From the NCBI GenBank assembly GCA_965223265.1, contig OZ244999.1, positions 7,968,001 through 8,032,000 of the forward strand: 64,000 bases of DNA, in the 5' to 3' direction. Source of the stretch: Planctomycetota bacterium. GTDB taxonomy: Bacteria; Planctomycetota; UBA8108; SXIK01. The notes below the pieces were generated by a model. That model did not search any database. It saw only the letters and a list, made by a program, of their open reading frames with translations, and had not been told where the DNA came from. The position numbers and the translations under genes are program-made. This document shows, one piece after another, positions 1-64,000 of this stretch; within the stretch, counting starts at the first letter, position 1; each line of letters opens with the position of its first letter.

Positions 1-636
1 GGCCAGCCGCGGCGGGCCTTGTGATGCTGCGGAGTTGCCGCCGCTGGCGTGGAGGTCGATGGAGATCGAGATTTCTCTTGGATGGAGCGATTCGTCTTCG
101 AGACCAGTGCGGAACTGAACGGCGTGGACACCGCGGAGAAGAGAGAGGACTTCGTCGTCGTCTCGATAGATCGAGAGGCGACGGCCGCGGAGCTCCACAG
201 AGTAGACATTTGGGCTCCATTCGACCTCGCCTGTGATCTCGTCGATCGCGAGCCCGTTGCCGTCGCGGTCGTGCGGCAGGCAGAATTCGAGACGAGTTCC
301 GTCGACGACGACTCGGGGGTAGGTCCTGTTGTCGCGATCCACCCGGCCCGTCTTGCGGAGAACGCGACGCAATTGGGGCGGGATAGTCGTGGTCTCCGGA
401 AGCGAATCCGTGTCTTCGCGCGCGATGCCGATCATGGAACTCGACTCCCTGAGGACCGCGAACATGCTGCCGATGAGCGCTGAGACAATCAAAAGGGAAA
501 CGGACGCCTCGAGAAGTGAGAAGCCGCTAACGCGCGTCGGTCCGCGACACCGCTTCGGTGCGTCAACCCAATGTGAGCCGGGGAGCCGCGGATCGCGAGG
601 TTCGGACGGACGATTTTGTTTTCGCGGCAATTCCAT
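1..636 (-). CDS. Prepilin-type N-terminal cleavage/methylation protein (minor pilin/pseudopilin-like), runs off the left edge
   Basis: Not in the ORF track because it has no stop in the window. Manual translation from ATG at 636 gives MELPRKQ...RVSG|FSLLEASVSLLIVSALIGSMF, a class III signal motif plus hydrophobic helix. The frame stays open to base 1. Confidence 0.75.
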   Translation of the reverse strand, partial: MELPRKQNRPSEPRDPRLPGSHWVDAPKRCRGPTRVSGFSLLEASVSLLIVSALIGSMFAVLRESSSMIGIAREDTDSLPETTTIPPQLRRVLRKTGRVDRDNRTYPRVVVDGTRLEFCLPHDRDGNGLAIDEITGEVEWSPNVYSVELRGRRLSIYRDDDEVLSLLRGVHAVQFRTGLEDESLHPREISISIDLHASGGNSAASQGPPRLA

Positions 637-651
637 AGTGGTTCAGTCGGT

Positions 652-1203
652 TCAGTCAGCCTTCAGCGTCGCGATTTCGAAACGGACCTCGCCGACGTCA
701 GAGTTTGTCCACACGACTTCGAGCGACACTTCAAGGGGCGCTGCGGTGAGGTCGCCGTAGTTGACGATCATCTCGCCACCCTCGAGTGCGGGGAGTGGGC
801 GTGTTGAACCCTGCGGCCATCGCTCGAGAAGCTCTCGGCGCGACGAGACGCGCATCCTGGCAAGCATCCGCTGCGCCGCCGCGGTGGCGTGCTCGGTCTC
901 GCGGTTCATGCGCGCTTGGCGCGCGATGGGAACGAGCACGAGCGTCGTCCCGAGAACCACAGAGAGTAGGATCGTGACCGTGATGGAGACTTCAAGCAGG
1001 GTCAGCCCGCGGCACCGACTGACGTACCGATCGGCGCACCGACCCGCGTGTCGACGCTGGGGCCCACGCGCATGCGGCGGCGCGTCGAGAGAAGACGAGA
1101 GAACGTCGCCGCAGTGACTCCCGACGTATTCCACCTGCCGTACCCCACGAATCCAACGACGGCCGACGTGACTGAGCATCTCGCTTGATCGCAACGCTTG
1201 CAC
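652..1203 (-). CDS. Prepilin-type (PilV/GspI-like) protein; true start probably downstream of 1203
   Basis: RCRG|LTLLEVSITVTILLSVVLG motif; adjacent to a second prepilin-like gene. Confidence 0.75.
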   Translation of the reverse strand: MQALRSSEMLSHVGRRWIRGVRQVEYVGSHCGDVLSSSLDAPPHARGPQRRHAGRCADRYVSRCRGLTLLEVSITVTILLSVVLGTTLVLVPIARQARMNRETEHATAAAQRMLARMRVSSRRELLERWPQGSTRPLPALEGGEMIVNYGDLTAAPLEVSLEVVWTNSDVGEVRFEIATLKAD

Positions 1204-1463
1204 GATTGCCTCCGTTTTCCGGACCGTCGTCCGTTTGCTGCGGTTCCTCTTCGTTCCATCGGTCGGTGCGTTTGCTCGGCTGCACCGGCATGCCGATAAA
1301 TCGTGCCGCAGCGCAGTGGCAGCCTCGAAACGGACCCGCAGCTGCGACGACAGAGCTGCGCGAACTGTGATTGCCTTGGCGGGGAACTTTCAACGTTGGA
1401 AGCGCTGACGCCCAGGTCGGACGTGGAATCGGAGCGCACGTCGGCACAGCGAGCGGCCAGATC

Positions 1464-3341
1464 TCAGTCCGCTGCCTGTGCACTTCTCGCGGCGCGCCTG
1501 GCTTCCTGGCGGCGGCGGATGTTTTCTAGTCGGTCATCGGGCGTCGCCGCGATGAGGCGCCGGGTGTAGTCCTGTCGAGGTGAGGAGTAGATAGCGTCGG
1601 ACGGGCCAGCCTCGACAATCTTGCCCTCGTTCATGACGAGCATCATGTCGGCCATGAACTTGACGACGCTGAGGTCGTGGCTGATGAAGATGTAGGTGAG
1701 GTCTCGCTTCTCTTGCAGGTCTTTGAGCAGGTTGAGAACCTGCGCCTGCACGGACACGTCCAGGGCCGACACCGATTCGTCGCAGATCACAAACTCCGGC
1801 TCGACCGCCAGTGCGCGCGCGATGCAGATGCGTTGGCGTTGGCCGCCGGAAAACTCATGCGGGTAACGTCGCAAGTGGTCGCTCTCGAGGCCGACTTCGC
1901 GCAGCAGCTGCGCGGCGCGTTCGCGCCGGTCGGCGCGTGAGGAGCCGAGGCCGTGGATCGCCATCGGCACAACGAGCGCCGTCTCGACGGTTGTGCGCGG
2001 GTTGAGGCTGCCGTAGGGGTCTTGGAAAATAATCTGCAGCCGACGTCTGAAAGCGCGCAGCCCGCGGCGCGGAAGTGCCGTTAGGTCGACGCCGTCATAG
2101 GTTACGCGACCAGCTGTCGGTTCGATGAGTCGCAAGATGGCGCGCCCGGCCGTGGTCTTGCCGCACCCCGACTCGCCGACAAGGCCGAGCGTCTGACCGC
2201 GGAAGACGTCGAACGAGACTCCGTCGACTGCGCGGACGTGTCCCACCGTGCGCAGAAAGAAGCCGCGCCGAATCGGGAAATGGACTTCGAGGTCGCGGAC
2301 GTGAAGCAGTGGCTCAGTGCCGGCGTCGATGAACGTTGCGTCCGGCGGCACCGAGTTGGCGTCGGCGTCCATCGTCTCGATCATCGGCTTGGGATGGAGC
2401 AAACGCCCGCGGCCGGTGTGAGCAAGACGCTGCAGGGTCGCGTCATCAACTTTCTTCTCGCGCACCTCGATGCGGCCGTCGACTTCGACAGTCTCCATGA
2501 AGTCCTCGACCGTCGCGAGTCGTCGGTTCTCCGAGCCGGGGTGTGGGCGACACGCCAAGAGCCCTTTGGTGTAGGGATGCTGCGGCTTTTCAAAGATGTC
2601 GAGCACAGTGCCCTGCTCGACCACCTTGCCGCGGTACATGACGGCGACGTCGTCAGCGATCTCCGCGATGACGCCCAGGTCGTGCGTGATGAAGAGGACC
2701 GCCATTTGCCGCTGGTCGCGCAGTCGCCGCATGATGTCGAGGATCTGGGCCTGGATCGTGACGTCGAGCGCCGTCGTCGGTTCGTCGGCGATGAGGAGGC
2801 TTGGGTTGCAGGAAAGGGCCATGGCGATCATGACGCGCTGCTTCTGACCGCCCGAAAGCTGGTGCGGGTAGGAGTCGACGCGCTGCTCCGGGTCGGGCAT
2901 GCCGACCTGCTGGAAGAGATCGATGGTGCGCTCGCGTGCTGCGCGCTTGGAGATGCGCTCGTGCAGCAGCACGGCCTCCATCACCTGACGTCCCACTGAG
3001 ATCACCGGGTTCAGCGAGGTCATCGGCTCTTGAAAGATCATGCTGATCTCGCCGCCGCGAATGGCGCGCAGCTCGGGCTCGGGGATCTCGAGCATGTTGC
3101 GTCCGCGGAAGAGAACGCTGCCGCCCACGACGTCCGCGTTCGATGCCAGCAGGCGCAAAAGCGAAAACGCCGTCACCGATTTCCCGGACCCCGACTCGCC
3201 GACCACCCCTAACGTGCGTCCCGGATGGATCTCGAGGGAGATGTCATCGACGGCTTTGACGACGCCTGTCTCGGTTTCGAAGTAGGTCTTGAGGCCGTTG
3301 ATTTCAACCAGCGGCGGCGCCGGCTGGGCTGCGTCTACCAT
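1464..3341 (-). CDS. Peptide/nickel ABC transporter ATP-binding protein, fused double NBD (DppD+DppF type)
   Basis: Two Walker A motifs (GESGSGKS, GESGCGKT), LSGGQ/FSGGQ signatures, PQHPYT motif. Confidence 0.95.
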   Translation of the reverse strand: MVDAAQPAPPLVEINGLKTYFETETGVVKAVDDISLEIHPGRTLGVVGESGSGKSVTAFSLLRLLASNADVVGGSVLFRGRNMLEIPEPELRAIRGGEISMIFQEPMTSLNPVISVGRQVMEAVLLHERISKRAARERTIDLFQQVGMPDPEQRVDSYPHQLSGGQKQRVMIAMALSCNPSLLIADEPTTALDVTIQAQILDIMRRLRDQRQMAVLFITHDLGVIAEIADDVAVMYRGKVVEQGTVLDIFEKPQHPYTKGLLACRPHPGSENRRLATVEDFMETVEVDGRIEVREKKVDDATLQRLAHTGRGRLLHPKPMIETMDADANSVPPDATFIDAGTEPLLHVRDLEVHFPIRRGFFLRTVGHVRAVDGVSFDVFRGQTLGLVGESGCGKTTAGRAILRLIEPTAGRVTYDGVDLTALPRRGLRAFRRRLQIIFQDPYGSLNPRTTVETALVVPMAIHGLGSSRADRRERAAQLLREVGLESDHLRRYPHEFSGGQRQRICIARALAVEPEFVICDESVSALDVSVQAQVLNLLKDLQEKRDLTYIFISHDLSVVKFMADMMLVMNEGKIVEAGPSDAIYSSPRQDYTRRLIAATPDDRLENIRRRQEARRAARSAQAAD

Positions 3342-3366
3342 GTGTCAGCTGCTCATCGCTTCGTCG

Positions 3367-4482
3367 TCACTTCGATCCTTCGCGCAGACGTGGATCCGTC
3401 GCTTCCTGAAGGCCCTCGCCGATGAGGTTGTAGGCCAAGACCGTCGAGAAGATGGCTAAGCCGGGAAAGAGGATCAGCCACCACATCTGCAGATTGCTGC
3501 GCCCGGCGCTGAGGACGACGCCCCAGCTCGGATTCGGCGGCGGTGTTCCGAAGCCGAGAAAGCTCAGCCCGCTTTCGATGAGAATGGCCGCAGCGATGCC
3601 AAAGGCGATCGGCACGAGAACAGGCGCCATGGCGTTCGGCAGAATCTGGCGCACCATGATGCGGACGCGACTCATCCCGAGGGCGCGCGCTGCAGTGACG
3701 TATTCCATCGTCTTGAGCTTGAGAAACTCGGCGCGCACGAGGCGAGCGATCCCGGTCCAGCTCGTCATGCCGATGACTCCCATGACATGCCAAATGCTGG
3801 GGTCCTCAACGATGGCCAGTAGAGCCAGGATGAGAACGAGCGCCGGAATGCACATGACGACTTCGATGATGCGACTGACGACGACGTCGACCGAGCCGCC
3901 GAAATAGCCGGCGATGGCGCCTAGGGTGATGCCCACGACGCTGGCAATACCCATCGACACGAATCCAACCAAGAGCGCAATGCGCGTTCCATGGACCAGC
4001 TGCGCGAAGACGTCGATGCCGGCTTGATTGGTTCCGAGTGGGTTTAGCCGGCTCGGGGCGCCCTTGTCGAGCGAAGGGTTCCCCGGCCGGTCTTCCCATT
4101 CGCCTTTGCGGACGCGGCGGTACGGGTCTTGGTAGACGAGCGGCCAGATCGCCCAGCTCTCCGGGTCTTTCTTCTCGAGGTTTTGCGGATAGATGCGGCG
4201 GAACTCGTCGCGAAAAAAGACAGGGTTTTCCCAGCGTGGGTTGAAATAACCGAGCGCCGGAAAGTAGATGGACCCTTTGTACTTACAGATCACTGGTTTG
4301 GTGCCGACGATCGCCGGAGAGAGGAGCGCGACGAGCGAGAGAAACCCGACAAAGATGAGCGACGCCATGGCGAGCTTGCGGCGCCGAAAGCGTACCCATG
4401 TCTCGGCCCAAAAGCCACGGCTGCGGGTGAACCGCGTCGTCGCGGAGTCCTTGGTCTCTAACGTCGGCGGGGGTTCGTTCAT
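3367..4482 (-). CDS. Peptide ABC transporter permease (DppC/OppC type)
   Basis: LGT..G.D.FA.LVHG.RI.L, EAA-like loop EYVTAARALG, PSWG. Confidence 0.95.
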   Translation of the reverse strand: MNEPPPTLETKDSATTRFTRSRGFWAETWVRFRRRKLAMASLIFVGFLSLVALLSPAIVGTKPVICKYKGSIYFPALGYFNPRWENPVFFRDEFRRIYPQNLEKKDPESWAIWPLVYQDPYRRVRKGEWEDRPGNPSLDKGAPSRLNPLGTNQAGIDVFAQLVHGTRIALLVGFVSMGIASVVGITLGAIAGYFGGSVDVVVSRIIEVVMCIPALVLILALLAIVEDPSIWHVMGVIGMTSWTGIARLVRAEFLKLKTMEYVTAARALGMSRVRIMVRQILPNAMAPVLVPIAFGIAAAILIESGLSFLGFGTPPPNPSWGVVLSAGRSNLQMWWLILFPGLAIFSTVLAYNLIGEGLQEATDPRLREGSK

Positions 4483-4509
4483 TTCTGTGAAGGAAGCTGC
4501 CAGATATCG

Positions 4510-5502
4510 CTAAGTATAGCTAACGCGTGGGTCGACGACGCCGTAGAGCAGGTCGGCGATGAGCTGCGCCACGAGTGTCAGCATCGAAAACACCAGAGTC
4601 AGCCCCATGATTGTCGGGTAGTCGCGTCGCGTCAGCGACTCCAAAAAAAGTTGACCCATGCCCGGCCAACTGAAGATGAACTCGAGGATGATCGCGCCGC
4701 TGACAAGCGACGGCAGCGTCAAGCCGACCAGCGTCACAAATGGCACAAGGGTGTTGCGGAAGGCGTGGTGCCAGATCACCCGCGCCGGGCCAGCACCTTT
4801 GGCGCGAGCAGTACGGATGTAGTCTTGACGGATGACCTCCTCCATGTTCGCTTTGACGAAGCGTGAGAAGTAGGCGAGGCCACCGTAAGTGTAACAGACA
4901 AGCGGCAGCGCAAGGTGACGCAGTCGGTCGAACGCTTTGCCGACAAGCGAGAGCTCCTCGTAGTCCGAGCTGTAGAGTCCACCAGCGGGCAGTTGAAATC
5001 CCGTGCCCTCGAGCTTGACGTAGAAGAGGATCAACAAGAAGAGCGCCGCAACGTAGGATGGCAGAGAGTAGAGCATGTAGAGGATCACACTCAGAGCGCG
5101 CTCGTCGAAGCGTCCGCTGCGGACGGTGGCGAACAGCCCCATGGGGATGGACAGCAGGTACGTCAGAAAGAGCGACGCACCCGAGAGCAACAGCGTCGGA
5201 CCGATGTGATCGCTGATGATCTGAAGCACCGGCTGCTTGTAGGCGATCGAGTGTCCCATGTCGAGGCGCAGAAGATTTCCAAGCCAGACGAAGTAGGCTT
5301 GGTACCACGGTTTATCCAGTCCGTAGATCGCCTTTAGCCGCTCAAGATCCTCGGGACTGATCTGGCGACTGGGGTCGACCTCAGCCATGTCGAGCGTCAG
5401 CGCCGTTCCCGGCATGCTGCGGATGAGGCCGTAGATGACGAACGTGATCAGCAGGAGCGTCAGGCAGCCGATGGCGAGGCGCCGCAGAATGTAGATCAGC
5501 AT
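4510..5502 (-). CDS. Peptide ABC transporter permease (DppB/OppB type)
   Basis: YGLDKP..QY, DYIRTARAKG, IFSWPGMG, RDYP, DPR C-terminus. Confidence 0.95.
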   Translation of the reverse strand: MLIYILRRLAIGCLTLLLITFVIYGLIRSMPGTALTLDMAEVDPSRQISPEDLERLKAIYGLDKPWYQAYFVWLGNLLRLDMGHSIAYKQPVLQIISDHIGPTLLLSGASLFLTYLLSIPMGLFATVRSGRFDERALSVILYMLYSLPSYVAALFLLILFYVKLEGTGFQLPAGGLYSSDYEELSLVGKAFDRLRHLALPLVCYTYGGLAYFSRFVKANMEEVIRQDYIRTARAKGAGPARVIWHHAFRNTLVPFVTLVGLTLPSLVSGAIILEFIFSWPGMGQLFLESLTRRDYPTIMGLTLVFSMLTLVAQLIADLLYGVVDPRVSYT

Positions 5503-5577
5503 GAGGTCTTTTGCGTCACCGCCTCGGCTCGCTGCGCCGGCGCCCGGACAGGGGCGAAAGAGCGTGACTCTGAGCCG

Positions 5578-7470
5578 TCACAGGTCTTTCGGTTTCCACA
5601 GCGCCGTGTCCCCCGGACTGTAGCTGTACGGTCCGCGCGGACTGAAGTTGTAGCCACGAAGCTTCTTACTAAAGGCGAAGAAGGAGTTGCGGAAGTAGAG
5701 CCACGTGTAGGGCTGATCTTCGTAGACGATCTCGTGGATGCGGGCGTAGTGGCGTCGCCGTTTCTCGAAGTCGAACTCCTTCCGGCCGACCTTAAAGAGA
5801 CGATCGACTTCCGGATTCGAGTAGCTGCCGTAGTTGCGCTCCTTGCCGGTGCCGAAAATGTTGTCGGAGGTGTCTGGATCCGCGCCTGCACCCCACCCGG
5901 CGAAATAGGCCTGGAACTTCTTATCCAGCGTCGTCTGCATCAGCACTGCGAACTCGAGCGGCCGGATTTTGCAGACGACTCCAATCTGGTCGAGGTTCTC
6001 GCGCAGGAGGTTGCAGATCGCGATGCGATCGGGAACGTTTGACACCAAGATAGTGAACTCGAAGCGTTGGCCATCTTTGTCGCGCACCCCATCGCCGTCA
6101 CTGTCGACCCAACCAGCGGCGTCGAGGAGTTCCTCCGCCTTGTCGAGGTCTTGTGTGTACGGCGCGGGTGGATTCTCAGGCGCCCAGGGGGATGTCCTGT
6201 GGAAAATGCCGTTACAGGCTTCGTTGAGTCCGAAGCGCAAGGTCGTCAAGAGCTCCTCGTGATCGAAGGCATAGGACATCGCCTGGCGTACGCGTTTGTC
6301 TTTGAAAAACAGCGAGGCGCAGTTCCACCCGAAGTAGAAGTACGTCCACTCGAGACCGTGCGCTTTGGTGTTCTTGTCATAGAAGTCGGCGTCATTGGTC
6401 TGCGTGCGCCACTGCTCCGCCGAGAGGAGCATCTCGTCGAGATCGCCGGCTTTGGTACGGAGGAGCGCGACACTTGGATCCGTGATGACGCGAAAGGTGA
6501 CTTCTCGGAACGGCGGTTTGTCGCGGACTCGTTTGCCGTTGTGCTCGTACCAAGACGGCCGCCGGCGCAAGACGATTTCTTGACCCTTGGTGCGCTTGAC
6601 GATTTCGTACGGCCCTCCCGAGATCGGGGCGTTTTCGTATTTGACGAGATGCGGGCTGTTGGCCAGCGTCGGGTCTTCGAGGGCCGATTCAGCATAGATG
6701 TGTTTGGGGATGACGCTGAAGTTAACATTCCAGATGTTGGTCGCGAGCGCTTCTTTGTGGAAGAAGACGAGTGTGTGATCGTCGTACGCCTCGATCCACT
6801 TAATCTTGTCGGTGCCCGATCGCTGCGCGGGGACCGGGACCTCTTTGGTCATGATCAAGCGATAACTAAAAACGACGTCATGCGCCGTGATGGGCGTGCC
6901 GTCCGACCATGTCAGGTCGTCGCGCAAGATGACCTTTTCGTAGAGACCGTCGGCGCTTGCCTGCCACGAGGCGACCGTGTCTGCACTCGCGAAAGGTTTG
7001 AGCGTCCAGTCGAAGCTGAAGAGCCCGAAGTTCATGAGGCCGATCACCCAAACCTCATAGACCGAGCTCATGAGGACGGCGTTTGTCGTCTTGATGTCCT
7101 GCGGCAGGTAGCGTCGAAGCTCCGCGTCTTCGTCGACCGCCTCGGGCTGAGCAGGAAGCCTACTGAGCGCGCTCAGGATTTTGGCGTTCGCTTCGGGAGA
7201 GTCGTTCTTCAGGCGCAGCGCCTCCTCGACGGTGGCGAGTTTGGGTTCGCCGGCCTGGCGCTGGCGCAACAGCTCGATGGAGTCGAGCACCGGTCGGTCC
7301 TGCCAGGTCACCTTGGCATCGAGCTCGGCGAGCGTCGGTGGTTCGAACGGTTCGAGCATATTCCCAAGCACGACTTTCTTGGCCGCAGGTGTTGGCGTCG
7401 TCGAATCCGTGCAACCAAGCGCTAGAACGAAGAGGAAGAGAGTCGAGAGGCGAATCGTGTTCGGCTGCAT
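5578..7470 (-). CDS. Peptide ABC transporter substrate-binding lipoprotein (SBP family 5)
   Basis: Lipobox LALGC, WSDGTPITAHDV, GPY, DKRVRQA motifs; start placed at ATG 7470. Confidence 0.92.
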   Translation of the reverse strand: MQPNTIRLSTLFLFVLALGCTDSTTPTPAAKKVVLGNMLEPFEPPTLAELDAKVTWQDRPVLDSIELLRQRQAGEPKLATVEEALRLKNDSPEANAKILSALSRLPAQPEAVDEDAELRRYLPQDIKTTNAVLMSSVYEVWVIGLMNFGLFSFDWTLKPFASADTVASWQASADGLYEKVILRDDLTWSDGTPITAHDVVFSYRLIMTKEVPVPAQRSGTDKIKWIEAYDDHTLVFFHKEALATNIWNVNFSVIPKHIYAESALEDPTLANSPHLVKYENAPISGGPYEIVKRTKGQEIVLRRRPSWYEHNGKRVRDKPPFREVTFRVITDPSVALLRTKAGDLDEMLLSAEQWRTQTNDADFYDKNTKAHGLEWTYFYFGWNCASLFFKDKRVRQAMSYAFDHEELLTTLRFGLNEACNGIFHRTSPWAPENPPAPYTQDLDKAEELLDAAGWVDSDGDGVRDKDGQRFEFTILVSNVPDRIAICNLLRENLDQIGVVCKIRPLEFAVLMQTTLDKKFQAYFAGWGAGADPDTSDNIFGTGKERNYGSYSNPEVDRLFKVGRKEFDFEKRRRHYARIHEIVYEDQPYTWLYFRNSFFAFSKKLRGYNFSPRGPYSYSPGDTALWKPKDL

Positions 7471-7797
7471 GTTCAAGAGCTCCAGTCGCAAAAGAGAGGA
7501 CGCGCGCCACTGGTTCGGAGCGCACGCGTCAGGTCGCGGAGCGGGAATCGAACCTCCACGATGAGAGCGAAGTCAGAGTCTATGGGACGGTTGTTGCCAA
7601 ATCAAGAAACGCCGCTCCACTCGACGAGATTCTACGTCGGTGCGCTTTCGACGACCGACAGCTCGCAACAAAGGTTGCCTGGTCTGACCCTGAGGAGCCC
7701 GCGGTTGCCGCTTGCCCGCGCCGGCGGCGTCGGGTATCAAAAACGCAGAGAAGAATCGACGCCGCAAAGAGCTTGTGACGAGAAAGGAAGTGATGAC

Positions 7798-8262
7798 ATG
7801 GCAGACGGACAGGTCAAAGGTCACGACATCGGCGTACTGCTCGTGCGTCTGGCGCTCGGGGCGATCATGATCGCGCACGGCCTCGGCAAAGTGGCGTTCG
7901 AGAGTTCGCCGGGAGTCCGCGGCTTTGCGGGGTACCTCCAGGACATGGGTCTCTCGCCGTCGGTGAGCATGTACGCCTCGATCGCCGCGATCGCGACCGA
8001 GATCGTCGGCGGCGGCCTCGTCGTCATCGGAGTGCTGTCGCGCCTGGCGAGCCTCGGTATCGCGGCGATCATGATCTTCGCGATCTTTAAGGTGCATCTG
8101 CAGCACGGGTTTTTCATTCCGCTGCGGGTCGACGAACCCGGAGATGTCAACTGGGGGATCGAGTACAACGTCGCGCTCCTCTCCATGGCGCTGCTGATTC
8201 TCCTCAGCGGCCCGGGCAAGCTGAGCCTGCTGCCGCATGGGTTTGGTCGGAAGAAGGGCTGA
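7798..8262 (+). CDS. DoxX family membrane protein
   Basis: LLVRLALG..MIAHG..K, E..GG, GIEYN, GPGKLS; AAGGAAG RBS before ATG 7798. Confidence 0.9.
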   Translation: MADGQVKGHDIGVLLVRLALGAIMIAHGLGKVAFESSPGVRGFAGYLQDMGLSPSVSMYASIAAIATEIVGGGLVVIGVLSRLASLGIAAIMIFAIFKVHLQHGFFIPLRVDEPGDVNWGIEYNVALLSMALLILLSGPGKLSLLPHGFGRKKG

Positions 8263-8455
8263 GGTCGGCGGAGAGTCGGACCTCGATTAAGGAAACGCCC
8301 ACGCAGACCGAGTCGGAAACGGCGACCGGGAAAGCGCACTGAAACAGCGCCCGCTACGATTGCAGCGGGGCGTAGGAGTTCCCTTAGCGGGTGAGTCCTC
8401 CGAGGAGTGCCAGCCTTCGAATCCGGCAAACTCTCCCGCTATTGGGCGCACGATA

Positions 8456-8523
8456 GTAGCAGGCACTCTCCGAGTGCGTCCGGTCTTCTCTCCGGCGACG
8501 GCACACAGGAGTGTGCCTGCTAC
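8456..8523. repeat. GTAG-type REP doublet (inverted pair of palindromic units)
   Basis: GTAGCAGGCACTCTCCGAGTGCGTC (8456-8480) and inverted GACGGCACACAGGAGTGTGCCTGCTAC (8497-8523); each unit contains its own hairpin. Confidence 0.75.
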
Positions 8524-8829
8524 GTTGGGAGACGCGCACTCCTGTCGAGCCCGCAGCTGTCAAAACGATCGTAGGAGACTTCACCCAAGAACGGGCGGGG
8601 AGACTCCACTGGAAAACCCGAGCCTCTGCTTCCGCCTCTGCCTCTCCTCCCATCCGGCGGCCAGTTCCAGAAACATCCCTTCCGCCGCCACGCCTGATCC
8701 TTCAAACCCGACGCTGATCACGCCGCGCCGCGTGACGGCCGTTTTTGTCAAGAGAGGCTCCGAGAACGGTCGACACACAGAGTGTCACAGCATTCCGGAA
8801 ACCGGGGTTCCAAGGAGAACTGACCTACC

Positions 8830-10152
8830 ATGCGTTCCATCAACGTTATGATCATGATTCTGGCGGGCGGCATCGGGGAGCGCCTCTTTCCCCTGACGGC
8901 AAATCGCTGCAAGCCGGCCGTACATTTCGGCGGCAACTTCCGCATCATCGACTTCACGCTGATGAACTGCGTGCTCTCCGGCTATCGCCAGATTCATGTG
9001 TTGACGCAGTACCATGCTTCTTCGCTCAATCGCCATCGCGTCGAGCGTTGGAACTGCTTGTCGACGGAGCTTGGTGAATACATCCACCTCGTGCCGCCGA
9101 AGCTGCGCGGTGCCAGCGGTGTCTACAAGAACACGGCTGACGCGGTTTACAGGAACCTCGAGCTGATCGATCGCTGTCGTCCCGACGTCGTTCTGGCGCT
9201 TTCCGGTGATCACGTTTATCGCGCCGACTATCGCCGCTTCGTCGAGGCGCACGTTGAGCGCGATGCGGACGTCACCGTCCTCACCGGCGAGGTCGGTGCC
9301 GAGGAAGCTTCGGCGTTCGGCGTCGTTCAGTTGTCGCCGCAGGGACGCATCACGCGTTTCGTTGAAAAGCCAGACGATCCAACACCGTACGCGCTGGACG
9401 GGCGCTGCCTGATCAACCTCGGCGTTTACTGCTTTCAGACGCGGTTCCTCGTCCAAGCACTCATTGAGGACGCCAAGCGCGAAGATTCGTCGCACGACTT
9501 TGGCAAGGACGTCCTGCCACGCGCTCTCAGCCGCGGCTACATGTCGTCGTGCCCGCTCGAGGTCGTCACGCCCGACGCGACGCCGTACTGGCGCGACGTC
9601 GGCAGCATCGACTCGTATTTTCAGGCCAACATGGACCTCCTTTCCAACCCGGCCGCCTTTGAGCTGCGGGATCGGCGCTGGGCGTCCACGTCTCGGTTTC
9701 GCGAGTGGGTGCCGTCGCGCCAGACTCTCACGGCGACGATCGACGGCCGCCGCGTCCACGGCAGCAACTTGATCGCCACGGGCGTCCGTGTCGACGACGC
9801 CGAGATCGTCGACAGCGTGCTTTCGTCCGGTACGCGCATCGAAACCGGCGCACAGCTCCACAAGTGCATCCTCTTTCCGGGTGCCCACGTCGGCCGCGGC
9901 GCGCGTCTGCGCGGGGTGATCGTCGAGGAGAACGTACGCATCCCCGACGGCGTGTCCATTGGATTCGACGACGTTGCCGACGCCAGCCAATTTGTGGTTT
10001 CGCCTGGTGGCGTTGTGGTGATCTCGGAGTCCGAGGAAGCCAATCGTCGGCCGGCACCGTCACGCATCGAAGTCGAAGCGTCGGCGCACGATTTCGATGC
10101 GGTTGGCGACGACATGGACGTTGCCATCGAGTCGCGCGAGCTGCCCGTCTGA
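8830..10152 (+). CDS. glgC: Glucose-1-phosphate adenylyltransferase
   Basis: LAGG.GERLFPLT..R.KPAV.FGG, LSGDH, FVEKP, HDFGKD, YWRDVG, hexapeptide C-domain; AAGGAG RBS. Confidence 0.9.
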   Translation: MRSINVMIMILAGGIGERLFPLTANRCKPAVHFGGNFRIIDFTLMNCVLSGYRQIHVLTQYHASSLNRHRVERWNCLSTELGEYIHLVPPKLRGASGVYKNTADAVYRNLELIDRCRPDVVLALSGDHVYRADYRRFVEAHVERDADVTVLTGEVGAEEASAFGVVQLSPQGRITRFVEKPDDPTPYALDGRCLINLGVYCFQTRFLVQALIEDAKREDSSHDFGKDVLPRALSRGYMSSCPLEVVTPDATPYWRDVGSIDSYFQANMDLLSNPAAFELRDRRWASTSRFREWVPSRQTLTATIDGRRVHGSNLIATGVRVDDAEIVDSVLSSGTRIETGAQLHKCILFPGAHVGRGARLRGVIVEENVRIPDGVSIGFDDVADASQFVVSPGGVVVISESEEANRRPAPSRIEVEASAHDFDAVGDDMDVAIESRELPV

Positions 10153-10402
10153 GAGCTTCGAGCCTTTTCGTGAGATCGGCAGCGCCGCGGTGTGCTCGCG
10201 GAATCTCGGGCACGGTCACTCGGCAGGGCGCGTCGTAGAAAGCATTCGAGCCCGGCGCATGGATCCGCGTCGATCGGACTTCTGACCGGCACAGGTGCCC
10301 GTTGCGGTTCGGTCTTCCGTTCGCGGTTCCGTCGACGTGATGGACTCAGACAACGCGGCGGGGGCCTACCCGTGGCTCGGTCGCTGCTGTTTGTTGATTC
10401 GT

Positions 10403-12055
10403 CTATTCGTTGAGGAGCCGCTCGACGACGCGCCGGAGCGTTCGGTTGTCGAGTCCACGCGGGTCGGCGATGTAGTACCCGATGCGTCCTTGCCGATCGA
10501 TCACGACGCACGAGGCCGTCCCGACGGTTCCATGAAGCGCGCGAAAGAAGGTGTGCTTTTCTCGGTCCGGATCGTACCCAGCCGGAATGTCGAGGCCGAG
10601 CTCATCGAGCTCGTCCCGCATGTTCTGTAGCTTCTCGGCATCCGCGGCTGCATCGGGACGGCCGAGGAGGAACCCGACCATGACGAAGCGCAGGCCCTTG
10701 TCCTTGTATTCCTTGTAGAGCCGTCCGGCTTCCACGGCAAAGGGGGTGGCGGCTCTTTCGCGCGGTCGCCGAAAGAGAATGATCACGACGTTGCCGCGTT
10801 CCTCCGCCAGGCTCAGCTTTTCGTCAGTCGCCCAGTACTCGCCGAAGTCGAGATCAACCTGCGGGACTTTTCCGTGAAAGTCTTCCAAGAGCAGAATGTG
10901 ATCCAGCGTGCGAAAGTCGAGGGTGATTTTGACGACCGGATCGACCGCACCGCCGGATTGCTCCAGCTCCGCAAGGAGACTCTGCGTCTCGGCCGCGTGT
11001 TCCTCGAAGGCGGTTTTTGCACCGTCAGCATCGCCTAGCGCGTAGCGAACGTACCCGATCCAGAACTTCGCGACGTTGGCCCACTGACTGAACTGAACAC
11101 GCATGGAATCGCGCGTCGCGGTGTCGACGCGCAGTGGATATTCGACGAGGATACGCTCCATGAGCTGCTCCACTTCCTCAAGTCGCCCGGCACCGCGCAG
11201 TGCTTCGAAGAGGGAGATGTTGAACATCGCGTAATCGTCGGTATCGACATTTTCATCGATCACACCACGCAGGAGGGAGATCGCTTCTTCGTATCGCTCC
11301 AGCGCAATCAGCGATCGAGCTTGCTTGAAAAGAACGTTGTTCTTGAGACCGTGCTCAGGAAACTTCTCGAGAAAAGTCTTCGACAGCTCCAACGCGCGCA
11401 GCGAGTCACCCGCGCGCTCGGCCAATTCGAGTAGCGAGCGGACAGCGTCGGCGACGGCGGCTGGGAGGTCGCAATCGAGTCCGCGTTCAGCGTAGTGCCT
11501 GATCTGTTCAGAGTACGCCTTGATTCTCTCGGCGCGCTGCGTTGGCGTCAGTTTCTTGTTTGAGCTGGTTTCTTGGCGATAGCGATCGATGCGCCCCATG
11601 AGCATGCGACCGTAGAGGCTGGCGACCTCGCATGCGGGCTGTGAGTCCCCGCACTGCTTCAGAAACGATTCGCACAGCGACAGACAGCGAACCATGTCCG
11701 CATTGATCAAATCCGCTGGTCGCTTGAGGTCGAGGAAGACGCGCGGCACCTGCGCGCTGAGAAGTCTCATCTCCCTGAGTTCTTTGGCACAGCTTGCCGG
11801 CAGGTCGTCGTCGGCTGATGGACTCTCCGCCGGCGCATCGCCGCCCGGTGATTTCTGCGCAGCCGCCGGCTTCTCTGCGCTAGACTTCTCCGTAGCGGCG
11901 TGAGTAAGGTCTTGTGTCGCCGGTGTTGTCTCCACTTCCGGCTGCCCGTTGCCCGCATCTGAAGCGCCGCGAGTGCAGCCGAGCGCCGTGCCGAGCATCG
12001 TGGCGAAGAGCGCCACCGTCAAGAGCTGCGAAAAGACACGTCGGAAAGAGAACAT
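10403..12055 (-). CDS. Lipoprotein with TPR-like helical region and C-terminal TlpA-like thioredoxin fold lacking CxxC
   Basis: Signal/lipobox LGTALGC; TPR-like segments (FLEKFPEH..VLFKQARSLIALERYEEAI); GNVVIILF...LYKEYKDKGLRFV...VVIDRQGRI. Confidence 0.7.
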   Translation of the reverse strand: MFSFRRVFSQLLTVALFATMLGTALGCTRGASDAGNGQPEVETTPATQDLTHAATEKSSAEKPAAAQKSPGGDAPAESPSADDDLPASCAKELREMRLLSAQVPRVFLDLKRPADLINADMVRCLSLCESFLKQCGDSQPACEVASLYGRMLMGRIDRYRQETSSNKKLTPTQRAERIKAYSEQIRHYAERGLDCDLPAAVADAVRSLLELAERAGDSLRALELSKTFLEKFPEHGLKNNVLFKQARSLIALERYEEAISLLRGVIDENVDTDDYAMFNISLFEALRGAGRLEEVEQLMERILVEYPLRVDTATRDSMRVQFSQWANVAKFWIGYVRYALGDADGAKTAFEEHAAETQSLLAELEQSGGAVDPVVKITLDFRTLDHILLLEDFHGKVPQVDLDFGEYWATDEKLSLAEERGNVVIILFRRPRERAATPFAVEAGRLYKEYKDKGLRFVMVGFLLGRPDAAADAEKLQNMRDELDELGLDIPAGYDPDREKHTFFRALHGTVGTASCVVIDRQGRIGYYIADPRGLDNRTLRRVVERLLNE

Positions 12056-12266
12056 TGAAGTCAGATCCTCCGGCGGAAGCGATCGGTGAGAGGGGATTGA
12101 TCTTGAGGATGGTGGGCGACACGGTCGGCCGCCGGCAGCAGCCCCTACAAGGAGGGCCGTAGTTCTTGTACCGTATGCGGCAGCCCTTTCGTAGGAAAAG
12201 ACCCCTTTGATCACCCGAGCGGGAAGGGACCTTCGATGATACGACGTCGCGCCCGCAGGGCAAGAC

Positions 12267-12282
12267 TGGCACGGGATTCGCA
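12267..12282 (+). promoter_or_regulatory. Putative sigma-54 (-24/-12) promoter for the ArnT-like gene
   Basis: TGGCACGGGATTCGCA, GG-N10-GC spacing, about 170 nt upstream of 12451. Confidence 0.4.
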
Positions 12283-12450
12283 CCTCCGTAGAGCGCTGGT
12301 TCGCACGATGCGACCACCGAGGCGGACCGATGCGCACGCCGACACCATATCATCTGGACGCAGAAACCTACCGGCGGCGGGCGGCCTCGTGCACCCGTGG
12401 CGGGCTCGGCAGGATCGGCCGACTCTCCGCCGCATCGCTGGGGGCCTCTC

Positions 12451-14304
12451 GTGAGCGACACCACGGGAACGCCCGACGCTGCGGACGCACCGGCCGGCGA
12501 TGCCACCGGGCGCCAGCCACCGCCGGCGCGCGACGCGACATCGAGCCGCGCAGTTTCCAGGCCATTCGTTCTTCTTGCACTTCTGGCTCTTCTTCTCTCC
12601 TGGAACGCATGGGAGCGCGACTTTTGGTCACAGGGTGAAGTCCGCGCCGCCGCGGTGACGCGCGACATGGTGCGCACGGGCAGCTGGGCTGTGCCGCAGC
12701 TGGGGGGCGAGGCGTTCCTCAAGGGGCCGCCGCTTCTCTACTGGCTCGCCGGCGGGCTGGAGTCCGTGCTCGGGGCCGATCCGCGCTGGGTTTACCGCTT
12801 GCCCGTAATCCTCGCCGCAATCCTGTCGCTTTGGCTGACGTACTGGGCCGGCGTGCGGCTCTTCACGCCTCGCGTCGGTATTCTCGCCGCTCTTGTCCTG
12901 GCGTCGAACTACTTCTTTTTTCGTTCAGCGACGTGGTTTGACGACGATTTGATGTTCGCGGCGTTTTGTCAACTCGCCCTCACGGGATGGGTTCTTCACG
13001 ATGACGCTGGCGGCGCCGGCACATGGGATGTCCTCGGTTGGCTTGGCCTGGCGGCAGCTGCACTCGTCAAGAGCCTGCCGCTGGCGGCGCTGCTCGTCGT
13101 GGGAGTCTGGAGTTTGTACCTGTTTTTCGGCGGCGGTCTTGAGGCGCTCCTGCGAGGCTACGGCGCCGTATTCCGGACGCGTGGCGCACTTCTTTTCGCG
13201 GCTCTTGTCGTTCCTTGGTACGCCTTGGTCTTGACGCGTCACAGCGCTGAGTTTTGCTCTTCGCACCTAGTGGCGGAGCACTACGCAAGGCTCGTCGGTC
13301 GCGGCGGCGACGACGGTCGTCCGGTCTATTTCTATCTTCTACAAATCGCTGTTGGGTTTCTTCCGTGGTCGCTGTTCGCGCCGGCAGGAATCCTCCACGC
13401 CAAGGACCGTCTGCGTCGGTCTGGTGAGCGTTTCGCGATCATGACGGTGCTCTTTCCGTGTGTCGTTCTCTCGATCGCGAGCGCCAAGAATGGCGGATAC
13501 GTTTTGCTCGCGTGGCCGGCGTTGTCGCTCCTCGTCGCGGCGGCGGCATTCGAGACGCGGGAACGATTCTCGCTTTGGGAAGGTTTTTTGAAGTTTCTCA
13601 GCGTGCGGGCCGCGCGCTATCTCTTGTTGGGGTTTTTCCTCGCTGCACTCGGCGTCGCCGCGCTCTTCGTCGTCGACCTTCTCGTCGCTCGCGCACTCAC
13701 AGTTGACGCCGCGGCCTGGGTCGTCGGCGCCGTCAGCGCGCTGCCGGCCGACGGTCGGGAACGTTTGGCGCTTGAGCTCGGCACAACGCGAAGCCTCATC
13801 TCGGCCCTCCTACTGGTGCTGCTCGCCGGCGCGAGCACGTTCGTCTATGCACGACGGATGAGGCGGAGCGCCGCTCGTGATGCCGCGCCAGAAGCGATGT
13901 TCGAGCTCGCCGTCGTGACGCTCTTCGTTCTTTTTCTCAGCAGTTTTTTCTACTCCGGGTTCAACACGTTCAAGTCGAGCCGCGCCTTCATGGCGCGCGT
14001 CGAGTCACGCGTCGGCGATGCTCCACTAGCGATCTACGGGCCGCCGCGCAGCAGTGTCTACTACTACCTCACGCGTCCACCCCAGCGTCTTGCTCGCGTC
14101 GGTCGCGCGGCCGATGCGGACGCGCGCCTCGAAAGGCTGCGCGAATACGTGTCGCAACCGCGCGCAGCCTTCCTCATCGGCGCGACCGCGGATGTACAGG
14201 TTCTCCAGCGCGACTATCCGTCGCTGCGCGAGCGGCTCGAGGTCGTCGATCGAGGCGCGCTTGGCTGGTCGCGCGAAGTGGTGTTGGTGTCGAATCGGCG
14301 CTGA
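12451..14304 (+). CDS. ArnT/PMT-like (GT39/GT83) membrane glycosyltransferase
   Basis: E.R.A...R.M..GSW.VP.L.GE.FL..PPLLYW, many TM helices, FLPWS, K...Y.L..WPA. Confidence 0.85.
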   Translation: MSDTTGTPDAADAPAGDATGRQPPPARDATSSRAVSRPFVLLALLALLLSWNAWERDFWSQGEVRAAAVTRDMVRTGSWAVPQLGGEAFLKGPPLLYWLAGGLESVLGADPRWVYRLPVILAAILSLWLTYWAGVRLFTPRVGILAALVLASNYFFFRSATWFDDDLMFAAFCQLALTGWVLHDDAGGAGTWDVLGWLGLAAAALVKSLPLAALLVVGVWSLYLFFGGGLEALLRGYGAVFRTRGALLFAALVVPWYALVLTRHSAEFCSSHLVAEHYARLVGRGGDDGRPVYFYLLQIAVGFLPWSLFAPAGILHAKDRLRRSGERFAIMTVLFPCVVLSIASAKNGGYVLLAWPALSLLVAAAAFETRERFSLWEGFLKFLSVRAARYLLLGFFLAALGVAALFVVDLLVARALTVDAAAWVVGAVSALPADGRERLALELGTTRSLISALLLVLLAGASTFVYARRMRRSAARDAAPEAMFELAVVTLFVLFLSSFFYSGFNTFKSSRAFMARVESRVGDAPLAIYGPPRSSVYYYLTRPPQRLARVGRAADADARLERLREYVSQPRAAFLIGATADVQVLQRDYPSLRERLEVVDRGALGWSREVVLVSNRR

Positions 14305-14331
14305 GCTCCCTTGCTTGAGCGCGCGCCTTGC

Positions 14332-14584
14332 CTCGAGTTTGGCCATTTCGCGCCGGCCTGGCCGGACGAGTTTCGCGGGGGTTCCGAGGCCCTTTCGACT
14401 TTTTCGTACCCTGAGAACCCTTGTGCCCATTCAAAAACTCCTGTCCGGCCCTTCGGGGAACGCCAGGAGCGCCGATGCCTGCGTCACTCCTCCGCCACGA
14501 CCCGAGCGGGATCGCGCCCGAGTCGTTCCTTGGCCTCGACGCTCCTGGCGCTGGCAGACTCGACGCGAAATGGCCAAACTCGAG
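14332..14584. mobile_element. MITE, 253 bp, with 21-bp perfect terminal inverted repeats and 5-bp target-site duplication
   Basis: CTCGAGTTTGGCCATTTCGCG at 14332-14352 and its exact reverse complement at 14564-14584; CTTGC direct repeats at 14327-14331 and 14585-14589. Confidence 0.85.
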
Positions 14585-14655
14585 CTTGCACGCGGATCCT
14601 TATCGATCGCGCCGCGCTCGCCTGCGCCGCTCGCGTTCGCAGCCGTGCGGTGACT

Positions 14656-17600
14656 TTAGGGCGCGCGGAGATCGTGCTGCAGCATGAGCTCCGCAACGTG
14701 CTCCGGTTCAACGAAAAAGAGCGTTTCGTTGTCGACGCTGTCGAGCAGTTGTGGATCCCACACCCCGCTGCGCTCCGACACGGCGACTCTCAGGCTGTCC
14801 CAGCGGCCATCTACGGCTTGCAGCGCGCGCAGTCGGTCACTGAGCTGGCTCTGCGTCGCAAGCTCGAGGTGGAGGAGGACGATCTTGCCGCCGCTCCGCT
14901 CCTGGACGGCAGGAAGGATCACGATCGGTCGAGAGTCGGTCGCGCCGTAGCCGAGGAACAGTTTTCGGCTTTGGACGCTGCCCCATTTCGTGCCGCTGAG
15001 AGGTTGCGGTTCCTCACAGCGTGAGAGGATTTTCGCCGCGCAACCTTTCTTCTCGAGCACCCGCACCGTCGAGTCGGGCGTCGGACGACCGAGCGGGTCG
15101 AGTCCCTCGACGCTATAGAGTGTCGCGCCGGCAACGCGGTGCACCACCGGTGCGAAGGCGCTGAGAAAGTGGCGGTGCGAGACGGCGATTTCCGCCGCGT
15201 CGAGACCGAGCTCGTGGTAGGCGTCCCAGAGGACACCACCGATCTGTTCTTCGCCGCGAGAGATGCCCACGGTGACGGTCTTTGCTTGATGCTTGATGGC
15301 GTCGATCGGTCGAGCCAACTCTGCGATCGCTTCGGTGAGGTGCGCGATGACCGTTGCGGGTGCGCTTTCCTCCGTCAGCGGGAACGCGTTCAGTGGCATT
15401 CGTCCCAGGAGAAACGAAATCGCTTCTACGAGGCGCGCTGCGACACCGACGTTGAGCCCGCTGTCGATCTCCCCGGCGCGGAGAGCGCGGTCGAACTCGA
15501 GCAGCTCCTGCGTCGTGTGCGGCGGCAGGGCTCGCACCAGCTGCGACGGCGACTCTTGGCCCGGGTCGCGCTCGACCGCGCTGTCGACAAGCGCAGCGCG
15601 CACGCGCTTGAGAACGTCCGCGAAAGCGTCTAAAGCCCGCGCGGCGTGGAAGCCGAACAGATGGCCCACCATTGTCGCCAGCAGGTAGCTCAGCTCGCCG
15701 CGTTCCGCGGGCACCTTGATGCAGCCCGCGGCGTAGGGGTCGTATCGCGTCTCGCCCTCATCCGTGATCACGATCGGAATCGAACAATGTGCCTTGAAGA
15801 TCGCGACCTCTTTGACAACGTCGGAAATTGTCGCCTCGGGGATGCCGCTAGCGCAGACGAGCACCAGGGGTTCGGCGGAGAGATCGATGTGCTTTTTATC
15901 TTCAAGAAAATCGGACGCTATCGACTTGTAGCAGAGCTCGCTCAGCTTGATGCGGATCTCGTCCGCAGCGATCTTCGTGGCGCCGCTACCAACCACCGCC
16001 CAGTACCGTCGTGTGACGGCGAACTCGCGTGCTAAACGTTCGATTTGGCTGCTGAGCCCCAGCGTTCGCTGCATCGCTTCGGGCAGGTTCTGGAGGCTGC
16101 GAATCTCATCGGCGATGTCGCTGGCCGGCAGCGCGCCGAGGCGATCCGCGAGAGCCAGGGCGAGCACTTGGCCGGCGACGTTTTGGGCGTAGAACGCTTT
16201 GGTCGACGCCACCGACATTTCGATGTCGCGGCCGTCCGACGTGTAGAGGACGCCGTGGGACTTGTAGACCAGGTCGGAGTTGCGGCGATTGACGATCGCG
16301 ATCACCCAGCCGCCGCGCTCGCGCACCATATCCACCGTGCGGTTCGTATCCGTCGTCGTCCCTGACTGCGAAATGGCGACGATCAGCGAGTCGGAGAGGT
16401 CGTCGTTCATGTGATGACCGGAAAGCTCCGTGGCTTTCATCGCGCAGATTTCGAAACCTGGCTCGCTGGAGCGGAGTGCCCGGCGCAGCAGATGCGCGAC
16501 CCCTTGGCCGGCGACCGCGGCCGTGCCCTGGCCGATGACCACCACCCGGCGCACGCGGCCAGTGCGCATCGCTTCGAGTAGCTCGGCAGGCACAACGTCG
16601 TCACCCACCAGGCAGCGGGCCGTGCCTCCCTGAACTTCGAACTTGCCGCGGAGAGTTTTTCGCACCGTGTCGACGGACTCGGAAATCTCTTTGCTCAGAA
16701 AGTGCGTAAACTCGCCGCGGTTGATATCGCGTGTCGTGATTTCGGCGCGCCGAAATCGATTCTCCTCGAGCGGCGCGAACCCGGCGGAGGTTGACAGCGC
16801 CAGCGTTTCTCGTGCATTCGCCTCGGCGTGGACTTTGAAGATCTCGCCTCGTGGGGAGACCTCACCTTCCGCTTTGACGTAGTCTTGAGCCATCTCGACG
16901 ACGCCGTACATTTCCGAGGCGACGACGATGGCTGAGTCCCCGACGCCGAAGAAGAGTCCTTGACCACTGCCCTTCTGTGCGAAGAAGAACTCCCCTGGCC
17001 GATCCGCCGCCATGACTCCGATGGCCATGGAGCCTTCGAACTCGTCGAACGCGCGTTCGACGGCGACGGCGAGATCGCGGCACTCATCGTAGTGATGCTT
17101 GACGACAACGGGGATGATCTTGGCGTCTGTCGTGATGTGTTCGTCGAGTCGGGTGCCATGCTTCGAGCTGTAGGCGCGCAGGAGTTCCTGATAGTTGTCG
17201 ATGTCGCCGTTGAGCACAGCGACGATTTCGCCATCGCCGCGGACCTGTCCGTTCTCGGCGAGGGTGGCGCTGTCGACCGGATGGCAGTTTGGCTCAGAGA
17301 TCACTCCGTTCGATGCCCACCTGGTGTGAGCGAGACTTTGGATATCGACGTCAGGCTGGGCGAGGGCATGCTGAAACAGCGCATCCGTCTCGATCGCTTG
17401 TCGCAGGAAGGCGACGTTGTCTCCCATGCGGCCGATTTCGCGTGCCACCTTGAATGCAAAAAGCAGTGTGCGGTCGCTTGAGTCAGGCTGGACGACCGCC
17501 CCGTGGGTGAAGCGCGTCTGCTGCGTTCGAGCCTCGAGCATGTGGCGCCATGTGTCATCGTGAGCGGGGATGTCGCAGCGGCTGTCGAGGAAACGGCCTA

Positions 17601-18183
17601 AGGCTTCCGCCGTCGGAAAATGCACGTAGATGGAAATGCCCGCGGAGTCTCTGCCGCGCACCTCGAGTCGGTCGAGCCCGGAGAGGATCAGCTGGATTTG
17701 CCAGGCGTGGCGGAGAAGGCGCTCCTGCGTGGCGGCCGGGCCTGAGCTCACGAGACGTCGGACCTCATCAAAGTGGCCGAGGCAGTCCGACAGAATCTGC
17801 CACTCGATATCGCGACAGCCGATGACGACGCGGTTGACCAATTCCCAGTCGAGCCCGGCGGGCAGATTTCCGCCGCCTGCGAGCGACTCGAAGTCGTTCG
17901 CGGCGCGGCCGAAGCGCTCTGCGCAGTCCCTCAGTTGGTCTTGCAGTGACGGACTCTGCAAAGCCGCCAGAAACCCGTCACGCTGCACCCAGCGATAGGA
18001 GGCCACGCGCGTCGCCTCCAGCTTGGCATCGAGATCCGCGCCGTTGGTGCCAGTGGGAAGGTTCTCTTTCTCGGTCGCACGCGCAGCGCTATTCAAGAAC
18101 GTATCCGCAGCGGAGAAGAATTCCTCGTTCGCGGCGTGCTGCTCGTCGCTCTTCGACGAGACGAAACCGAAGATTCCACACAT
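14656..18183 (-). CDS. glmS: Enlarged glutamine-fructose-6-phosphate aminotransferase-like protein (GATase-2 + 2 SIS + extra domains)
   Basis: MCGIFG (Cys1), LEVRGRDSAG, HTRWA, NGDIDN, SQSGTT.DT, VASTKAF, AKTVTV; 1175 aa versus about 610 for canonical GlmS. Confidence 0.8.
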   Translation of the reverse strand: MCGIFGFVSSKSDEQHAANEEFFSAADTFLNSAARATEKENLPTGTNGADLDAKLEATRVASYRWVQRDGFLAALQSPSLQDQLRDCAERFGRAANDFESLAGGGNLPAGLDWELVNRVVIGCRDIEWQILSDCLGHFDEVRRLVSSGPAATQERLLRHAWQIQLILSGLDRLEVRGRDSAGISIYVHFPTAEALGRFLDSRCDIPAHDDTWRHMLEARTQQTRFTHGAVVQPDSSDRTLLFAFKVAREIGRMGDNVAFLRQAIETDALFQHALAQPDVDIQSLAHTRWASNGVISEPNCHPVDSATLAENGQVRGDGEIVAVLNGDIDNYQELLRAYSSKHGTRLDEHITTDAKIIPVVVKHHYDECRDLAVAVERAFDEFEGSMAIGVMAADRPGEFFFAQKGSGQGLFFGVGDSAIVVASEMYGVVEMAQDYVKAEGEVSPRGEIFKVHAEANARETLALSTSAGFAPLEENRFRRAEITTRDINRGEFTHFLSKEISESVDTVRKTLRGKFEVQGGTARCLVGDDVVPAELLEAMRTGRVRRVVVIGQGTAAVAGQGVAHLLRRALRSSEPGFEICAMKATELSGHHMNDDLSDSLIVAISQSGTTTDTNRTVDMVRERGGWVIAIVNRRNSDLVYKSHGVLYTSDGRDIEMSVASTKAFYAQNVAGQVLALALADRLGALPASDIADEIRSLQNLPEAMQRTLGLSSQIERLAREFAVTRRYWAVVGSGATKIAADEIRIKLSELCYKSIASDFLEDKKHIDLSAEPLVLVCASGIPEATISDVVKEVAIFKAHCSIPIVITDEGETRYDPYAAGCIKVPAERGELSYLLATMVGHLFGFHAARALDAFADVLKRVRAALVDSAVERDPGQESPSQLVRALPPHTTQELLEFDRALRAGEIDSGLNVGVAARLVEAISFLLGRMPLNAFPLTEESAPATVIAHLTEAIAELARPIDAIKHQAKTVTVGISRGEEQIGGVLWDAYHELGLDAAEIAVSHRHFLSAFAPVVHRVAGATLYSVEGLDPLGRPTPDSTVRVLEKKGCAAKILSRCEEPQPLSGTKWGSVQSRKLFLGYGATDSRPIVILPAVQERSGGKIVLLHLELATQSQLSDRLRALQAVDGRWDSLRVAVSERSGVWDPQLLDSVDNETLFFVEPEHVAELMLQHDLRAP

Positions 18184-18434
18184 GTGTTGCTAGACTCCCG
18201 GAGCAGACTTTATCCTCGCCTCTCTCGTCGCGGGTGGCTCAGACGCTAGGAGGCAGTTGGTTCGAAACGCGAGTTTCCGCCGATTTGGGGACGACCTGTT
18301 GGTACGTGCCGCATCCGCGTGGTACCTCAGGCCCTCTACTGGTCAATCGGCGTTCCGTCTCGTGGATATGTGGAGATCTTTTTCTCGAAAGGGTGACTCA
18401 CCGCCGGTGCACCGCTGAGGACCTTGCGTTTCCT

Positions 18435-19670
18435 TCATTTGGCGCTGGCGTCCGGACTGGCGGTGGCGTCTACGCCGCCGCGAAAGTCGATCAGTTCCGG
18501 AAAAGCGTTCGAGTCGAGGAGGGCGGTCGAATCTTTGGCACCTTTGAGAAAACGATCAAAAAACGCAATGCTGTAAGCGTTGATAACATCTTTAGCGTTC
18601 TTCGGCTTGGTGAAGTGCACTTCTCCTTTGTCGCTTTTCTCAACGCCGATCCCGTCTCCGAAGTTCGGGTTGATGGCTGCCATCTCGGTGAAGGAATAGT
18701 GTCCGCCTTCCCGCAGCGAGAGGAAGAAGCGCGGACCTGTCGCGGTGTTGTAGTACTGAGTCGACGCAGCGTTGCCGAACGGGCCGACCGTTCGATCGAG
18801 CCCGCCAACCATGACGAACACTGGAATCGTTGGCGGCGGGCCGACGGCCAGTGTCATCGCCAGGGACGCCTTCACGCGTGCGTCGTTCGGTAGCAGCTCA
18901 CAAACGGTCATGCCACCGAACGAGTGTCCGAGAACGCCGATGGCCTCGACGTCTACGGAATCATGCAGCCACTCTGCGCGCTCACGAGACCGCCGCAGGA
19001 GTTGATCGACCACAAACTTCACGTCCTGCGGTCGATCCAATCTCGAGCGCTGTCGGCCTTCCCCGTTGTACGGAAGATAGCGATCCTGAAGCACGGTTAC
19101 GCCGCAGTTGCCTGAATGATCGGGAGCCGCGACGATGTAGCCGTGGCTGGCGAGATGTTCGACTTGGAAGGTGTTCTGGTGGCGAAAACCACCGTTTCCG
19201 TGCGAGAAAACAAGAAGTGGATAACGCCCGGCTCGTCGGCGCGCGTCGCGGACCGCCGTGCAGACGAAACGTTTGTTCACTTCTTCGAGCTCGCCCTGGA
19301 ACCGCTTGACGATCTCGCGCGCTGCCTGCTCGTGACCGCGGAAGTAGTCCGTGAACTTGTTTGTCTCCGCGCCGTCGGCAACGATGGCGGGGTACCAGAT
19401 TTCTGTGACCAGCGTGCGGTGTCCACCTGTGTACGGGTCTTGGCGTCGAGTGTCGACCAGCTCGATCGTGCGCACGCCGACCGCGTAGGGTCCGGGCTTC
19501 GCCGCCTCGCCCAGCACACTGGCTGCCACAGGTGACGCAGCCGGGGGCGATTCGGCTTTCGGTTTATCCGGTGCCGCCTCCAAAACCGAGCAGACTGAGT
19601 TGGCTAGTACGAAAAGCAGTAACATCGAGGCGATCAATAGCGCCGGTGGTTGCGAGTCGTGAGGGCTCAT
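18435..19670 (-). CDS. Secreted alpha/beta hydrolase (PAF-acetylhydrolase/dienelactone hydrolase-like)
   Basis: Signal peptide, PGPYAVG, IWYPA, PLLVFSHG, LASHGYIV, GHSFGG, GGHYSF. Confidence 0.85.
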   Translation of the reverse strand: MSPHDSQPPALLIASMLLLFVLANSVCSVLEAAPDKPKAESPPAASPVAASVLGEAAKPGPYAVGVRTIELVDTRRQDPYTGGHRTLVTEIWYPAIVADGAETNKFTDYFRGHEQAAREIVKRFQGELEEVNKRFVCTAVRDARRRAGRYPLLVFSHGNGGFRHQNTFQVEHLASHGYIVAAPDHSGNCGVTVLQDRYLPYNGEGRQRSRLDRPQDVKFVVDQLLRRSRERAEWLHDSVDVEAIGVLGHSFGGMTVCELLPNDARVKASLAMTLAVGPPPTIPVFVMVGGLDRTVGPFGNAASTQYYNTATGPRFFLSLREGGHYSFTEMAAINPNFGDGIGVEKSDKGEVHFTKPKNAKDVINAYSIAFFDRFLKGAKDSTALLDSNAFPELIDFRGGVDATASPDASAK

Positions 19671-20725
19671 GTCGCTTCTTCCTTTTGCTGGCCGTCTCGT
19701 GAGACGCGAAGCACGAGGCGCCCGAGGACGCCTCCGCCGCGTAGTCGTTCGTGCGCGGTGTTGACTTCTTCGAGCGGCAGGACATCGGTGACGACCGACC
19801 GGATCTTGCCGGCGGCGGCGAGGTCAACGGCACGCTTGAGATCGCGCTTCGGCCCGCACCGCGAGCCGATGAGTTCGAGCTCGTTTTGGGCCAGCCGTTT
19901 GCCACTCAAGGAGTATTCGTCGGACGTGTAGCCGACCACTACCAGGCGGCCTCCGACCTGGAGCGAATCCACCGCGGCGCTGAGCGTGTCGCTCGTGCCG
20001 ACGATATCCAGCACGCACCTTGCGCCGGCGTCGCTTGTCAGGCGGCGGACCGCGGCCGCGACGTCTTCGGCGCCGGCGTCGATCGCTTCGTCGGCGCCAA
20101 GGGCGAGCGCGTGCGCCGATTTGGCGATGCCCTTTTCCACCGCGATAACGCGGGCGCCGGCTAGCTTAGCGAACTGCACCGCGAAGGAGCCGACGCCTCC
20201 AACGCCGATGACGACGACCGTTTCACCGAGTTTGATCCGCGCGCGGTCCACAGCGTGGAACGCTGTGATCCCGGCATCGCAAAGAACGGCCGCGTCTTCC
20301 CACGAGATGGTGTCAGGAAGGCGTACCAGCTGGCGCGCCGGAACGCACAAATACTCGGCATAGGCTCCTTGCCATCCCTTAACACCGACAACACCGTCCA
20401 GCTCGGGGCACAGTTGCTCGCGCTCGCTGCGGTAGTACGGGCTCTCAGGCGGCACCAAGAAGATGTACGGAATGACTCGATCACCCTCCGTGAACTCGAG
20501 CACATGATCGCCGACGGCCGCGACCACACCCGCAGGCTCGTGCCCCATGATGAATGGCAATCGCGGCGTGTATCCGAAGCCTTTGAGGAGTTTTAAGTCG
20601 GTTCCGTCGACACCGCACGCCATCACGCGCACGAGCACCTCATCCGCGCCAGGCGTTGGTGTCGGCACCTCCTCGATCGAGAGAGGTTGATCGAACTTGC
20701 GAAGAATTGCAGCTTTCAAGGTCAC
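19667..20725 (-). CDS. MDR-family (zinc-type) alcohol dehydrogenase
   Basis: GHE motif, GVGGVG Rossmann motif; 4-nt overlap with the hydrolase gene. Confidence 0.9.
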   Translation of the reverse strand: MTLKAAILRKFDQPLSIEEVPTPTPGADEVLVRVMACGVDGTDLKLLKGFGYTPRLPFIMGHEPAGVVAAVGDHVLEFTEGDRVIPYIFLVPPESPYYRSEREQLCPELDGVVGVKGWQGAYAEYLCVPARQLVRLPDTISWEDAAVLCDAGITAFHAVDRARIKLGETVVVIGVGGVGSFAVQFAKLAGARVIAVEKGIAKSAHALALGADEAIDAGAEDVAAAVRRLTSDAGARCVLDIVGTSDTLSAAVDSLQVGGRLVVVGYTSDEYSLSGKRLAQNELELIGSRCGPKRDLKRAVDLAAAGKIRSVVTDVLPLEEVNTAHERLRGGGVLGRLVLRVSRDGQQKEEAT

Positions 20726-20856
20726 GTTCCCGTACGGCGACCGGAGGGTTCGAATACTACGGTCGTCATCCTACCCGCCCACCCCGGGTCGATTCGATCA
20801 AGTTCACCCGCTTCGAGCTGCGCACCTGTCGCATAACGCCGAGCGCCGGCGCGAGA

Positions 20857-22224
20857 TCAATCCGATTCTCGATCCTGCGGCACGCCGCCGAGCTGCACCT
20901 TGATCTTTAGCGACTCATCGCCGCGTTTGACGTCGAGAATCACCTCGGTCCCGGGATACAGCGGCCCGAAGTAAGCCTGCAGCTCGCCGAACGACCGGAC
21001 GTGCATGCCGGAGAGACCGTGGATGACATCGTTCGGCTGGATTCCCGAGAGTGAAGCTGGTCCGCCCGGCTCGACGTTCGAGATGCGAACACCCGCCTCC
21101 GGTTGATCGTCCGAGTCGACGACGACTCCCAGCCACGGGTGATCGCTTTCAAAAAGCGCCGCGATGATTTCGATGCTGCGATCGCCGCGCTCGATTCGCA
21201 CCGGGATTTTTGTGCCGGCCGGATAGGTCCCCAGGACTCCGAGGTAACGATTGCGCGTGGTCACCTTCTCGCCTGCGATCCGGATGATGCGATCGCCGGC
21301 GACGAACCCGAAGCGCTCCGCGGCCGACCCGGCGGTGACCTTGACGATCGGCAGACCGTGGCGCTGGTTCGTTCGACGCATACCCACGCGCAGTCCATTG
21401 ATCTTACCGTGACGTACGAGACCACCTCCCGCACGTTTCAGAGGTTCTAAGAAGCGCTGCACTTGGTTGCTGGGGATGGCGTAACCGATTCCTGAATTGA
21501 TCCCGACGCCGTACGGGTTCTCGATTTTGCCGTTGATGCCGACGACCTTGCCGTCGAGGGTCAACAGGGGCCCGCCAGAGTTTCCAGGATTGACAGCAGC
21601 GTCGACCTGGATCGCGTCGGTGTACGCTTCGGAGTAGCGATGCAGCGCGCTGACGATTCCCGTCGAAGCTGCCGGTTCGTAGTCGGGCGGCGACTCCGGC
21701 AGAAAGAGTTCGCGTGAGCCGACAAGAAACGGATCGCCAAGCGCGATGACGCGATCGCCAACCTCGAGGGCGTCGGAGTCGCCGAACTCAAGTGCTGGGA
21801 CTCCGGGTTCACCGTCCAGTTTGAGCAGCGCGAGGTCGCCGCCGGGGAAGTGTCCGACGACGGTCGCCTGCATCTCACGACCACCTCGCAGTTGAACTTC
21901 GACCCGACCCACGAGGACGTTCGGATCTCCTTGCGAGACGACGTGCTCGTTCGTGAGAACGTAGCCCTCTTCCGAGATCACAAAACCGGAACCGCCCTGA
22001 ATGAAGACGAAGCTCTTCGCGGCGCGCTCGATCGTGGCGCGCATCTCCTCTTCTAGGCGACGCAGATCGCCCAGGTCGCCGATTTTCTGATCGCGCTCGA
22101 CCTCCACCGCTTGCAAGCATACGGTTGGTGGCGCGAGACAAGCCGGCGCCAGCAGCGCGGCGGCGTGCAACACCGCTACCCAGTAGCTCGCGGCGCGGCT
22201 TCGGATCGTGGTCGGCGGCGTCAC
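20857..22224 (-). CDS. HtrA/DegP-like serine protease with two PDZ domains (catalytic triad intact)
   Basis: LTNEHV (His), DLALL (Asp), NPGNSGGPL (Ser), two PDZ-like segments, signal peptide. Confidence 0.92.
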   Translation of the reverse strand: MTPPTTIRSRAASYWVAVLHAAALLAPACLAPPTVCLQAVEVERDQKIGDLGDLRRLEEEMRATIERAAKSFVFIQGGSGFVISEEGYVLTNEHVVSQGDPNVLVGRVEVQLRGGREMQATVVGHFPGGDLALLKLDGEPGVPALEFGDSDALEVGDRVIALGDPFLVGSRELFLPESPPDYEPAASTGIVSALHRYSEAYTDAIQVDAAVNPGNSGGPLLTLDGKVVGINGKIENPYGVGINSGIGYAIPSNQVQRFLEPLKRAGGGLVRHGKINGLRVGMRRTNQRHGLPIVKVTAGSAAERFGFVAGDRIIRIAGEKVTTRNRYLGVLGTYPAGTKIPVRIERGDRSIEIIAALFESDHPWLGVVVDSDDQPEAGVRISNVEPGGPASLSGIQPNDVIHGLSGMHVRSFGELQAYFGPLYPGTEVILDVKRGDESLKIKVQLGGVPQDRESD

Positions 22225-23249
22225 GGTTTCTCTCCTAAGGCGATTTCCAGCTCGAGGATTTTTTCCTGTCGCTTCACCTTGACCTGCACGACGTCGCCCA
22301 CTTCGTGGGCTAGGACCAGTGCTTTCAGATGGTAGAAGTCCCTCACCGCCTCGCCGTTGATTTCGAGAAGGATGTCATCGGCGATGACGCCAGCCTTTGC
22401 CGCCGCACCGCCTTCGACGACCCGCCCGACGTGCGAGCCCTCCGGGACCTCCTTGCCGATCGAGATGACGCCGAGCATAGGGGGTTTGATGTTCTTTCCT
22501 TCGCGCAAGCGCGGCAGAATCCGCCGCAAAGTCTTCACGGTCGTACCGAATCCGACGCCGGAGTTGATGCCCCATTGGGGTTGGTGATGACCGACAAAGC
22601 AAGCGATGCCGACGAGCCGCCCCTCCAGGTCGATCAACGGTCCGCCGACGTTTCCGTAGTTGAGCTTGGCGTCGGTCTGGAACGCTCGGCCAGCGTTGCG
22701 CCCGAGCGCGCTCACGATGCCTCGCGTCACGGTGGTGCTGCGGGGATCCGGCGAGCGGCCGACCGCGAACACGATTTGTCCGGCCCCGAGACCCTTGGAG
22801 TCGCGCCATGGTTCGAACGACGTGGGCTCTTGCGCGTCGCCCGGCAGCTGTTTCGCTCGCAACAGCGCGACATCGTCCTGTGCACTCACGGCCAGCACCT
22901 CGGCGCTCGAGGTTTCGCCGCTTGCGAACGTCACACTGAGAGACTCGAGCTCTCCGACGACGTTGTAGAAACTCGTCAGGATGTGCCCGCCACCATCGAT
23001 GATGAAGCCGGTGACCGGGCCGTCGGGTCGGCGAAAGTAAGACCGTGCCTCGCCGCCGCCGAGAACCTCGCCGATGCGCGCGGCGGGCAGATCGGTGCCC
23101 TCCCTTCGCTCGATCTGAATCGAAACGACCCGCTGCTCGACGCCGGCCAGAAGCTCAGCGACGCTGGTCGGGGCATCAATGGGAGTACCGAAAGTCGGGT
23201 GCAGTGGGAGTAGAACCCCGACTAGGGTGAGCGTCAGTATCTTCCCCAA
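22221..23249 (-). CDS. HtrA-like trypsin+PDZ protein, predicted inactive
   Basis: LTSFYNV (no His), NYGNVGGPL (Ser to Val), one PDZ, signal peptide. Confidence 0.85.
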   Translation of the reverse strand: MGKILTLTLVGVLLPLHPTFGTPIDAPTSVAELLAGVEQRVVSIQIERREGTDLPAARIGEVLGGGEARSYFRRPDGPVTGFIIDGGGHILTSFYNVVGELESLSVTFASGETSSAEVLAVSAQDDVALLRAKQLPGDAQEPTSFEPWRDSKGLGAGQIVFAVGRSPDPRSTTVTRGIVSALGRNAGRAFQTDAKLNYGNVGGPLIDLEGRLVGIACFVGHHQPQWGINSGVGFGTTVKTLRRILPRLREGKNIKPPMLGVISIGKEVPEGSHVGRVVEGGAAAKAGVIADDILLEINGEAVRDFYHLKALVLAHEVGDVVQVKVKRQEKILELEIALGEKP

Positions 23250-24358
23250 AGTTGAATCTCCATGCTGCGCTCTTCTTCGTTCCGTTTCAGCTTGAGCGTC
23301 AGTTTGTCTCCAGGTTTCTTGCCGCCGAAGATTGTGCGGAACTCCTGCGTCGACGTGACTCTTCGATCGTCCGCCTGCTGGATCACGTCGCCTGGCTCAA
23401 GCCCGGCGCGCGATGCAGGACTGTCCGGAACAATCCTAGTGACTCTGACGCCGAGTTTTTCCTCGGCCGCCAGCTCGACCCCTAGATAGCTCAGTGAGTC
23501 GTTTTTGCTCTCCTGATCAAACCTCTTGTCGCCGCTGGCAGCCAGTAGGCTTGGCTTGAGGATGTCGACCGGCACCGCAGCTGCCAGCCAACGGTTCGGT
23601 GAGTAGTTGAGAGTGATCACGCCGAGCAGCTCGCCGCGTGCGCTCACCAAGGGTCCACCGTCCATGCCGTTGTTGACTGGAGCGCTCGTTTCGATGACAC
23701 GGCCGATGTACGTCGACTCTCCTTGCGTCTCGCGAAGGGAGAAGAGACCGCTGATGACTCCCGCCGACATGGCAGCCTGGTCGTCCTTTTGAATGCACTC
23801 GAACGCGTTGCCGAGGGTGTAGACCGGCGCGCCGAGAGCGATGGCGGTGGAATTCCCCAAGCTGAGGTAAGGCAGGTCGCCGCCGCCTTCTCCGGAGCGC
23901 TCGACTCGCAGCAAGGAGAACTCAGTTGCCGATTTGGTTTCGATCAGTTTGGCGCTGACGACTTGTCCACCTTGTAGATAGACGCGAATGCGGCGCGCCT
24001 TTCCGGGGACCACGGTTGTCGAGGTGAGGACCAGGCCCTCTGGTGACACAACCGTTCCAGTGCCGAAGAAAGAGAACTCAGAGCCGCCTGTCCCCGGGGC
24101 GCGGCAGGTGACACCGACGACTGCTGGCGACACATAGGCGTAAACTCGCACGGCCGGCGAACGCTCCGCGGCCGGGAGAGCGTCACGAGCATGGACTATG
24201 ACGGCGAGAACGAGCGCGGCGAGCACGTGGAGCCGCCGGCGCCGGCGAGAGATCAGCGTTTGGCGAGCGATCTTGATGGCGCACTGTCCTTTCTTGCGTC
24301 GCGACTGCCGCAGCGCGAGGTGCGCATTCATCCTGAAGTCTGATGGCTTCGGCGTCAA
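23234..24358 (-). CDS. HtrA-like trypsin+PDZ protein, predicted inactive (start may be ATG 24331 or later)
   Basis: LTSTTVV (no His), TEFSLL, NNGMDGGPL (Ser to Asp), one PDZ. Confidence 0.85.
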   Translation of the reverse strand: MTPKPSDFRMNAHLALRQSRRKKGQCAIKIARQTLISRRRRRLHVLAALVLAVIVHARDALPAAERSPAVRVYAYVSPAVVGVTCRAPGTGGSEFSFFGTGTVVSPEGLVLTSTTVVPGKARRIRVYLQGGQVVSAKLIETKSATEFSLLRVERSGEGGGDLPYLSLGNSTAIALGAPVYTLGNAFECIQKDDQAAMSAGVISGLFSLRETQGESTYIGRVIETSAPVNNGMDGGPLVSARGELLGVITLNYSPNRWLAAAVPVDILKPSLLAASGDKRFDQESKNDSLSYLGVELAAEEKLGVRVTRIVPDSPASRAGLEPGDVIQQADDRRVTSTQEFRTIFGGKKPGDKLTLKLKRNEEERSMEIQLWGRY

Positions 24359-24662
24359 CCAGACAGGGGCCGGCGGCCTCGGCTATCTCGCAGCTCGATG
24401 GGGGTCCACATGCACGGTGAGCGGCGACAGTGCGCTGTGTTGGGGGCGATCATCGGTCGGATGATTTCGATCCGAACCGACGCCGCGAGGGGGTTTGGAC
24501 CCCTGTCGAAGCTGGTAGGCTGGAAGGTCGTCGCGAAGACGCGCGCCGTCACGACATCGGCGACGCACAGGCGACGACATTAACCGGATGTGGGACGGCC
24601 GATTTTTCCGTGTGATCGGGCGTCCTTCGCCCCACTTGGTGCAGCGGTGTGCGATCGCGAGG

Positions 24663-24678
24663 TGGCACGGCGATTGCA
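24663..24678 (+). promoter_or_regulatory. Sigma-54 (-24/-12) promoter, consensus match
   Basis: TGGCACGGCGATTGCA matches TGGCACG-N4-TTGCW exactly, within a 1.1-kb intergenic region. Confidence 0.6.
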
Positions 24679-25220
24679 GACTCAACGGCAGCGTTAGCTT
24701 TCGACCGACATTCTGATCCGCTGAGCCACTGGGGCCTGGCGGAACGGCCCAAGCCGCGGGCGGGAATCGGGCCACTTGTTCTCGTCCGTGGCGTCTACCG
24801 ATTCGTGATACCCAGACCATGCGTGAAACCGCGAAACGCGCCGGCGACCTGAAACCCGCCGATCCGTCGCCCGTCCGCGAGGCCGATGGTAAGGACGCTG
24901 TGCAGCCGGATCTCGAGCCGCAGGAGCCTGAGGCCCCGAGTCTCAAACCGCAAGACCTCGAGCCTGAAAACGAGAGAGAATCGGCGTTGCCGACGACGCG
25001 GCGAGCGCGTTCATCCGGTCAACCTCGGCGACCCGCAGGATGATCTTCTCGCCACGAACCTTCGGCTTCGGGCTGTCTGCGTGCCTGCGGAGCATTTGCG
25101 AGCGCACTCGCCGGAACTCGTTCGATCGGTTCGACGTAACCGACAACGGACCCGAGTCGGCCCTCGGCAATTTGTCCCTCGAGGCCGTACGTTCGCGCAA
25201 GGGATCCGAAGCAGCCACCC

Positions 25221-25270
25221 TTTTAGGATGTTATTCATCCGAAAATATCTGCCACTAAGATGCAGAATAT
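25221..25270. promoter_or_regulatory. Tandem AT-rich palindromes, candidate enhancer (UAS) sites
   Basis: TTTTAGGATG-N5-CATCCGAAAA followed by ATATCTGC..GCAGAATAT; about 70-120 bp upstream of the predicted sigma-54 start site. Confidence 0.4.
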
Positions 25271-25314
25271 CCGAACCGGCGCGTCTCGCACTCGGAAACG
25301 GTCCGCTGAGCGTA

Positions 25315-25330
25315 TGGCCCCGAAGTTGCA
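25315..25330 (+). promoter_or_regulatory. Sigma-54 (-24/-12) promoter upstream of the 25449 gene cluster
   Basis: TGGCCCCGAAGTTGCA, GG-N10-GC with TTGCA; about 120 nt before the ATG. Confidence 0.6.
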
Positions 25331-25448
25331 TATTTCGCGACGCTTCGGGCGAGACCCAGCGGTCGCGCAGGGACGGCGATAACGGAGTCGACGGCGGTGG
25401 CGACGCAGCGCGAGGCTCTTCCGGAGTTCGTCGTAGGAGGACGAAGAT

Positions 25449-26219
25449 ATGCGGCGCCTTGTATCAATTACGCACTTCCCGTGTCTCGTCATGCTTCTTT
25501 GGGTCGTCGGCGTCACGCCGACGTCGAGCGCCGAGGACGCGCCGGCGACCGCGACGATAAAGAACGATCCTTACTGCGTGGTCCAGATCGGCAGCGACGC
25601 AGTCGAGATCGTCCGCAAGTCGGAGCTTCCCGCGCTCAAGAAGAAGGTGGCGGAGGCGAACAAGCAGGCGCTGAAAGCCTACTCGGAAGCCCGGAAAGCA
25701 GCGAAACGAGCGAAAGAGAAATTCTCCGCGGCGAGGCCTCGAGCGAAGAAGGTGAAGGTACTCTCGGCGTCACTTAAGACCGAGTCGGAGGCGAAAAAGC
25801 TCCGCGATGCGACCCTCGCGAAGGTCAATGGATACGTGGTCGTTCTGGCTGGTCTCGAGCTCCACGTCCTGCGAAAGTCAGAGGTCTTCGATCTCAAGAA
25901 GGACCTCAAGCAGCGAGACGACGACGCGGTCGCGTCGTACAAATCCGCGCAGGCCGCCGCGAAGCAGAGTGGTGAGAAGTTCAAGCGGAAGAAGCCGACC
26001 CAAACGAGGGTGAAAGTCCTGGCTTCGGGTTTCCGGACAGAAACCGACGCGGCGCGTAAGGCCGAGGCGCTGCTCGAGAAGAACAGGAAGCTCAAACCCT
26101 CCGAGGGCCTCGAGCGCGTTCTCGAGTCCGACGGCGACCGTGCGGACAGTCGCGAAGAGGGCGAGGAGGATCAAGACGAAGAGGATGAAGAAACCTCGCC
26201 TGGAGAGAACGGTGAGTAG
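25449..26219 (+). CDS. Hypothetical exported Lys-rich protein with two tandem ~80-aa repeats and acidic tail
   Basis: AGGAGG RBS, signal-like N-terminus, repeat Y.VV..G.....RKSE...LKK.......Y..A..AAK...EKF....P....VKVL.....TE..A. Confidence 0.8.
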   Translation: MRRLVSITHFPCLVMLLWVVGVTPTSSAEDAPATATIKNDPYCVVQIGSDAVEIVRKSELPALKKKVAEANKQALKAYSEARKAAKRAKEKFSAARPRAKKVKVLSASLKTESEAKKLRDATLAKVNGYVVVLAGLELHVLRKSEVFDLKKDLKQRDDDAVASYKSAQAAAKQSGEKFKRKKPTQTRVKVLASGFRTETDAARKAEALLEKNRKLKPSEGLERVLESDGDRADSREEGEEDQDEEDEETSPGENGE

Positions 26220-26282
26220 CCTCGAGCGACGAGGCGTCGGCCGTCGAATTCTCCGGCTCTCCAGTGAGTTCATAGTGGCTCG

Positions 26283-27119
26283 ATGAGCACCACTTCTTCA
26301 CCAGCTCCAGCGATGTTCACTGACGCAGGTGCTGAACCCCTCGTCGCGGTGGCGCTCCACGACGGTCATCAAGTGCGCGACGCGCTCGTCGAGCACCTCG
26401 CGGTCCACGCTGCGGCGCGCTTTCGGGAGGAGGATCCGTTCACGCGGGAATGGACGACCGTTGCCTCTACGCGCATCGTGGGTCTTCGATCCCGTTTCGA
26501 AGTGGACCTCAACCGTCCGCGAGACAAGGCCGTGTACCTGACGCCCGAAGCGTCGTGGGGGCTTCGGGTGTGGAGCAGGGAGTGCCCGTCGGACGAGGTG
26601 GAACAGTCGCTCGCCCAGTATGACGAGTTCTACAGGAGAGCTGGCGAGCTCTTTACCGCGATGGCGTCGATTCACGACCGTTTCGTCGTCTTCGACCTCC
26701 ACTCCTACAATCACCGTCGGAACGGCTTCGACGCGCTTCCCGCGCCAGCGAACGAGCACCCCGAAGTCAATCTCGGCACGGCGACGATGGACCGCGAGTT
26801 ATGGGCTCCTGTGGTCGATCGCTTCGTCGCGGAGCTGCGCTCCCGGCCGTTCATGGGCAGGCGAATCGATGTTCGCGAGAACGTCAAGTTTTTCGGTGGA
26901 CACTTCGCCCGATGGGCGCACGAGAATTTCGCCGAAAGCGCATGCGTCCTCTCTATTGAATTCAAAAAGATGTTCATGGACGAGTGGACCGGTGAACCCT
27001 ATCCTGACCACATTGAAGCGGCACGCGACGCGCTCGCCCGCGCCATCCCCGGAGTACTCCAGGAACTCGACCGAATTGACGCATCGCGAGCGCCAGGGAC
27101 TTCCCACTACAACGGTTGA
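26283..27119 (+). CDS. N-formylglutamate amidohydrolase family protein
   Basis: ALHDGH, REEDPFT, SRFEVDLNR, DLHSYNHRR, NLGT, ENVKFFGG, IEFKK.FMDEWTG. Confidence 0.88.
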   Translation: MSTTSSPAPAMFTDAGAEPLVAVALHDGHQVRDALVEHLAVHAAARFREEDPFTREWTTVASTRIVGLRSRFEVDLNRPRDKAVYLTPEASWGLRVWSRECPSDEVEQSLAQYDEFYRRAGELFTAMASIHDRFVVFDLHSYNHRRNGFDALPAPANEHPEVNLGTATMDRELWAPVVDRFVAELRSRPFMGRRIDVRENVKFFGGHFARWAHENFAESACVLSIEFKKMFMDEWTGEPYPDHIEAARDALARAIPGVLQELDRIDASRAPGTSHYNG

Positions 27120-28998
27120 CGGGGCCATCGAGACGATCCGCTCCGGCCTGGCGAACGGCGTTCCCGTGCGCTGTCGTCTTCCTGAAAAGGGCGTGCTCGT
27201 CATCGATCGACCGCTTCCTTTCCTCGTCGTGCACCGAGTGCCACCGGCGAATGACGATCGAGGAACGGATCGGCTGATTCGATCGGAGGCGTCGTACCTC
27301 GTTGCCCCCGGAGACCGCTCGCACCATCGGTGGGTGTCTCGCCTCGTCCGAGAGGTCGTGCGAGAGCTCGCATCACAATTCGACGGGTGTCTCCTCGTCG
27401 AGCTGTGGTCAGATCCGACGGGCGATGCGTCTTCCAACGCATCGAAAGATCTCCCCCTGGAATTCCAGATCAAGGTCGCCTCCTCCCTCGCCCGGAATCG
27501 CGAAACGTGGTCGGTGCTCGAGCAAGCGTTCGGCAAAATTCGCGTCCTGCAGAGGCGAGCGATCGTGACGACCTCGGCAACCGCTCGCATCACTTCTGGG
27601 AAGTGCGCACCGCTCCTCACTGCGCGCCAGGCGGCGGATCTCTCGTGTACGGTCGCGGGAGTGGTCGTGCCGCCCGTCTACCGCGCGCCGGGCACCGATG
27701 AAGTCTACCCCCTCGTCCTGCGGACGCTTCGTCGCCAGCTTTCGCGCGCTCTGAAGCGCGGCTTTCATCAGTTCTGCCACGAGTCGACGCGCACGGCACC
27801 CGCGAGCTTCCTCGCTCTGGGTCGCCGTGGATTTCTGCGCGCTGTCGTCGACGTCGACGAACAAGTCGCGAAAGTGAGCGACTCTTTCGATTTCCTCCTC
27901 AGCGTCACCCCGGTCGATGTGAACGCGGTGTGGCGCAAGTTCGATCGAGAGCATTTCGAGGTCGAGCCGAAGTTTACCTATCGCCCGCTCTCGCAAGATC
28001 CGGTGCGCCTCAAGCGAAAGCTGTTCGAGATTCCGACCGAACGGATAGAAGACCCTGTTCTCGAGGGGATCTACCGAGAGAAACAACTCGAGCTTGACCG
28101 AAAGCTGACAATGCTCCTTGAGAGGTCGACGTCGAAGTTCCTCTACAGCAGCATTCAACTCTTCGAGGCGCCGAGCCCGGAGCTGGTCCTGCTGGCGCAG
28201 GAGATCCTGCGGTCGATTCCTCCCAAGAGCCGCGATGAGAACAAACGAGAATCCCTCGAAGCCGAGCCCTTTGCTGCTGCGGCGCGAAAGGAGATCGATC
28301 AATACCGGAGCCGAGTGCCCGAAATGAGCTCGAAGGTCGAGGTCCGCCCCGACCTCGCCTCGACGATCATGGTCTCGAAAGGAAACCTGCTCATCGGCGG
28401 AAGCGCGCGAGTGCCGGTTTCGCGGGTCGCGGCCCTGCTCCAACACGAAGTTGGCACCCACGTTGTGACCTACATCAACGGAAAGGCCCAACCGCTCCGT
28501 ATGTTCTACGGAGGTTTCGTCGGATACGACGAGCTCCAGGAAGGGCTCGCCGTTCTCGCCGAGTACCTCGTCGGTGGAATGAGTCGGCCGCGACTCAGAA
28601 CGCTCGCCGCTCGCGTCGTTGCTGGACACTACCTGGTCGATGGTGCCTCGTTTGTTGAGGCGTTTCGAGCGTTGAACCACGAACACCGCATCCCGCAGCG
28701 ACAATCGTTCGACATCGCGGTACGAATGTACCGCGGCGGGGGCTTCCTCAAGGACATCGTCTACTTGCGCGGATTTCAGAGCGTGCTCGAGTACATTACG
28801 AGCGGCGGGGACCTCGAACCTTTGTTCGTCGGCAAGATCGCACTGCGCCACCTGCCGGTAGTTCGAGAGCTGCAGCTCCGAGGAGTCTTGCGAGAGACGC
28901 CGCTTCGACCCAGTTTTTTGGATCTTCCACAGGCCGATAAGAGACTCGGGCGCCTCCGCTCGAGCGGCTCGGTGCTCGACCTTATCCAGACGATTTGA
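27076..28998 (+). CDS. QEGLA-motif / DUF1704 zinc metallopeptidase (MATCAP-like gluzincin)
   Basis: LLQHEVGTH (HExxxH), LQEGLAVLAE, R.YRGGG..KD.VYLRG. Start placed at TTG 27076; the ORF track extends the frame to 26620, over the previous gene. Confidence 0.88.
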   Translation: MTHRERQGLPTTTVDGAIETIRSGLANGVPVRCRLPEKGVLVIDRPLPFLVVHRVPPANDDRGTDRLIRSEASYLVAPGDRSHHRWVSRLVREVVRELASQFDGCLLVELWSDPTGDASSNASKDLPLEFQIKVASSLARNRETWSVLEQAFGKIRVLQRRAIVTTSATARITSGKCAPLLTARQAADLSCTVAGVVVPPVYRAPGTDEVYPLVLRTLRRQLSRALKRGFHQFCHESTRTAPASFLALGRRGFLRAVVDVDEQVAKVSDSFDFLLSVTPVDVNAVWRKFDREHFEVEPKFTYRPLSQDPVRLKRKLFEIPTERIEDPVLEGIYREKQLELDRKLTMLLERSTSKFLYSSIQLFEAPSPELVLLAQEILRSIPPKSRDENKRESLEAEPFAAAARKEIDQYRSRVPEMSSKVEVRPDLASTIMVSKGNLLIGGSARVPVSRVAALLQHEVGTHVVTYINGKAQPLRMFYGGFVGYDELQEGLAVLAEYLVGGMSRPRLRTLAARVVAGHYLVDGASFVEAFRALNHEHRIPQRQSFDIAVRMYRGGGFLKDIVYLRGFQSVLEYITSGGDLEPLFVGKIALRHLPVVRELQLRGVLRETPLRPSFLDLPQADKRLGRLRSSGSVLDLIQTI

Positions 28999-29050
28999 CG
29001 ACGATGATAGCCACGACGAAGCCACCGACAGAGACGAAAGTGAGAGAACT

Positions 29051-30094
29051 TTGCGCATAGGATTCTTCATCAACGACATCTCTACGGAGCAGACGACCTA
29101 CACGACGACACGGTTGGCCTTGGCAGCCACGAATCGGGGCCACGAGGTCTGGTATATCGGCGCGAGCGACTTTGCCTACGACCCCGATGATTTCCTTAAG
29201 GCTCGCGCTCGGTCCGTACCGCGAAGCAAGTACGCGACGACTGACGTGTATCTCAAGGATCTTCGAGGTCCGAAGGGAGTAGAGGAGCGCATCACGGTGG
29301 ACGATCTGGACGTCCTGCTCCTCCGCAACGACCCGTCCACCGATGCCGTGAGTCGCCCCTGGGCACAAAACGTTGGAATTATCTTCGGCCAGTTCGCCAT
29401 GCGCCGCGGCGTCATCGTACTGAACCATCCCGCGACGCTCGCTCTCGCTATGAACAAGATGTATTTCCAGCTTTTCCCCGAGGAGGTACGACCCACGACG
29501 CTAGTGACGAAGGATCGTCGGGAGATTACCGCGTTCGCCAAGGAGTACGGCAAGGTCGTCCTGAAGCCGCTTCAGGGGTCCGGTGGAGCGAACGTGTTCC
29601 TCGTTCGGCCCGAGGATATCCCGAACCTGAATCAGATGATCGACTCGGTCTCGCGCGACGGATACGTCATCGCTCAGGAGTACCTCGCGGCGGCCGAGCA
29701 CGGCGACACGAGGCTTTTCATGATGAACGGTCGGCCCCTCCGCTACCGGGGACGCTACGCGGCCTTTCGGCGATTGCGTTCCGAAGGAGACATGCGCTCG
29801 AACATCCACGCCGGGGGGACCAAGGCGAAGGCAGAGATCGACGACACCGTATTGAACATCGCGGAGATCGTTCGGCCGAAGCTCGTCGCCGACGGGATGT
29901 TTCTCGTTGGGCTCGACATCGTGGGGGAAAAGCTGATGGAGATCAATGTGTTCAGCCCGGGGGGGCTCGGGAGCGCGCAGAAGTTCGAGAATGTCAAGTT
30001 CACCGGAGCAGTGATCGATTCGCTCGAGCGCAAGGTCCAGTACGCGCGGTTCTACAAGCGACAATTCAACAACGACGAGATGGCGACACTTTGA
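29051..30094 (+). CDS. Glutathione synthetase (GshB)-like ATP-grasp ligase
   Basis: LLRNDP, NKMY, VLKPL.GSGG, QEYL, GDTR, RSNIHAGG, VGLDIVG, EINVFSPGG. Confidence 0.88.
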   Translation: MRIGFFINDISTEQTTYTTTRLALAATNRGHEVWYIGASDFAYDPDDFLKARARSVPRSKYATTDVYLKDLRGPKGVEERITVDDLDVLLLRNDPSTDAVSRPWAQNVGIIFGQFAMRRGVIVLNHPATLALAMNKMYFQLFPEEVRPTTLVTKDRREITAFAKEYGKVVLKPLQGSGGANVFLVRPEDIPNLNQMIDSVSRDGYVIAQEYLAAAEHGDTRLFMMNGRPLRYRGRYAAFRRLRSEGDMRSNIHAGGTKAKAEIDDTVLNIAEIVRPKLVADGMFLVGLDIVGEKLMEINVFSPGGLGSAQKFENVKFTGAVIDSLERKVQYARFYKRQFNNDEMATL

Positions 30095-30341
30095 TCGGCA
30101 CTGTTGGTCCAGCTGCCGACCAAAGCGCGAAGACACCGCACGCGCGTATGGGATTTCGAACGTGTTGCGGCCAAGGATCCGAGCAGTCATCGAGGTCCCG
30201 AAAGTGCCGAAGGGGCTGCTTCGTACACCCTCGAGGCCGACCGTTTTTCTGTCGGGGGAAATCACAGCTTGATGATGGGTTCCATCCGAAATAGACCATG
30301 TACTTCCGCATGCAGTGGAATTCACGGTCAGGAGCCCTCTG

Positions 30342-31781
30342 ATGCTGATTCGCGCCTACTTGGCTGCCCGTAGAGCAGAAGACCGCAAGCGATTGCGTGC
30401 ATTGCTACGTGCCGAATCGGATGTAAGTCTGCAGTCGATGAGATCGAAGTCGCCCGTCTGGGAGAGGCTGATCGCGCAAAGGGTCGACCTATTGGTCGTC
30501 GACCTGCGCCTCGTTCCAGAGCCGGTCGAGAACAGCCTCGCGACTTTGGCGGATCTACCGGACGCACCGGGCGTCGTCGTGTTGTCGTCGAACGAGGAGT
30601 CGGAGCTTCACGCTCGTCTCCTCGCGGCCGGCTGCCTTGCCGTGCTGGATACTTCGCTCGAGGATACGCTCCTGAAGGACGCCCTCACGACCTTGATCGA
30701 ACGTCTTCGCGGCGAAGCGAACGCCGCGCTCACCCCGCCGCAACTCGACGAGCAGCCGCGACTGAGTGATTTCGTCTCGGAGAGCCCGGCGATGGTGGCG
30801 TTTCTGCAGGTGGTCCGTCGTGTGGTGGCCGCCGATGCCACACTTCTACTCATCGGAGAAACCGGTGTGGGAAAGGAGCGCCTCGCTCAGGCGATGCATG
30901 CCGAAAGTCCGAGATCCGCCGGCCCGTTCGTCGCTGTGAATTGCGGGGCCATTCCCGAGGCGCTTCTCGAGAGCGAGCTTTTCGGGCACGAGGAGGGCGC
31001 GTTCACTGGGGCGACACGCACCCGCCGCGGTTGGTTCGAGCTGGCGCATCGTGGAACGGTGTTCCTCGATGAGATTGGCGAGATGCCGCTCCATTTGCAA
31101 GTGAAGCTCCTCCGAGTCCTTCAGACGCGGGAAGTTGTGCCAGTGGGGTCGGAGAAGTCCATCAAGGTCGATGTCCGGGTCATGGCAGCGACGAACCAAG
31201 ACCTCGAACGCGGAGTGAAGGAAAAGAACTTTCGCGCCGACCTTTTCTACCGCCTGAGCGTCGTGACGCTTGAGATTCCCGCCCTTCGCGATCGAAAAGA
31301 CGACATCCGCACGCTCGCACAGAGGTATGTCGAGTACTTTCAGTCGCGCTTCGCGACGGGTGTCCAGGGGCTCTCCGATGAGGCGATGTGCGACCTCGAG
31401 GAATACGACTGGCCCGGAAATGTGAGAGAACTCGTCAATGTCATCGAGCGTGCGATGCTTCTTTGTCCCGGGACGCGCATCACTCCCGAGTATCTTCCTG
31501 ACGGCATTCGGTCGAGGAAGACGGCGATCGGGAATCAAGAACTGGTCGCTGCGAGCGTCGTCGTCCCGCTGCCGAAGAATTGGAAGAAGCGTCCGTACCG
31601 AGAGGTTCGGAAAGAGGTCATGCGCTCACTCGAGCGAGTTTACTTCTCGGCGCTGCTCGAGGAGACGGCCGGGTGTATCGGGAAGACTGCCGAGCGCGCC
31701 GGTATGAATCCTCGAAACCTTTTTGAAAAGCTGAAGAACTGCGGGCTTCGGAAAGAAGAGTTTCGAACCTCAACACGCTGA
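30342..31781 (+). CDS. Sigma-54-dependent transcriptional activator (NtrC-type) with atypical receiver
   Basis: GETGVGKE, ESELFGHEEGAFTGA, FLDEIGE, RADLFYRL, WPGNVREL, C-terminal HTH; GGAG RBS. Confidence 0.92.
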   Translation: MLIRAYLAARRAEDRKRLRALLRAESDVSLQSMRSKSPVWERLIAQRVDLLVVDLRLVPEPVENSLATLADLPDAPGVVVLSSNEESELHARLLAAGCLAVLDTSLEDTLLKDALTTLIERLRGEANAALTPPQLDEQPRLSDFVSESPAMVAFLQVVRRVVAADATLLLIGETGVGKERLAQAMHAESPRSAGPFVAVNCGAIPEALLESELFGHEEGAFTGATRTRRGWFELAHRGTVFLDEIGEMPLHLQVKLLRVLQTREVVPVGSEKSIKVDVRVMAATNQDLERGVKEKNFRADLFYRLSVVTLEIPALRDRKDDIRTLAQRYVEYFQSRFATGVQGLSDEAMCDLEEYDWPGNVRELVNVIERAMLLCPGTRITPEYLPDGIRSRKTAIGNQELVAASVVVPLPKNWKKRPYREVRKEVMRSLERVYFSALLEETAGCIGKTAERAGMNPRNLFEKLKNCGLRKEEFRTSTR

Positions 31782-31983
31782 CGGCGCTGTTCCGGGACGA
31801 CTCGGATCTCGGAGCTCCGAAGCTCGAGTCTGTCGGTGTCCGCCATCTTGACGCGACGTCTCACATGGCGAACTGCGACGTGAGCGTGCCGCCGGCCGAA
31901 CATGGTTGCGTGCAGCGCCCAAGGACGACAGAATCCTTTCAGTAGTGTGTTGACGCCGTCTGAAGCCCCGTCAGGAGCCTCAC

Positions 31984-32748
31984 GTGAACACGAAAGCAAG
32001 ACTGCCATGGGCTGAAGAGGCTGCCGGACGCATCGTCGAGCGCCTGGGGCGTAGCGGTCGGCTGTCGGTGCTCACAGGCGCAGGTGTCTCGGCGGAAAGT
32101 GGCATCGCGACGTTTCGCGATGCGGGGGGACTGTGGGAGCAGCACTCCTTGGAGGACGTCGCGACGCCCGAGGGGTTCGCGCGTGACCCCGAACTGGTGC
32201 TCAGCTTTTACAACGCGCGCCGACGCGGGCTGCACAAGGTCGAACCCAATCCGGCGCACAGAGCGCTGGCGCAGCTTGAGGCGATGCTCGGGGATCGTTT
32301 CGCGCTCATCACGCAGAACATCGATGATCTGCATGAACGCGCTGGCTCGGAGCGAGTGCTCCACATGCACGGGGAGCTCTTCAAGGCGCGCTGCGTCGAC
32401 TGTGCTGCTGTCAGCGCCTGGGCCGCGGATATCGTTCTCGGTACGAGCTGCAGCGACTGCGGCGCTCAGTTGCGCCCTCATATCGTCTGGTTCGGCGAGA
32501 TGCCCTTCCACCTCGAACGCGAGATACCTACGGCGGTTGGGGCCGAGGTCTTTGTCAGCATCGGCACCAGCGGCACGGTCTATCCCGCGGCCGGATTCGT
32601 CGGCGAGGCCAAGGCGTGCGGTGCGCTGACGGTCGAGCTCAACCTTGAGCCGAGTGAGAACGCCCACCTCTTCGAGCTGCAGATTGAGGGGCGAGCAGGT
32701 GAGAGACTGCCGCAGCTTGTCGAGGCGATCGCATCGCTGCTGCGTTGA
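31984..32748 (+). CDS. cobB: NAD-dependent protein deacylase (class III sirtuin)
   Basis: GAGVSAESGIATFR, FYNARR, TQNIDDLHERAG, HG, two CxxC, RPHIVWFGE, GTSG.VYPAA. Confidence 0.93.
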   Translation: MNTKARLPWAEEAAGRIVERLGRSGRLSVLTGAGVSAESGIATFRDAGGLWEQHSLEDVATPEGFARDPELVLSFYNARRRGLHKVEPNPAHRALAQLEAMLGDRFALITQNIDDLHERAGSERVLHMHGELFKARCVDCAAVSAWAADIVLGTSCSDCGAQLRPHIVWFGEMPFHLEREIPTAVGAEVFVSIGTSGTVYPAAGFVGEAKACGALTVELNLEPSENAHLFELQIEGRAGERLPQLVEAIASLLR

Positions 32749-32813
32749 AGTGTCAGATTCGCAGCGGGCGCGACGGCGAAGGATCTCTATCGTCCGATCG
32801 CCTTGCTTGATGG

Positions 32814-33785
32814 TTACGAGGTCGCCGTCCGTCGCCACGGCAAGACATAACCCGACTGCTCGATGCGCATGGTGTAAAGATTCTTCCCGGCAGTGACGTA
32901 AAGCGTCTTCGCATCCGGCGGCCCGAACGTAAGGTTGGTGACCAGGTCTTCGGGAATCGGTATGCGCCCAAGAAGAGTCCCTTCGGGGCTGACGATATAA
33001 ACCCCGGCGGGGACGTCGAGGTTTTCACCGGGGCCGCGTGCCGCATTGATTCCTGCGGCGATCCAAAGATTGCCGGTCGTGTCGAGGCGCATGCCATCTC
33101 CTCCGCGTCCTGGAGCGAAGTCGTAGACGAGCCGTCGATCCGCCAGCGATCCATCCGAGGCGTCGACCGTGAACGCCCAGATCCTGCGGTGACCGCCCGC
33201 CTCCGGGTTGGAGTCGACCACGTACAGGGTGCCGTCGTCCGGAGTGATGGCGAGCCCGTTCGGCTTTTGCACGTCCTCTTTGCCAAGGACGCGGCGCACC
33301 TCGCCACGCGTGTCGACGCGATACACGCCTTCGACATCCATTTCGCGTCCGCTCTGATCGCCGTAGCGAGGGTCCGTGAAGTAGATGTTGCCGCGAGTGT
33401 CGATGCAGACGTCGTTCGGGCTGTTGTAGCGCTTGCCCTCGTAGCGGTCGGTCAGCACTTCGATGCTTCCGTCGCTCAGGTTCGTTCGCGTTAGCCTCCT
33501 GCCGCCGCCCGGACCAAACTCGGCGCCCTCACACGTGACGAGTCGGCCCTCGTGATCGAACATGTTGCCGTTGGCCCGTCCAGAGCTTTCGCGAAACGTC
33601 GTTAACTCACCGCCGGCCGAAAGACGCAGAATGCGGTTGTTGTGGATGTCGCTAAAGAAGACGTTCCCGTCGGGGTCGACGGCCGGTCCCTCTGTGAAGG
33701 CGGCGATGCACGCAGGGACAACGTGACTCCCCTGATCGACGAGGTCGGCTGGCAGTGGCGCGTGCGCGGGTTGGGTCGTTGACAT
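32814..33785 (-). CDS. SMP-30/gluconolactonase family protein
   Basis: FTEGP, FFSDI, NSPND, FTDP.YG, PNG, GDGM, TN.TFG. Confidence 0.92.
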   Translation of the reverse strand: MSTTQPAHAPLPADLVDQGSHVVPACIAAFTEGPAVDPDGNVFFSDIHNNRILRLSAGGELTTFRESSGRANGNMFDHEGRLVTCEGAEFGPGGGRRLTRTNLSDGSIEVLTDRYEGKRYNSPNDVCIDTRGNIYFTDPRYGDQSGREMDVEGVYRVDTRGEVRRVLGKEDVQKPNGLAITPDDGTLYVVDSNPEAGGHRRIWAFTVDASDGSLADRRLVYDFAPGRGGDGMRLDTTGNLWIAAGINAARGPGENLDVPAGVYIVSPEGTLLGRIPIPEDLVTNLTFGPPDAKTLYVTAGKNLYTMRIEQSGYVLPWRRTATS

Positions 33786-34004
33786 GTAGCATCCTTTCCC
33801 CGAGTTCGGCTATGTCGCGGCGAGTCCATGCTGATCTTTCGCCGACGTCTTCGAGTCTGTGCTGCGACAGGGAACCGCTCGCGCGTTCGTGGAGTCGCGA
33901 GATCACGACGCTGATAGAAACCGCTCGATCGGCAGGCGTCAAGAATTGCCTCGGCGCGATGGCGCTTTGGCGCGCACGCTTCGACCGCTGAAACGAGTGT
34001 TCAC

Positions 34005-34036
34005 AAAAAAAAGCGAGGCCTCCGAAGAGGCCCCGC
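34005..34036 (-). terminator. Rho-independent terminator
   Basis: Minus strand GCGGGGCCTC-TTCG-GAGGCCTCGC-T8 (UUCG tetraloop), 35 nt after the stop at 34071. Confidence 0.9.
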
Positions 34037-34070
34037 CAGCACAAGGGGTCATGATGCCGATTTCGTCGCA

Positions 34071-35654
34071 TCAGAACTTGAAGTCACCAGGGTTGCCCGG
34101 ATCGCGCGGATCAGGGTCGTCGTCGATCACGTCGATGATTTCGATCACGAGGCAGGCGTCGAAGCTCTCGCAGGTGAGCTCGTCACGCGTCGGGTCGAAC
34201 CCGCAGAAGATCGTTGCCGGCGCCGGGGGAGCCTCACCGTCGCTGAAGAGGTAGTTGAGAAGCGCGACCGGGTCGGCCACGTCGACCTGGCCGTCGTCGT
34301 TGGCGTCTACCGCGTCGATGCAGGTGGGCTCGTCCGCCTCCGTGCCACCGAAGAGCCAGTTGAGGCCGAAGACCGCGTCGGCGATATCGCGGCCGCCGTC
34401 GGCGTTCATGTCGCCACGACGAAACGGCGCGTTCTCCGGTTCCGGGTCGAAGCACGGGGAGTCAGACGCGAGGAAGTAGACGCCGTGGCCGGACGACACG
34501 ACCATGTCAGGGAGGCCGTCCTCGTTGAAATCGTCGAGGGCCAGATCATAGGCGCGTCCCGGAACGTCGTAGTGGAACGGACCGACCGCGTTGCCGGCGC
34601 CGTCGCCGAGGTAAATGCTGACGTTGTCGTCGCCGACGAGAAAGTGCGTCAGTGCGAAGTCCAGGTTGCCGTCGCGATCAATGTCTCGCATGTAGATCTG
34701 AAACGGGTTGTTGTTCGCCGGCGCTTCGACCGGACTTCCGAAAGTTCCCGCGCCGGTGCCGAGAACGCGGACGAGCGTGTGGTCATTGCGGGAGCCGAGG
34801 ATATCGAGGCGACCGTTACCATCTAGGTGCCCGACAGCAATGCTGGCGAAGTTCTCCGCGTGGCCGCTACCCATGTCGATTGGGTTGGGGCCACCGAAGC
34901 CGCCCGACTTGTCGTTGAGCCGGTAGTTGACCACAGAGTTGTGAACACCGCTCGGGTAGACGAGGTCGAGGTAGCCGTCCTTGTTCATGTCGGCGAGCTC
35001 GATGTCGTTGCTGTCGCCGCTACTGTAGGTCGTCGTGTCAAAGCCTCCGGCGGGCTTTCTCAGCGCCACGGTGAGGTTGTTCGTCAGCAGGTTCACCGTG
35101 ACGAAGTCGTCCAAGTTGTCCTTGTTGAAATCGCCCGTGGCAACGCGCCAGGGATTGTCGCCCGTGGCGACGTGCGAGTAGCTCCACCAGGGCTTTGACG
35201 CCGCGCCCCAGCGGATGCGGACGCGATCCTGGTCGGCGTCCGGGGCGATGATGTCTTTGTATCCGTCGTTGTTGAAGTCGGCGATGGCGACGTCGGTCGG
35301 GGTCTCGCCCATGGTGTAGTTGTAGCCGCCGCTGAAGCCGCCGTCGCCGGTACCGAAGCGAATCCGGATGGTGTTCGAACCTGTCGACGCCGCGACGAAA
35401 TCCTTGTCGCCGTCGGAGTTGAGATCTCCGGTCGCAATGCCGCTCATCTCACCGCCGAAGTCGGTGATCAGGACCGGGGCTCCCAGGGTCACCTGACCGT
35501 CTGCCTCGGGACAAAAAACTGGGTCGACGATAATGATGCCGCCCGTCGCCTTGCGGGAGGCCGCGGCGAGGACGACGAAGAGAAGAACTGCCGCCAGCGG
35601 CGTCGGGCGGGCGCTAGATCGATGGAACTGTCGGAAACTGAACTGACTGAACAT
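34071..35654 (-). CDS. Secreted FG-GAP/VCBS repeat protein with C-terminal dockerin-like domain
   Basis: Seven D.N.DG..D-type repeats; FRRGDMNADG..DIAD...D.NDDG.VDVAD...LLNYLF; AAGGAG RBS before ATG 35654. Confidence 0.88.
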   Translation of the reverse strand: MFSQFSFRQFHRSSARPTPLAAVLLFVVLAAASRKATGGIIIVDPVFCPEADGQVTLGAPVLITDFGGEMSGIATGDLNSDGDKDFVAASTGSNTIRIRFGTGDGGFSGGYNYTMGETPTDVAIADFNNDGYKDIIAPDADQDRVRIRWGAASKPWWSYSHVATGDNPWRVATGDFNKDNLDDFVTVNLLTNNLTVALRKPAGGFDTTTYSSGDSNDIELADMNKDGYLDLVYPSGVHNSVVNYRLNDKSGGFGGPNPIDMGSGHAENFASIAVGHLDGNGRLDILGSRNDHTLVRVLGTGAGTFGSPVEAPANNNPFQIYMRDIDRDGNLDFALTHFLVGDDNVSIYLGDGAGNAVGPFHYDVPGRAYDLALDDFNEDGLPDMVVSSGHGVYFLASDSPCFDPEPENAPFRRGDMNADGGRDIADAVFGLNWLFGGTEADEPTCIDAVDANDDGQVDVADPVALLNYLFSDGEAPPAPATIFCGFDPTRDELTCESFDACLVIEIIDVIDDDPDPRDPGNPGDFKF

Positions 35655-36176
35655 GACACACACTCCTTTGGGTTGAGGCCCTGACGGGCCGTTGTTTCCT
35701 AAATGAACCGACCACGGGTACCGGGGGGAAAGACGGCCGGCGCGGATCAGGAAATTCCACAACTCCCAGACGGAGTTCACTTGTTGCCGTCTGTGAGCGT
35801 CCGCTGGCGAGACTTCATCGAGAATCACTTCGCGGCGCCGCGGCGTCAGCGCCGGCGTTGCGGCCACAGCCGCCAGGGCGGACTTGCGAGGCTCCAGGTG
35901 ACGATCGCCCGTTTGGCTTCCCTCGCGCCCGCGCTGTGACCGGTTCGGGGTTGGGACGTCTTCTGGACAGAGACGGCGTCGCGCCGGCGCTTTCCATTGG
36001 GGTTGTCAACGTGCAAGAATAGCCAGACCGAAACGTGACCGGCGGCGTGCTCCACTTTGCCCGCCGCGCCAGCGGAGAGATCGATGCACCAAATCGAAGT
36101 GACGACGCGAAGCAGTGAAGCCTCAACCGCGTGGAGTCCGCGCCCAGTTCGGGCATCGCGCAAGACCCTCGGGGCC

Positions 36177-38342
36177 ATGCGACCGCTCTGCTGCGCATTC
36201 TTCCTCGCTCTCGCGAGCGCGCCGGCGTTAACGCCGCAGACCAGTTCGCCTCAGCTCGAGGCACTCGTAGACCAGCTCACCGAGCACATCAAAAAGGTCG
36301 ACCCACACAACTTTCGCGTCCCGGATTTCGCCGCTGGCAAGGAGTGGTTCAACTCTCCTCCGTTAAGCTTCGAGCGCCAACTCCGCGGCAAGATCGTCAT
36401 CCTCGACTTTTGGACGTACTGCTGCATCAACTGCATTCACGTCCTGCCGGATCTCGCCTACCTCGAGCGCAAGTATGCTGGCTATCCCGTCGCCTTCGTC
36501 GGCGTCCACTCCGCCAAGTTCGAGAACGAGAAGGTGTCGGAGAACATTCGCCAGGCCGTGATGCGCTACGACATCGAGCATCCGGTGATCAACGACGATG
36601 AGATGGCGCTGTGGCGTGCCATCGGCGTGCGCAGCTGGCCGACTCTTGCCGTGGTCGGACCGAAGGGTAATTTGCTGCTGATGGTGTCAGGAGAGGGTAA
36701 CCGCGATGTCCTCGACGCGGCGATCATCGCGGCGCTCGAGTTCTACCCGGCCGAGGCGTTTCGCCACGATCCAGTCCCCCACCGACTCGAACGCAGCGCG
36801 TCCGCAAACGAGTCGCCACTTAGCTATCCAGGCAAGCTGGCGGTCGACGCCGAGAGGCAGCGGCTCTACATAAGCGACTCGAACCATCACCGCATCGTCG
36901 TGACGGACTTGGCCGGGAAGTTCATCACCGCGATCGGCCGCGGCCGGCGCGGCCTCGACGACGGTGACTACGCCGCCGCGACGTTCCACCGTCTTCAAGG
37001 ACTGGCGGTGCACGGAGAACACCTCTACGTCGCGGACGCGGAGAACCACGCGCTGCGCCGTGTCGATCTCAAGGCGCAGACAGTCGTCACGCTTGTTGGC
37101 GACGGCACGCAGGGTCGCGACTACGAGGGCGGATCCAGCGGCAGCACGCAGCGCCTGAGCACGCCGTGGGATGTGGTCGTCGCCGACGGCGTCGTCTACA
37201 TCGCCATGGCCGGAACGCACCAGATTTGGAGTTACGATATCGCCCAAAACGTCTGCCGTCGCTTCAGCGGTACTGGGCGCGAGCAGAACCTGAATCATAC
37301 CGACCGCCTTGAAGCTGCCTGGGCCCAGCCTTCCGGATTAACGATCGGGGATGGTTGGCTCTTCGTCGCCGACAGCGAGAGCAGCACCGTGCGTGGAATT
37401 AGCATCGGCTCGGGCGAGACGGCGACGTTCGTCGGCGGTGTCGACAGTGAGCCCAGGAACCTGTTTGCCTTTGGCGATGTCGACGGCATTGGCGAAGCGG
37501 CACGCCTGCAGCATCCTCTAGGGGTGCTGTGGATCGAGAAGCTTGGGCGCGTACTGGTAGCGGATTCGTACAATCATCGCCTCAAGCTTGTGGACCATTC
37601 GGAGCGGCGCGTCGACACCTTCGCCGGCTCGGGCGTCGTCGGTTCGAGCGATGGCGAGGGCGCGAATGCCCAGTTCTTTGAGCCGTCCGGCTTCGCGCTC
37701 GACCCGGGCGGCGACCGCGTCTTCGTGGCGGACACCAACAATCACAGCATTCGCGTCTTGGATGTTGCTAGCCGCACGGTCTCGACGCTCGAGCTTGACG
37801 GAGTTCCCGCGGCCGTGCCGCAGGATGACCCTCGCAGCCGCCGTCTCGCGACGCTACCGGGGACGGTGCGTGTGCGCGCCGTGGCCCTGCGTCTGCCGCC
37901 GGCGGGTGTTGCCACACTTCGGGTGCACCTTGAACTGCCGGCGAACTATCACTACACCGATGGCGCCTCGAGTCGCTGGCAGGTGGTCGCAGCTGATGAC
38001 GCGCCGGCGACGGTTCAAAGCGGCGCCGCGCACGGCGAGCTCGTAAAACAGGTGGAAACGGCCGAGGTTCGAATCCTCGCCGCCCCACAGTCGACCGCAG
38101 GTACGCTGCTCGTCGAGGCGCTCGCGTATTACTGCCAGGCGCAGGGGGCATGTCAACTCGGCGCGGTGCTCTTCGAAATCCCGATCGAGGTGACAACGGA
38201 CGTGGAGGAACGAGAGCCGGCGGCGGTCGAGCTGCGGCACGTCTTCCCGGAGAAGCCGGACGCCTTGGGCTTCTTCCCGCCCGCGCGCCTCGAGACACCG
38301 GTGGCTCCCAGCGCACCACAGGAGAGTGAACCGCAGGACTGA
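36177..38342 (+). CDS. Thioredoxin-like + NHL beta-propeller protein (NHLRC2/SOQ1-like)
   Basis: LDFWTYCCINCIH, GVHSAKFENEK, SWPTL, NHL repeats (AQPSG, ADSESS, LQHPLG, ADSYNH), C-terminal YYC; signal peptide. Confidence 0.9.
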   Translation: MRPLCCAFFLALASAPALTPQTSSPQLEALVDQLTEHIKKVDPHNFRVPDFAAGKEWFNSPPLSFERQLRGKIVILDFWTYCCINCIHVLPDLAYLERKYAGYPVAFVGVHSAKFENEKVSENIRQAVMRYDIEHPVINDDEMALWRAIGVRSWPTLAVVGPKGNLLLMVSGEGNRDVLDAAIIAALEFYPAEAFRHDPVPHRLERSASANESPLSYPGKLAVDAERQRLYISDSNHHRIVVTDLAGKFITAIGRGRRGLDDGDYAAATFHRLQGLAVHGEHLYVADAENHALRRVDLKAQTVVTLVGDGTQGRDYEGGSSGSTQRLSTPWDVVVADGVVYIAMAGTHQIWSYDIAQNVCRRFSGTGREQNLNHTDRLEAAWAQPSGLTIGDGWLFVADSESSTVRGISIGSGETATFVGGVDSEPRNLFAFGDVDGIGEAARLQHPLGVLWIEKLGRVLVADSYNHRLKLVDHSERRVDTFAGSGVVGSSDGEGANAQFFEPSGFALDPGGDRVFVADTNNHSIRVLDVASRTVSTLELDGVPAAVPQDDPRSRRLATLPGTVRVRAVALRLPPAGVATLRVHLELPANYHYTDGASSRWQVVAADDAPATVQSGAAHGELVKQVETAEVRILAAPQSTAGTLLVEALAYYCQAQGACQLGAVLFEIPIEVTTDVEEREPAAVELRHVFPEKPDALGFFPPARLETPVAPSAPQESEPQD

Positions 38343-38376
38343 AGGGAAGCGGGTGACGACGTTGCGTGCTCCCTCC

Positions 38377-39165
38377 TCAACCTTCTTCGCCGCCGCAGCT
38401 CGCCATGAAAACCTCGAACGCTGGCTCGGTCGTCCACCCCTTGCGTCCGGCGAGATCTCGGAACGCCGCCGGCAGCGGCGCGCTCAGTGTTTTCTCGGCG
38501 CCAAGAATCTCCGGCGGCAGCTCGATCTTGCTGGCGTGGAGAAGGAAGTGGTTGAGGTTGAACGAAGTCAGAAAAGCCTGCGCTGGCTTCGCTTTGCCGT
38601 AGCGCTGATCACCGGCGAGAGCGCGACCGGCCTGCGCGAAGAGCGCGCGCACCAGATGGCGACCGGTCGAAGTCGTCTTCACCGCAGCGAGGCTGAGTCG
38701 ATCGTCACTACACACCGTTGTGTATTCGAGGCTCGCTTTGCTTCGCGGTCTCGACCTCCTGCCGCGCGGCGTGAGGGAGCCTTCGAGGGTTCCGGCGGCG
38801 TCGAGTGGGCCGGCGACGACTGCGGCGTAGTGGCGTACCAGCGTACCTGCAGCCAGTGCGGTCGTCACGGCGCTGGCGATTTGCCTTCTGAGGCCGAACA
38901 TGACGGCGCCAGAGGCCTCGAGATCCAGAGGCTGTACGGGATAGACATCCTTTCCCGCGCGGATATCCAGGACGCCCGGGTTTGAGCGCACCCACTCGTT
39001 GATCATCTCGGCCAGGCCACAAGGATGGGTCGGGTCGCCGTGAACCGGAATGCCCGGCGGCTTGTTGACGCAGAGAAGCCCATGACCGTGGAACAAAATC
39101 CACGCGGCGTCGAACGCTGACGGCGACGCGGTAGGATCTGCTCGTGTTTCATCGCTTTCGGGCAT
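38377..39165 (-). CDS. RluA-family pseudouridine synthase-like protein with degenerate motifs
   Basis: VNKPPG, QPLDLEASG (for HRLD..TSG), GDQRYG, LLHA. Confidence 0.75.
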   Translation of the reverse strand: MPESDETRADPTASPSAFDAAWILFHGHGLLCVNKPPGIPVHGDPTHPCGLAEMINEWVRSNPGVLDIRAGKDVYPVQPLDLEASGAVMFGLRRQIASAVTTALAAGTLVRHYAAVVAGPLDAAGTLEGSLTPRGRRSRPRSKASLEYTTVCSDDRLSLAAVKTTSTGRHLVRALFAQAGRALAGDQRYGKAKPAQAFLTSFNLNHFLLHASKIELPPEILGAEKTLSAPLPAAFRDLAGRKGWTTEPAFEVFMASCGGEEG

Positions 39166-39356
39166 GACCTAACTTCGAGTTTGGACTTTGCGCGCCGGCC
39201 GGGCGTTCGGTCCGATTCCTTTTTGGCTCGCCCCATCTCGTGCTTCTCGACTTCCGCGAGCTTGGCGAGAATCTTTCTCGTTGGCGCAAAGCTCCCGAAG
39301 CCAGTCGGCAAAGACGGAGTCGCGAGAGGCGTGGGCGTACACATGCTTCACGGTAG

Positions 39357-40124
39357 CTACTGACCGAAATAGAGCCCGCCGTTGACGTGAATCACTTCGC
39401 CGGTGATGTACGACGCTGCCGGCGAAGCGAGGAATGCAACGGCGCCCGCGACGTCTTCGTTGGTGCCGGCACGCCCGCACGGGACAGCAGCGACCATACT
39501 GTCGAACGCATCTCGTGGCGTGTGAACGGCGTGAAATCCATTGTCGATGAGCCCCGGAGCGACGGAGTTGATCGTGATTCCCTTCGCCGCATACCCCTTC
39601 GACAATGTGCGCGCCAGATCGGAAACCGCCGCCTTCGCTGGCCCATAGTGAGGCGTTGTCGGCGCGCCTCCGTTGTGTCCGGCGATCGAAGATATGTTGA
39701 CGACCCTCCCTTCGCCGCGAGCGACCATGTGCGGGATGACCGCCTTGGTGACGAGGACGACGCTCGAGAAGTTCAGACGCAGTACCTGCGTGAGCAGATC
39801 GTCCGTGACTTCCTCGAGGTGGGCGCGCTGCACGAGACCGCCAGCGTTGTTGACGAGGATGTCGATCCTTCCCGCGCCGAACTCTAGCGATTCTTGGACC
39901 AGCCCCTGGATCTGCCTTTCGTCGGTCACGTCGGCGGCGACGGCAACGGCGCGGCGGCCGAGGCCTTCGATCAGCCGCACGGTGTTCTCCGCATCTTCGC
40001 GGCTGCTCAAGTAGTTGACGATCACGTCGGCGCCGTTCTTTGCCAGCTCGATCGAAATCGCGCTGCCGATGTCGCGGCCGCCGCCCGTCACGAGCGCAGT
40101 CTTTCCGGTAAGATCAAACGACAT
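39357..40124 (-). CDS. Short-chain dehydrogenase/reductase (FabG-like)
   Basis: TGGGRDIG, NNAG, YGPAK, ITGE...VNGG. Confidence 0.92.
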   Translation of the reverse strand: MSFDLTGKTALVTGGGRDIGSAISIELAKNGADVIVNYLSSREDAENTVRLIEGLGRRAVAVAADVTDERQIQGLVQESLEFGAGRIDILVNNAGGLVQRAHLEEVTDDLLTQVLRLNFSSVVLVTKAVIPHMVARGEGRVVNISSIAGHNGGAPTTPHYGPAKAAVSDLARTLSKGYAAKGITINSVAPGLIDNGFHAVHTPRDAFDSMVAAVPCGRAGTNEDVAGAVAFLASPAASYITGEVIHVNGGLYFGQ

Positions 40125-40471
40125 AGAAATCCTCGAGTTCCGAGTTGTTGCTCTTCGACGAGACCACAGTATCCACGACGACGAAGAATTTGCAGCCCCC
40201 GCTTTCGCCTCGACATTCGTGCGTCGACGCGAGCCGCCGTCGGAGGGGCGAACCTACGGCCCGCGTTGCGGCGGCAACCGACGCCCGACTCGAGACTCCA
40301 GGAAGTCCGCCATCTTGACGATGCATCAGGTATCCATCGTTGGCGGGTACCTCTTCTTATCGGCCATCGCTTCGAGAGCTCGGCCGACGCCCGGGAGCGG
40401 GCGCCTCGAGCCGCAGACCACCTGCCTTGCCGACGCCGCAGAATCGCGAAACCCCAGAGAAAATCTTTCAA

Positions 40472-42811
40472 ATGAAACGCGGAACTGAGAGTACGGACGG
40501 TGCCATGGCAGGTCTTCTCGACGCGGTGCGATCGATCGCCACTGCTAGTCTCTACGTACGCGATCTGTCGGACGATACGTTCATCGCTGTCAGCGAGGGT
40601 TGGCTGGCGCTCACCGGTTATGAGCGAGCCGACGTTGAATCGCGGCATGGTTTTTGGCGCGAACGGATCCACGAGGAGGACCGCAGGAGCGTCGAGCGTG
40701 CCGGTGCCGGGCGCGACGGCCACCACGAACTGCAGTACCGATTCCGCCGAGCCGACGGCGGCTACGTGTGGATTCGCGACATCGCGGCGCCCGGCGCAAA
40801 GGCAGCGGACGCGTCCGCACCGAACCAGCTGCAGGGTTCGTGGGTCTCGATCGCGACCGAGAAGTCGCTCGCGAACGAGCTGGCGTCCTCCCGGCGAGCG
40901 CTGGACGATCTCAGCAAGAAAGCCGACGACGTCGCCGAGAGTAAGTACGCCTTTCTTGCCACCATGAGTCAGGAGATCCGTTCCCCTCTCTACGGAATGA
41001 CCGGAACGCTCGAGCTGCTCCTTGAGACGGAGCTCTCCGACGACCAAGAACGTTTGGTGAAGACCGTCCTGGAGTCAGGCGAGAATCTCCTCAGCCTCAT
41101 CGACAACACGCTGGACATCTCCAAGATCGAAGACGGTACGTTCTGGCTGCAGCAGATCGAATTCGATGTCCGCGAGCTCGTCGAGGACGCCGTCGACCTC
41201 TTCGCCGCCAGCGCGATGCAGAAAAATGTCGAGCTCGCTGGTTCCCTCGCGCCAGACATTCCGGCGCGCGTGCATGGCGATCCGGCGCGCCTCGGCCAAG
41301 TGATCAGCACACTCATCCAGACAGCGGTCGACTCCATCGAATGGGGTTCCGTTCTCGTCACGGTCGCGGTCGACGAAGTGACCGACGGTACGGCGCGGAT
41401 TGTCTTCGAGGTCGAGGATAAAGGCGTCGGAATCGACGTCTCATCACAAGAGGAAGTCTTTGATGAGCATTCTCAACCTGCCAGCCGCTACCACGGCGCG
41501 GCCCTTAGCATGGCCATTTGTCGTGAGCTCGTGCAGCTTATGGGCGGCCACGTGACCGTCGAAGCGAACGAGGATCGTCGTTCTGCCCTCCGTTTCTCTG
41601 TGCCGCTTGAGATCATCAGGCCCGCCGTCGCGCACGCACAGCTTGCCGTCGAAAGGGTTCTCGTTGTCCAGCAGGAGGACATCACGTCCGAAGTGCTGGC
41701 GCGGTACTTGGTCGAGCTCGGCGCGAGCTGCACTTTCGCGCGAACCACTCAGAACGCACTGCGAACTCTTGCAGAAGCTTCTGAGTCTGAGTCTGGAGGG
41801 TTCGACGCGCTCGTCGTCGATGTTGGTTTGGCCCGCAGCGATGAGCTTCTCGCCGGGCTGCGACGAGGTCCGCATGCCCAGCTTCCAGTCATCGGGTTGC
41901 ATGGGCCGAAGGTCGATGCGAAGAGCGCCGAGTTCGCAGCAGTCAGTACATGGGTGCCGAAGCCCGTGCGCCGTGAACGGTTGATCGAAGCCTTCGCCGC
42001 CGCGACAGGCGCTGCTGAAGTCGTGAGCGCGAGTTTGGGTCGAGTTCTCGTCGCAGAGGACCGTGCGCTCCAGCAACAGTTGACCCGCGATCTCCTCGAG
42101 TCGCACGTTGACCAGCTTGAGTTCGCCCCGAGCGGAGACGAGGTACGGAGCGCACTCTGCACACAGCCGCGGCGCTACGACGTTGCCTTCGTCGTACCCA
42201 AGCTTCCCGACGCGGAAGGTTCTGAACTCATCGCTCAGTTGCGCAGCTGGGAACATGCGAACAAAGCCAAACCGATGAAGATCGTCGCTCTCGTTGGCGA
42301 CGTGCCAGACTGCGAGCGTGAGGCCTACATCGCAGCAGGGGCTGACGAGCTGCTCGCGAAGACAGCCGCCGAAAGTGAGGTGTCGCGGCTCGTCGAAGTG
42401 CTCGGTATTGGTGGGTCCGCTCCCCAGACCTCGCGTCCGTCAGCCTCTATGGGACCGCCGATCGATGCGGAGCTGCTGAGTCAACTGCGGAGCTTTCTCG
42501 CCGACGATTTCGGCCTCCTGGTCGAGGAGGCGGTGGTCGAAGTTCCCGCGCTGGTGAAGGAGATCGAGAAATCGGCGCAGGCGTGTGACGTCGTGCGGCT
42601 GCGCGACGTGACGACGAAGCTCAAGCGGCTCTGTCATCACATCGGGGCCGAACCACTTGCAGGAATCGCTCACGAGCTGCTCGTAACGGACGACGATGGC
42701 CAGATGAGCGGCGTCGACAAGTGGTTGCACGCCACCCGCGTCGAGGCGGGGCGGCTTGTCGACATGCTGCAAGACCTCTTGACCAAGAAGACGGCGGTCG
42801 AAGAAAGCTAG
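40472..42811 (+). CDS. PAS-HisKA-HATPase-REC-REC-Hpt hybrid sensor kinase-like protein, predicted catalytically dead
   Basis: PAS_3 (IHEEDR, YRFRRADG.YVW), FLATMSQEIRSPL, LDISKIE, GDPARL.QV, D.GVGI, two REC-like domains and an Hpt-like tail. Confidence 0.85.
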   Translation: MKRGTESTDGAMAGLLDAVRSIATASLYVRDLSDDTFIAVSEGWLALTGYERADVESRHGFWRERIHEEDRRSVERAGAGRDGHHELQYRFRRADGGYVWIRDIAAPGAKAADASAPNQLQGSWVSIATEKSLANELASSRRALDDLSKKADDVAESKYAFLATMSQEIRSPLYGMTGTLELLLETELSDDQERLVKTVLESGENLLSLIDNTLDISKIEDGTFWLQQIEFDVRELVEDAVDLFAASAMQKNVELAGSLAPDIPARVHGDPARLGQVISTLIQTAVDSIEWGSVLVTVAVDEVTDGTARIVFEVEDKGVGIDVSSQEEVFDEHSQPASRYHGAALSMAICRELVQLMGGHVTVEANEDRRSALRFSVPLEIIRPAVAHAQLAVERVLVVQQEDITSEVLARYLVELGASCTFARTTQNALRTLAEASESESGGFDALVVDVGLARSDELLAGLRRGPHAQLPVIGLHGPKVDAKSAEFAAVSTWVPKPVRRERLIEAFAAATGAAEVVSASLGRVLVAEDRALQQQLTRDLLESHVDQLEFAPSGDEVRSALCTQPRRYDVAFVVPKLPDAEGSELIAQLRSWEHANKAKPMKIVALVGDVPDCEREAYIAAGADELLAKTAAESEVSRLVEVLGIGGSAPQTSRPSASMGPPIDAELLSQLRSFLADDFGLLVEEAVVEVPALVKEIEKSAQACDVVRLRDVTTKLKRLCHHIGAEPLAGIAHELLVTDDDGQMSGVDKWLHATRVEAGRLVDMLQDLLTKKTAVEES

Positions 42812-42998
42812 GCCGCACTCTGCGCCGCTACCCCTGAGGATCTTGCCTGTGTGCAGAGATGCCTCTCGCGTGGCAGGTCCAGGGTGAGGCACGACCCAGG
42901 CAGGGTGAGACGACGCACGGGAGTGCCTCGCGCTGCATGTGGTCGAGGGCGAAGCAAGCGCTGTGTTTTCTTCGCCGAGCGATTCGTCGCTCCTAGCG

Positions 42999-43163
42999 CT
43001 AGGTGCGCATTTCTCACCAGATTCCTACTGCGAGCCGTAAGTCGCTCCGTGGACTGCGTCCGACTTCACGCTTCGATCCTCAATGTGCAGGAAGCACGCC
43101 TGCGGTCGAATCGCAAAGTCTTCCTTGCCACGACACGACTTACGGGTGAGAAACGCGGGCTGG
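42999..43163. mobile_element. MITE-like fold-back element, about 165 bp
   Basis: Imperfect TIRs (CTAGGTGCGCATTTCTCACC / GGTGAGAAACGCGGGCTGG); internal perfect inverted pair CCGTAAGTCG (43035-43044) and CGACTTACGG (43136-43145). Confidence 0.6.
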
Positions 43164-43231
43164 AATTCTGGCGCGCGGCAAGGCTTGCGCGGGCGCGCTG
43201 CTGTCGGTAGAAGCGACGCAGGAGGATTTCC

Positions 43232-43603
43232 ATGGCTCGCCGCCGCCGCACGCGTTCGCCTTTCGCAGTCTTCACCGCACTCGGCATTGTCTCTGTGTTC
43301 CTTCTCGGTGCGCTGTTGCGTTTCCTCGCGAGTTGGCACTGGGTGTGGTGCTATCTCGCCGCAGTCTCGCTCACCGTGTTTTTCTATTACGGCATCGACA
43401 AAGCGCTGGCCCGGAGTCAGGCGCGCCGACGCATCCCTGAGAAGACGCTCCACTTTTTTGCGCTGATCGGTGGAACTCCCGGCGCATTTCTTGGTCAGCA
43501 GCTTTTTCGCCACAAGACGGTCAAGAGTCGCTTTCGGCTTGTCTTTTGGCTTGTCGTCGTCTTTCAGCTTGGTCTTGTCGGCGTTTGGCTTTGGTGGAGT
43601 TGA
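43232..43603 (+). CDS. DUF1294 family membrane protein
   Basis: YGIDK..A.....RIPEKTL....GG..GA...QQLFRHKT.K; AGGAGG RBS. Confidence 0.9.
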   Translation: MARRRRTRSPFAVFTALGIVSVFLLGALLRFLASWHWVWCYLAAVSLTVFFYYGIDKALARSQARRRIPEKTLHFFALIGGTPGAFLGQQLFRHKTVKSRFRLVFWLVVVFQLGLVGVWLWWS

Positions 43604-43744
43604 ACGGCGCGCTGAGCGACTTGGCCGCATCTTCGTTCGTGGTGGCCTGCGGAACAGTCGGTGGACACCGAGCCTGCACGGGACCCATTTTTGTTTTTTT
43701 TGGGCGTCCGCAGTTTTTCCGCGGCGTAATATGGGGGGCCGTGA

Positions 43745-44233
43745 ATGATGGAGGTTGTACAGATGAGAAACACGCGGAACCGTCGATGGTCGGCGCTGCG
43801 CCGGCTGTGCGCACTGAGCCACGGGCGTTCGAGGCCTTGGTTCTGCGGTCGGTTACAGCAAGCCGGTATTCTCTTTGTGCTCGCGACGGGCGCCGGCTGC
43901 GTGTCGAACGCCGAGATCGACCAGCGTATGGATGAGTACTTTCTGACGCAGGAGATGGTCGAAGCTTGGTTCGATCGCGAGATTGCCACCGAGACCGATC
44001 CGCAGATTCAGAAAGATCTGAGGCGCCAAGCGAAGGCCACGTCCCTTCGACTTGCCGTGGCTGGTCTTCTGTTTGGCTCGCCGCAACCGCCGTTCGAAAA
44101 GATCGAAGCCGCGGTGGCGCAGGCGCGGGAGATTCAACTGCGGATCCTGCGACGGCGAAACGAGCGCAGCGGCGCTCGCGCAGACACGCCGGTGGCGACA
44201 CGAATGTCACTGAGTGAGAAATCTGTTCGCTGA
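43745..44233 (+). CDS. Hypothetical (lipo)protein; start uncertain
   Basis: Hydrophobic stretch ending GAGC, followed by helical sequence; fills the gap between two + strand genes. Confidence 0.5.
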   Translation: MMEVVQMRNTRNRRWSALRRLCALSHGRSRPWFCGRLQQAGILFVLATGAGCVSNAEIDQRMDEYFLTQEMVEAWFDREIATETDPQIQKDLRRQAKATSLRLAVAGLLFGSPQPPFEKIEAAVAQAREIQLRILRRRNERSGARADTPVATRMSLSEKSVR

Positions 44234-44276
44234 ATCGGGTTGTTCAGCGGAGAAAGAGCAACGAAAGGAGTTTGAC

Positions 44277-44726
44277 GTGAGACGAAGTGTGCCGTTTTTC
44301 CGCGTCGCGGGAATCGTTTGTTTGGGCGTCTTGATCGCAGCGCCGTTCGCAGCGCTGGAGCGCGGCCCGATCGCCGCGGCAGACGCCGCCGACAAAGGGC
44401 GCGTCTTCGAACAGCGCGTCTACTTCTGCAATTCGGGTCTGCTGGACGATCTCCACGCGCGCTTTCGAAATCACACGAACTATCTCTTCGTCAAGCACGG
44501 CATGAGCCTCATCGGCTACTGGACGCCCGTCGACGAGAAGGACACACTGGTCTATATCCTCGCGTATCCAAGCCAGGAGGCGCGGGAGAAGTCGTGGCAA
44601 GCGTTCCGGGATGATCCGGTTTGGAAAGCCGTGTTCGCCGCGTCACGTGAGAAAGCCGGTGGTGCGCTCGTCAAGAAGGTCGAGTCGACGTTCCTACGCC
44701 CCACCGACTACTCGCCGATCCGGTAG
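44277..44726 (+). CDS. NIPSNAP family protein
   Basis: FEQRVY, LHARFRNHT, KHGM..IGYW, LVYILAYPS, W.AF..DP.W, PTDYSP; AAGGAG RBS before GTG 44277. Confidence 0.9.
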   Translation: MRRSVPFFRVAGIVCLGVLIAAPFAALERGPIAAADAADKGRVFEQRVYFCNSGLLDDLHARFRNHTNYLFVKHGMSLIGYWTPVDEKDTLVYILAYPSQEAREKSWQAFRDDPVWKAVFAASREKAGGALVKKVESTFLRPTDYSPIR

Positions 44727-45027
44727 GGCGCCCCCGGCGGGGTTTGAGTCGAATGTTCGGCCTGCGACCTTTTTGCGGTTGGCCCGTTGCCGTCGCGGTT
44801 TAGTCCCGCACCTCAGCGCCGGGGAATCGAGCTGTCGAACTCGCGGCAGGCTCAATTCTGGGGTCGCCAACCAAGAGGGACCGACGAGCGATGGTAGACC
44901 GGTGCCCTTCATTCGGCGATTTCCCGGTTTCGGTCGATGCGTGTGGCATAATCGGTGGGGAGAGGTCAGAGCCGGCGCGGGAACGCCCGAGCTCGAAGGT
45001 AAGCGAGGACGCGGAAAGCCGGAAACT

Positions 45028-48000
45028 ATGCACAGTTGTTGTCGTTTTCGCTTTGTTCCAACGCGGACGATCGCTCGTCCCACCAAACGGTGCGTCAGGC
45101 TGCTCGAGGCGCTGACCCTGCTCCTGTGGCTGGCGAGCGTTCGATCGTCTGCGTTCGCCGACGAGACGTTCTTCGTCTCGTTCGGTAGCGAGTGGCGGTT
45201 CTTTCGAGGTCTTGAGGAACCCACACCCGAGTCGCCTGCGGCCTGGCGCAGCGTTGATTTCGACGACGCAGCATGGGACGTCGGTGCAGCGCCGCTGGGT
45301 TACGGTTTCGACGAGCTTGGAACCGACCTCAACGCGTCCGAGCCGCCGATGGAGGGGAACTACCTCTCCCTCTACGTGCGGCAAAGATTCAGCCTCTCGG
45401 AGCTCGATCGCATTGAGTCGTTGGAGGCGCGCGTCATCGCCGACGACGGTGCCATCGTTTGGCTCAACGGCACTGAGATCGCTCGCATCAATGCGCCCGG
45501 CGATCCAGGCGACCACATCCCATTCGATGAACGGGCCGCGCGCGCGCAGCTGAATCGGCGGGCGCACATCTTTCCGCTCGAAGACTTTCGTGATCTGATC
45601 GACGAAGGCGCGAACGTCCTTGCGGCCCAGGGCCTCAATCGATCGCTGACAAGCAATGACATGCGCCTCGCCATCGAGCTCGTCGACCGCTTCGGACCGG
45701 ACCGCACGCCGCCGGAGCTTGCCGGCGTCGTACCCGTGCCGCAGACGACGACGCGAACTCTCCAGCTCGTGCACGTCGACTTTGGCGAGCCAGTGAGCGG
45801 TGTCGATGCGCTCGATCTGCTGATGAACTCTGCACCGGCACTGAAGGTGCGATCCGATCCGAGCGGTCGTCACTATCGTTTCCTTTTCGCGCCGCCATCG
45901 CCGGGTGCCGTCGAGCTCGCCTGGGCGCTCGACCACTTGATTCTCGACCGCGCCGAAATACCGAACGCGTTCGCTGGCGGCAGTTGGAGCTACCGCTACG
46001 CGCCTGACGAGCCGTTGCCGGCGGTTGTCATCAGCGAGGTCAGCGCTGCCAGTGGCGCTCTCCGCGATGAAAACGGCGACGGCGCCGATTGGATCGAACT
46101 ACAGAACGTCGGCGATACGCTGGTCGACCTCGCGGGCTACGCGCTGAGCGACGACCCGGAGCGCCCCGATCGCTGGCGTCTGCCGACGCTACGCCTCGAG
46201 CCCGGCGCCTTTCTTCTCGTGCTTGCAACCGGCAAAGACCGAGCCGATCCCGCTGCGGAACTCCACGCCAGTTTTAAACTGGATCCCGATGGCGACTCCG
46301 TCTTCTTGTTTTCAAACGACGCGCCGCGACAGCTCGTCGCCGCGCTGCGTGATTACCCCGAGCAGCGCGGTCAACTCTCTTACGGTCGCAAGCGAAGTGG
46401 TGAACTCTCCTACTTCGCAACCCCCACGCCGGGCTCGCCCAACGTCGAGGAGGATGCGATCGATGGCGGCTTCGTCAGCGATCCCGAATTCAGCGTCGAG
46501 CATGGTCACTTCGAGGAGGCTTTCAGCGTTGAGCTCAGTTGCGCCACGACAGACGCGGAACTCTTCTACACCTTGGACGGCAGTTGGCCGACCCCGGAGA
46601 GCGCCCGATACTCCGGGCCTATCGAGATTGACGGCGAGCCTCGACGCGGTGCCGCTGTCCTGCGTGCGACGGCCTTCAAGTCGGGAATGGTTGCCTCGCG
46701 TACGATCACGCGCACCTTCATTTTTCCGACGCACGTGCTGACACAGCCCGCCGACCCAGATGGTTTCCCCGGCACATGGCGCGGCGCGGCGCGCACGTTC
46801 TACGGCATGAGTGCAGCGATCGTGAATGATCCGCGCAACGCGGACCTTTTTCCGGAGGCGTTACTGGCGCTGCCGAGCGTCTCGATCGTCGCCGACGTCG
46901 AAGATCTCTTCGGCGGCACCGGCCTCTACTCGAACCCGACGAGTTCCGGCATCGACTGGGAGCGCCCTGGCTCCGTCGAATTGATCGACCCGACCGGGGA
47001 GGAGAGCTTTCAGGTCAACTGCGGCCTGCGCATCCAAGGCGGCGCCAGCCGCGGTCCCAGCAATTCGCCGAAGCACAGTTTTCGCCTACTCTTCAAATCG
47101 GACTACGGGCCGAGCCGGCTGTCGTTTCCTCTCTTCGGGCGTAGCCGCGTCGAAGAGTTTGATACGTTGATCCTGCGTGCCGGCTACAACAACAGCTGGA
47201 TTCACAGTGACACCTCGCAGAATCGACGCGCCACCTATCTACGCGACCAGTGGGCTCGCGACACGCTGCGCGACATGGGCCAGCCGTCGGCGCGTGGTCG
47301 CTTCGTCCATCTCTATCTCAACGGCCTCTACTGGGGGATCTACAACCTCGTCGAACGTCCGAGCGGCCCGTTTGCCGCCGCCCATCTCGGCGGCAGGCGT
47401 GAGGATTGGGACGCTCTCAACTCTGCGAGCCCCGTCGATGGTGATTCCGCGGCGTGGAGGCAGCTGACGAGCGACGCGCAGGCGGCAACGGGCGAAGACA
47501 AGGAATACTTCGCGATTCTCGATCGTCTCGACGAGACGAACTTCATCGACTACATGTTGACGAACTACTATTGCTCCAACTCCGACTGGCCGCACCACAA
47601 CTGGTATGCAGCGCGACGTCGGGTCGTCGGCGCCGGGTATCGATTCTTTAGCTGGGACGCCGAACGTATCCTCGAAGGGCCGAACGAGTCGGCGGTCGGC
47701 CGCAACGACTCGAACTCGCCCGGCGTGATCTCGGTCCGACTGCGCCAACATGCGGAGCATCGCGTGCGCTTCGGCGATCGGGTGCAGCGCCACTGTTTTG
47801 GCGGCGGCGCCCTGACGGCGGCGGCGGTTGCAGCGCGCCTGCGCAGGCGCGCCGACGAGGTCGAGGCGGCCATCGTCGCCGAGTCAGCGCGCTGGGGAAC
47901 CTTTCGGCGCGAGAACGTACCGCTGACTTATCAGGAGAGCTGGCTGCCGGAGTTGCAGCGTCTTTTCGAAGACTATTTTCCCGTTCGACTTCCGGCCCTG

Positions 48001-50091
48001 GTCAGGCAACTGCGCAGTCGCGACATCTACCCGCAACTCGACGCGCCTCTCTTCTCCAAGCATGGAGGCGAAATTCCCGCTGCGTCCGCGCCGCTCTCGA
48101 TGGCGCTCCCCGAGGCGAGCCCGGCGATTGACGTCACGATCTATTTCACGCTCGACGGCAGGGATCCGCGCCTCGCATTCACGGGCGAGGTGTCGCCGTC
48201 GGCGATGGTGTACACCGGAACCTTCTCCGTCACGGCACCGACGACGGTGAGCGCGCGAGCCTTTGGACTCGCAGATGCGGAGGCGACGGAGCTGACGTGG
48301 AGTGCTCTCACGCAGGCGACTTTCTTGCCTGCGGCGGCCGGGCCGGTTGAGGATGTCGTCGTTTCGGAGATCATGTTTCACCCGCGCTCGAGTCCCAGTA
48401 CCTCTGCCACTGACGACTACGAATTCGTCGAGCTCTACAACGCCGGCGGGGATACGGTACGACTGGGTGGACTCGAGTTCTCGCGCGGTATTCGCTTTCG
48501 ATTCGCGCCGGACGACTTCCTCGCGCCGGGCGAGCGCGCGGTCATCGTGGCGCAAGTCGACACGTTCCAGGAGCGCTATCCTGGTGTCCCCATCCTCGGT
48601 GCCTACGGTGGTCGACTGGCGAACGACGGCGAGACGCTCACGCTTTCGACCGCGGACGGGAGCACGATTTTTTCCGTCGATTTCGACGACGAAAAGTTTT
48701 GGCCGGTGGCTGCCGACGGTCTCGGTCGCTCTCTCGTCCTCGAAGAGCTCGATCGGTCGCCGTCCGATCCGCGCGCCTGGCGCGCGAGCACCCACCGAGA
48801 TGGCTCTCCAGCCGCGCCTGAGCCGCCGCCGAGCCACGGCGCGGTCGTGATCAACGAGGTTCTGCATCACGCCGCAGACCGAAGCGGCGGTGCGATCGAG
48901 CTCTTCAACCCGACCCGTTTTGCCGTCGACCTTGGTGGCTGGTTCATGAGTCCGTCGCGCCGCGACGAGGACGATCTCAGAAAGTTTAGGATTCCGCTCG
49001 GCACAACGCTGCCAGCCGGCGGCTATCTTGTGTTCAGTGATGAGCTGTTTCGTTCGTTCGATGGTGATCCGGACGGGTTCGCACTTGAGCCGCGCGGCGG
49101 CGAGATCTTTCTCGTCGCAGCCGACAGTAGCGGCGAGCTCGACGGCTACATCGACGCGGTTGAATTTGGCCCGACGCCGCCGGGGGTGAGCTTTGGCCGT
49201 GTGGAGACGAGCGAGGGCATCGAGTTTACCGCACTCGAGCGTCCTTCCCTCAGCGAAGTCAACGCCGAGCCGCGGGCTCCCGAAGTTGCGATCAACGAGA
49301 TCCACTACCATCCCGTCGACGGCGACGATGAATTCGTGGAACTCTTCAATCCAGGATCGACCGCTGTCGACCTCGCCGGATGGGAGCTCCGGGGCGTGTC
49401 TGCGCCGGACGGCGAGCCGCAGTTTCTCTTCCCGCCTGGCGCCGCGGTGCCGCCGCGGTCGTATCTTCTCGTCGTTCCGGGGGATCCGGAGGCGTATCGG
49501 TCTCGCCACCAGATTCCGACCGACGCTGTCGTCGTCGGACCGTACGGCGGGGCTTTGAGCAACGGTGGTGAGCGCCTCGCGCTCCTCAAACCACTCTCCG
49601 ATCCGGCTGGTGCAGCGGAGGTTGTGGACAGCGTTCGCTATGACGATCGCGCGCCGTGGCCGGTCGCTGCCGACGGCGATGGCGCCAGTCTCGAACGCGT
49701 TCGCTCCTGGAGGCTGGGCGCGGAGGCGCTGAACTGGACTGAGTCGGCCGACGGTCCGACCCCCGGACGCGTCAACGCCGCGGCGCCACCGATCGATCCA
49801 GCCGGTGGCCTGCAGCTTCCCGGAGACGCTACGGAAGACGGCCTGCTGAATGTCTCCGATCCCATCCGGCTGATCGCACACCTTTTCGGCGGCGCCGACG
49901 TGCACGCTGCCTGCGGTGGGAGTGAGGGCGAGCGCGCAAGGGCTGCGCTTGTCGATGCCGACGGCAACGGCGCGAGCGACCTCGGGGACGTAATCTATCT
50001 TCTCAACTATCTGTTTCGGCAGGGCCCCGAGCACGCGCTCGGCGGGCGGTGCGTCGCGCTGCGTGGATGCTCGGCGACCTGTGTCCAGTGA
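45028..50091 (+). CDS. Large secreted lamin-tail-domain / FN3-associated / CotH kinase / dockerin-like protein
   Basis: Multiple VISE/INE..DWIEL/EFVEL.N LTD motifs, YTLDGS.P, CotH motifs (KHSFR, YWGIY.LVE, DWP.HN, WDAE), C-terminal GD..DG..N.SD...D.DG.G..DL.D..Y.LNYLF. Confidence 0.88.
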   Translation: MHSCCRFRFVPTRTIARPTKRCVRLLEALTLLLWLASVRSSAFADETFFVSFGSEWRFFRGLEEPTPESPAAWRSVDFDDAAWDVGAAPLGYGFDELGTDLNASEPPMEGNYLSLYVRQRFSLSELDRIESLEARVIADDGAIVWLNGTEIARINAPGDPGDHIPFDERAARAQLNRRAHIFPLEDFRDLIDEGANVLAAQGLNRSLTSNDMRLAIELVDRFGPDRTPPELAGVVPVPQTTTRTLQLVHVDFGEPVSGVDALDLLMNSAPALKVRSDPSGRHYRFLFAPPSPGAVELAWALDHLILDRAEIPNAFAGGSWSYRYAPDEPLPAVVISEVSAASGALRDENGDGADWIELQNVGDTLVDLAGYALSDDPERPDRWRLPTLRLEPGAFLLVLATGKDRADPAAELHASFKLDPDGDSVFLFSNDAPRQLVAALRDYPEQRGQLSYGRKRSGELSYFATPTPGSPNVEEDAIDGGFVSDPEFSVEHGHFEEAFSVELSCATTDAELFYTLDGSWPTPESARYSGPIEIDGEPRRGAAVLRATAFKSGMVASRTITRTFIFPTHVLTQPADPDGFPGTWRGAARTFYGMSAAIVNDPRNADLFPEALLALPSVSIVADVEDLFGGTGLYSNPTSSGIDWERPGSVELIDPTGEESFQVNCGLRIQGGASRGPSNSPKHSFRLLFKSDYGPSRLSFPLFGRSRVEEFDTLILRAGYNNSWIHSDTSQNRRATYLRDQWARDTLRDMGQPSARGRFVHLYLNGLYWGIYNLVERPSGPFAAAHLGGRREDWDALNSASPVDGDSAAWRQLTSDAQAATGEDKEYFAILDRLDETNFIDYMLTNYYCSNSDWPHHNWYAARRRVVGAGYRFFSWDAERILEGPNESAVGRNDSNSPGVISVRLRQHAEHRVRFGDRVQRHCFGGGALTAAAVAARLRRRADEVEAAIVAESARWGTFRRENVPLTYQESWLPELQRLFEDYFPVRLPALVRQLRSRDIYPQLDAPLFSKHGGEIPAASAPLSMALPEASPAIDVTIYFTLDGRDPRLAFTGEVSPSAMVYTGTFSVTAPTTVSARAFGLADAEATELTWSALTQATFLPAAAGPVEDVVVSEIMFHPRSSPSTSATDDYEFVELYNAGGDTVRLGGLEFSRGIRFRFAPDDFLAPGERAVIVAQVDTFQERYPGVPILGAYGGRLANDGETLTLSTADGSTIFSVDFDDEKFWPVAADGLGRSLVLEELDRSPSDPRAWRASTHRDGSPAAPEPPPSHGAVVINEVLHHAADRSGGAIELFNPTRFAVDLGGWFMSPSRRDEDDLRKFRIPLGTTLPAGGYLVFSDELFRSFDGDPDGFALEPRGGEIFLVAADSSGELDGYIDAVEFGPTPPGVSFGRVETSEGIEFTALERPSLSEVNAEPRAPEVAINEIHYHPVDGDDEFVELFNPGSTAVDLAGWELRGVSAPDGEPQFLFPPGAAVPPRSYLLVVPGDPEAYRSRHQIPTDAVVVGPYGGALSNGGERLALLKPLSDPAGAAEVVDSVRYDDRAPWPVAADGDGASLERVRSWRLGAEALNWTESADGPTPGRVNAAAPPIDPAGGLQLPGDATEDGLLNVSDPIRLIAHLFGGADVHAACGGSEGERARAALVDADGNGASDLGDVIYLLNYLFRQGPEHALGGRCVALRGCSATCVQ

Positions 50092-50125
50092 CGCGCTCTT
50101 GCTGACGCCCATGCGATGCCGCAGA

Positions 50126-51406
50126 ATGAGCGCTATGATACGTTCTCGAGCTTTTGGCGGCCGACGACGATTTCGTGCGGCGTCTTTCCATCATCGGGCG
50201 TCGTTCGTGCTGCTCTGCATCGTCGCGTTTGCCGTAGTGCTCGGTGCCTCGCGTCACTCCCATGCCTGCTCGATTCCTGTCTTTCGATATGCGCTGCAGT
50301 TCTGGGAACCGGACCAGTTTGAACTTCTGGTCTTTCACCGCGGCGCTATGACGGAGGCTGCGGAGACGGTCGCTCATGCGCTCGAACGCGCCACGCTGAC
50401 GGGCGACCCGGTCAACCTGAGCGTCCGCCGCATCGATCTCGACGGCGCTGTGGAGCCAAAGGCGCGCCAGCTGTGGGATTCGATCGGCGACTCGACGCTG
50501 CCCCACGTCGTCCTCCGTTTCCCCGCGCGTTACAGTGGGCCTGAGGTCGTTCACTCCGGCGCACTGAAGGACTTTGATCTGGCGCCGTGGCTCGACTCGC
50601 CCCTGCGCCAGGAGATACGGCGCCGGCTGGCACGGGGTGATTCAGCGGTCTGGGTTCTCGTCGAGAGCGGCGACAGTGACAAGGACGCCACGGCGCAGAA
50701 GGTGCTGGAGGATACACTCGCGAAGCTTGAGAAAAGCCTCAAGCTGCCCGAGCTCGCGGCGGCAGACATCGGCTTGAGCGAGTCCGGCGCGGAAGTCAGT
50801 GCGCCGCTAGCGATCAAGTTTTCTGTGCTGCGCATGCGCCAAGGGGATGGGGCGGAGAAGAGCCTCCGGGATCTGCTCCTGCGCAGTGAGGCCGATCTGG
50901 CCGAGCTGACGGACCAGCCGATGGTGTTCGCTGTCTTTGGTCGTGGCCGCGTCCTGCCGGCGCTCGTCGGTGCGGGCATCAACGAAGAGAACGTCACGAG
51001 TTCTGCCTCATTCCTCGTTGGTCCGTGTTCTTGCCAGGTGAAAGAAGAGAACCCTGGTTTCGATTTTCTCGCGCGTGCAGATTGGGCGACGCTGCTGGCG
51101 CAGGCAAATGCTGGCGCGTCGTCGTCGCCACCGCGACTCGATCTAAGTTCCTCGGAACGTGGACCGTCCGGTGCTGGGGGAAGTCATTCCGCACGGAACG
51201 TCTCGGACGCCTCGGTCGTCGCCGCCTCGGGTGGCACGATCACCGACGCTGCTGCGGCGGCGTCAGAGCGCTCCGGCAGCACAGCGTCGAGCACTGCGAG
51301 CTCAACGCCGGCGAGTGACACGTTCTTGAGTCGGGTGCTGTTCCTCGTTGTTGTCGCCAGCGGCGTGCTCGTCTTGACCACCGCCCTGATCCTCAAGAAT
51401 TCCTAG
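50126..51406 (+). CDS. Hypothetical exported, C-terminally membrane-anchored protein (start approximate)
   Basis: Signal peptide then CSIPVFRYAL..W, VFGRGR, GPCSCQVK..NPG.D, Ser/Ala linker, C-terminal TM helix. Confidence 0.75.
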   Translation: MSAMIRSRAFGGRRRFRAASFHHRASFVLLCIVAFAVVLGASRHSHACSIPVFRYALQFWEPDQFELLVFHRGAMTEAAETVAHALERATLTGDPVNLSVRRIDLDGAVEPKARQLWDSIGDSTLPHVVLRFPARYSGPEVVHSGALKDFDLAPWLDSPLRQEIRRRLARGDSAVWVLVESGDSDKDATAQKVLEDTLAKLEKSLKLPELAAADIGLSESGAEVSAPLAIKFSVLRMRQGDGAEKSLRDLLLRSEADLAELTDQPMVFAVFGRGRVLPALVGAGINEENVTSSASFLVGPCSCQVKEENPGFDFLARADWATLLAQANAGASSSPPRLDLSSSERGPSGAGGSHSARNVSDASVVAASGGTITDAAAAASERSGSTASSTASSTPASDTFLSRVLFLVVVASGVLVLTTALILKNS

Positions 51407-51447
51407 CGCCCTGTTCGGCGTGCACTAGCCAACATGACAATGCCATC

Positions 51448-52140
51448 ATGAGTCTCGCGATCGAAGAAGTGACCAAGACTTACAAAAGCGCGGAAGGACG
51501 CCCGATCGCGGCTCTGGAGGACGTCTCGCTGACCGTCGACGCGGGAGAGTTTGTTGCCATCATGGGTCCGAGCGGGTGTGGCAAGACGACACTTCTTCTC
51601 GCTGCTGGCGGGTTGCAAGCTCCGGATAGCGGTGCGATCCGTCTCGGTGGTACGGACATCTACAGCCTTGGGACGGAGTCGCGGGCGCGGTTTCGCGCGC
51701 AGAATATCGGTTTTGTCTTTCAGCAGTTTCATCTCGTCCCGTATCTCTCTGTACTCGACAACGTTCTCGCGCCAACGCTTGCGAGTGAGATCCCACGGGC
51801 ACGCGAGCGTGCCCGTGAGCTCCTTGAACGCTTTGGACTCGCGTCCCGTTTGACCCACGTTCCAGCGAAGCTCAGCACCGGTGAGCGCCAGCGTGTCGCT
51901 TTGGCTCGAGCACTCCTTCCGAAGCCGCAGCTATTGCTGGCGGACGAGCCGACTGGAAACCTCGACCGCGAGAATTCTGACACGGTGCTTTCCGACCTGC
52001 GCGATTTCGCCGCAGGTGGCGGCGCCGTCCTCCTCGTGACCCACGACACTGGTACTGCAGAACGCGCCGACAGAACGCTGCAGCTCGACCAGGGACGCTT
52101 GTGCGCTCTCTCTGACGCGGGTGAAGGTGACGGCAATTGA
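51448..52140 (+). CDS. LolD/MacB-type ABC transporter ATP-binding protein
   Basis: GPSGCGKT, IGFVFQQFHL, LSTGERQRVA, ADEPTGNLD, VTHD. Confidence 0.92.
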   Translation: MSLAIEEVTKTYKSAEGRPIAALEDVSLTVDAGEFVAIMGPSGCGKTTLLLAAGGLQAPDSGAIRLGGTDIYSLGTESRARFRAQNIGFVFQQFHLVPYLSVLDNVLAPTLASEIPRARERARELLERFGLASRLTHVPAKLSTGERQRVALARALLPKPQLLLADEPTGNLDRENSDTVLSDLRDFAAGGGAVLLVTHDTGTAERADRTLQLDQGRLCALSDAGEGDGN

Positions 52141-52349
52141 CGAGCGCTTCCGCAGTCGACTGGGAAAGTCTGAAACCTCGTCTGCAGGTCAGAGGAGAGC
52201 GACGGCGCACAGATCGTTTCGCGCTGCCGCTAGCCTGGCTTCACCGGGGTGGTTGGCGCGGCGCTAGGCTAGCCAGGAGGTTCGAAGGAGTTGAGACGCG
52301 ATGACTGCCCACTCCATCTGTCCATGATTGCGGTGCACGGAGGTCGACC

Positions 52350-52649
52350 ATGAAGGTGAAGGTCGAGTACTCAGCGCAGATGCGAAAGACGATCGGACGC
52401 GCCAGCGAGGAGCTCGAGATCGCCGCTGGCGACACCGTCTGCGATCTCATTGGTTCGATTGCGCGCCGCGAAGGCGAGCCGCTGCAAGGATTTCTTCTCG
52501 GCGCTGGGGGCGAGCCGAGTCCGTCGATCTTGCTTTTTCTCAATGACGTTCAGGTCGAGTGGTGCGAGGCACCGTCGCTCGCCGACGGTGATGTGTTGAC
52601 GATCGCCTCGCCGATCGCGGGCGGCATCGACACTTGGTGGGGTCAATGA
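52350..52649 (+). CDS. MoaD/ThiS ubiquitin-like sulfur carrier with extension after GG
   Basis: MKVKVEY, LFLND, LADGDVL.I..PIAGG then IDTWWGQ; GGAGG RBS. Confidence 0.85.
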   Translation: MKVKVEYSAQMRKTIGRASEELEIAAGDTVCDLIGSIARREGEPLQGFLLGAGGEPSPSILLFLNDVQVEWCEAPSLADGDVLTIASPIAGGIDTWWGQ

Positions 52650-53446
52650 GCCAGGACAAGTCAGCAGATCGGTTCGGGGCGGGCCACGGCCACGACGAGC
52701 TCACCGCGGAGGAGCGAGCGACCTATGAGTGGCAGATGTGGGTGGACGAGTTTGGTGAGCGCGGCCAGGAAGCGCTGAAGCGTTCGACAGTGTTGATCTC
52801 GCGTGTCGGCGGTCTCGGTAGTGTCGTCGCCTATGAACTCGCTGCCGCCGGCGTCGGGCGACTCGTCTTGGCGCATGCCGGCAACGTCAAACACAGCGAT
52901 CTCAATCGTCAGCTCCTCATGACCCATGATTGGCTGGGAAAACCGCGGGTCGCCTGCGCCGAAAGACGTCTCAAGGAGCTCAATCCGCGCCTGGTCGTCG
53001 ACGCCGTTGCCGAAAACGTCTCGGAGGAGAACGCTGCCCACCTCGTGGCCGAGGCCGATGTCGTCGTTGACTGTGCGCCTCTCTTCGAGGAGCGCTTCCT
53101 GTTGAACCGCGAAGCGGTGCGTCAACGTCGGCCGATGGTCGAGTGCGCGATGTACGAGCTTGAGGCGTACCTGACGACGATTCGAGGGGGCGAAACGCCG
53201 TGTCTTGCGTGCCTCGTGCCGGAGCGGCCGCCGGCGTGGACGCGGGAGTTTCCGGTGTTCGGCGCGGTTTCCGGCAGCGTCGGTTGCCTCGGTGCGATGG
53301 AGGCTATCAAGCTTCTCGCGGGCTTCGGCGAACCGCTCACCGGCAAACTGTTAGCTTACGACACTCGGAGCATGCGGTTTCGCGTCGCGACGATTCAGCG
53401 CAACCCACGCTGCAGCGTCTGCGGTGACGCCACCCCCGCAGAGTGA
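52646..53446 (+). CDS. HesA/MoeB/ThiF family E1-like adenylyltransferase
   Basis: GQ..LK...V...VGGLG, SDLNRQ, PCLAC, C-terminal CSVC; ATGA overlap with the MoaD-like stop. Confidence 0.9.
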   Translation: MSQDKSADRFGAGHGHDELTAEERATYEWQMWVDEFGERGQEALKRSTVLISRVGGLGSVVAYELAAAGVGRLVLAHAGNVKHSDLNRQLLMTHDWLGKPRVACAERRLKELNPRLVVDAVAENVSEENAAHLVAEADVVVDCAPLFEERFLLNREAVRQRRPMVECAMYELEAYLTTIRGGETPCLACLVPERPPAWTREFPVFGAVSGSVGCLGAMEAIKLLAGFGEPLTGKLLAYDTRSMRFRVATIQRNPRCSVCGDATPAE

Positions 53447-53507
53447 ACCTCAACTGATCGACGGAGGAAATCAGCCGAGGGGAGCGTTCCTCTCGACGCT
53501 GGAGCCC

Positions 53508-54194
53508 ATGCGTTTTTTTGTTCTCTTCCTGCTCCTTTCACTGCTGCTCGCCGTACCGTTCCTTCTTTGGGGCGAGTTCTTCGAGACGAGTTTTTCGAAG
53601 GAGCGAACGCTCTCGTGGTTTGAGCGCTGTGGGCCGTGGGCGTGGGCAGCCGGTGTGGCCCTGCTCGCCGCCGACCTCGTGTTGCCGGTGCCGTCAACAG
53701 CGGTGATGGCGGCGCTCGGCGTTGTTTACGGGACGCTGCTCGGCGGACTGATTGGCGCTGCAGGGTCCTTCTTCGCCGGGCTGCTAGCCTACGGCCTGTC
53801 GCGCGCCGTCGGCGAGCGGGCGGCGATCTACATCGTCGGTGAGAAGGATTTGGACCGCGGCAAAACGTTTTTCGCCACCGCCGGGGGCGGCTGGGCGGTG
53901 GCTCTCTCACGCTGGCTACCGCTCCTTCCCGAAGTCATTGCATGTCTCGCTGGCCTGGCACGCATGCCGCTACCGCGGTTCTGCGCCGCCCTTCTGTGCG
54001 GTTCGCTGCCGATGGCGCTGGTTTTCGCTGGGGTTGGCGCCTCCGGACGAGAGAGTCCGTGGCTCGCAGTCGTTCTCAGCGCCGTTCTGCCCCTGGTGCT
54101 CTGGCCGCTCGCCGCGCGGCTCCTCCGCTCACGGGTCGATGGGGTCGACGGCGGCGGCCGGGGGACGGCGGAAAAGATTTCCCAAGACGACTGA
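53508..54194 (+). CDS. TVP38/DedA (VTT domain) membrane protein
   Basis: ADLVLPVPST, YG...GG, SRWLP.LPE..ACLAGL..M...F. Confidence 0.85.
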   Translation: MRFFVLFLLLSLLLAVPFLLWGEFFETSFSKERTLSWFERCGPWAWAAGVALLAADLVLPVPSTAVMAALGVVYGTLLGGLIGAAGSFFAGLLAYGLSRAVGERAAIYIVGEKDLDRGKTFFATAGGGWAVALSRWLPLLPEVIACLAGLARMPLPRFCAALLCGSLPMALVFAGVGASGRESPWLAVVLSAVLPLVLWPLAARLLRSRVDGVDGGGRGTAEKISQDD

Positions 54195-54221
54195 AGGGCG
54201 CGCTACGGCGACGCGAAGCGG

Positions 54222-54893
54222 CTAGCCGCCAGCCTGCCGCTTCGCGTCGCCGAGTTCGATCTCATGCAGCTTGCCAGCGTCGATGTGGAAGATTTGGTGG
54301 CCCAGCTGCCTGGCCTCTGTGCTGCTGTGCGTGACGTGGAGCACGGTGACACCGGTGTATTCCTGGACCTCCTTGAGCAGGCCACAGATCTCGTCGTGGG
54401 TCTGCTCGTCGAGCGCGTTGAGCGGCTCGTCAAGGCAGAGGAGACCAGGCCGACTCGCCACAGCCCTGGCGAGCGTGACGCGCTGTGCTTCGCCGCCACT
54501 TAGGTTCGCGGGCATGCGATCGAGGAGATGCGCGATCCCGAGAAGCTCTGCGAGTTCGTCGACGCGTGCCGCGATTTCGCTCTCGGGGCGCTTGCGGACA
54601 ACCAGCGAGAATGCGATCTGGTCGCGAACGGCCAGCGTGGGAAAGAGCGCGCGGTCCTGCGGCACGTAGCCAACGCCTCGCTCTCCCGGCGCTAACGTCG
54701 TGACATCGCGACCGAACAGGAGAATACGGCCGGCTCGCGGCGTGCGAAGGCCGCACACCGTCTCGAGGATCGACGACTTGCCGCAGCCGCTGCGACCCAT
54801 GAGGACGCCGTACGATCCCGCTCGCACGACGAACGAAACATCTTGCAGCACGAAATCCCCTTGAACGATCGACAAGCCTTGGACGTCGATCAT
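54222..54893 (-). CDS. modC: Molybdate/tungstate-type ABC ATP-binding protein
   Basis: GRSGCGKS, GYVPQD.ALFP, LSGGEAQRV, LDEP; coupled to the modB-like gene. Confidence 0.8.
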   Translation of the reverse strand: MIDVQGLSIVQGDFVLQDVSFVVRAGSYGVLMGRSGCGKSSILETVCGLRTPRAGRILLFGRDVTTLAPGERGVGYVPQDRALFPTLAVRDQIAFSLVVRKRPESEIAARVDELAELLGIAHLLDRMPANLSGGEAQRVTLARAVASRPGLLCLDEPLNALDEQTHDEICGLLKEVQEYTGVTVLHVTHSSTEARQLGHQIFHIDAGKLHEIELGDAKRQAGG

Positions 54894-55762
54894 GCGTGCA
54901 GTCTCCGCAGGCCGAGGAGACGAGCGACCACGAGCACGACCGCTGCGAGCACCACCATGATGATCGACACTGCGACCATGCCCTCGGTGCGGCCCGCCTG
55001 CATCTCAAGGAAAACGGATGTCGGCAACACTTCGGTGCGGAACGGCACGGAGGCGGCGAAGACGAGGATGGGACCGAACTCGCCGAGGGAACGGGCCCAG
55101 GCAAGAGTCGCCGCCGCCAGCAGGCCATTGCGCGTTTGCGGCATGACGACGCGCATGAACGCTTGCGGTAGGCTGCATCCCAATGTCAGCGCGACTTGTT
55201 CATAGCGCTTGGGAATCTGGTCAAACGTGACGCGCATGGTCCGAATCGCGAAGGCGCAGGCGACCATGAACTGCGCCAAAATGACTCCCGGCACTTCGTA
55301 GACGACCGCGTCGCTCACCCAGCGCGGCACGTAGCGAAACAGAATCAACAGACCGATGCCGACGACTAGCGGCGGCAGGACGATCGGGATGTCGAGAATC
55401 GTGTCGATATAGGCTTTGCCGCGGAACTCGTAGCGCGACATCAAGTACCCGATCGGCACCGCGACCCAGAGCGCGAGGAGAGTCGTGATCGTGCAGGAGA
55501 CGAGACTCAACATGACGGCGTACTGAATCGCGTCGTCTGCCAAGACGCGGAGAAACTCGCTCAGCCCTTTCTCGCTCAGCACCAAGAAGTGACACTTGGC
55601 GAGCATCATCAACACGATCAGAACGAGATAGACGCTCGACAGAAGCACGAGGCAAGCAATGAACGGCGTTCCGGACGCCACTCGATGCGTTGGGTGTGCG
55701 CCGCCACTTGCGGGCGAACGATCGGAACGACTGGTCTCGGCCGCCGCGTTTTCGTCGCTCAT
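54890..55762 (-). CDS. modB: Molybdate ABC transporter permease
   Basis: DIPIVLPPLVVG..LL, A.TLG, WARSLGEFG. Confidence 0.85.
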   Translation of the reverse strand: MSDENAAAETSRSDRSPASGGAHPTHRVASGTPFIACLVLLSSVYLVLIVLMMLAKCHFLVLSEKGLSEFLRVLADDAIQYAVMLSLVSCTITTLLALWVAVPIGYLMSRYEFRGKAYIDTILDIPIVLPPLVVGIGLLILFRYVPRWVSDAVVYEVPGVILAQFMVACAFAIRTMRVTFDQIPKRYEQVALTLGCSLPQAFMRVVMPQTRNGLLAAATLAWARSLGEFGPILVFAASVPFRTEVLPTSVFLEMQAGRTEGMVAVSIIMVVLAAVVLVVARLLGLRRLHA

Positions 55763-57291
55763 GAATCGACGGCGATGGGCTCCCCGCGCCAAACGAATCC
55801 GGTCGACTCAAAACGCTGCTGCGATTTACTGGAGCGAATCGCCTCCATGAGGCGACCGATCAACTGCGGATGATCCGCGTCGCGCCCGAGCGCCATATTC
55901 TGCACCGCTTTAGCCCGCGGATGTTCGATGGCGACGATCTTGAGCGTCGAGCTGACGTTCTGACAATTGGCGCGGTAGACAAGGGCGACGTCGAGTTTGT
56001 CGTGCGCTTCCATCTTGAGTATCAAGTCATGCGCGGTCGCCCCGTGAGCGACGATATTCGGCTGCACCCGTTCCCAAATACCGACATCCTTGAGAAGGTC
56101 GATCGACAGCTTGCCCAGCGTGCTGGCTCGCGGCTCGGTGATGCCGATGTTGAGGCCTTTTTGCGTTAGGTCGTGGAGCGTTCGGACTGTGACGCCGGGT
56201 CGGTCGCGCACCAGCAGCACGATGTCTGTCTCCGAGACGTTGGTCGGGTCGAGGAAGAGATCTGCGACCATGGAGAGATAGGACGCGTCGCAGGTGACAA
56301 AGAGCTCGGGTTTGAGCGGTGTCGTTTGAATTTTGCCGACGAGAGTACCACAGCCATCGTAGCTGCGCTGAACCTCACAACCTTCTCGCTTCTCGAACTC
56401 GAGAAGCGTCGGTTCGAGGGCGTCGCGATTCACGCCGCCGGCGTAGACTGTGATCTTGGGCACCACAGCCCATGCGTCACCGGCGACCGCATCGTAGCCG
56501 TGTTGCTTGAAAATCTCTCCGCCCTTCGTTGGAGCTGCAAGGTACCGTGCCAGCCTGAGCGCCGTGGCCGGAGCTTCGCAACTCTTGAGCACGGCCACCG
56601 AGATCGTTGCTACGGCGGGCTCTAGCTCTGCCACCGGAACGATCTCAAGATCGAATTGCCTCGCCGTCGCATCCCAAATGAATCCGGCATCCACCGTGGG
56701 CGAAGTCTTCACCGCCTCTGCTGCCGCCACGACCGTCGGCTGCATCGTCTTGACCTTCTCGTTGACGTCAGCCCAGCGCCCTGCTTTCTCCAAGAAACCC
56801 TTCGTCTTGTGTCCGGCTCCAGCCTCGGTGTTGCAGACGACGAAATTGACGTCGCTGCGCAGGACATCGTCGAGGTTGCGGATGTTCTTCGGGTTGCCTT
56901 TCTTTACCGCGACGACGAGGCGGAACCTTGCCAGCGGGATCGACTCGGCGAAGAGACCTTTCTCGCGCCCACGTTCCACATAGAGGGCGTCCGCGGGAAC
57001 GTAGAGGTCGCCTTCTGGGCGCAGCGCGATCGTGCTGAGCAGCCCGCCGCTGTTGTTGTAGATCAGGCGGACCTGCGTCCCTTGCTCCTGAAAGAACTGT
57101 TCGGTCGCCGCGACAACCGGGGGTCTGATCCCGGCAGCGCAGTAGACGGTGAGTACGTGTCCACCGTCGTCAACGCGGTGCGAGCTCAAGCGATAGAGCA
57201 GGAACGAGAGCGCAGCGAGAAGGACGACCGAGACGACGAGAAACGGTAGGAACCGACTGCGTTTTGTGTACGCGACCGCAGGCTGCGACAT
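55759..57291 (-). CDS. modA: Molybdate-binding protein with two tandem ModA-like domains
   Basis: N-terminal anchor; domain 1 TVYCAAG..SGGL..DLYVPAD..KGNPKNI; domain 2 TVYAGG..DGCG.L..DVALVY. Confidence 0.8.
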   Translation of the reverse strand: MSQPAVAYTKRSRFLPFLVVSVVLLAALSFLLYRLSSHRVDDGGHVLTVYCAAGIRPPVVAATEQFFQEQGTQVRLIYNNSGGLLSTIALRPEGDLYVPADALYVERGREKGLFAESIPLARFRLVVAVKKGNPKNIRNLDDVLRSDVNFVVCNTEAGAGHKTKGFLEKAGRWADVNEKVKTMQPTVVAAAEAVKTSPTVDAGFIWDATARQFDLEIVPVAELEPAVATISVAVLKSCEAPATALRLARYLAAPTKGGEIFKQHGYDAVAGDAWAVVPKITVYAGGVNRDALEPTLLEFEKREGCEVQRSYDGCGTLVGKIQTTPLKPELFVTCDASYLSMVADLFLDPTNVSETDIVLLVRDRPGVTVRTLHDLTQKGLNIGITEPRASTLGKLSIDLLKDVGIWERVQPNIVAHGATAHDLILKMEAHDKLDVALVYRANCQNVSSTLKIVAIEHPRAKAVQNMALGRDADHPQLIGRLMEAIRSSKSQQRFESTGFVWRGEPIAVDS

Positions 57292-57385
57292 GGTACTCGG
57301 GTGAAGGCGCTGGGAGGAGAGAGGGTCCGCACGTAGACCCGCTCACCATACCAGTTCGCTGCGGTCGCGTCAAAGAGGCCTTGGT

Positions 57386-57859
57386 CTAACCTTCGCCGCG
57401 AATGCGCTTCCACTCGCGGACCAGCGAGAAGACGAAACCCTCGTTGTCCTCGTCGAGATCGAACAAGTTGTAGTGCACGACCGATTCGCCGGACTCGAGG
57501 CGCAGTTTGACGCCCCACGAACCGACGATCAGCAGAGCGGCAAGAATGGCGACGACACTGCTGACGCCCCAGCTCCAACCGCTCGATTCGATGAAGATCT
57601 TCGCGATGACCGCGATCGCCGCGAGACCGATCCCGAGTAGCAGGGAGACGCCGTCGAGCTGCTTGACGATGCGGATGTCGGTGATCTCTTCGAGCTCGTG
57701 GCGGGCGACGAGTTTGCCATCACCTGTCTCGCGACGCAGCGCGCCGTCTTCGAGGATGAGGCCGGACTTTTGCAGCGTCAGCTTGACGTGCGGAGCCCGA
57801 TCCCTCGCCGTTTTCGATTGCGTTTCGTTCGCAGTCAGGGTTGCCGTCTCCTCTGCCAT
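57386..57859 (-). CDS. Hypothetical membrane protein (2 TM)
   Basis: Two hydrophobic helices between soluble segments; AAGG upstream of ATG 57859. Confidence 0.65.
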   Translation of the reverse strand: MAEETATLTANETQSKTARDRAPHVKLTLQKSGLILEDGALRRETGDGKLVARHELEEITDIRIVKQLDGVSLLLGIGLAAIAVIAKIFIESSGWSWGVSSVVAILAALLIVGSWGVKLRLESGESVVHYNLFDLDEDNEGFVFSLVREWKRIRGEG

Positions 57860-58382
57860 AACGTCGTCGCCTTTCTTCTTTTCCGTTACGCGACTTTGCG
57901 TGCGTTTGGCCTTTGGCGGCCGGATCGACGCTCGTGCTCCCCGCGCGACGCGGCGCATCAGGGTGCGGTCTGGAGGCGACGAGGTGTCGCCCGAAGAAGT
58001 CTCCGCTGGTCGCCGAACCTCGTCAAGGGCCTATAAAGCGACGCTCCCCGCTGTCGCTCGCGCGAAGTTAGCCTGGTGACGCACGCTGCGGCGTTTTGGG
58101 TCCTCGCCTGATTCCTCAGGCTTGAGAGACGCAGATCCGCGTGCGGTTGTTGGGGGCGCCTCGATTCTGCGGTAGGATGGCGAAGCGAAAGGTTATCGGT
58201 CGATCTCAACAGGGCGGAACGATTCACGACGCGCCGATCACGGCAGCCACTGTGCGGAGATCGAACTTGTCAGAGCCAGATTCAGCGCAGGGTCGTCCGT
58301 TGCATTGCCGTTGGTTTGCTGTCGATTCTTGCCCCACCGCGCGCGAAAAAGAGACGCTAGGAAACGCCTTCGACCTGGCGCG

Positions 58383-58398
58383 TGGCACACCGTTCGCG
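58383..58398 (+). promoter_or_regulatory. Putative sigma-54 promoter for the second CotH gene
   Basis: TGGCACACCGTTCGCG, GG-N10-GC, about 60 nt before GTG 58456. Confidence 0.4.
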
Positions 58399-58455
58399 AC
58401 GTCTTCGCCGTCTTGCGGCGGCCTGACTGCTCGACGCCTTTGCCGTCGTCCCGGT

Positions 58456-61400
58456 GTGGGTCGCTGGTGGGGAATCATCGTCGTGGTCGGCGTCTGCGGA
58501 GTGCTGAGCGGACCCCTGCACGCGCAGCTCTCATTGGCCATCACGGAGTTCGTCGCTGCCAATGCCGACGGTCTCCGCGACGTCGATGGCGATGCCGCGG
58601 ACTGGATCGAGATCTACAATTTCTCGGGCACGCCGCAGCCGCTGACGGGGTGGAGTCTGACCGATGCCCGTTCGGATCCGCGCAAGTGGGTCTTTCCTGA
58701 CGTCGAGCTCGCGGCGCGGTCGTTTCTCGTCGTCTTTGCTTCGGGCAAGGACAAGCTCGCGCCTGACGGCGAGCTCCACACGAACTTTCGGCTGCGTCGC
58801 GACGGCGAATATCTGGCTCTCGTCGACCCAGGTGGCGACGTGATTTCAGAGTTCGCGCCGCAGTACCCTGCGCAGCACCCGTTCGCAGCCTTCGGCCCAC
58901 GACTCGAGACGAGAACGCTGGGCGAGTGGCGCAGCGGCGATTTGAGGTACCTCGTGCCAACCGGCGAGGAGCTCAGCCTCGAGTGGGTGACTCCCGATTT
59001 CGACGACAGCGCATGGAGCCGAGCGCCTGCGCCCATCGGCTTCGATTTCACCGAAGAGTTGAAGGTCGCTCCTGCGGTGCGCACTGACGTCAGCGAAGGC
59101 ATGCTAGGCGTCAACCCCACCCTGTACGCGCGCCTGACGTTTGAAGTGGAGAGCGTGCTCGACGTGTCTTCCCTTCTCCTGCGCATGCGCTTCGACGACG
59201 GGTTCATCGCGTACCTCAACGGTGTTGAGGTGGCACGCGCGGCTGCACCTAGCGAGGCGGGATGGCGCTCCACGGCGACCTCCGAGCGGCCGGGGGCGCT
59301 CGCCGTTCAGTTCGAGCACTTCGCTCTACCGAGCGCGATCGAACACCTACGCACAGGAGAGAACGTTCTCGCGATTCATGCGCTCAATGCGATCGCGGCC
59401 GACCCGGACTTTCTCTTGGCACCGGAGATCGAGGTCGTGAGACTCCTGGGACTCGACGCTTCCGAGCACGAGTTTAGTGCCGAGCCCACGCCGGGGGCAG
59501 CGAATCGCCGCGGCTTTGCGCACGTGGCGCCGCCGCCAACGGCGTCGCACGCCGCCGGGGTTTACCATGACGCCTTGTCGTTATCCTTCGCCTCGTCGCT
59601 GGCAAACGCGACGATTCGCTTCACGACGGATGGCTCCGCGCCGACCGAGTTTTCGCCGGTTTTTTCAGCGCCGCTCCTCGTCGATGTCGACACAATCGTC
59701 AGGGCGCGCGTCTTCGCGCTTGACCATGTGCCGAGCCCTATCGGGACGCGCGAGTTCATTCTGCTCGACCCCGAGCTTCTCGACTTCTCGTCGAACCTGC
59801 CGGTGTTCGTCCTTAGCACTTTCGCGCGGCAACTCGACCGCCGCGAGTTCGCGCCGGCGCTCTTGGCGCTCTTCGAGCCGGAGGAGGACGGCGGGCAAGC
59901 ACGTCTGGCGGCGGCGCCCCACCTGACCCACTCCACCGGGCTGCGCGTCCGCGGCTCGAGTACGGGTCGCTCCGCGAAGAGCTCGTTCGCCGTCGAGATC
60001 TGGGACGACGACCAAGATGATGAAGCGCTGGAGATTCTTGGCATGCCGGCGAGCTCGGACTGGGTTCTCTACGGCGCTCTCGACTATGATCCGGCGCTCA
60101 TCCGCAACGACTTCATGTATGCGCTCAGTAACCGCATCGGGCGTTACGCCGTCCGTACTCAGTTCTGCGAGGTCTTCTCCAATCCACGCGGCGGGCGCAC
60201 ATCGATGGCGCACTACATGGGCGTCTATTCATTCATGGAGCGCATCAAGCTCGGCCCTGAGCGTGTCGACGTCGAGCCTCTCGGGCCGGCCGACAACGCG
60301 GAGCCGGAGATCAGCGGCGGCTACATGCTGAAGATCGACCGCGGCGCACCTGGAGACGTCGGCCTCGGCGCCGGCGGGCAGGGAATGCTTTTCGTCGAGC
60401 CGAAGCGACCGACCGCGGCGCAGAAGGCGTGGATCGAGTCGTACATCAACGAGTTCGCTGCCGTCCTCGATAGTGACGGGTTCACGGATCCGCAGAACGG
60501 CTACCACAAGTACATTGGCGTCGACGAGTGGATCGACCACCACATCCTCAACGAGTTCGCTCGGAATCCGGATGGTCTCGCGCTCAGCACGTATCTGTAC
60601 AAGCAGCGCGGCGGCAAGCTCAACTTCGGCCCGATTTGGGATTTCGATCGCACCATGGGTTCTATGGACGGGCGCTCGACGGACCCCTACAGTTGGCGAC
60701 CCGGAACGTTCACCGATTTTCGCTGGTGGAGTCGCCTCTTCACCGACCCCGCCTTTTGGGAAGCCTATAAGGCTCGCTGGGGAGAGCTCCGGCGCGGCCC
60801 GATGCGCACCGAGAATCTGCTCGCGCTGGTGGATTCGCTGGTCGAGACGATCGGCGAAGCCGGTACGCGCAATGAAGTGCGCTGGTTTAGCTCGCGCATA
60901 CCTGGCAGATGGATGGAGGAAGTCGAGCGGCTCAAGAGCTGGATCGAAGCCCGGGTCTTTTGGATCGATTCGCAGTTCGTTGCGCTGCCGCAGCTGAGCC
61001 ATCCCGGCGGTCGTGTCGACAGCGGCTTTGAGCTTGAGATCACAGCGGACGATGCGGGGGCGATCTACTACACGCTCGACGGCACGGATCCGCTCGTCGA
61101 CTTCGCAGTGTCGCCGAGCGCGACGCGCTACAGCGGGCCGATTCGCATCACGCGCAACGTGCGGGTGACGGCGCGCAGCCAGACGGGCGACGGGCGCTGG
61201 AGCGAAGCGGTGTCGGCGCCGTTCGTGGTCGAGCTGATGCCGCTGGTTGTCTCCGAGATCATGTACAACCCCCTTGAAGGTGCCAACCTGGAGTTCATCG
61301 AACTGGTGAACGCCGGCACGGAACCGGTGGACCTTGCGGGCGTGCGATTCGTCGCTGGGGTCGCATTCGACTTTTCGCGCCTCGACGACACAGCGCTGGC

Positions 61401-61989
61401 CCCGGGCGAGTATATCGTGGCGGCCCGGAGCGCTTCTGCGGTGAAGGCAAAATACGGAGACGTGGTGCGCGCCGTCGGGCCAGTGGGGGGATCGCTTCAC
61501 AATAGCGGCGAGGAGATTGTGCTCTTGGGACCGCTCGGGGAGGAGCTGCAGCGGTTTACTTACGACGGAACCTGGTTCACCGCTGCTCGTGAGCAGGGGC
61601 ACTCGATTGTGATCATCGACCCCAGCGGGCCGCCCTCCGCATGGAGCGAACGAGACGGCTGGCGGGCGAGCCTCGAGCCAGGCGGCTCACCCGGTCGATC
61701 TGAGGCCGATGAAACATCATCACGACGACTCGTCGGCGACGTCCACGCCGACGGCCGCCTCAACGTCGCCGACGCCATCGCGATTCTTCTTCACCTGACA
61801 CGGGGGGGCATCGACGCGTCGTGCAGCGAGGGGAGCAGCCGCAGCTTCGTGTTGGATGCTAGCGGCGATGGGAGCGTCGATCTCGGTGACGCCCTTCACC
61901 TCTTGAACTACTTGTTCCGCGGCGGCGAGGCGGGTGCGCTGAGCGACGGTTGCCGTGTGATCCCGGACTGCGCCGCGGCCTGTCCGTGA
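58456..61989 (+). CDS. Secreted lamin-tail-domain / CotH kinase / dockerin-like protein (second paralog; start inferred)
   Basis: ITEFVA.N..DWIEIYN, DDGFIAYLNG, RGSS..K, YMGVY..ME.IK, N.DG, GPIWDFD, YTLDGTDP, VSEIMYNP, C-terminal dockerin-like pair. Confidence 0.88.
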   Translation: MGRWWGIIVVVGVCGVLSGPLHAQLSLAITEFVAANADGLRDVDGDAADWIEIYNFSGTPQPLTGWSLTDARSDPRKWVFPDVELAARSFLVVFASGKDKLAPDGELHTNFRLRRDGEYLALVDPGGDVISEFAPQYPAQHPFAAFGPRLETRTLGEWRSGDLRYLVPTGEELSLEWVTPDFDDSAWSRAPAPIGFDFTEELKVAPAVRTDVSEGMLGVNPTLYARLTFEVESVLDVSSLLLRMRFDDGFIAYLNGVEVARAAAPSEAGWRSTATSERPGALAVQFEHFALPSAIEHLRTGENVLAIHALNAIAADPDFLLAPEIEVVRLLGLDASEHEFSAEPTPGAANRRGFAHVAPPPTASHAAGVYHDALSLSFASSLANATIRFTTDGSAPTEFSPVFSAPLLVDVDTIVRARVFALDHVPSPIGTREFILLDPELLDFSSNLPVFVLSTFARQLDRREFAPALLALFEPEEDGGQARLAAAPHLTHSTGLRVRGSSTGRSAKSSFAVEIWDDDQDDEALEILGMPASSDWVLYGALDYDPALIRNDFMYALSNRIGRYAVRTQFCEVFSNPRGGRTSMAHYMGVYSFMERIKLGPERVDVEPLGPADNAEPEISGGYMLKIDRGAPGDVGLGAGGQGMLFVEPKRPTAAQKAWIESYINEFAAVLDSDGFTDPQNGYHKYIGVDEWIDHHILNEFARNPDGLALSTYLYKQRGGKLNFGPIWDFDRTMGSMDGRSTDPYSWRPGTFTDFRWWSRLFTDPAFWEAYKARWGELRRGPMRTENLLALVDSLVETIGEAGTRNEVRWFSSRIPGRWMEEVERLKSWIEARVFWIDSQFVALPQLSHPGGRVDSGFELEITADDAGAIYYTLDGTDPLVDFAVSPSATRYSGPIRITRNVRVTARSQTGDGRWSEAVSAPFVVELMPLVVSEIMYNPLEGANLEFIELVNAGTEPVDLAGVRFVAGVAFDFSRLDDTALAPGEYIVAARSASAVKAKYGDVVRAVGPVGGSLHNSGEEIVLLGPLGEELQRFTYDGTWFTAAREQGHSIVIIDPSGPPSAWSERDGWRASLEPGGSPGRSEADETSSRRLVGDVHADGRLNVADAIAILLHLTRGGIDASCSEGSSRSFVLDASGDGSVDLGDALHLLNYLFRGGEAGALSDGCRVIPDCAAACP

Positions 61990-62260
61990 AGCGGTAGAAT
62001 CCATGCGCTGACGCCGAGGGCGGTCGGCACGATCGACGAGTCTTCCGTCCTGCCGCCTCGTGATGCGACGGACGTCTTCGATCGCGTGCTGAGGGGTGGT
62101 TCTTCGATTGCAGCGTCCGCCGCGCCTGTCGTACCCTGTGAGACCCGCCCACCGATCGACCGGGGCTGCACACCGCCTCCCGGTCGGGCGCCGGCGGGCC
62201 GAGCTCGCGCGGAGCGCGTGCGGGCCGATCCAACGACGCAAAAACCTGTAGGAGATCACC

Positions 62261-63034
62261 ATGGCGACGACGAACCTGTTTGATTTGAGCGGCCGCGTAG
62301 CACTTGTCACCGGTGGCAGCAAGGGACTCGGTAAGGCCATGGCGCGTGGCTTCGCGACTGCCGGTGCGGACGTCGTGATTTCGAGCCGTCACGAGGACGA
62401 GCTTCAGGCGGCGCTCGAAGAGATTCTGGCGGGGACGGGCTGTCGAGGCGAGTACATCGTCGCTGACTTGAGCGAACGTTCGGAGGTCAATCGACTCGCG
62501 GCCGCGGCGACGCAGAAGATGGGGCACGTTGATGTGCTGGTGAACAACGCTGGCAGCAACGTCCCGGAACCTATCGACGCCATCAAGGATGAGAATTGGG
62601 ACCGCATTGTGGAGCTCAACTTGAGCTCGTGCATGGCGCTGACGCGGGCACTCGTGCCGCAGATGAAAGAGCGTGGCTGGGGCCGTGTCATTCACATCTC
62701 TTCGGTGCTCGGACTCGGTTCGAAAGAGGCACGCAACGGCTACTCGGCGACGAAGTCCGGACTCATTGGTCTAGCCAGAGCAAGCGCGCTCGATCTTGGC
62801 GGCACGGGCATCACGGTGAACTGCATTGCCCCTGGACCGTTCCTTACGGACTTGCCGATGAGTCTCCTCAGCGACACCGAGAAAGAAGAGTTTGCCACTC
62901 GCACGGCGCTCGGGCGCTGGGGTGAGCCCGCGGAGATTGCCGGTGCCGCGCTCCTCCTTGGGAGTGACGCTGGCAGTTACATCACCGGTGAGACCATCGT
63001 CGTCGATGGCGGCGCTCTTGCGAAGGCGCTGTAA
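62261..63034 (+). CDS. Short-chain dehydrogenase/reductase (gluconate 5-dehydrogenase/FabG-like)
   Basis: TGGSKGLG, NNAG, YSATK, VDGG; AGGAG RBS. Confidence 0.92.
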   Translation: MATTNLFDLSGRVALVTGGSKGLGKAMARGFATAGADVVISSRHEDELQAALEEILAGTGCRGEYIVADLSERSEVNRLAAAATQKMGHVDVLVNNAGSNVPEPIDAIKDENWDRIVELNLSSCMALTRALVPQMKERGWGRVIHISSVLGLGSKEARNGYSATKSGLIGLARASALDLGGTGITVNCIAPGPFLTDLPMSLLSDTEKEEFATRTALGRWGEPAEIAGAALLLGSDAGSYITGETIVVDGGALAKAL

Positions 63035-63041
63035 CGCGTCA

Positions 63042-63062
63042 CTCGAGTTCGGCCATTTCGCG
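63042..63062 (+). repeat. Solo copy of the MITE terminal repeat
   Basis: CTCGAGTTCGGCCATTTCGCG, 20/21 identical to the TIR at 14332. Confidence 0.7.
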
Positions 63063-63396
63063 CCCACCAGCTCAGCCGCGACGGCTCGCGTCACGTTCTC
63101 TTGAAGACCTTGCGGAGAAGGCGATCTTCGAGACGGGGGCTCGAGATGATCGGATGGACTAGTGTCCTGATTCAGAAGTTCGTTCAATATCGAGTCGGTC
63201 GAGACCGGTGTCAACGGGCTGTCAACCGACGGCCGCGAAGAGCCTCAGCAGAACGAAACAAAGGGAACGAAGTCGCTGGACTGCTTGTCTGTGTTGCCTT
63301 CGTTTCCTTTTGGTGGCGTGAGACTTCTTGCTCGAGCAGTCGGCTCACCGCGCTGTGTTGCCGCCGCCAATCCGGACGCGAAGCTTCCTACATGCT

Positions 63397-63999
63397 TCAC
63401 GAGTAGCTTTTTCCGAACCCCTGAATCGTCTGCAGGATACGCTGCGCGCGGGCGACATGCGCGGGGTCGGTCTCGCTCTCGACGTAGAGTTTCAGAAAGC
63501 GGCGCGACTTGTTGAACGTTCGATTGAAGAAATGAATGTAGCCGAGGTTGAAGTACGTCTCGCTCGTGATGTCTTCGTTGGGATGCGTGGCGACGTGATG
63601 TTCAAACACGCGTGCGGCTTTGTCGAACTGCTTGCGACGTAAGAAGTGCTCGCCCAACTTCCGCTCCATGTCGCTCTGAAACTCCGCGCTGCCGGTGCGT
63701 TCGATCGATGCGATGTACGCAGCGTAGGCACCGTCGAAGTCCTTCGCCTTGAGGAGCTCGTGGATCGTTGAGGAATCTGCGGTCGTCTGGCCCGCGTCGT
63801 CGTCGAACTCAGCCGTCTTGAGCGCTTCCTCGTCAACAACCAGTGCGTACTCGCGATCAGTCTCGACTTCCGTCTCCTCCACTTCGCCGGTGAGCCGATC
63901 GGCAACGTCACGAACTTTGATCTTCGTGGTCGAATACTTGGCCTTGGAGCTGCTCTTCTCTTCGCTCCCTCCGGCGTCTTCGTCGTCGTCGAGCTCGAA
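63397..63999 (-). CDS. TPR-containing protein, C-terminal part (5' end beyond the right edge)
   Basis: Frame open to the window edge; acidic linker then TPRs (LGEHFL..QFDKAARVFE, YFNLGYIHF). Confidence 0.75.
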   Translation of the reverse strand, partial: FELDDDEDAGGSEEKSSSKAKYSTTKIKVRDVADRLTGEVEETEVETDREYALVVDEEALKTAEFDDDAGQTTADSSTIHELLKAKDFDGAYAAYIASIERTGSAEFQSDMERKLGEHFLRRKQFDKAARVFEHHVATHPNEDITSETYFNLGYIHFFNRTFNKSRRFLKLYVESETDPAHVARAQRILQTIQGFGKSYS

Positions 64000-64000
64000 G

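Follow-up and report, generated by a model that had tools for sequence, protein, structure and literature searches.

A planctomycetotal gene cluster predicted to encode a mixed HtrA protease with two inactive subunits and one active subunit

Results and Discussion

A cluster of three overlapping genes (designated A, B and C) was analysed in a 64,000-nucleotide stretch of DNA of a Planctomycetota bacterium (contig OZ244999.1), the whole of which is referred to here as the window. Judged by sequence, their products are probably (at a probability of roughly 60%) subunits of one obligate hetero-oligomeric periplasmic HtrA protease, most likely a mixed 1:1:1 trimer. That A, B and C work together is supported by gene fusions, by shared presence and absence and by the reciprocal loss of activation motifs. 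What we infer is that the proteins co-assemble, in which stoichiometry and ring order they do so, which way the allosteric signal runs and what the cellular substrates are.

Organization of the locus

The trio occupies positions 20857-24358 of the window, on the minus strand, and comprises the following features:

23234..24358, minus strand: gene A, 374 aa from a TTG start; HtrA-like pseudo-protease with a trypsin-like domain and one PDZ domain, predicted to be exported
23234..23249, minus strand: A/B overlap of 16 nt, the end of A (TGA) lying over the TTG start of B; read directly
22221..23249, minus strand: gene B, 342 aa from a TTG start; HtrA-like pseudo-protease with a trypsin-like domain and one PDZ domain, predicted to be exported
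22221..22224, minus strand: B/C overlap of 4 nt (GTGA), the B stop lying over the GTG start of C; read directly
20857..22224, minus strand: gene C, 455 aa from a GTG start; HtrA protease with a complete triad and two PDZ domains, predicted to be exported

An earlier note on this DNA had described three genes overlapping by 16 and 4 nt, each product having an N-terminal hydrophobic segment; the overlaps were confirmed by the open reading frames and by direct reading, and each of the three translations shows a hydrophobic stretch at its N-terminus. In the database gene call (P0001, 365 aa) gene A starts at the ATG at position 24331, which is likely to be its true start. The GTG start of C is preceded, at a distance of 6 nt, by the sequence AGGAGA, and the 16-nt A/B overlap recurs in five other loci (L024, L026, L028, L030 and L031). 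The genes adjoining the trio encode an ADH and a hydrolase. A scan of positions 20400-25500 gave no promoter-like sites, with a consensus that may not apply to Planctomycetota, and two terminator-like sites, which is not above the number in shuffled sequence.

Catalytic positions and family membership

The catalytic positions were set by alignment of C with DegP (3mh5_A), together with a mutual alignment of A, B and C, and the codons were checked. At the positions of the DegP triad, A carries T115/E146/D233 (in LTSTTVV, TEFSLL and GMDGGPL), B carries Y95/D126/V201 (LTSFYNV, DDVALL and GNVGGPL) and C carries H94/D130/S216 (LTNEHVV, GDLALL and GNSGGPL). The key codons are located as follows:

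24014..24016, minus strand: A codon ACC (Thr115), position of the catalytic His; codon check and alignment
23660..23662, minus strand: A codon GAC (Asp233), position of the catalytic Ser; codon check
22965..22967, minus strand: B codon TAC (Tyr95), position of the catalytic His; codon check
22647..22649, minus strand: B codon GTC (Val201), position of the catalytic Ser; codon check
21577..21579, minus strand: C codon TCT (Ser216), catalytic nucleophile in GNSGGPL; codon check and DegP alignment

Every motif that had been cited earlier for the three genes was found in the sequence, and the claim that only the third gene retains a complete triad agrees with these residues (H/D/S in C against T/E/D in A and Y/D/V in B). 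All six other Trypsin_2 paralogs in the 9.18 Mb genome have H/D/S, and the dead copies are therefore specific to the A-B-C cluster.

In Pfam, A, B and C matched only Trypsin and PDZ families, with no TauE domain. Trypsin_2 (PF13365) was detected in all three (2.4e-21 in A, 3.1e-23 in B and 1.1e-31 in C), PDZ_2 was placed at residues 291-370 of A (1.5e-17) and 271-338 of B (1.5e-11), and C contains two PDZ stretches. The trypsin plus PDZ architecture proposed earlier for each product was thus recovered, except that the second PDZ of C had been overlooked. All three proteins have the protease domain and C-terminal PDZ of the HtrA/DegP family (MEROPS S1C), and the His-Asp-Ser triad of this family is present in C only; A and B appear to be HtrA family homologs and not peptidases. 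The NCBIfam profile TIGR02037 (Do family serine endopeptidase) scored 130.8, 158.7 and 251.2 bits for A, B and C, respectively, all below its cut-off of 416.2, and the scores with the MamO profile NF040961 (36.1 and 24.4 bits) were likewise below its cut-off of 800. The best match of C among solved structures is DegP (3mh5_A, E 8.4e-42). In public annotation the dead copies are labelled 'serine protease'.

Conservation of the dead residues and selection

Complete triads were found in 0/48 A-class, 0/46 B-class and 43/43 C-class sequences (one locus of this set, L078, duplicates L061); six further loci, of which L089 duplicates L066, gave 0/6, 0/6 and 6/6. The conservation of the triplet and of the dead residues across Planctomycetota, which the earlier note had put forward for checking, was borne out: instead of being usually active, the orthologs of A and B lack a complete triad throughout the sample.

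In the A class (n=48), the His position is occupied by T33/S10 (T/S in 43/48), the Asp position by E in 39/48 and the Ser position by D in 40/48, and the combination T/S-E-D is present in 18/18 rows of the order-level alignment of A orthologs. In the B class (n=46), Y25/F15 were observed at the His position and D46 at the Asp position. The conserved replacements in A, together with a remodelled L2 region that carries a conserved R-W/F-L-G-T-A-x-P motif, could mean that A is alive, its Thr/Ser-Glu-Asp set serving an unusual catalysis or the binding of a metal or ligand; MamO is described as showing that the fold can acquire metal binding (PMC4794232). We regard this reading as very improbable. 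The T-E-D set is not universal, since in the earliest-branching A lineages (L066, L067, L084 and L085) the Asp position is taken by Gly and the Ser position by Tyr/Phe. Moreover, we know of no chymotrypsin-fold enzyme with a T-E-D set at the triad positions.

The dN/dS values (NG86 method) ranged from 0.12 to 0.51 over A, B and C and were below 1 in 33/33 estimates from 11 genome pairs; at dS <0.6 the ranges were 0.13-0.40 for A, 0.13-0.28 for B and 0.14-0.21 for C. Each class formed one clade in a careful tree of 51 rows (support 100/99, 100/98 and 98/97 for A, B and C) and likewise in a quick tree of 67 rows (99, 99 and 98), and the triplication is therefore older than the spread of the sampled lineages. 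Taken together, the substitution rates and the three old, separate clades show that A and B are under purifying selection, as the earlier note had suggested, and are not decaying. The loss of the catalytic residues, and an A ortholog split into two pieces in one MAG (L036), are what might be seen if A and B were decaying pseudogenes from a tandem duplication. This has virtually no chance of being correct, as the frames are intact in essentially all loci and the replacement residues are conserved; decay is ruled out by the ortholog alignment, the dN/dS values, the triad counts and the tree.

Linkage, fusions and co-occurrence across Planctomycetota

Unlinked orthologs of the dead copies, which the earlier note had named beside active ones as evidence against its model, were not the rule: the gene order A-B-C is kept in 18/18 order-level loci, and all three classes are adjacent in 17/20 phylum-level loci, which takes the module well outside the order of the source bacterium. 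At the A/B junction, 14/17 order-level loci show either an overlap or a gap of no more than 4 nt. Adjacent partners are lacking in 2/20 phylum-level loci, namely L069, where A stands alone on a 6-kb contig, and L087, where an A-B fusion is found and the best C-class gene lies approximately 1 Mb away. Two loci of one family (L092 and L093) have the order C-A-B.

Fusions of B to an A that lacks its PDZ were found in L039, L040, L060-L063, L074, L079-L083, L086 and L087; in many lineages the fused protein has approximately 550-660 aa and is followed by C. The PDZ of B is never lost, unlike that of A in the fusions. Judged by the tree, the A-B fusions may reflect one event rather than many. In locus L088 a single protein of 954 aa has the arrangement A-B-C-PDZ-PDZ; this A-B-C chain was found only once, its cluster having a single member, and in the MAFFT alignment made for it the C proteins were placed against the A domain.

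An AlphaFold2 model of a natural A-B fusion (551 residues) had a pLDDT of 82.1 and a pTM of 0.78, which suggests that the relative placement of the A and B domains is predicted with confidence. A fold search with this model returned DegS, DegQ and MucD (DegS 4rqy_A, E 1.5e-22); these matches are single HtrA chains only and are uninformative on the inter-domain arrangement.

Presence and absence of the genes were also found to be shared. In 5/5 same-class genomes without an A ortholog a C-class gene was absent as well, the best C-profile match having an E value of 2.1e-49 or weaker, compared with 1e-99 or better in three genomes carrying the system. Single-contig genomes, for example G048, G104 and G170, are among those in which the module was found. 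A PAF-AH-like hydrolase was considered as a further member of the module and rejected, as it follows C in 14/27 loci but in 0/20 phylum-level loci. Pfam analysis of 15 downstream neighbours identified unrelated families, with no conserved downstream partner among them.

These data bear on the possibility that A and B are stand-alone chaperones, holdases or regulators, which are encoded in one operon with C but form no complex with it. Dead HtrA-like proteins do occur singly; a precedent is MamO, which is reported to activate MamE with no physical contact detected between the two (PMC4794232), and the loci without adjacent partners (L069 and L087) point the same way. Nevertheless, we consider such independence distinctly improbable in view of the fixed order and tight coupling throughout the phylum, the covalent A-B and A-B-C fusions, the joint absence of A and C in every genome tested in this respect and the lack of any further conserved neighbour.

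Inter-subunit activation motifs and a possible mechanism

HtrA proteases serve as a textbook example of allosteric coupling between identical subunits. In DegS, a subunit is activated when its LD loop is contacted by the L3 Arg of its neighbour, and such L3-to-LD activation is described as established for both DegS and DegP (PMC11642142). The contributions of single protomers have previously been dissected with artificial heterotrimers (PMC9852955; bioRxiv 10.1101/2021.10.04.462974), and HtrA2 heterotrimers engineered to contain just one active site are reported to stay active via PDZ signalling in trans (bioRxiv 10.1101/2021.10.04.462974).

Counted by regular expressions, which left 11 A, 7 B and 4 C sequences unplaced, the sensor-loop Arg occurs at its canonical position in 38/38 B, 34/38 C and 5/36 A sequences, and the LD motif G[ND][PA][FY] in 0/38, 34/38 and 23/36, respectively. 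C keeps both elements, and A is mostly the opposite of B, with the LD motif kept and the Arg lost; some A sequences have R/K two residues past the canonical Arg position. In the B protein of the window, the sensor-loop Arg (SALGR) and Gln (FQTDA) are kept and the NPF motif of the LD loop is missing.

This pattern has a bearing on whether A, B and C associate as layered homotrimers (A3, B3 and C3) and not as a mixed ring. Layering has precedents, since Deg5/Deg8 complexes are reported to be built from homotrimers (PMC4877387) and the degenerated protease domain of DEG7 to mediate its trimerisation (PMC3194040). A layered geometry is equally compatible with the A-B and A-B-C fusions and with the high pTM obtained for the model of the A-B fusion. 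However, homotrimers of dead subunits would be expected to place a constraint on neither the Arg nor the LD motif, whereas B has kept every Arg in the complete absence of the LD motif and A mostly shows the reverse. Furthermore, the three protease domains of the L088 chain are most simply explained as a pseudo-trimer. We therefore view layered homotrimers as unlikely.

The mixed trimer, which we prefer, is compatible with the motif pattern if its ring has the fixed order B->C->A. Translational coupling of the operon would provide equal amounts of A, B and C, which would assemble into a 1:1:1 trimer whose cyclic order is fixed. C would be the sole cutting subunit, and A and B would be ancient pseudo-protease subunits with non-catalytic roles. 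B is the putative sensor because its PDZ is never lost and its sensor-loop Arg and Gln are kept; it would sense ligands and, via the intact LD/L1/L2 loops of the adjacent C subunit, turn on the active site of that subunit. The ring would be completed by A, which would serve as a scaffold or hold substrates.

In its most detailed form the proposal is tentative, with a chance that we would put a little below even. It holds that this is the first natural HtrA trimer of three different paralogs, in which B (PDZ and L3 Arg/Gln kept, catalysis lost) would act as a sensor that trans-activates the single catalytic subunit C, and A would be the ring closer. The A-to-B interface, which would feed a dead site, would have neither donor nor acceptor of the activation cluster, and the whole arrangement would be phylum-wide in Planctomycetota and repeatedly hard-wired by fusion.

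Comparison with known systems

The trypsin-like domain, PDZ and GNSGGPL/TNxHV motifs of DegP, DegQ and DegS are also found in C, as is a putative export signal. The known members of that family are homo-oligomers, whereas the fixed operon described here encodes three diverged paralogs, of which two lack a triad. The terms 'heterotrimer' and 'hetero-oligomer' are absent from a 2024 review (PMC11642142).

Retained dead HtrA copies are reported to have evolved repeatedly, and one of them, the pseudo-protease MamO, is needed to activate its active paralog MamE (PMC4794232). A and B resemble MamO in having a degenerate HtrA site in a retained gene. MamO is described as acting by way of its TauE transporter domain and its di-His metal site (PMC4794232), and no TauE domain occurs in A, B or C. 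In contrast to MamO/MamE, there are here two dead paralogs, each with a PDZ or fused beside one, and the dead copies are covalently fused together and, once, also with the live one.

Arabidopsis Deg5/Deg8 is a natural hetero-oligomeric HtrA with 1:1 stoichiometry (PMC4877387). It differs in being eukaryotic (thylakoid lumen), built from homotrimers and composed of two partners instead of three, neither of which is described as inactive in the accessible part of that source (PMC4877387). Plant DEG7, reported as a homotrimer with one active and one degenerated protease domain and four PDZ in one chain, the degenerated domain serving assembly, is comparable to the A-B and A-B-C fusions of the relatives, which differ from it in domain order and number (PMC3194040). 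Unlike DEG7, the present system is bacterial, has two degenerated classes of separate origin and is mostly encoded by separate genes. This is also the case in the window, where A, B and C do not form one chain of the DEG7/Nma111 type. The yeast Nma111-type protein is a tandem HtrA, grouped with DEG7. Active and inactive paralogs are also mixed in ClpP1/ClpP2/ClpR rings and among proteasome beta subunits, although these have folds unrelated to HtrA, are ATP-dependent and form 7-fold rings.

Significance

No prior description of a dead-dead-live HtrA operon was found in the literature covered, which included few subscription journals, and a mixed-subunit protease of this type seems to be so far undescribed for the HtrA family. 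Planctomycetota have already been noted for their many PDZ proteases (PMC6411480), and the 'serine protease' label on dead copies inflates protease counts in this phylum. If the proposed assembly is true, HtrA would be added to the few proteases that combine active with inactive subunits. Sensing, scaffolding and cutting would already have been split by evolution onto three subunits, which would allow direct tests of the direction and logic of activation between subunits.

Organisation of the HtrA-like genes

Three adjoining HtrA-like genes, designated A, B and C (the names are also used for the classes of their orthologs), are arranged head to tail on one strand:

23234-24358, minus strand: gene A, ORF of 374 aa when read from a TTG
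22221-23249, minus strand: gene B, ORF of 342 aa
20857-22224, minus strand: gene C, ORF of 455 aa

The database gene call for A (P0001) comprises 365 aa, which places the start of this gene at an ATG (position 24331). As read from the sequence, the stop codon of A lies 16 nt within B, while the stop codon of B overlaps the GTG start of C (GTGA), with AGGAGA just 5' of this start. Trypsin_2 and PDZ matches well over the Pfam cut-off were obtained for each protein (two PDZ stretches in C), and each translation has a hydrophobic stretch at its N-terminus. The curated cut-off of the NCBIfam Do subfamily (416 bits) is above the scores of all three (131, 159 and 251 bits for A, B and C, respectively). 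A-class proteins are publicly named "S1-C subfamily serine protease", "serine protease" or "hypothetical protein".

Catalytic residues and phylogeny

Protein C aligned with the solved DegP of E. coli (E 8.4e-42), its motifs TNEHVV, GDLALL and GNSGGPL corresponding to those of the DegP triad. In a three-way alignment, the triad positions are occupied by T/E/D in A and by Y/D/V in B. The host genome (9.18 Mb, one contig) contains nine Trypsin_2 matches, and all six paralogs located outside the cluster carry H/D/S. The coupled trio of two dead and one live protease, reported earlier from the sequence alone, proved correct in every detail that could be checked.

In the order-level set of relatives, the triad positions read T/S-E-D in 18/18 A rows, Y-D-V/T in 19/19 B rows and H-D-S in 21/21 C rows. 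Conservation of the dead residues was borne out across Planctomycetota: among all collected domains, a full triad was present in none of the 48 A and none of the 46 B domains vs all 43 C domains (counts that include locus L078, a duplicate of L061). The six later loci, in which L089 duplicates L066, gave 0/6, 0/6 and 6/6. Every B domain lacks His or Ser; ten have Ser without His, and one has His without Ser.

In a quick maximum-likelihood tree (67 rows, left after near-duplicates of one genus and both fragments of the C gene of L058 were dropped), all 22 A, 21 B and 19 C rows each fell on one side of a branch (SH-aLRT 99, 99 and 98), and the other paralogs of the host genome were placed outside these groups. 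A careful tree of 51 rows, drawn from 16 loci of the phylum and three paralogs, supported the groups at 100/99 (A), 100/98 (B) and 98/97 (C). On this sequence evidence the classes are three old clades, whose branching order is not fixed by the trees.

Linkage and selection

The three closest families comprise 20 genomes, and searches with A produced matches in 19 (E 1.7e-58 or better), the sole exception being a genome that is 79% complete (G013). Of the matching loci, 18 formed the order-level set, G012 being left out since its contig ends right after A, and in all 18 the three gene types are present in the order A-B-C. According to coordinates read by eye, A and B overlap or are separated by no more than 4 nt in 14 of 17 loci; one further junction is uninformative and two are gapped (49 and 827 nt). 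The larger gap (L037:2483-3311) stands out against the overlaps or few bases of the other loci. The B/C junction, also read by eye, shows a gap of up to 19 nt or an overlap of up to 35 nt in 14/18 loci, and in the other four the longest ORF of C overshoots. In one MAG, two separate ORFs (152 and 190 aa) make up the A ortholog (L036:3741-4835), which may reflect a pseudogene or an assembly error.

The dN/dS ratios (NG86) of the three genes, calculated for 11 genome pairs (33 values), were all between 0.12 and 0.51. In the six pairs with dS below 0.6, they amounted to 0.13-0.40 for A, 0.13-0.28 for B and 0.14-0.21 for C. The dead copies are thus under the same constraint as the live copy, which upholds the earlier suggestion of selection rather than decay.

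Distribution in Planctomycetota

In a pattern scan limited to one genome for each species, 27 loci were identified, whose records are titled only as MAGs of Planctomycetota, Planctomycetia, Planctomycetes, "uncultured bacterium" or "bacterium". When the A profile was searched in 301 genomes sampled from the phylum, 52 (counted by hand) gave matches with an E-value no higher than 5.9e-53, which is the weakest score verified later; matches at E 1e-30, which include ordinary HtrAs, were left uncounted. From 18 of these genomes, 20 loci were taken and scored with the class profiles. All three classes are adjacent in 17 of the 20, so that the triplet, like the dead residues, is conserved across the phylum. 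As for the remaining loci, L071 is cut by a contig end, L069 contains A alone on a 6-kb contig, and L087 encodes an A-B fusion with no C beside it, the genome's best C-class gene being about 1 Mb away.

Six further loci comprised three more A-B-C sets, two loci with the order C-A-B and a single-chain fusion, L088. The C-A-B loci (L092 and L093, from two genomes of one family) have very divergent dead residues, with S/K/F or S/K/Y in A and W/G/Y in B. One genome (G274) carries three whole modules on one contig within about 35 kb, two of them unfused (L072, L073) and one with A and B fused (L074).

No C-class gene was detected with the C profile in any of five genomes of the same class that are devoid of an A ortholog (best E 2.1e-49, 1.7e-41, 1.4e-40, 3.0e-38 and no match); in three module-bearing genomes the E-value was 8.7e-99 or better. 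This small sample speaks against C being a general housekeeping HtrA with A and B merely alongside.

Genomic neighbourhood

The following genes were distinguished in the vicinity of the module:

14656-18183, minus strand: 1175-aa protein with glutamine amidotransferase and SIS domains
18435-19670, minus strand: exported 411-aa PAF-AH-like alpha/beta hydrolase (PAF-AH_p_II, 1.7e-17)
19667-20725, minus strand: Zn-dependent alcohol dehydrogenase
25449-26219, plus strand: 256-aa Lys/Glu/Ala-rich protein
26283-27119, plus strand: N-formylglutamate amidohydrolase family
26620-28998, plus strand: MATCAP (microtubule-associated tyrosine carboxypeptidase) match (1.4e-89)

The secreted hydrolase follows C in 14 of the 27 pattern-scan loci; in the window the dehydrogenase gene lies between them, overlapping the hydrolase start by 4 nt. 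The hydrolase was rejected as a part of the system, since it is next to the module in 0/20 phylum-level loci, whose downstream neighbours are mutually unrelated. The module is self-contained and consists of the three HtrA genes.

The 1175-aa protein, far longer than ordinary GlmS-type enzymes, is kept further downstream in 6/27 pattern-scan loci. The 256-aa protein, encoded divergently about 1.1 kb upstream of A, has a hydrophobic N-terminus and two similar halves, and gave no Pfam match. The longest ORFs of the amidohydrolase and MATCAP genes share about 500 nt, read in different frames, and the true start of the latter is therefore probably further downstream.

Gene fusions

In many lineages, A devoid of its PDZ is fused with B. 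The resulting protein (about 550-660 aa) has a single hydrophobic stretch at the N-terminus, and C comes after it (L039, L040, L060-L063, L074, L079-L083 and L086). The PDZ of A is lost in every fusion, and that of B is retained in all cases seen but one, L088. The latter locus (L088:2144-5005, minus strand) encodes a 954-aa chain in which the protease domains of A, B and C precede two PDZ domains. The locus contains no N, and the B-C joint takes out the PDZ of B, so this is not a case of simple read-through. Only modest weight can be given to this protein, a singleton in a collection of 5.8 billion proteins whose nearest relatives are A-B fusions. The same genome also encodes an ordinary A-B fusion.

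On the A tree the fused state requires at least four changes, of which well-supported branches force only one, so the fusion may have arisen once or several times. By its scores, an AlphaFold2 model of a natural A-B fusion (12-row alignment; mean pLDDT 82.1, pTM 0.78) predicts the domains to be confidently placed relative to each other; a fold search with it confirmed HtrA folds and nothing beyond.

Possible assembly of the module

According to a 2024 review (PMC11642142), a peptide bound at one PDZ of DegS/DegP activates the protease domain of the same subunit and that of the adjacent subunit. In the activation cluster, the LD loop of a subunit is connected with the L3-loop Arg of the neighbouring one, and a DegP substrate spans from the active site in one protomer to PDZ1 in the next. 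The equivalent motifs were mapped via the DegP alignment and, class by class, with regular expressions.

Activation motifs in the three classes: sensor-loop Arg; LD motif G[ND][PA][FY]; Gln position (11 A, 7 B and 4 C sequences were not placed by the regular expressions)
Class A: 5/36; 23/36; Glu in 34/36
Class B: 38/38; 0/38; Gln kept
Class C: 34/38; 34/38; mostly Gln

Some A sequences have R/K two residues past the canonical Arg position. Together with PDZ retention, this pattern would fit a ring of the order B->C->A->B. The B->C interface, feeding the sole live site, would keep donor and acceptor, while A->B, the only interface without both, would feed the dead site of B. The main rival is a layered assembly of homotrimers; if A and B occurred in homotrimers only, the loss and retention of the motifs and the PDZ pattern would be hard to explain. 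A one-site trimer, as in the 1:1:1 heterotrimer proposed in the earlier note, is biochemically plausible, given that engineered HtrA2 heterotrimers with one active site are described in the available text as still fully active via trans PDZ signalling (bioRxiv 10.1101/2021.10.04.462974).

Among bacteria, the nearest precedent is MamO, an HtrA that is dead and required for MamE activation; it differs in that it acts via a transporter domain together with a metal site, and contact with MamE was not detected (PMC4794232). DEG7 trimerises via a degenerated protease domain that shares its chain with an active one (PMC3194040). A survey of microbial PDZ proteins recorded many copies in planctomycetes, and the word "inactive" is absent from its available text (PMC6411480). 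No prior description of the A-B-C module was found in the literature covered, which lay outside subscription journals and supplements.

A mixed-subunit HtrA is the best-supported, as yet unproven, reading of A, B and C from their sequences. The dead copies themselves are ancient, under selection and tied to the live copy.

Follow-up and report, generated by a model that had tools for sequence, protein, structure and literature searches.

A predicted sigma-54-controlled copy of a widespread three-enzyme cassette in a Planctomycetota genome

The window analysed here, 64,000 nucleotides of contig OZ244999.1 from a Planctomycetota bacterium, holds one copy, apparently under sigma-54 control, of a bacterial three-enzyme cassette that is widespread but uncharacterised: an FGase-family amidohydrolase, a DUF1704/MATCAP peptidase and a GshB-like ligase. 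These account for just three of the five genes in the region and form its conserved unit, which is inherited as such across many bacterial phyla. Our best explanation of the region as a whole, a tentative one held at a little under even confidence, comprises a sigma-54-type promoter, a probable UAS, a lineage-specific orphan gene, the three-enzyme cassette and a dedicated activator.

Conservation and layout of the cassette

The recurrence of the triad, which the first-pass annotation had put forward, is borne out by a neighbourhood survey of 79 DUF1704 loci taken from genome contigs of many phyla: 68 of them carry all three genes inside 3 kb, and 44 of the 79 keep the exact one-strand order FGase, DUF1704, ligase. 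The triad is also annotated on replicons of Shinella and Sinorhizobium meliloti. Furthermore, the longer relatives of the ligase, 49 in all, include 45 clusters of FGase-ligase fusions and 3 of DUF1704-ligase fusions; FGase and DUF1704 are joined in a 663-aa Vibrio CDS, and in Photobacterium a fusion of this last kind has a ligase-like gene in front. Natural fusions are thereby known for all three gene pairs of the cassette, and these three kinds strengthen the case for functional coupling of the ligase with the hydrolases.

In the window, the five genes were recovered as open reading frames with domain matches, all on the + strand as described before: the Lys-rich protein gene (25449-26219), the FGase-family gene (26283-27119), the peptidase gene (27076-28998, its start set at TTG 27076 after the 640-aa database entry P0001), the ligase gene (29051-30094) and the activator gene (30315-31781). 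The FGase-family gene follows the Lys-rich one after 63 nt and overlaps the peptidase gene by 44 nt; gaps of 52 nt and 220 nt then precede the ligase and activator genes. A scan of the gaps showed no terminator-like site, and co-transcription is predicted; the activator gene, at the far side of the 220-nt gap, may have its own promoter. The earlier statement that the window lacks gshA agrees with a Pfam scan of 44 window ORFs, in which the Glu-Cys ligase family was missing; as the scan covers 64 kb of a 9.18-Mb contig, this absence tells us little about the genome.

The three enzymes

The enzyme assignments made previously (ligase, MATCAP-like peptidase, amidohydrolase) stand on their domain matches. 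The free-standing amidohydrolase scores 71.3 bits on Pfam FGase (PF05013), where the cut-off is 28.9. Across 67 sequences, conservation reaches at least 95% at the catalytic-type residues H26, E49/E50/D51, R71, E73 and D75, and likewise at D138, H140, R146, E226, K229 and E234, suggesting that the enzyme is probably active. Against NCBIfam, the protein found no family at E <= 0.01, and an assignment as HutG equivalog was rejected since no HutG-type model matches.

The peptidase carries a MATCAP/DUF1704-type gluzincin carboxypeptidase domain (27802..28998, + strand; PF08014, 301.8 bits, E 8.1e-90) with the motifs HEVGTH (H457, E458, H462) and QEGLA (E489), both invariant across 26 homologues. 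By Foldseek it matches human MATCAP (7z5g; E 7.6e-10, TM 0.70 on target, 20% identity), and it probably works as a carboxypeptidase on acidic C-termini. It scores 329.1 bits on TIGR02421, just below the cut-off of 338.65; this QEGLA-motif family is one to which we take P. aeruginosa PA3697 to belong. PA3697 is reported to affect fhp expression, as cited in a passage of PMC8070244. The previously unannotated N-terminal 240 residues (27076..27801, + strand) are newly assigned here, from a predicted model (pLDDT 89.5) and profile comparison, as a degenerate FGase-like alpha/beta domain. Its fold matches are weak (TM 0.35-0.51) and include nucleoside phosphorylases, PghP (3a9l), YndL (5onj), FGase (2q7s) and carboxypeptidase A, and hhalign aligns it with the FGase family over 187 columns (probability 71.5%, E 3.6e-5), pairing the FGase DLH140S with ELWS and losing E226. 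A Vibrio homologue has a true FGase domain where the window peptidase has this degenerate one.

The ligase appears, by model cut-offs, to be a PRK12458-subfamily enzyme distinct from glutathione synthase. It scores 463.6 bits on NF009110 (PRK12458), above the cut-off of 408, and stays below both GshB equivalog models (PRK05246, 214.7 < 272; TIGR01380, 197.1 < 299), on which an E. coli GshB control reached 496 and 464 bits; none of the 93 nearest ligase cluster representatives attained a GshB cut-off. The candidate identity of a bona fide GshB was rejected on these NCBIfam scores, and the earlier view that this is not ordinary glutathione synthesis is upheld. A tree of the ligase against true GshB, suggested in the first-pass annotation, separates the window ligase from GshB by at least 3.1 substitutions per site, with a single bona fide GshB serving as the root. 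Among solved structures, E. coli GshB comes closest to the ligase (E 1.4e-36), far in front of RimK (E 1.6e-07), and alignment with the former shows the lid-loop residues R..R.N..GG retained. Because the architecture, the best solved relative and the R..R.N..GG and E-x-N motifs agree, acyl-phosphate ligation chemistry is probably GshB-like. The kinship with GshB and the retained lid loop make us lean towards a small-molecule substrate. Across phyla, the median identity of the ligase is 67%, compared with 53% in the FGase and 44% in the peptidase; the unusually strong conservation of the ligase might just as well stem from a conserved macromolecular substrate.

Promoter, activator and the Lys-rich orphan

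Sigma-54 promoters follow the -24/-12 consensus TGGCAC-N5-TTGCW. The promoter proposed earlier at 25315 is confirmed as a motif: the element TGGCCCCGAAGTTGCA (25315-25330, + strand) matches 10/11 specified consensus positions with correct GG and GC spacing, which would place the transcription start at ~25340, about 108 nt 5' of the ATG at 25449. The looser pattern TGGC-N7-TTGCW has 3 matches in the window against 0.63 expected, and three or more occurred in 4/100 shuffles. The palindromes that had been described at enhancer distance were poorly reproduced, as an inverted-repeat search of 25200-25315 returned no strong inverted repeat and the best one nearby (14 nt, 86%) pairs 24999-25012 with 25100-25113. 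A better enhancer candidate, to which the activator may bind, is a set of three direct ATCCGAA repeats (+ strand; copies at 25204, 25237 and 25269, within 25204..25275) located 47-112 nt 5' of the -24 element at spacings of 33 and 32 nt. The window contains 9 ATCCGAA copies, 3/9 of them in this cluster, and three copies of one 7-mer fall within 80 nt at just 7 places in the whole window, 2 of them regularly spaced. ATCCGAA also occurs ~127 nt 5' of an 11/11 -24/-12 site in locus L052.

The putative sigma-54-dependent activator (bEBP) combines a degenerate receiver-like N-domain, an AAA+ domain (Sigma54_activat, 234.8 bits) with GAFTGA in the translation, and a weak HTH_8. Full-length orthologues, 43-52% identical, lie near the cassette in five loci (L052, the closest at 52%, L060, L025, L008 and L031). 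At the phospho-acceptor position, the window protein and these orthologues carry D, S, E, Y, G and D, so that the N-domain, judged by its residues, is a pseudo-receiver. Strong -24/-12 motifs are ~9-fold commoner 5' of the cassette than in the rest of the loci, a figure built on 3 hits only. Motifs are present in L052, L031 and L008, each of which has a divergent adjacent orthologous activator. A sigma-54 promoter and activator of the cassette's own, as first suggested, are hence plausible given the orthologous activators in five other loci, and the promoter, the UAS and the switching of transcription by the activator are functions that we infer from these motifs.

The Lys-rich orphan gene stands between the predicted promoter and the conserved cassette. 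Its 256-aa product has no Pfam family above cut-off and contains 12.9% Lys overall (17.8% in residues 36-215), two repeats of 86-90 aa (36% identical, E 4e-15), an acidic tail with 19 Asp/Glu among the last 40 residues, and a hydrophobic, signal-peptide-like N-terminus, so that it looks exported. Its inclusion in the module by the first-pass annotation is not sustained: 0 homologues were found in the 79 DUF1704 loci, a search of 5.8 billion proteins at near lengths returned only the protein itself, and the Atlas gave no match.

Proposed function, rival readings and known systems

With doubt slightly outweighing belief, we propose that the three enzymes make and break a small glutamyl peptide in a cytoplasmic cycle that is linked to osmotic or ionic homeostasis and switched by sigma-54. 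The ligase would consume ATP and, through a GshB-like acyl-phosphate, join an amino acid onto the C-terminal carboxylate of a small acceptor of the glutamate type (N-acyl-Glu or gamma-Glu-X) in the cytoplasm; the MATCAP-type enzyme would take off the residue so added, and the FGase enzyme would cut the leftover N-acyl or gamma-glutamyl amide. Jointly, the three would set the level of the small glutamyl peptide and thereby contribute to K+, Mg2+ and glutamate homeostasis, with the adjacent activator switching their transcription in the window organism. What we infer here is which kind of substrate is used, in which direction the flux runs and what the cassette does physiologically.

The genomic surroundings are consistent with an ionic role. 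A gene for an MscS-type channel, MgtE, CorA, CNNM or a K-Cl-cotransporter-like protein lies within 8 kb of the cassette in 31/79 loci, within 1.5 kb in 26 and within 300 nt in 20, and in L052 an MgtE gene is inserted between the peptidase and ligase genes; ABC transporters, though a far larger gene family, occur in just 5/79. Ion-channel or transporter genes of these kinds are absent from the window's own ORFs, and the Shinella and S. meliloti loci have no ion genes. In the RNA-seq results of PMC10308900 for Photobacterium damselae (1% vs 3% NaCl), RS17020 (annotated 'glutathione synthase', 342 codons) was up 38.4-fold and its neighbour RS17025, a QEGLA protein, 27.5-fold; this cluster is a distant variant, its peptidase being 28% identical to that of the window. 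Nothing points to the nitrogen control suggested before, and both the neighbouring genes and this low-salt response indicate osmotic or ionic stress.

The enzymes of the first-pass annotation's ligase/peptidase cycle hold up and their coupling gains support; its protein-tail or storage-peptide substrate found no direct support, and we consider it unlikely that the ligase, like RimK or TTL, writes Glu or another residue onto a protein C-terminus that the MATCAP-type enzyme then trims. Eukaryotic DUF1704 enzymes are described in PMC10499314 as tubulin-tail carboxypeptidases and deglutamylases, the characterised MATCAP/TMCP relatives having protein tails as substrates, and the good peptidase fold match to MATCAP, the RimK Pfam domain in the ligase (51 bits), the ligase's conservation across phyla and the acidic tail of the first gene product all fit such editing. 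However, the ligase is far under the RimK family cut-off (67.9 < 143.4) and much nearer to the small-molecule enzyme GshB; gene clustering across the 79 loci turned up no gene for a conserved substrate protein (70 aa or longer) alongside the triad; the acidic tail belongs to an orphan protein whose N-terminus resembles a signal peptide; and the FGase-type amidohydrolase, fused to the ligase in so many clusters, would have no obvious role.

It is very improbable that the ligase is a second, true synthetase of glutathione or of a close thiol analogue, with the hydrolases serving turnover of glutathione or gamma-glutamyl peptides. The NCBI pipeline does label the ligase gene 'glutathione synthase' in Shinella and S. 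meliloti, as the PRK12458 model is named, identity to E. coli GshB is estimated from the alignment at roughly one-third over about 290 residues, and conservation extends to the loop and Mg-binding motifs; yet the curated cut-offs that the E. coli control passes easily exclude this ligase and its nearest representatives, no tight fusion of GshB with an FGase is known, and the cassette is present in many anaerobic or deep-branching groups that, to our knowledge, are not known for glutathione. We give equally little credence to a catabolic or salvage route in which an imported or recycled cell-wall or gamma-glutamyl peptide is trimmed by amidase and carboxypeptidase and then re-ligated. Its logic is that of AmpD, LdcA and Mpl, the amidase, carboxypeptidase and ligase of murein-peptide recycling, and an oligopeptide ABC transporter lies in the window at 1464-7491, as an ABC transporter follows the S. 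meliloti cassette; against it, transporters adjoining the cassette are mostly ion channels rather than peptide importers, the window Opp genes are 18 kb off on the opposite strand, and the N-termini of the three enzymes, on inspection of the translations, bear no signal peptide.

The proposed glutamyl-peptide cycle assembles parts reminiscent of several known systems. With E. coli GshB (PDB 1GSA/1GSH/2GLT), the ligase shares the two-domain ATP-grasp architecture (GSH-S_N plus GSH-S_ATP) and the aligned flexible-loop and E-x-N motifs, but it exceeds GshB by ~30 residues, carries insertions in its substrate-binding N-domain and is always paired or fused with two hydrolases. The peptidase has PF08014, the HExxxH...E motif and the fold in common with human MATCAP/TMCP1 (KIAA0895L) and TMCP2, although tubulin is absent, and the bacterial protein has the additional N-terminal domain and, as genomic partners, a ligase and an amidohydrolase. 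Its catalytic domain is also that of the TIGR02421 family, whose inspected gammaproteobacterial forms differ in being FGase-DUF1704 fusions, 28-30% identical, without a separate FGase gene. The free-standing FGase, a PF05013 member, can be set beside N-formylglutamate amidohydrolase (HutG; 2Q7S) and the poly-gamma-glutamate hydrolases PghP/YndL, but lacks a histidine-utilisation context; the peptidase N-domain, weakly similar to this group in fold and profile, has lost its conserved His and Glu residues. The activator resembles NtrC-family EBPs in its AAA+ domain with GAFTGA, lid domain and C-terminal HTH, yet it falls under every NCBIfam equivalog cut-off, its receiver-like domain is without an acidic pocket and varies among orthologues at the phospho-acceptor position, and no cognate kinase adjoins its gene. 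For the cycle itself, the closest parallels are the mammalian NAAG/beta-citrylglutamate cycle (RIMKLA/B ligases, GCPII carboxypeptidase and aspartoacylase), the make-and-break system of glutathionylspermidine synthetase/amidase, and NAGGN, a bacterial osmolyte made by an ATP-grasp enzyme. While these have no sequence orthology with the window enzymes beyond the ATP-grasp superfamily, they share the same logic, in which an ATP-grasp ligase, a metallocarboxypeptidase and an N-acyl-amino-acid amidohydrolase converge on one small peptide.

The triad as a recurrent and often fused unit

Our analysis supports the view that the ATP-grasp ligase and the two hydrolases encoded next to it form a co-inherited, often fused unit that does not serve glutathione synthesis. 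The five co-oriented genes listed by the first-pass annotation are indeed all present on the + strand (25449-31781): a Lys-rich protein that reaches no Pfam cut-off (25449-26219), an FGase-family amidohydrolase (26283-27119; PF05013, 71.3 bits against a cut-off of 28.9), a MATCAP/DUF1704 peptidase (27076-28998; PF08014, 301.8 bits against 27), a GshB-like ligase (29051-30094), and a sigma-54 activator (30315-31781). With the peptidase start chosen to agree with a 640-aa database entry (P0001), the peptidase and FGase genes share a 44-nt overlap, and no intrinsic-terminator-like site was found in the 63-, 52- and 220-nt gaps between the five genes. Directly 3' of the activator gene lies a Sir2/CobB-type NAD-dependent protein deacylase (31984-32748, +), and three consecutive HtrA/DegP-like trypsin-PDZ protease genes (20857-24358, -) run divergently from the cassette region. 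CotH kinase, lamin-tail and chitobiase C-terminal domains occur together in two very large + strand proteins of 1826 and 1282 aa (44611-50091 and 58141-61989). No RNA family, and hence no riboswitch lead, came out of Rfam scans covering the entire window and 18 of the 79 related loci used for comparison (L-numbered below).

A profile built from 26 peptidase homologues and run against one-genome-per-species contigs returned at least 597 confirmed stretches, the best 79 of which, with at least 15 phylum-level groups named, served as the comparison set. Species representatives with the cassette (FGase, peptidase and ligase) number at least about 600, and relatives of the peptidase in the protein collection exceed 3,500. 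When the window proteins were compared by BLAST with all ORFs of the 79 best loci, the recurrence proposed earlier for the three-enzyme neighbourhood was borne out, as FGase, DUF1704 and ligase genes lay within 3 kb of each other in 68 of the 79, and in 44 of the 79 in the exact order FGase, DUF1704, ligase on one strand. The 11 exceptions comprise two contigs that are too short (L050, L072), a single 993-aa ORF uniting peptidase and ligase (L062), a ligase beyond the activator (L031), four loci with an undetectable FGase (L016, L059, L063, L066), one without ligase (L055), and two with the peptidase by itself (L038, L079). The same search found no homologue of the Sir2-type deacylase near the cassette in these loci. 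Further ligase paralogues that share 54-59% identity with the ligase of the window occur in L004, L008, L012, L020, L044, L050, L059 and L071, giving up to three consecutive ligase genes in some loci; a second peptidase gene is also present in L044, L050 and L071.

Gene fusions tie the same three enzymes together. Among the 49 longer ligase relatives (clusters), 45 are FGase-ligase fusions of about 625 aa containing PF05013 and GSH-S domains, three are DUF1704-ligase fusions (one cluster with seven members, one member located on a 1.65-Mb contig), and one is of neither type. Furthermore, the annotated 663-aa QEGLA CDS of Vibrio sp. HDW18 consists of a true FGase domain followed by a DUF1704 domain, and Photobacterium sp. 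DA100 encodes an FGase-DUF1704 fusion with a ligase-like gene in front. Adjacency by chance is rejected by the 68 of 79 loci together with these fusions. Our literature search found no published function or description of the triad; work by Iyer et al. in 2009 on amidoligases may describe the neighbourhood.

Family membership of the three enzymes

The ligase consists of GSH-S_N (PF02951, 45.2 bits) and GSH-S_ATP (PF02955, 174.7 bits) domains and has a flexible lid loop that aligns with residues 225-240 of E. coli GshB, with matching R..R.N..GG and E-x-N residues. Its scores lie below the cut-offs of both GshB equivalog models (TIGR01380, 197.1 against 299.05; NF003573, 214.7 against 272), for which the E. 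coli GshB control gave 464.4 and 496.2, and also below that of the RimK family alpha-L-glutamate ligases (TIGR00768, 67.9 against 143.4), while the PRK12458 model NF009110, itself named 'glutathione synthetase', is passed with 463.6 against 408. From 1.84 billion cluster representatives, 150 ligase matches were listed, 103 of them 310-372 aa long; 92 of the latter (11 partial alignments were dropped) plus the fusion P0121 made up the 93 representatives that were scanned. For all 93, NF009110 was the best model, its cut-off being passed by only six, and none reached the GshB cut-offs (top scores 223.0 and 217.4). The earlier suggestion that this is not ordinary glutathione synthesis agrees with these scores.

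In a FastTree phylogeny of 184 sequences, a 74-tip clade (support 0.70) holds the window ligase together with the 66 locus ligases that share 60% identity or more with it, and at least 3.1 substitutions per site separate E. coli GshB from every tip. Since this protein is the sole bona fide GshB in the tree and also its root, the argument against GshB is carried by the HMM cut-offs. The cassette clade also includes the extra ligases of L004, L008, L012, L020, L044 and L071, but not that of L059. The first-pass statement that the window lacks gshA likewise holds, with no Glu-Cys ligase family among the 44 ORFs of these 64 kb of a 9.18-Mb contig. The best solved relative of the ligase is GshB (E 1.4e-36, versus 1.6e-07 for RimK), from which we infer a GshB-like chemistry, probably on a small acceptor. 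The sequence constraint on the ligase is unusual: across loci its median identity to the window protein is 67%, the FGase and the peptidase having 53% and 44%. The ligase is routinely annotated as 'glutathione synthase', a name that misleads when judged by the curated GshB cut-offs, and the peptidase as 'flavohemoglobin expression-modulating protein', which is uninformative on enzyme action.

The FGase-family protein belongs to PF05013, with H26, D138, H140, E226 and other residues at least 95% conserved among 67 sequences. It matched no NCBIfam family at E <= 0.01 and so is not a recognisable HutG; the window ORFs include no hut genes either, and both the curated models and the genomic context place it outside HutG.

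For this protein and for the peptidase, sequence searches of the PDB returned no matches, and fold search alone gave any. PF08014 spans just the C-terminal 60% of the peptidase, and this domain fits human MATCAP (7z5g; Foldseek E 7.6e-10, TM 0.70 on the target) at 20% identity, in keeping with the equation of DUF1704 with the MATCAP family. The HExxxH/QEGLA signature noticed at first reading is confirmed by H457, E458, H462 and E489, which are invariant in 26 sequences. By score, motif and predicted gluzincin fold, the protein is a MATCAP/DUF1704 member and a putative carboxypeptidase; it narrowly misses the cut-off of the QEGLA hypothetical equivalog TIGR02421 (329.1 against 338.65). Residues 1-240 are conserved in homologues and match no Pfam family. 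Modelled alone (pLDDT 89.5), this N-domain gave weak fold matches (TM 0.35-0.51) to a phosphorylase/peptidase-like alpha/beta fold, nucleoside phosphorylases coming first by E-value, with PghP, YndL, the FGase 2q7s and carboxypeptidase A also included. Aligned by hhalign with the 67 FGase sequences, it reached a probability of 71.5% (E 3.6e-5, 187 columns), and in the Vibrio fusion a true FGase domain occupies its position. The N-domain has ELWS in place of the FGase DLH140S motif, and E226 is lost. Mainly because of the hhalign result and the Vibrio fusion, we read it as a degenerate FGase-like domain, probably non-catalytic, which is a new domain assignment.

Promoter elements and the sigma-54 activator

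Sigma-54 promoters follow a -24/-12 consensus, TGGCAC-N5-TTGCW. The element proposed upstream of the Lys-rich gene, TGGCCCCGAAGTTGCA at 25315-25330, fits 10 of its 11 specified positions and, as a predicted promoter, retains GG and GC with canonical spacing and flanks. The looser pattern TGGC-N7-TTGCW has three matches in the window against 0.63 expected. A second and better match, TGGCACGGCGATTGCA (11/11), lies at 24663-24678 on the + strand, within the 1.1-kb stretch 24359-25448 and at a distance of 786 nt from the Lys-rich gene that follows; it may have arisen by chance, may serve a small gene, or may be another promoter whose transcript has a long leader. The only ORFs of this stretch (24383-24946 and 24943-25218 on the - strand, 24819-25043 and 25040-25258 on the + strand) have low-complexity, unconvincing translations and were not counted as genes, since they look non-coding or low-complexity.

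The palindromes at enhancer distance that had been claimed were not convincingly reproduced by a repeat search. Three direct ATCCGAA repeats precede the -24 element by 47-112 nt, with spacings of 33 and 32 nt; comparable triple clusters of any 7-mer number seven in the whole window, only two of them regularly spaced. In locus L052, ATCCGAA also precedes a perfect -24/-12 site by about 127 nt. A fourth copy (30284-30290), in the 220-nt gap after the ligase gene, lies 25 nt ahead of the activator's GTG start codon and may serve in autoregulation.

The activator carries the AAA+ domain of sigma-54 enhancer-binding proteins (PF00158 Sigma54_activat, 234.8 bits) with its GAFTGA motif, and is not an NtrC proper with a response-regulator domain (Response_reg, 18.9 against 30.2; TIGR01818, 334.5 against 558.6). 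Across six orthologues the phospho-acceptor position reads D/S/E/Y/G/D; the receiver-like N-domain is degenerate, and a histidine kinase is therefore unlikely as its input. Full-length orthologues, 43-52% identical over residues 9-487, were found adjacent to the cassette or near it in L052, L008, L031, L025 and L060, and a partial match (37% over residues 39-488) in L070. Where the activator is a divergent neighbour, a -24/-12 motif is present (L052, 11/11; L031, 10/11; L008, 9/11), and none was found in L025 or L070, in both of which the activator lies downstream. At a threshold of 10/11, the region upstream of the cassette has about nine times the motif frequency of the remaining parts of the loci, a ratio based on three hits only, and in 15 of the 79 best loci an enhancer-binding protein homologue is encoded at most 8 kb away. 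The predicted sigma-54 control of the cassette would be a layer specific to certain lineages, with examples in the PVC group and Myxococcota.

Ionic neighbours and a possible make-and-break cycle

Unbiased clustering of locus ORFs of at least 70 aa, with representatives named by Pfam and NCBIfam, brought out genes of ion and osmotic homeostasis, namely MscS-type channels (23 of the 79 best loci), MgtE (14), CorA (10), CNNM proteins of the PaeA/CorC-like kind (10), and a permease of about 750 aa closest to K-Cl cotransporters (8). Of the 79 best loci, 31 have one or more ion genes no further than 8 kb from the cassette, 26 no further than 1.5 kb and 20 no further than 300 nt, counts that come from these loci alone; ABC transporters, a much larger gene family, occur in five. 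In L052, MgtE is encoded between the peptidase and ligase genes. Such neighbours are absent from the window and from the two rhizobial loci. A Ser/Thr kinase with a double zinc ribbon, present in seven loci, lies at most 1.5 kb from the cassette in L037, L041, L051, L053 and L058 and further away in L003 and L066; in the first four, which are same-strand and mostly planctomycete, it immediately follows the ligase, and in L058 it is on the opposite strand. A DgcN-like (DUF1611) protein (5 of 79) and a protein of about 795 aa ending in an MftE-like creatininase-family domain (6 of 79) are paired near the cassette in L017, L026, L032, L062 and L068 and partially in L048, in Acidobacteriota-type loci; the pair may supply or consume N-acyl-glutamate.

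An independent experiment agrees with the ion-neighbour lead. An RNA-seq study of Photobacterium damselae at 1% versus 3% NaCl reports three adjacent genes on chromosome II as induced, RS17020 ('glutathione synthase', 1029 nt) 38.4-fold, RS17025 (QEGLA protein) 27.5-fold and RS17015 (DUF413) 9.1-fold (PMC10308900). The authors interpret RS17020 as GshB (PMC10308900). Judging from its location and size, the gene more probably encodes the cassette ligase. This 38-fold low-salt induction of 'GshB' may need re-reading. The study also places RimK, the ribosomal protein S6 glutamate ligase, among the 20 genes most induced at low salt (PMC10308900). RimK is a second glutamate-adding ATP-grasp enzyme that shares this response with the cassette genes.

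The most economical mechanism would be a cytoplasmic make-and-break cycle of a small glutamate-type peptide, in which the ligase would add a C-terminal residue at the expense of ATP, the MATCAP-type carboxypeptidase would take it off again, and the FGase enzyme would cut the remaining N-acyl or gamma-glutamyl amide, the whole being tied to osmotic or ionic homeostasis. The first-pass annotation instead pictured an enzyme set that edits protein tails, which is possible, given that MATCAP relatives act on tubulin tails (PMC10499314) and that the ligase is very conserved. The GshB-like character of the ligase and its tight fusion to the FGase speak against tail editing, as does the survey of locus ORFs of at least 70 aa, which found no conserved substrate gene in the 79 best loci. 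The one acidic-tailed protein at hand, the product of the Lys-rich first gene, has a hydrophobic, signal-peptide-like N-terminus, two repeats of 86-90 aa (36% identical, E 4e-15), 17.8% Lys in residues 36-215, and 19 Asp/Glu in its last 40 residues. It has no counterpart in any of the 79 best loci, finds itself alone in a collection of 5.8 billion proteins and gave no usable match in the ESM Atlas; being an orphan that looks exported, it was rejected as the cassette substrate, and it likewise weighs against tail editing.

An annotation puzzle becomes a testable hypothesis once the three enzymes are seen as a fused, co-inherited unit with a non-GshB ligase, placed among osmotic and ion genes. 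Tractable hosts of the cassette include Sinorhizobium meliloti, with a copy on pSymB, and a culturable planctomycete, Kolteria novifilia (L047), also carries it. For the tubulin detyrosinase MATCAP, the cassette also supplies a prokaryotic setting in which to view its origin. In its widest form, a 'glutamate condensation valve', the cycle would interconvert free glutamate-type anions and a small N-acyl or gamma-glutamyl peptide, driven by ATP, as an analogue of mammalian NAAG/N-acetylaspartate; jointly with MscS channels, Mg2+ transporters and K-Cl cotransporters, it would adjust the osmolarity of the cytoplasm and the pool of K+/Mg2+ counter-ions; and eukaryotic MATCAP would descend from a small-peptide carboxypeptidase whose N-terminal pseudo-FGase domain served as a substrate-recognition module. 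Taken whole, this analogy-based picture seems to us rather improbable. The simpler make-and-break cycle would resemble, by analogy only, the NAAG/N-acetylaspartate system, the glutathionylspermidine synthetase/amidase, and the NAGGN osmolyte pathway.
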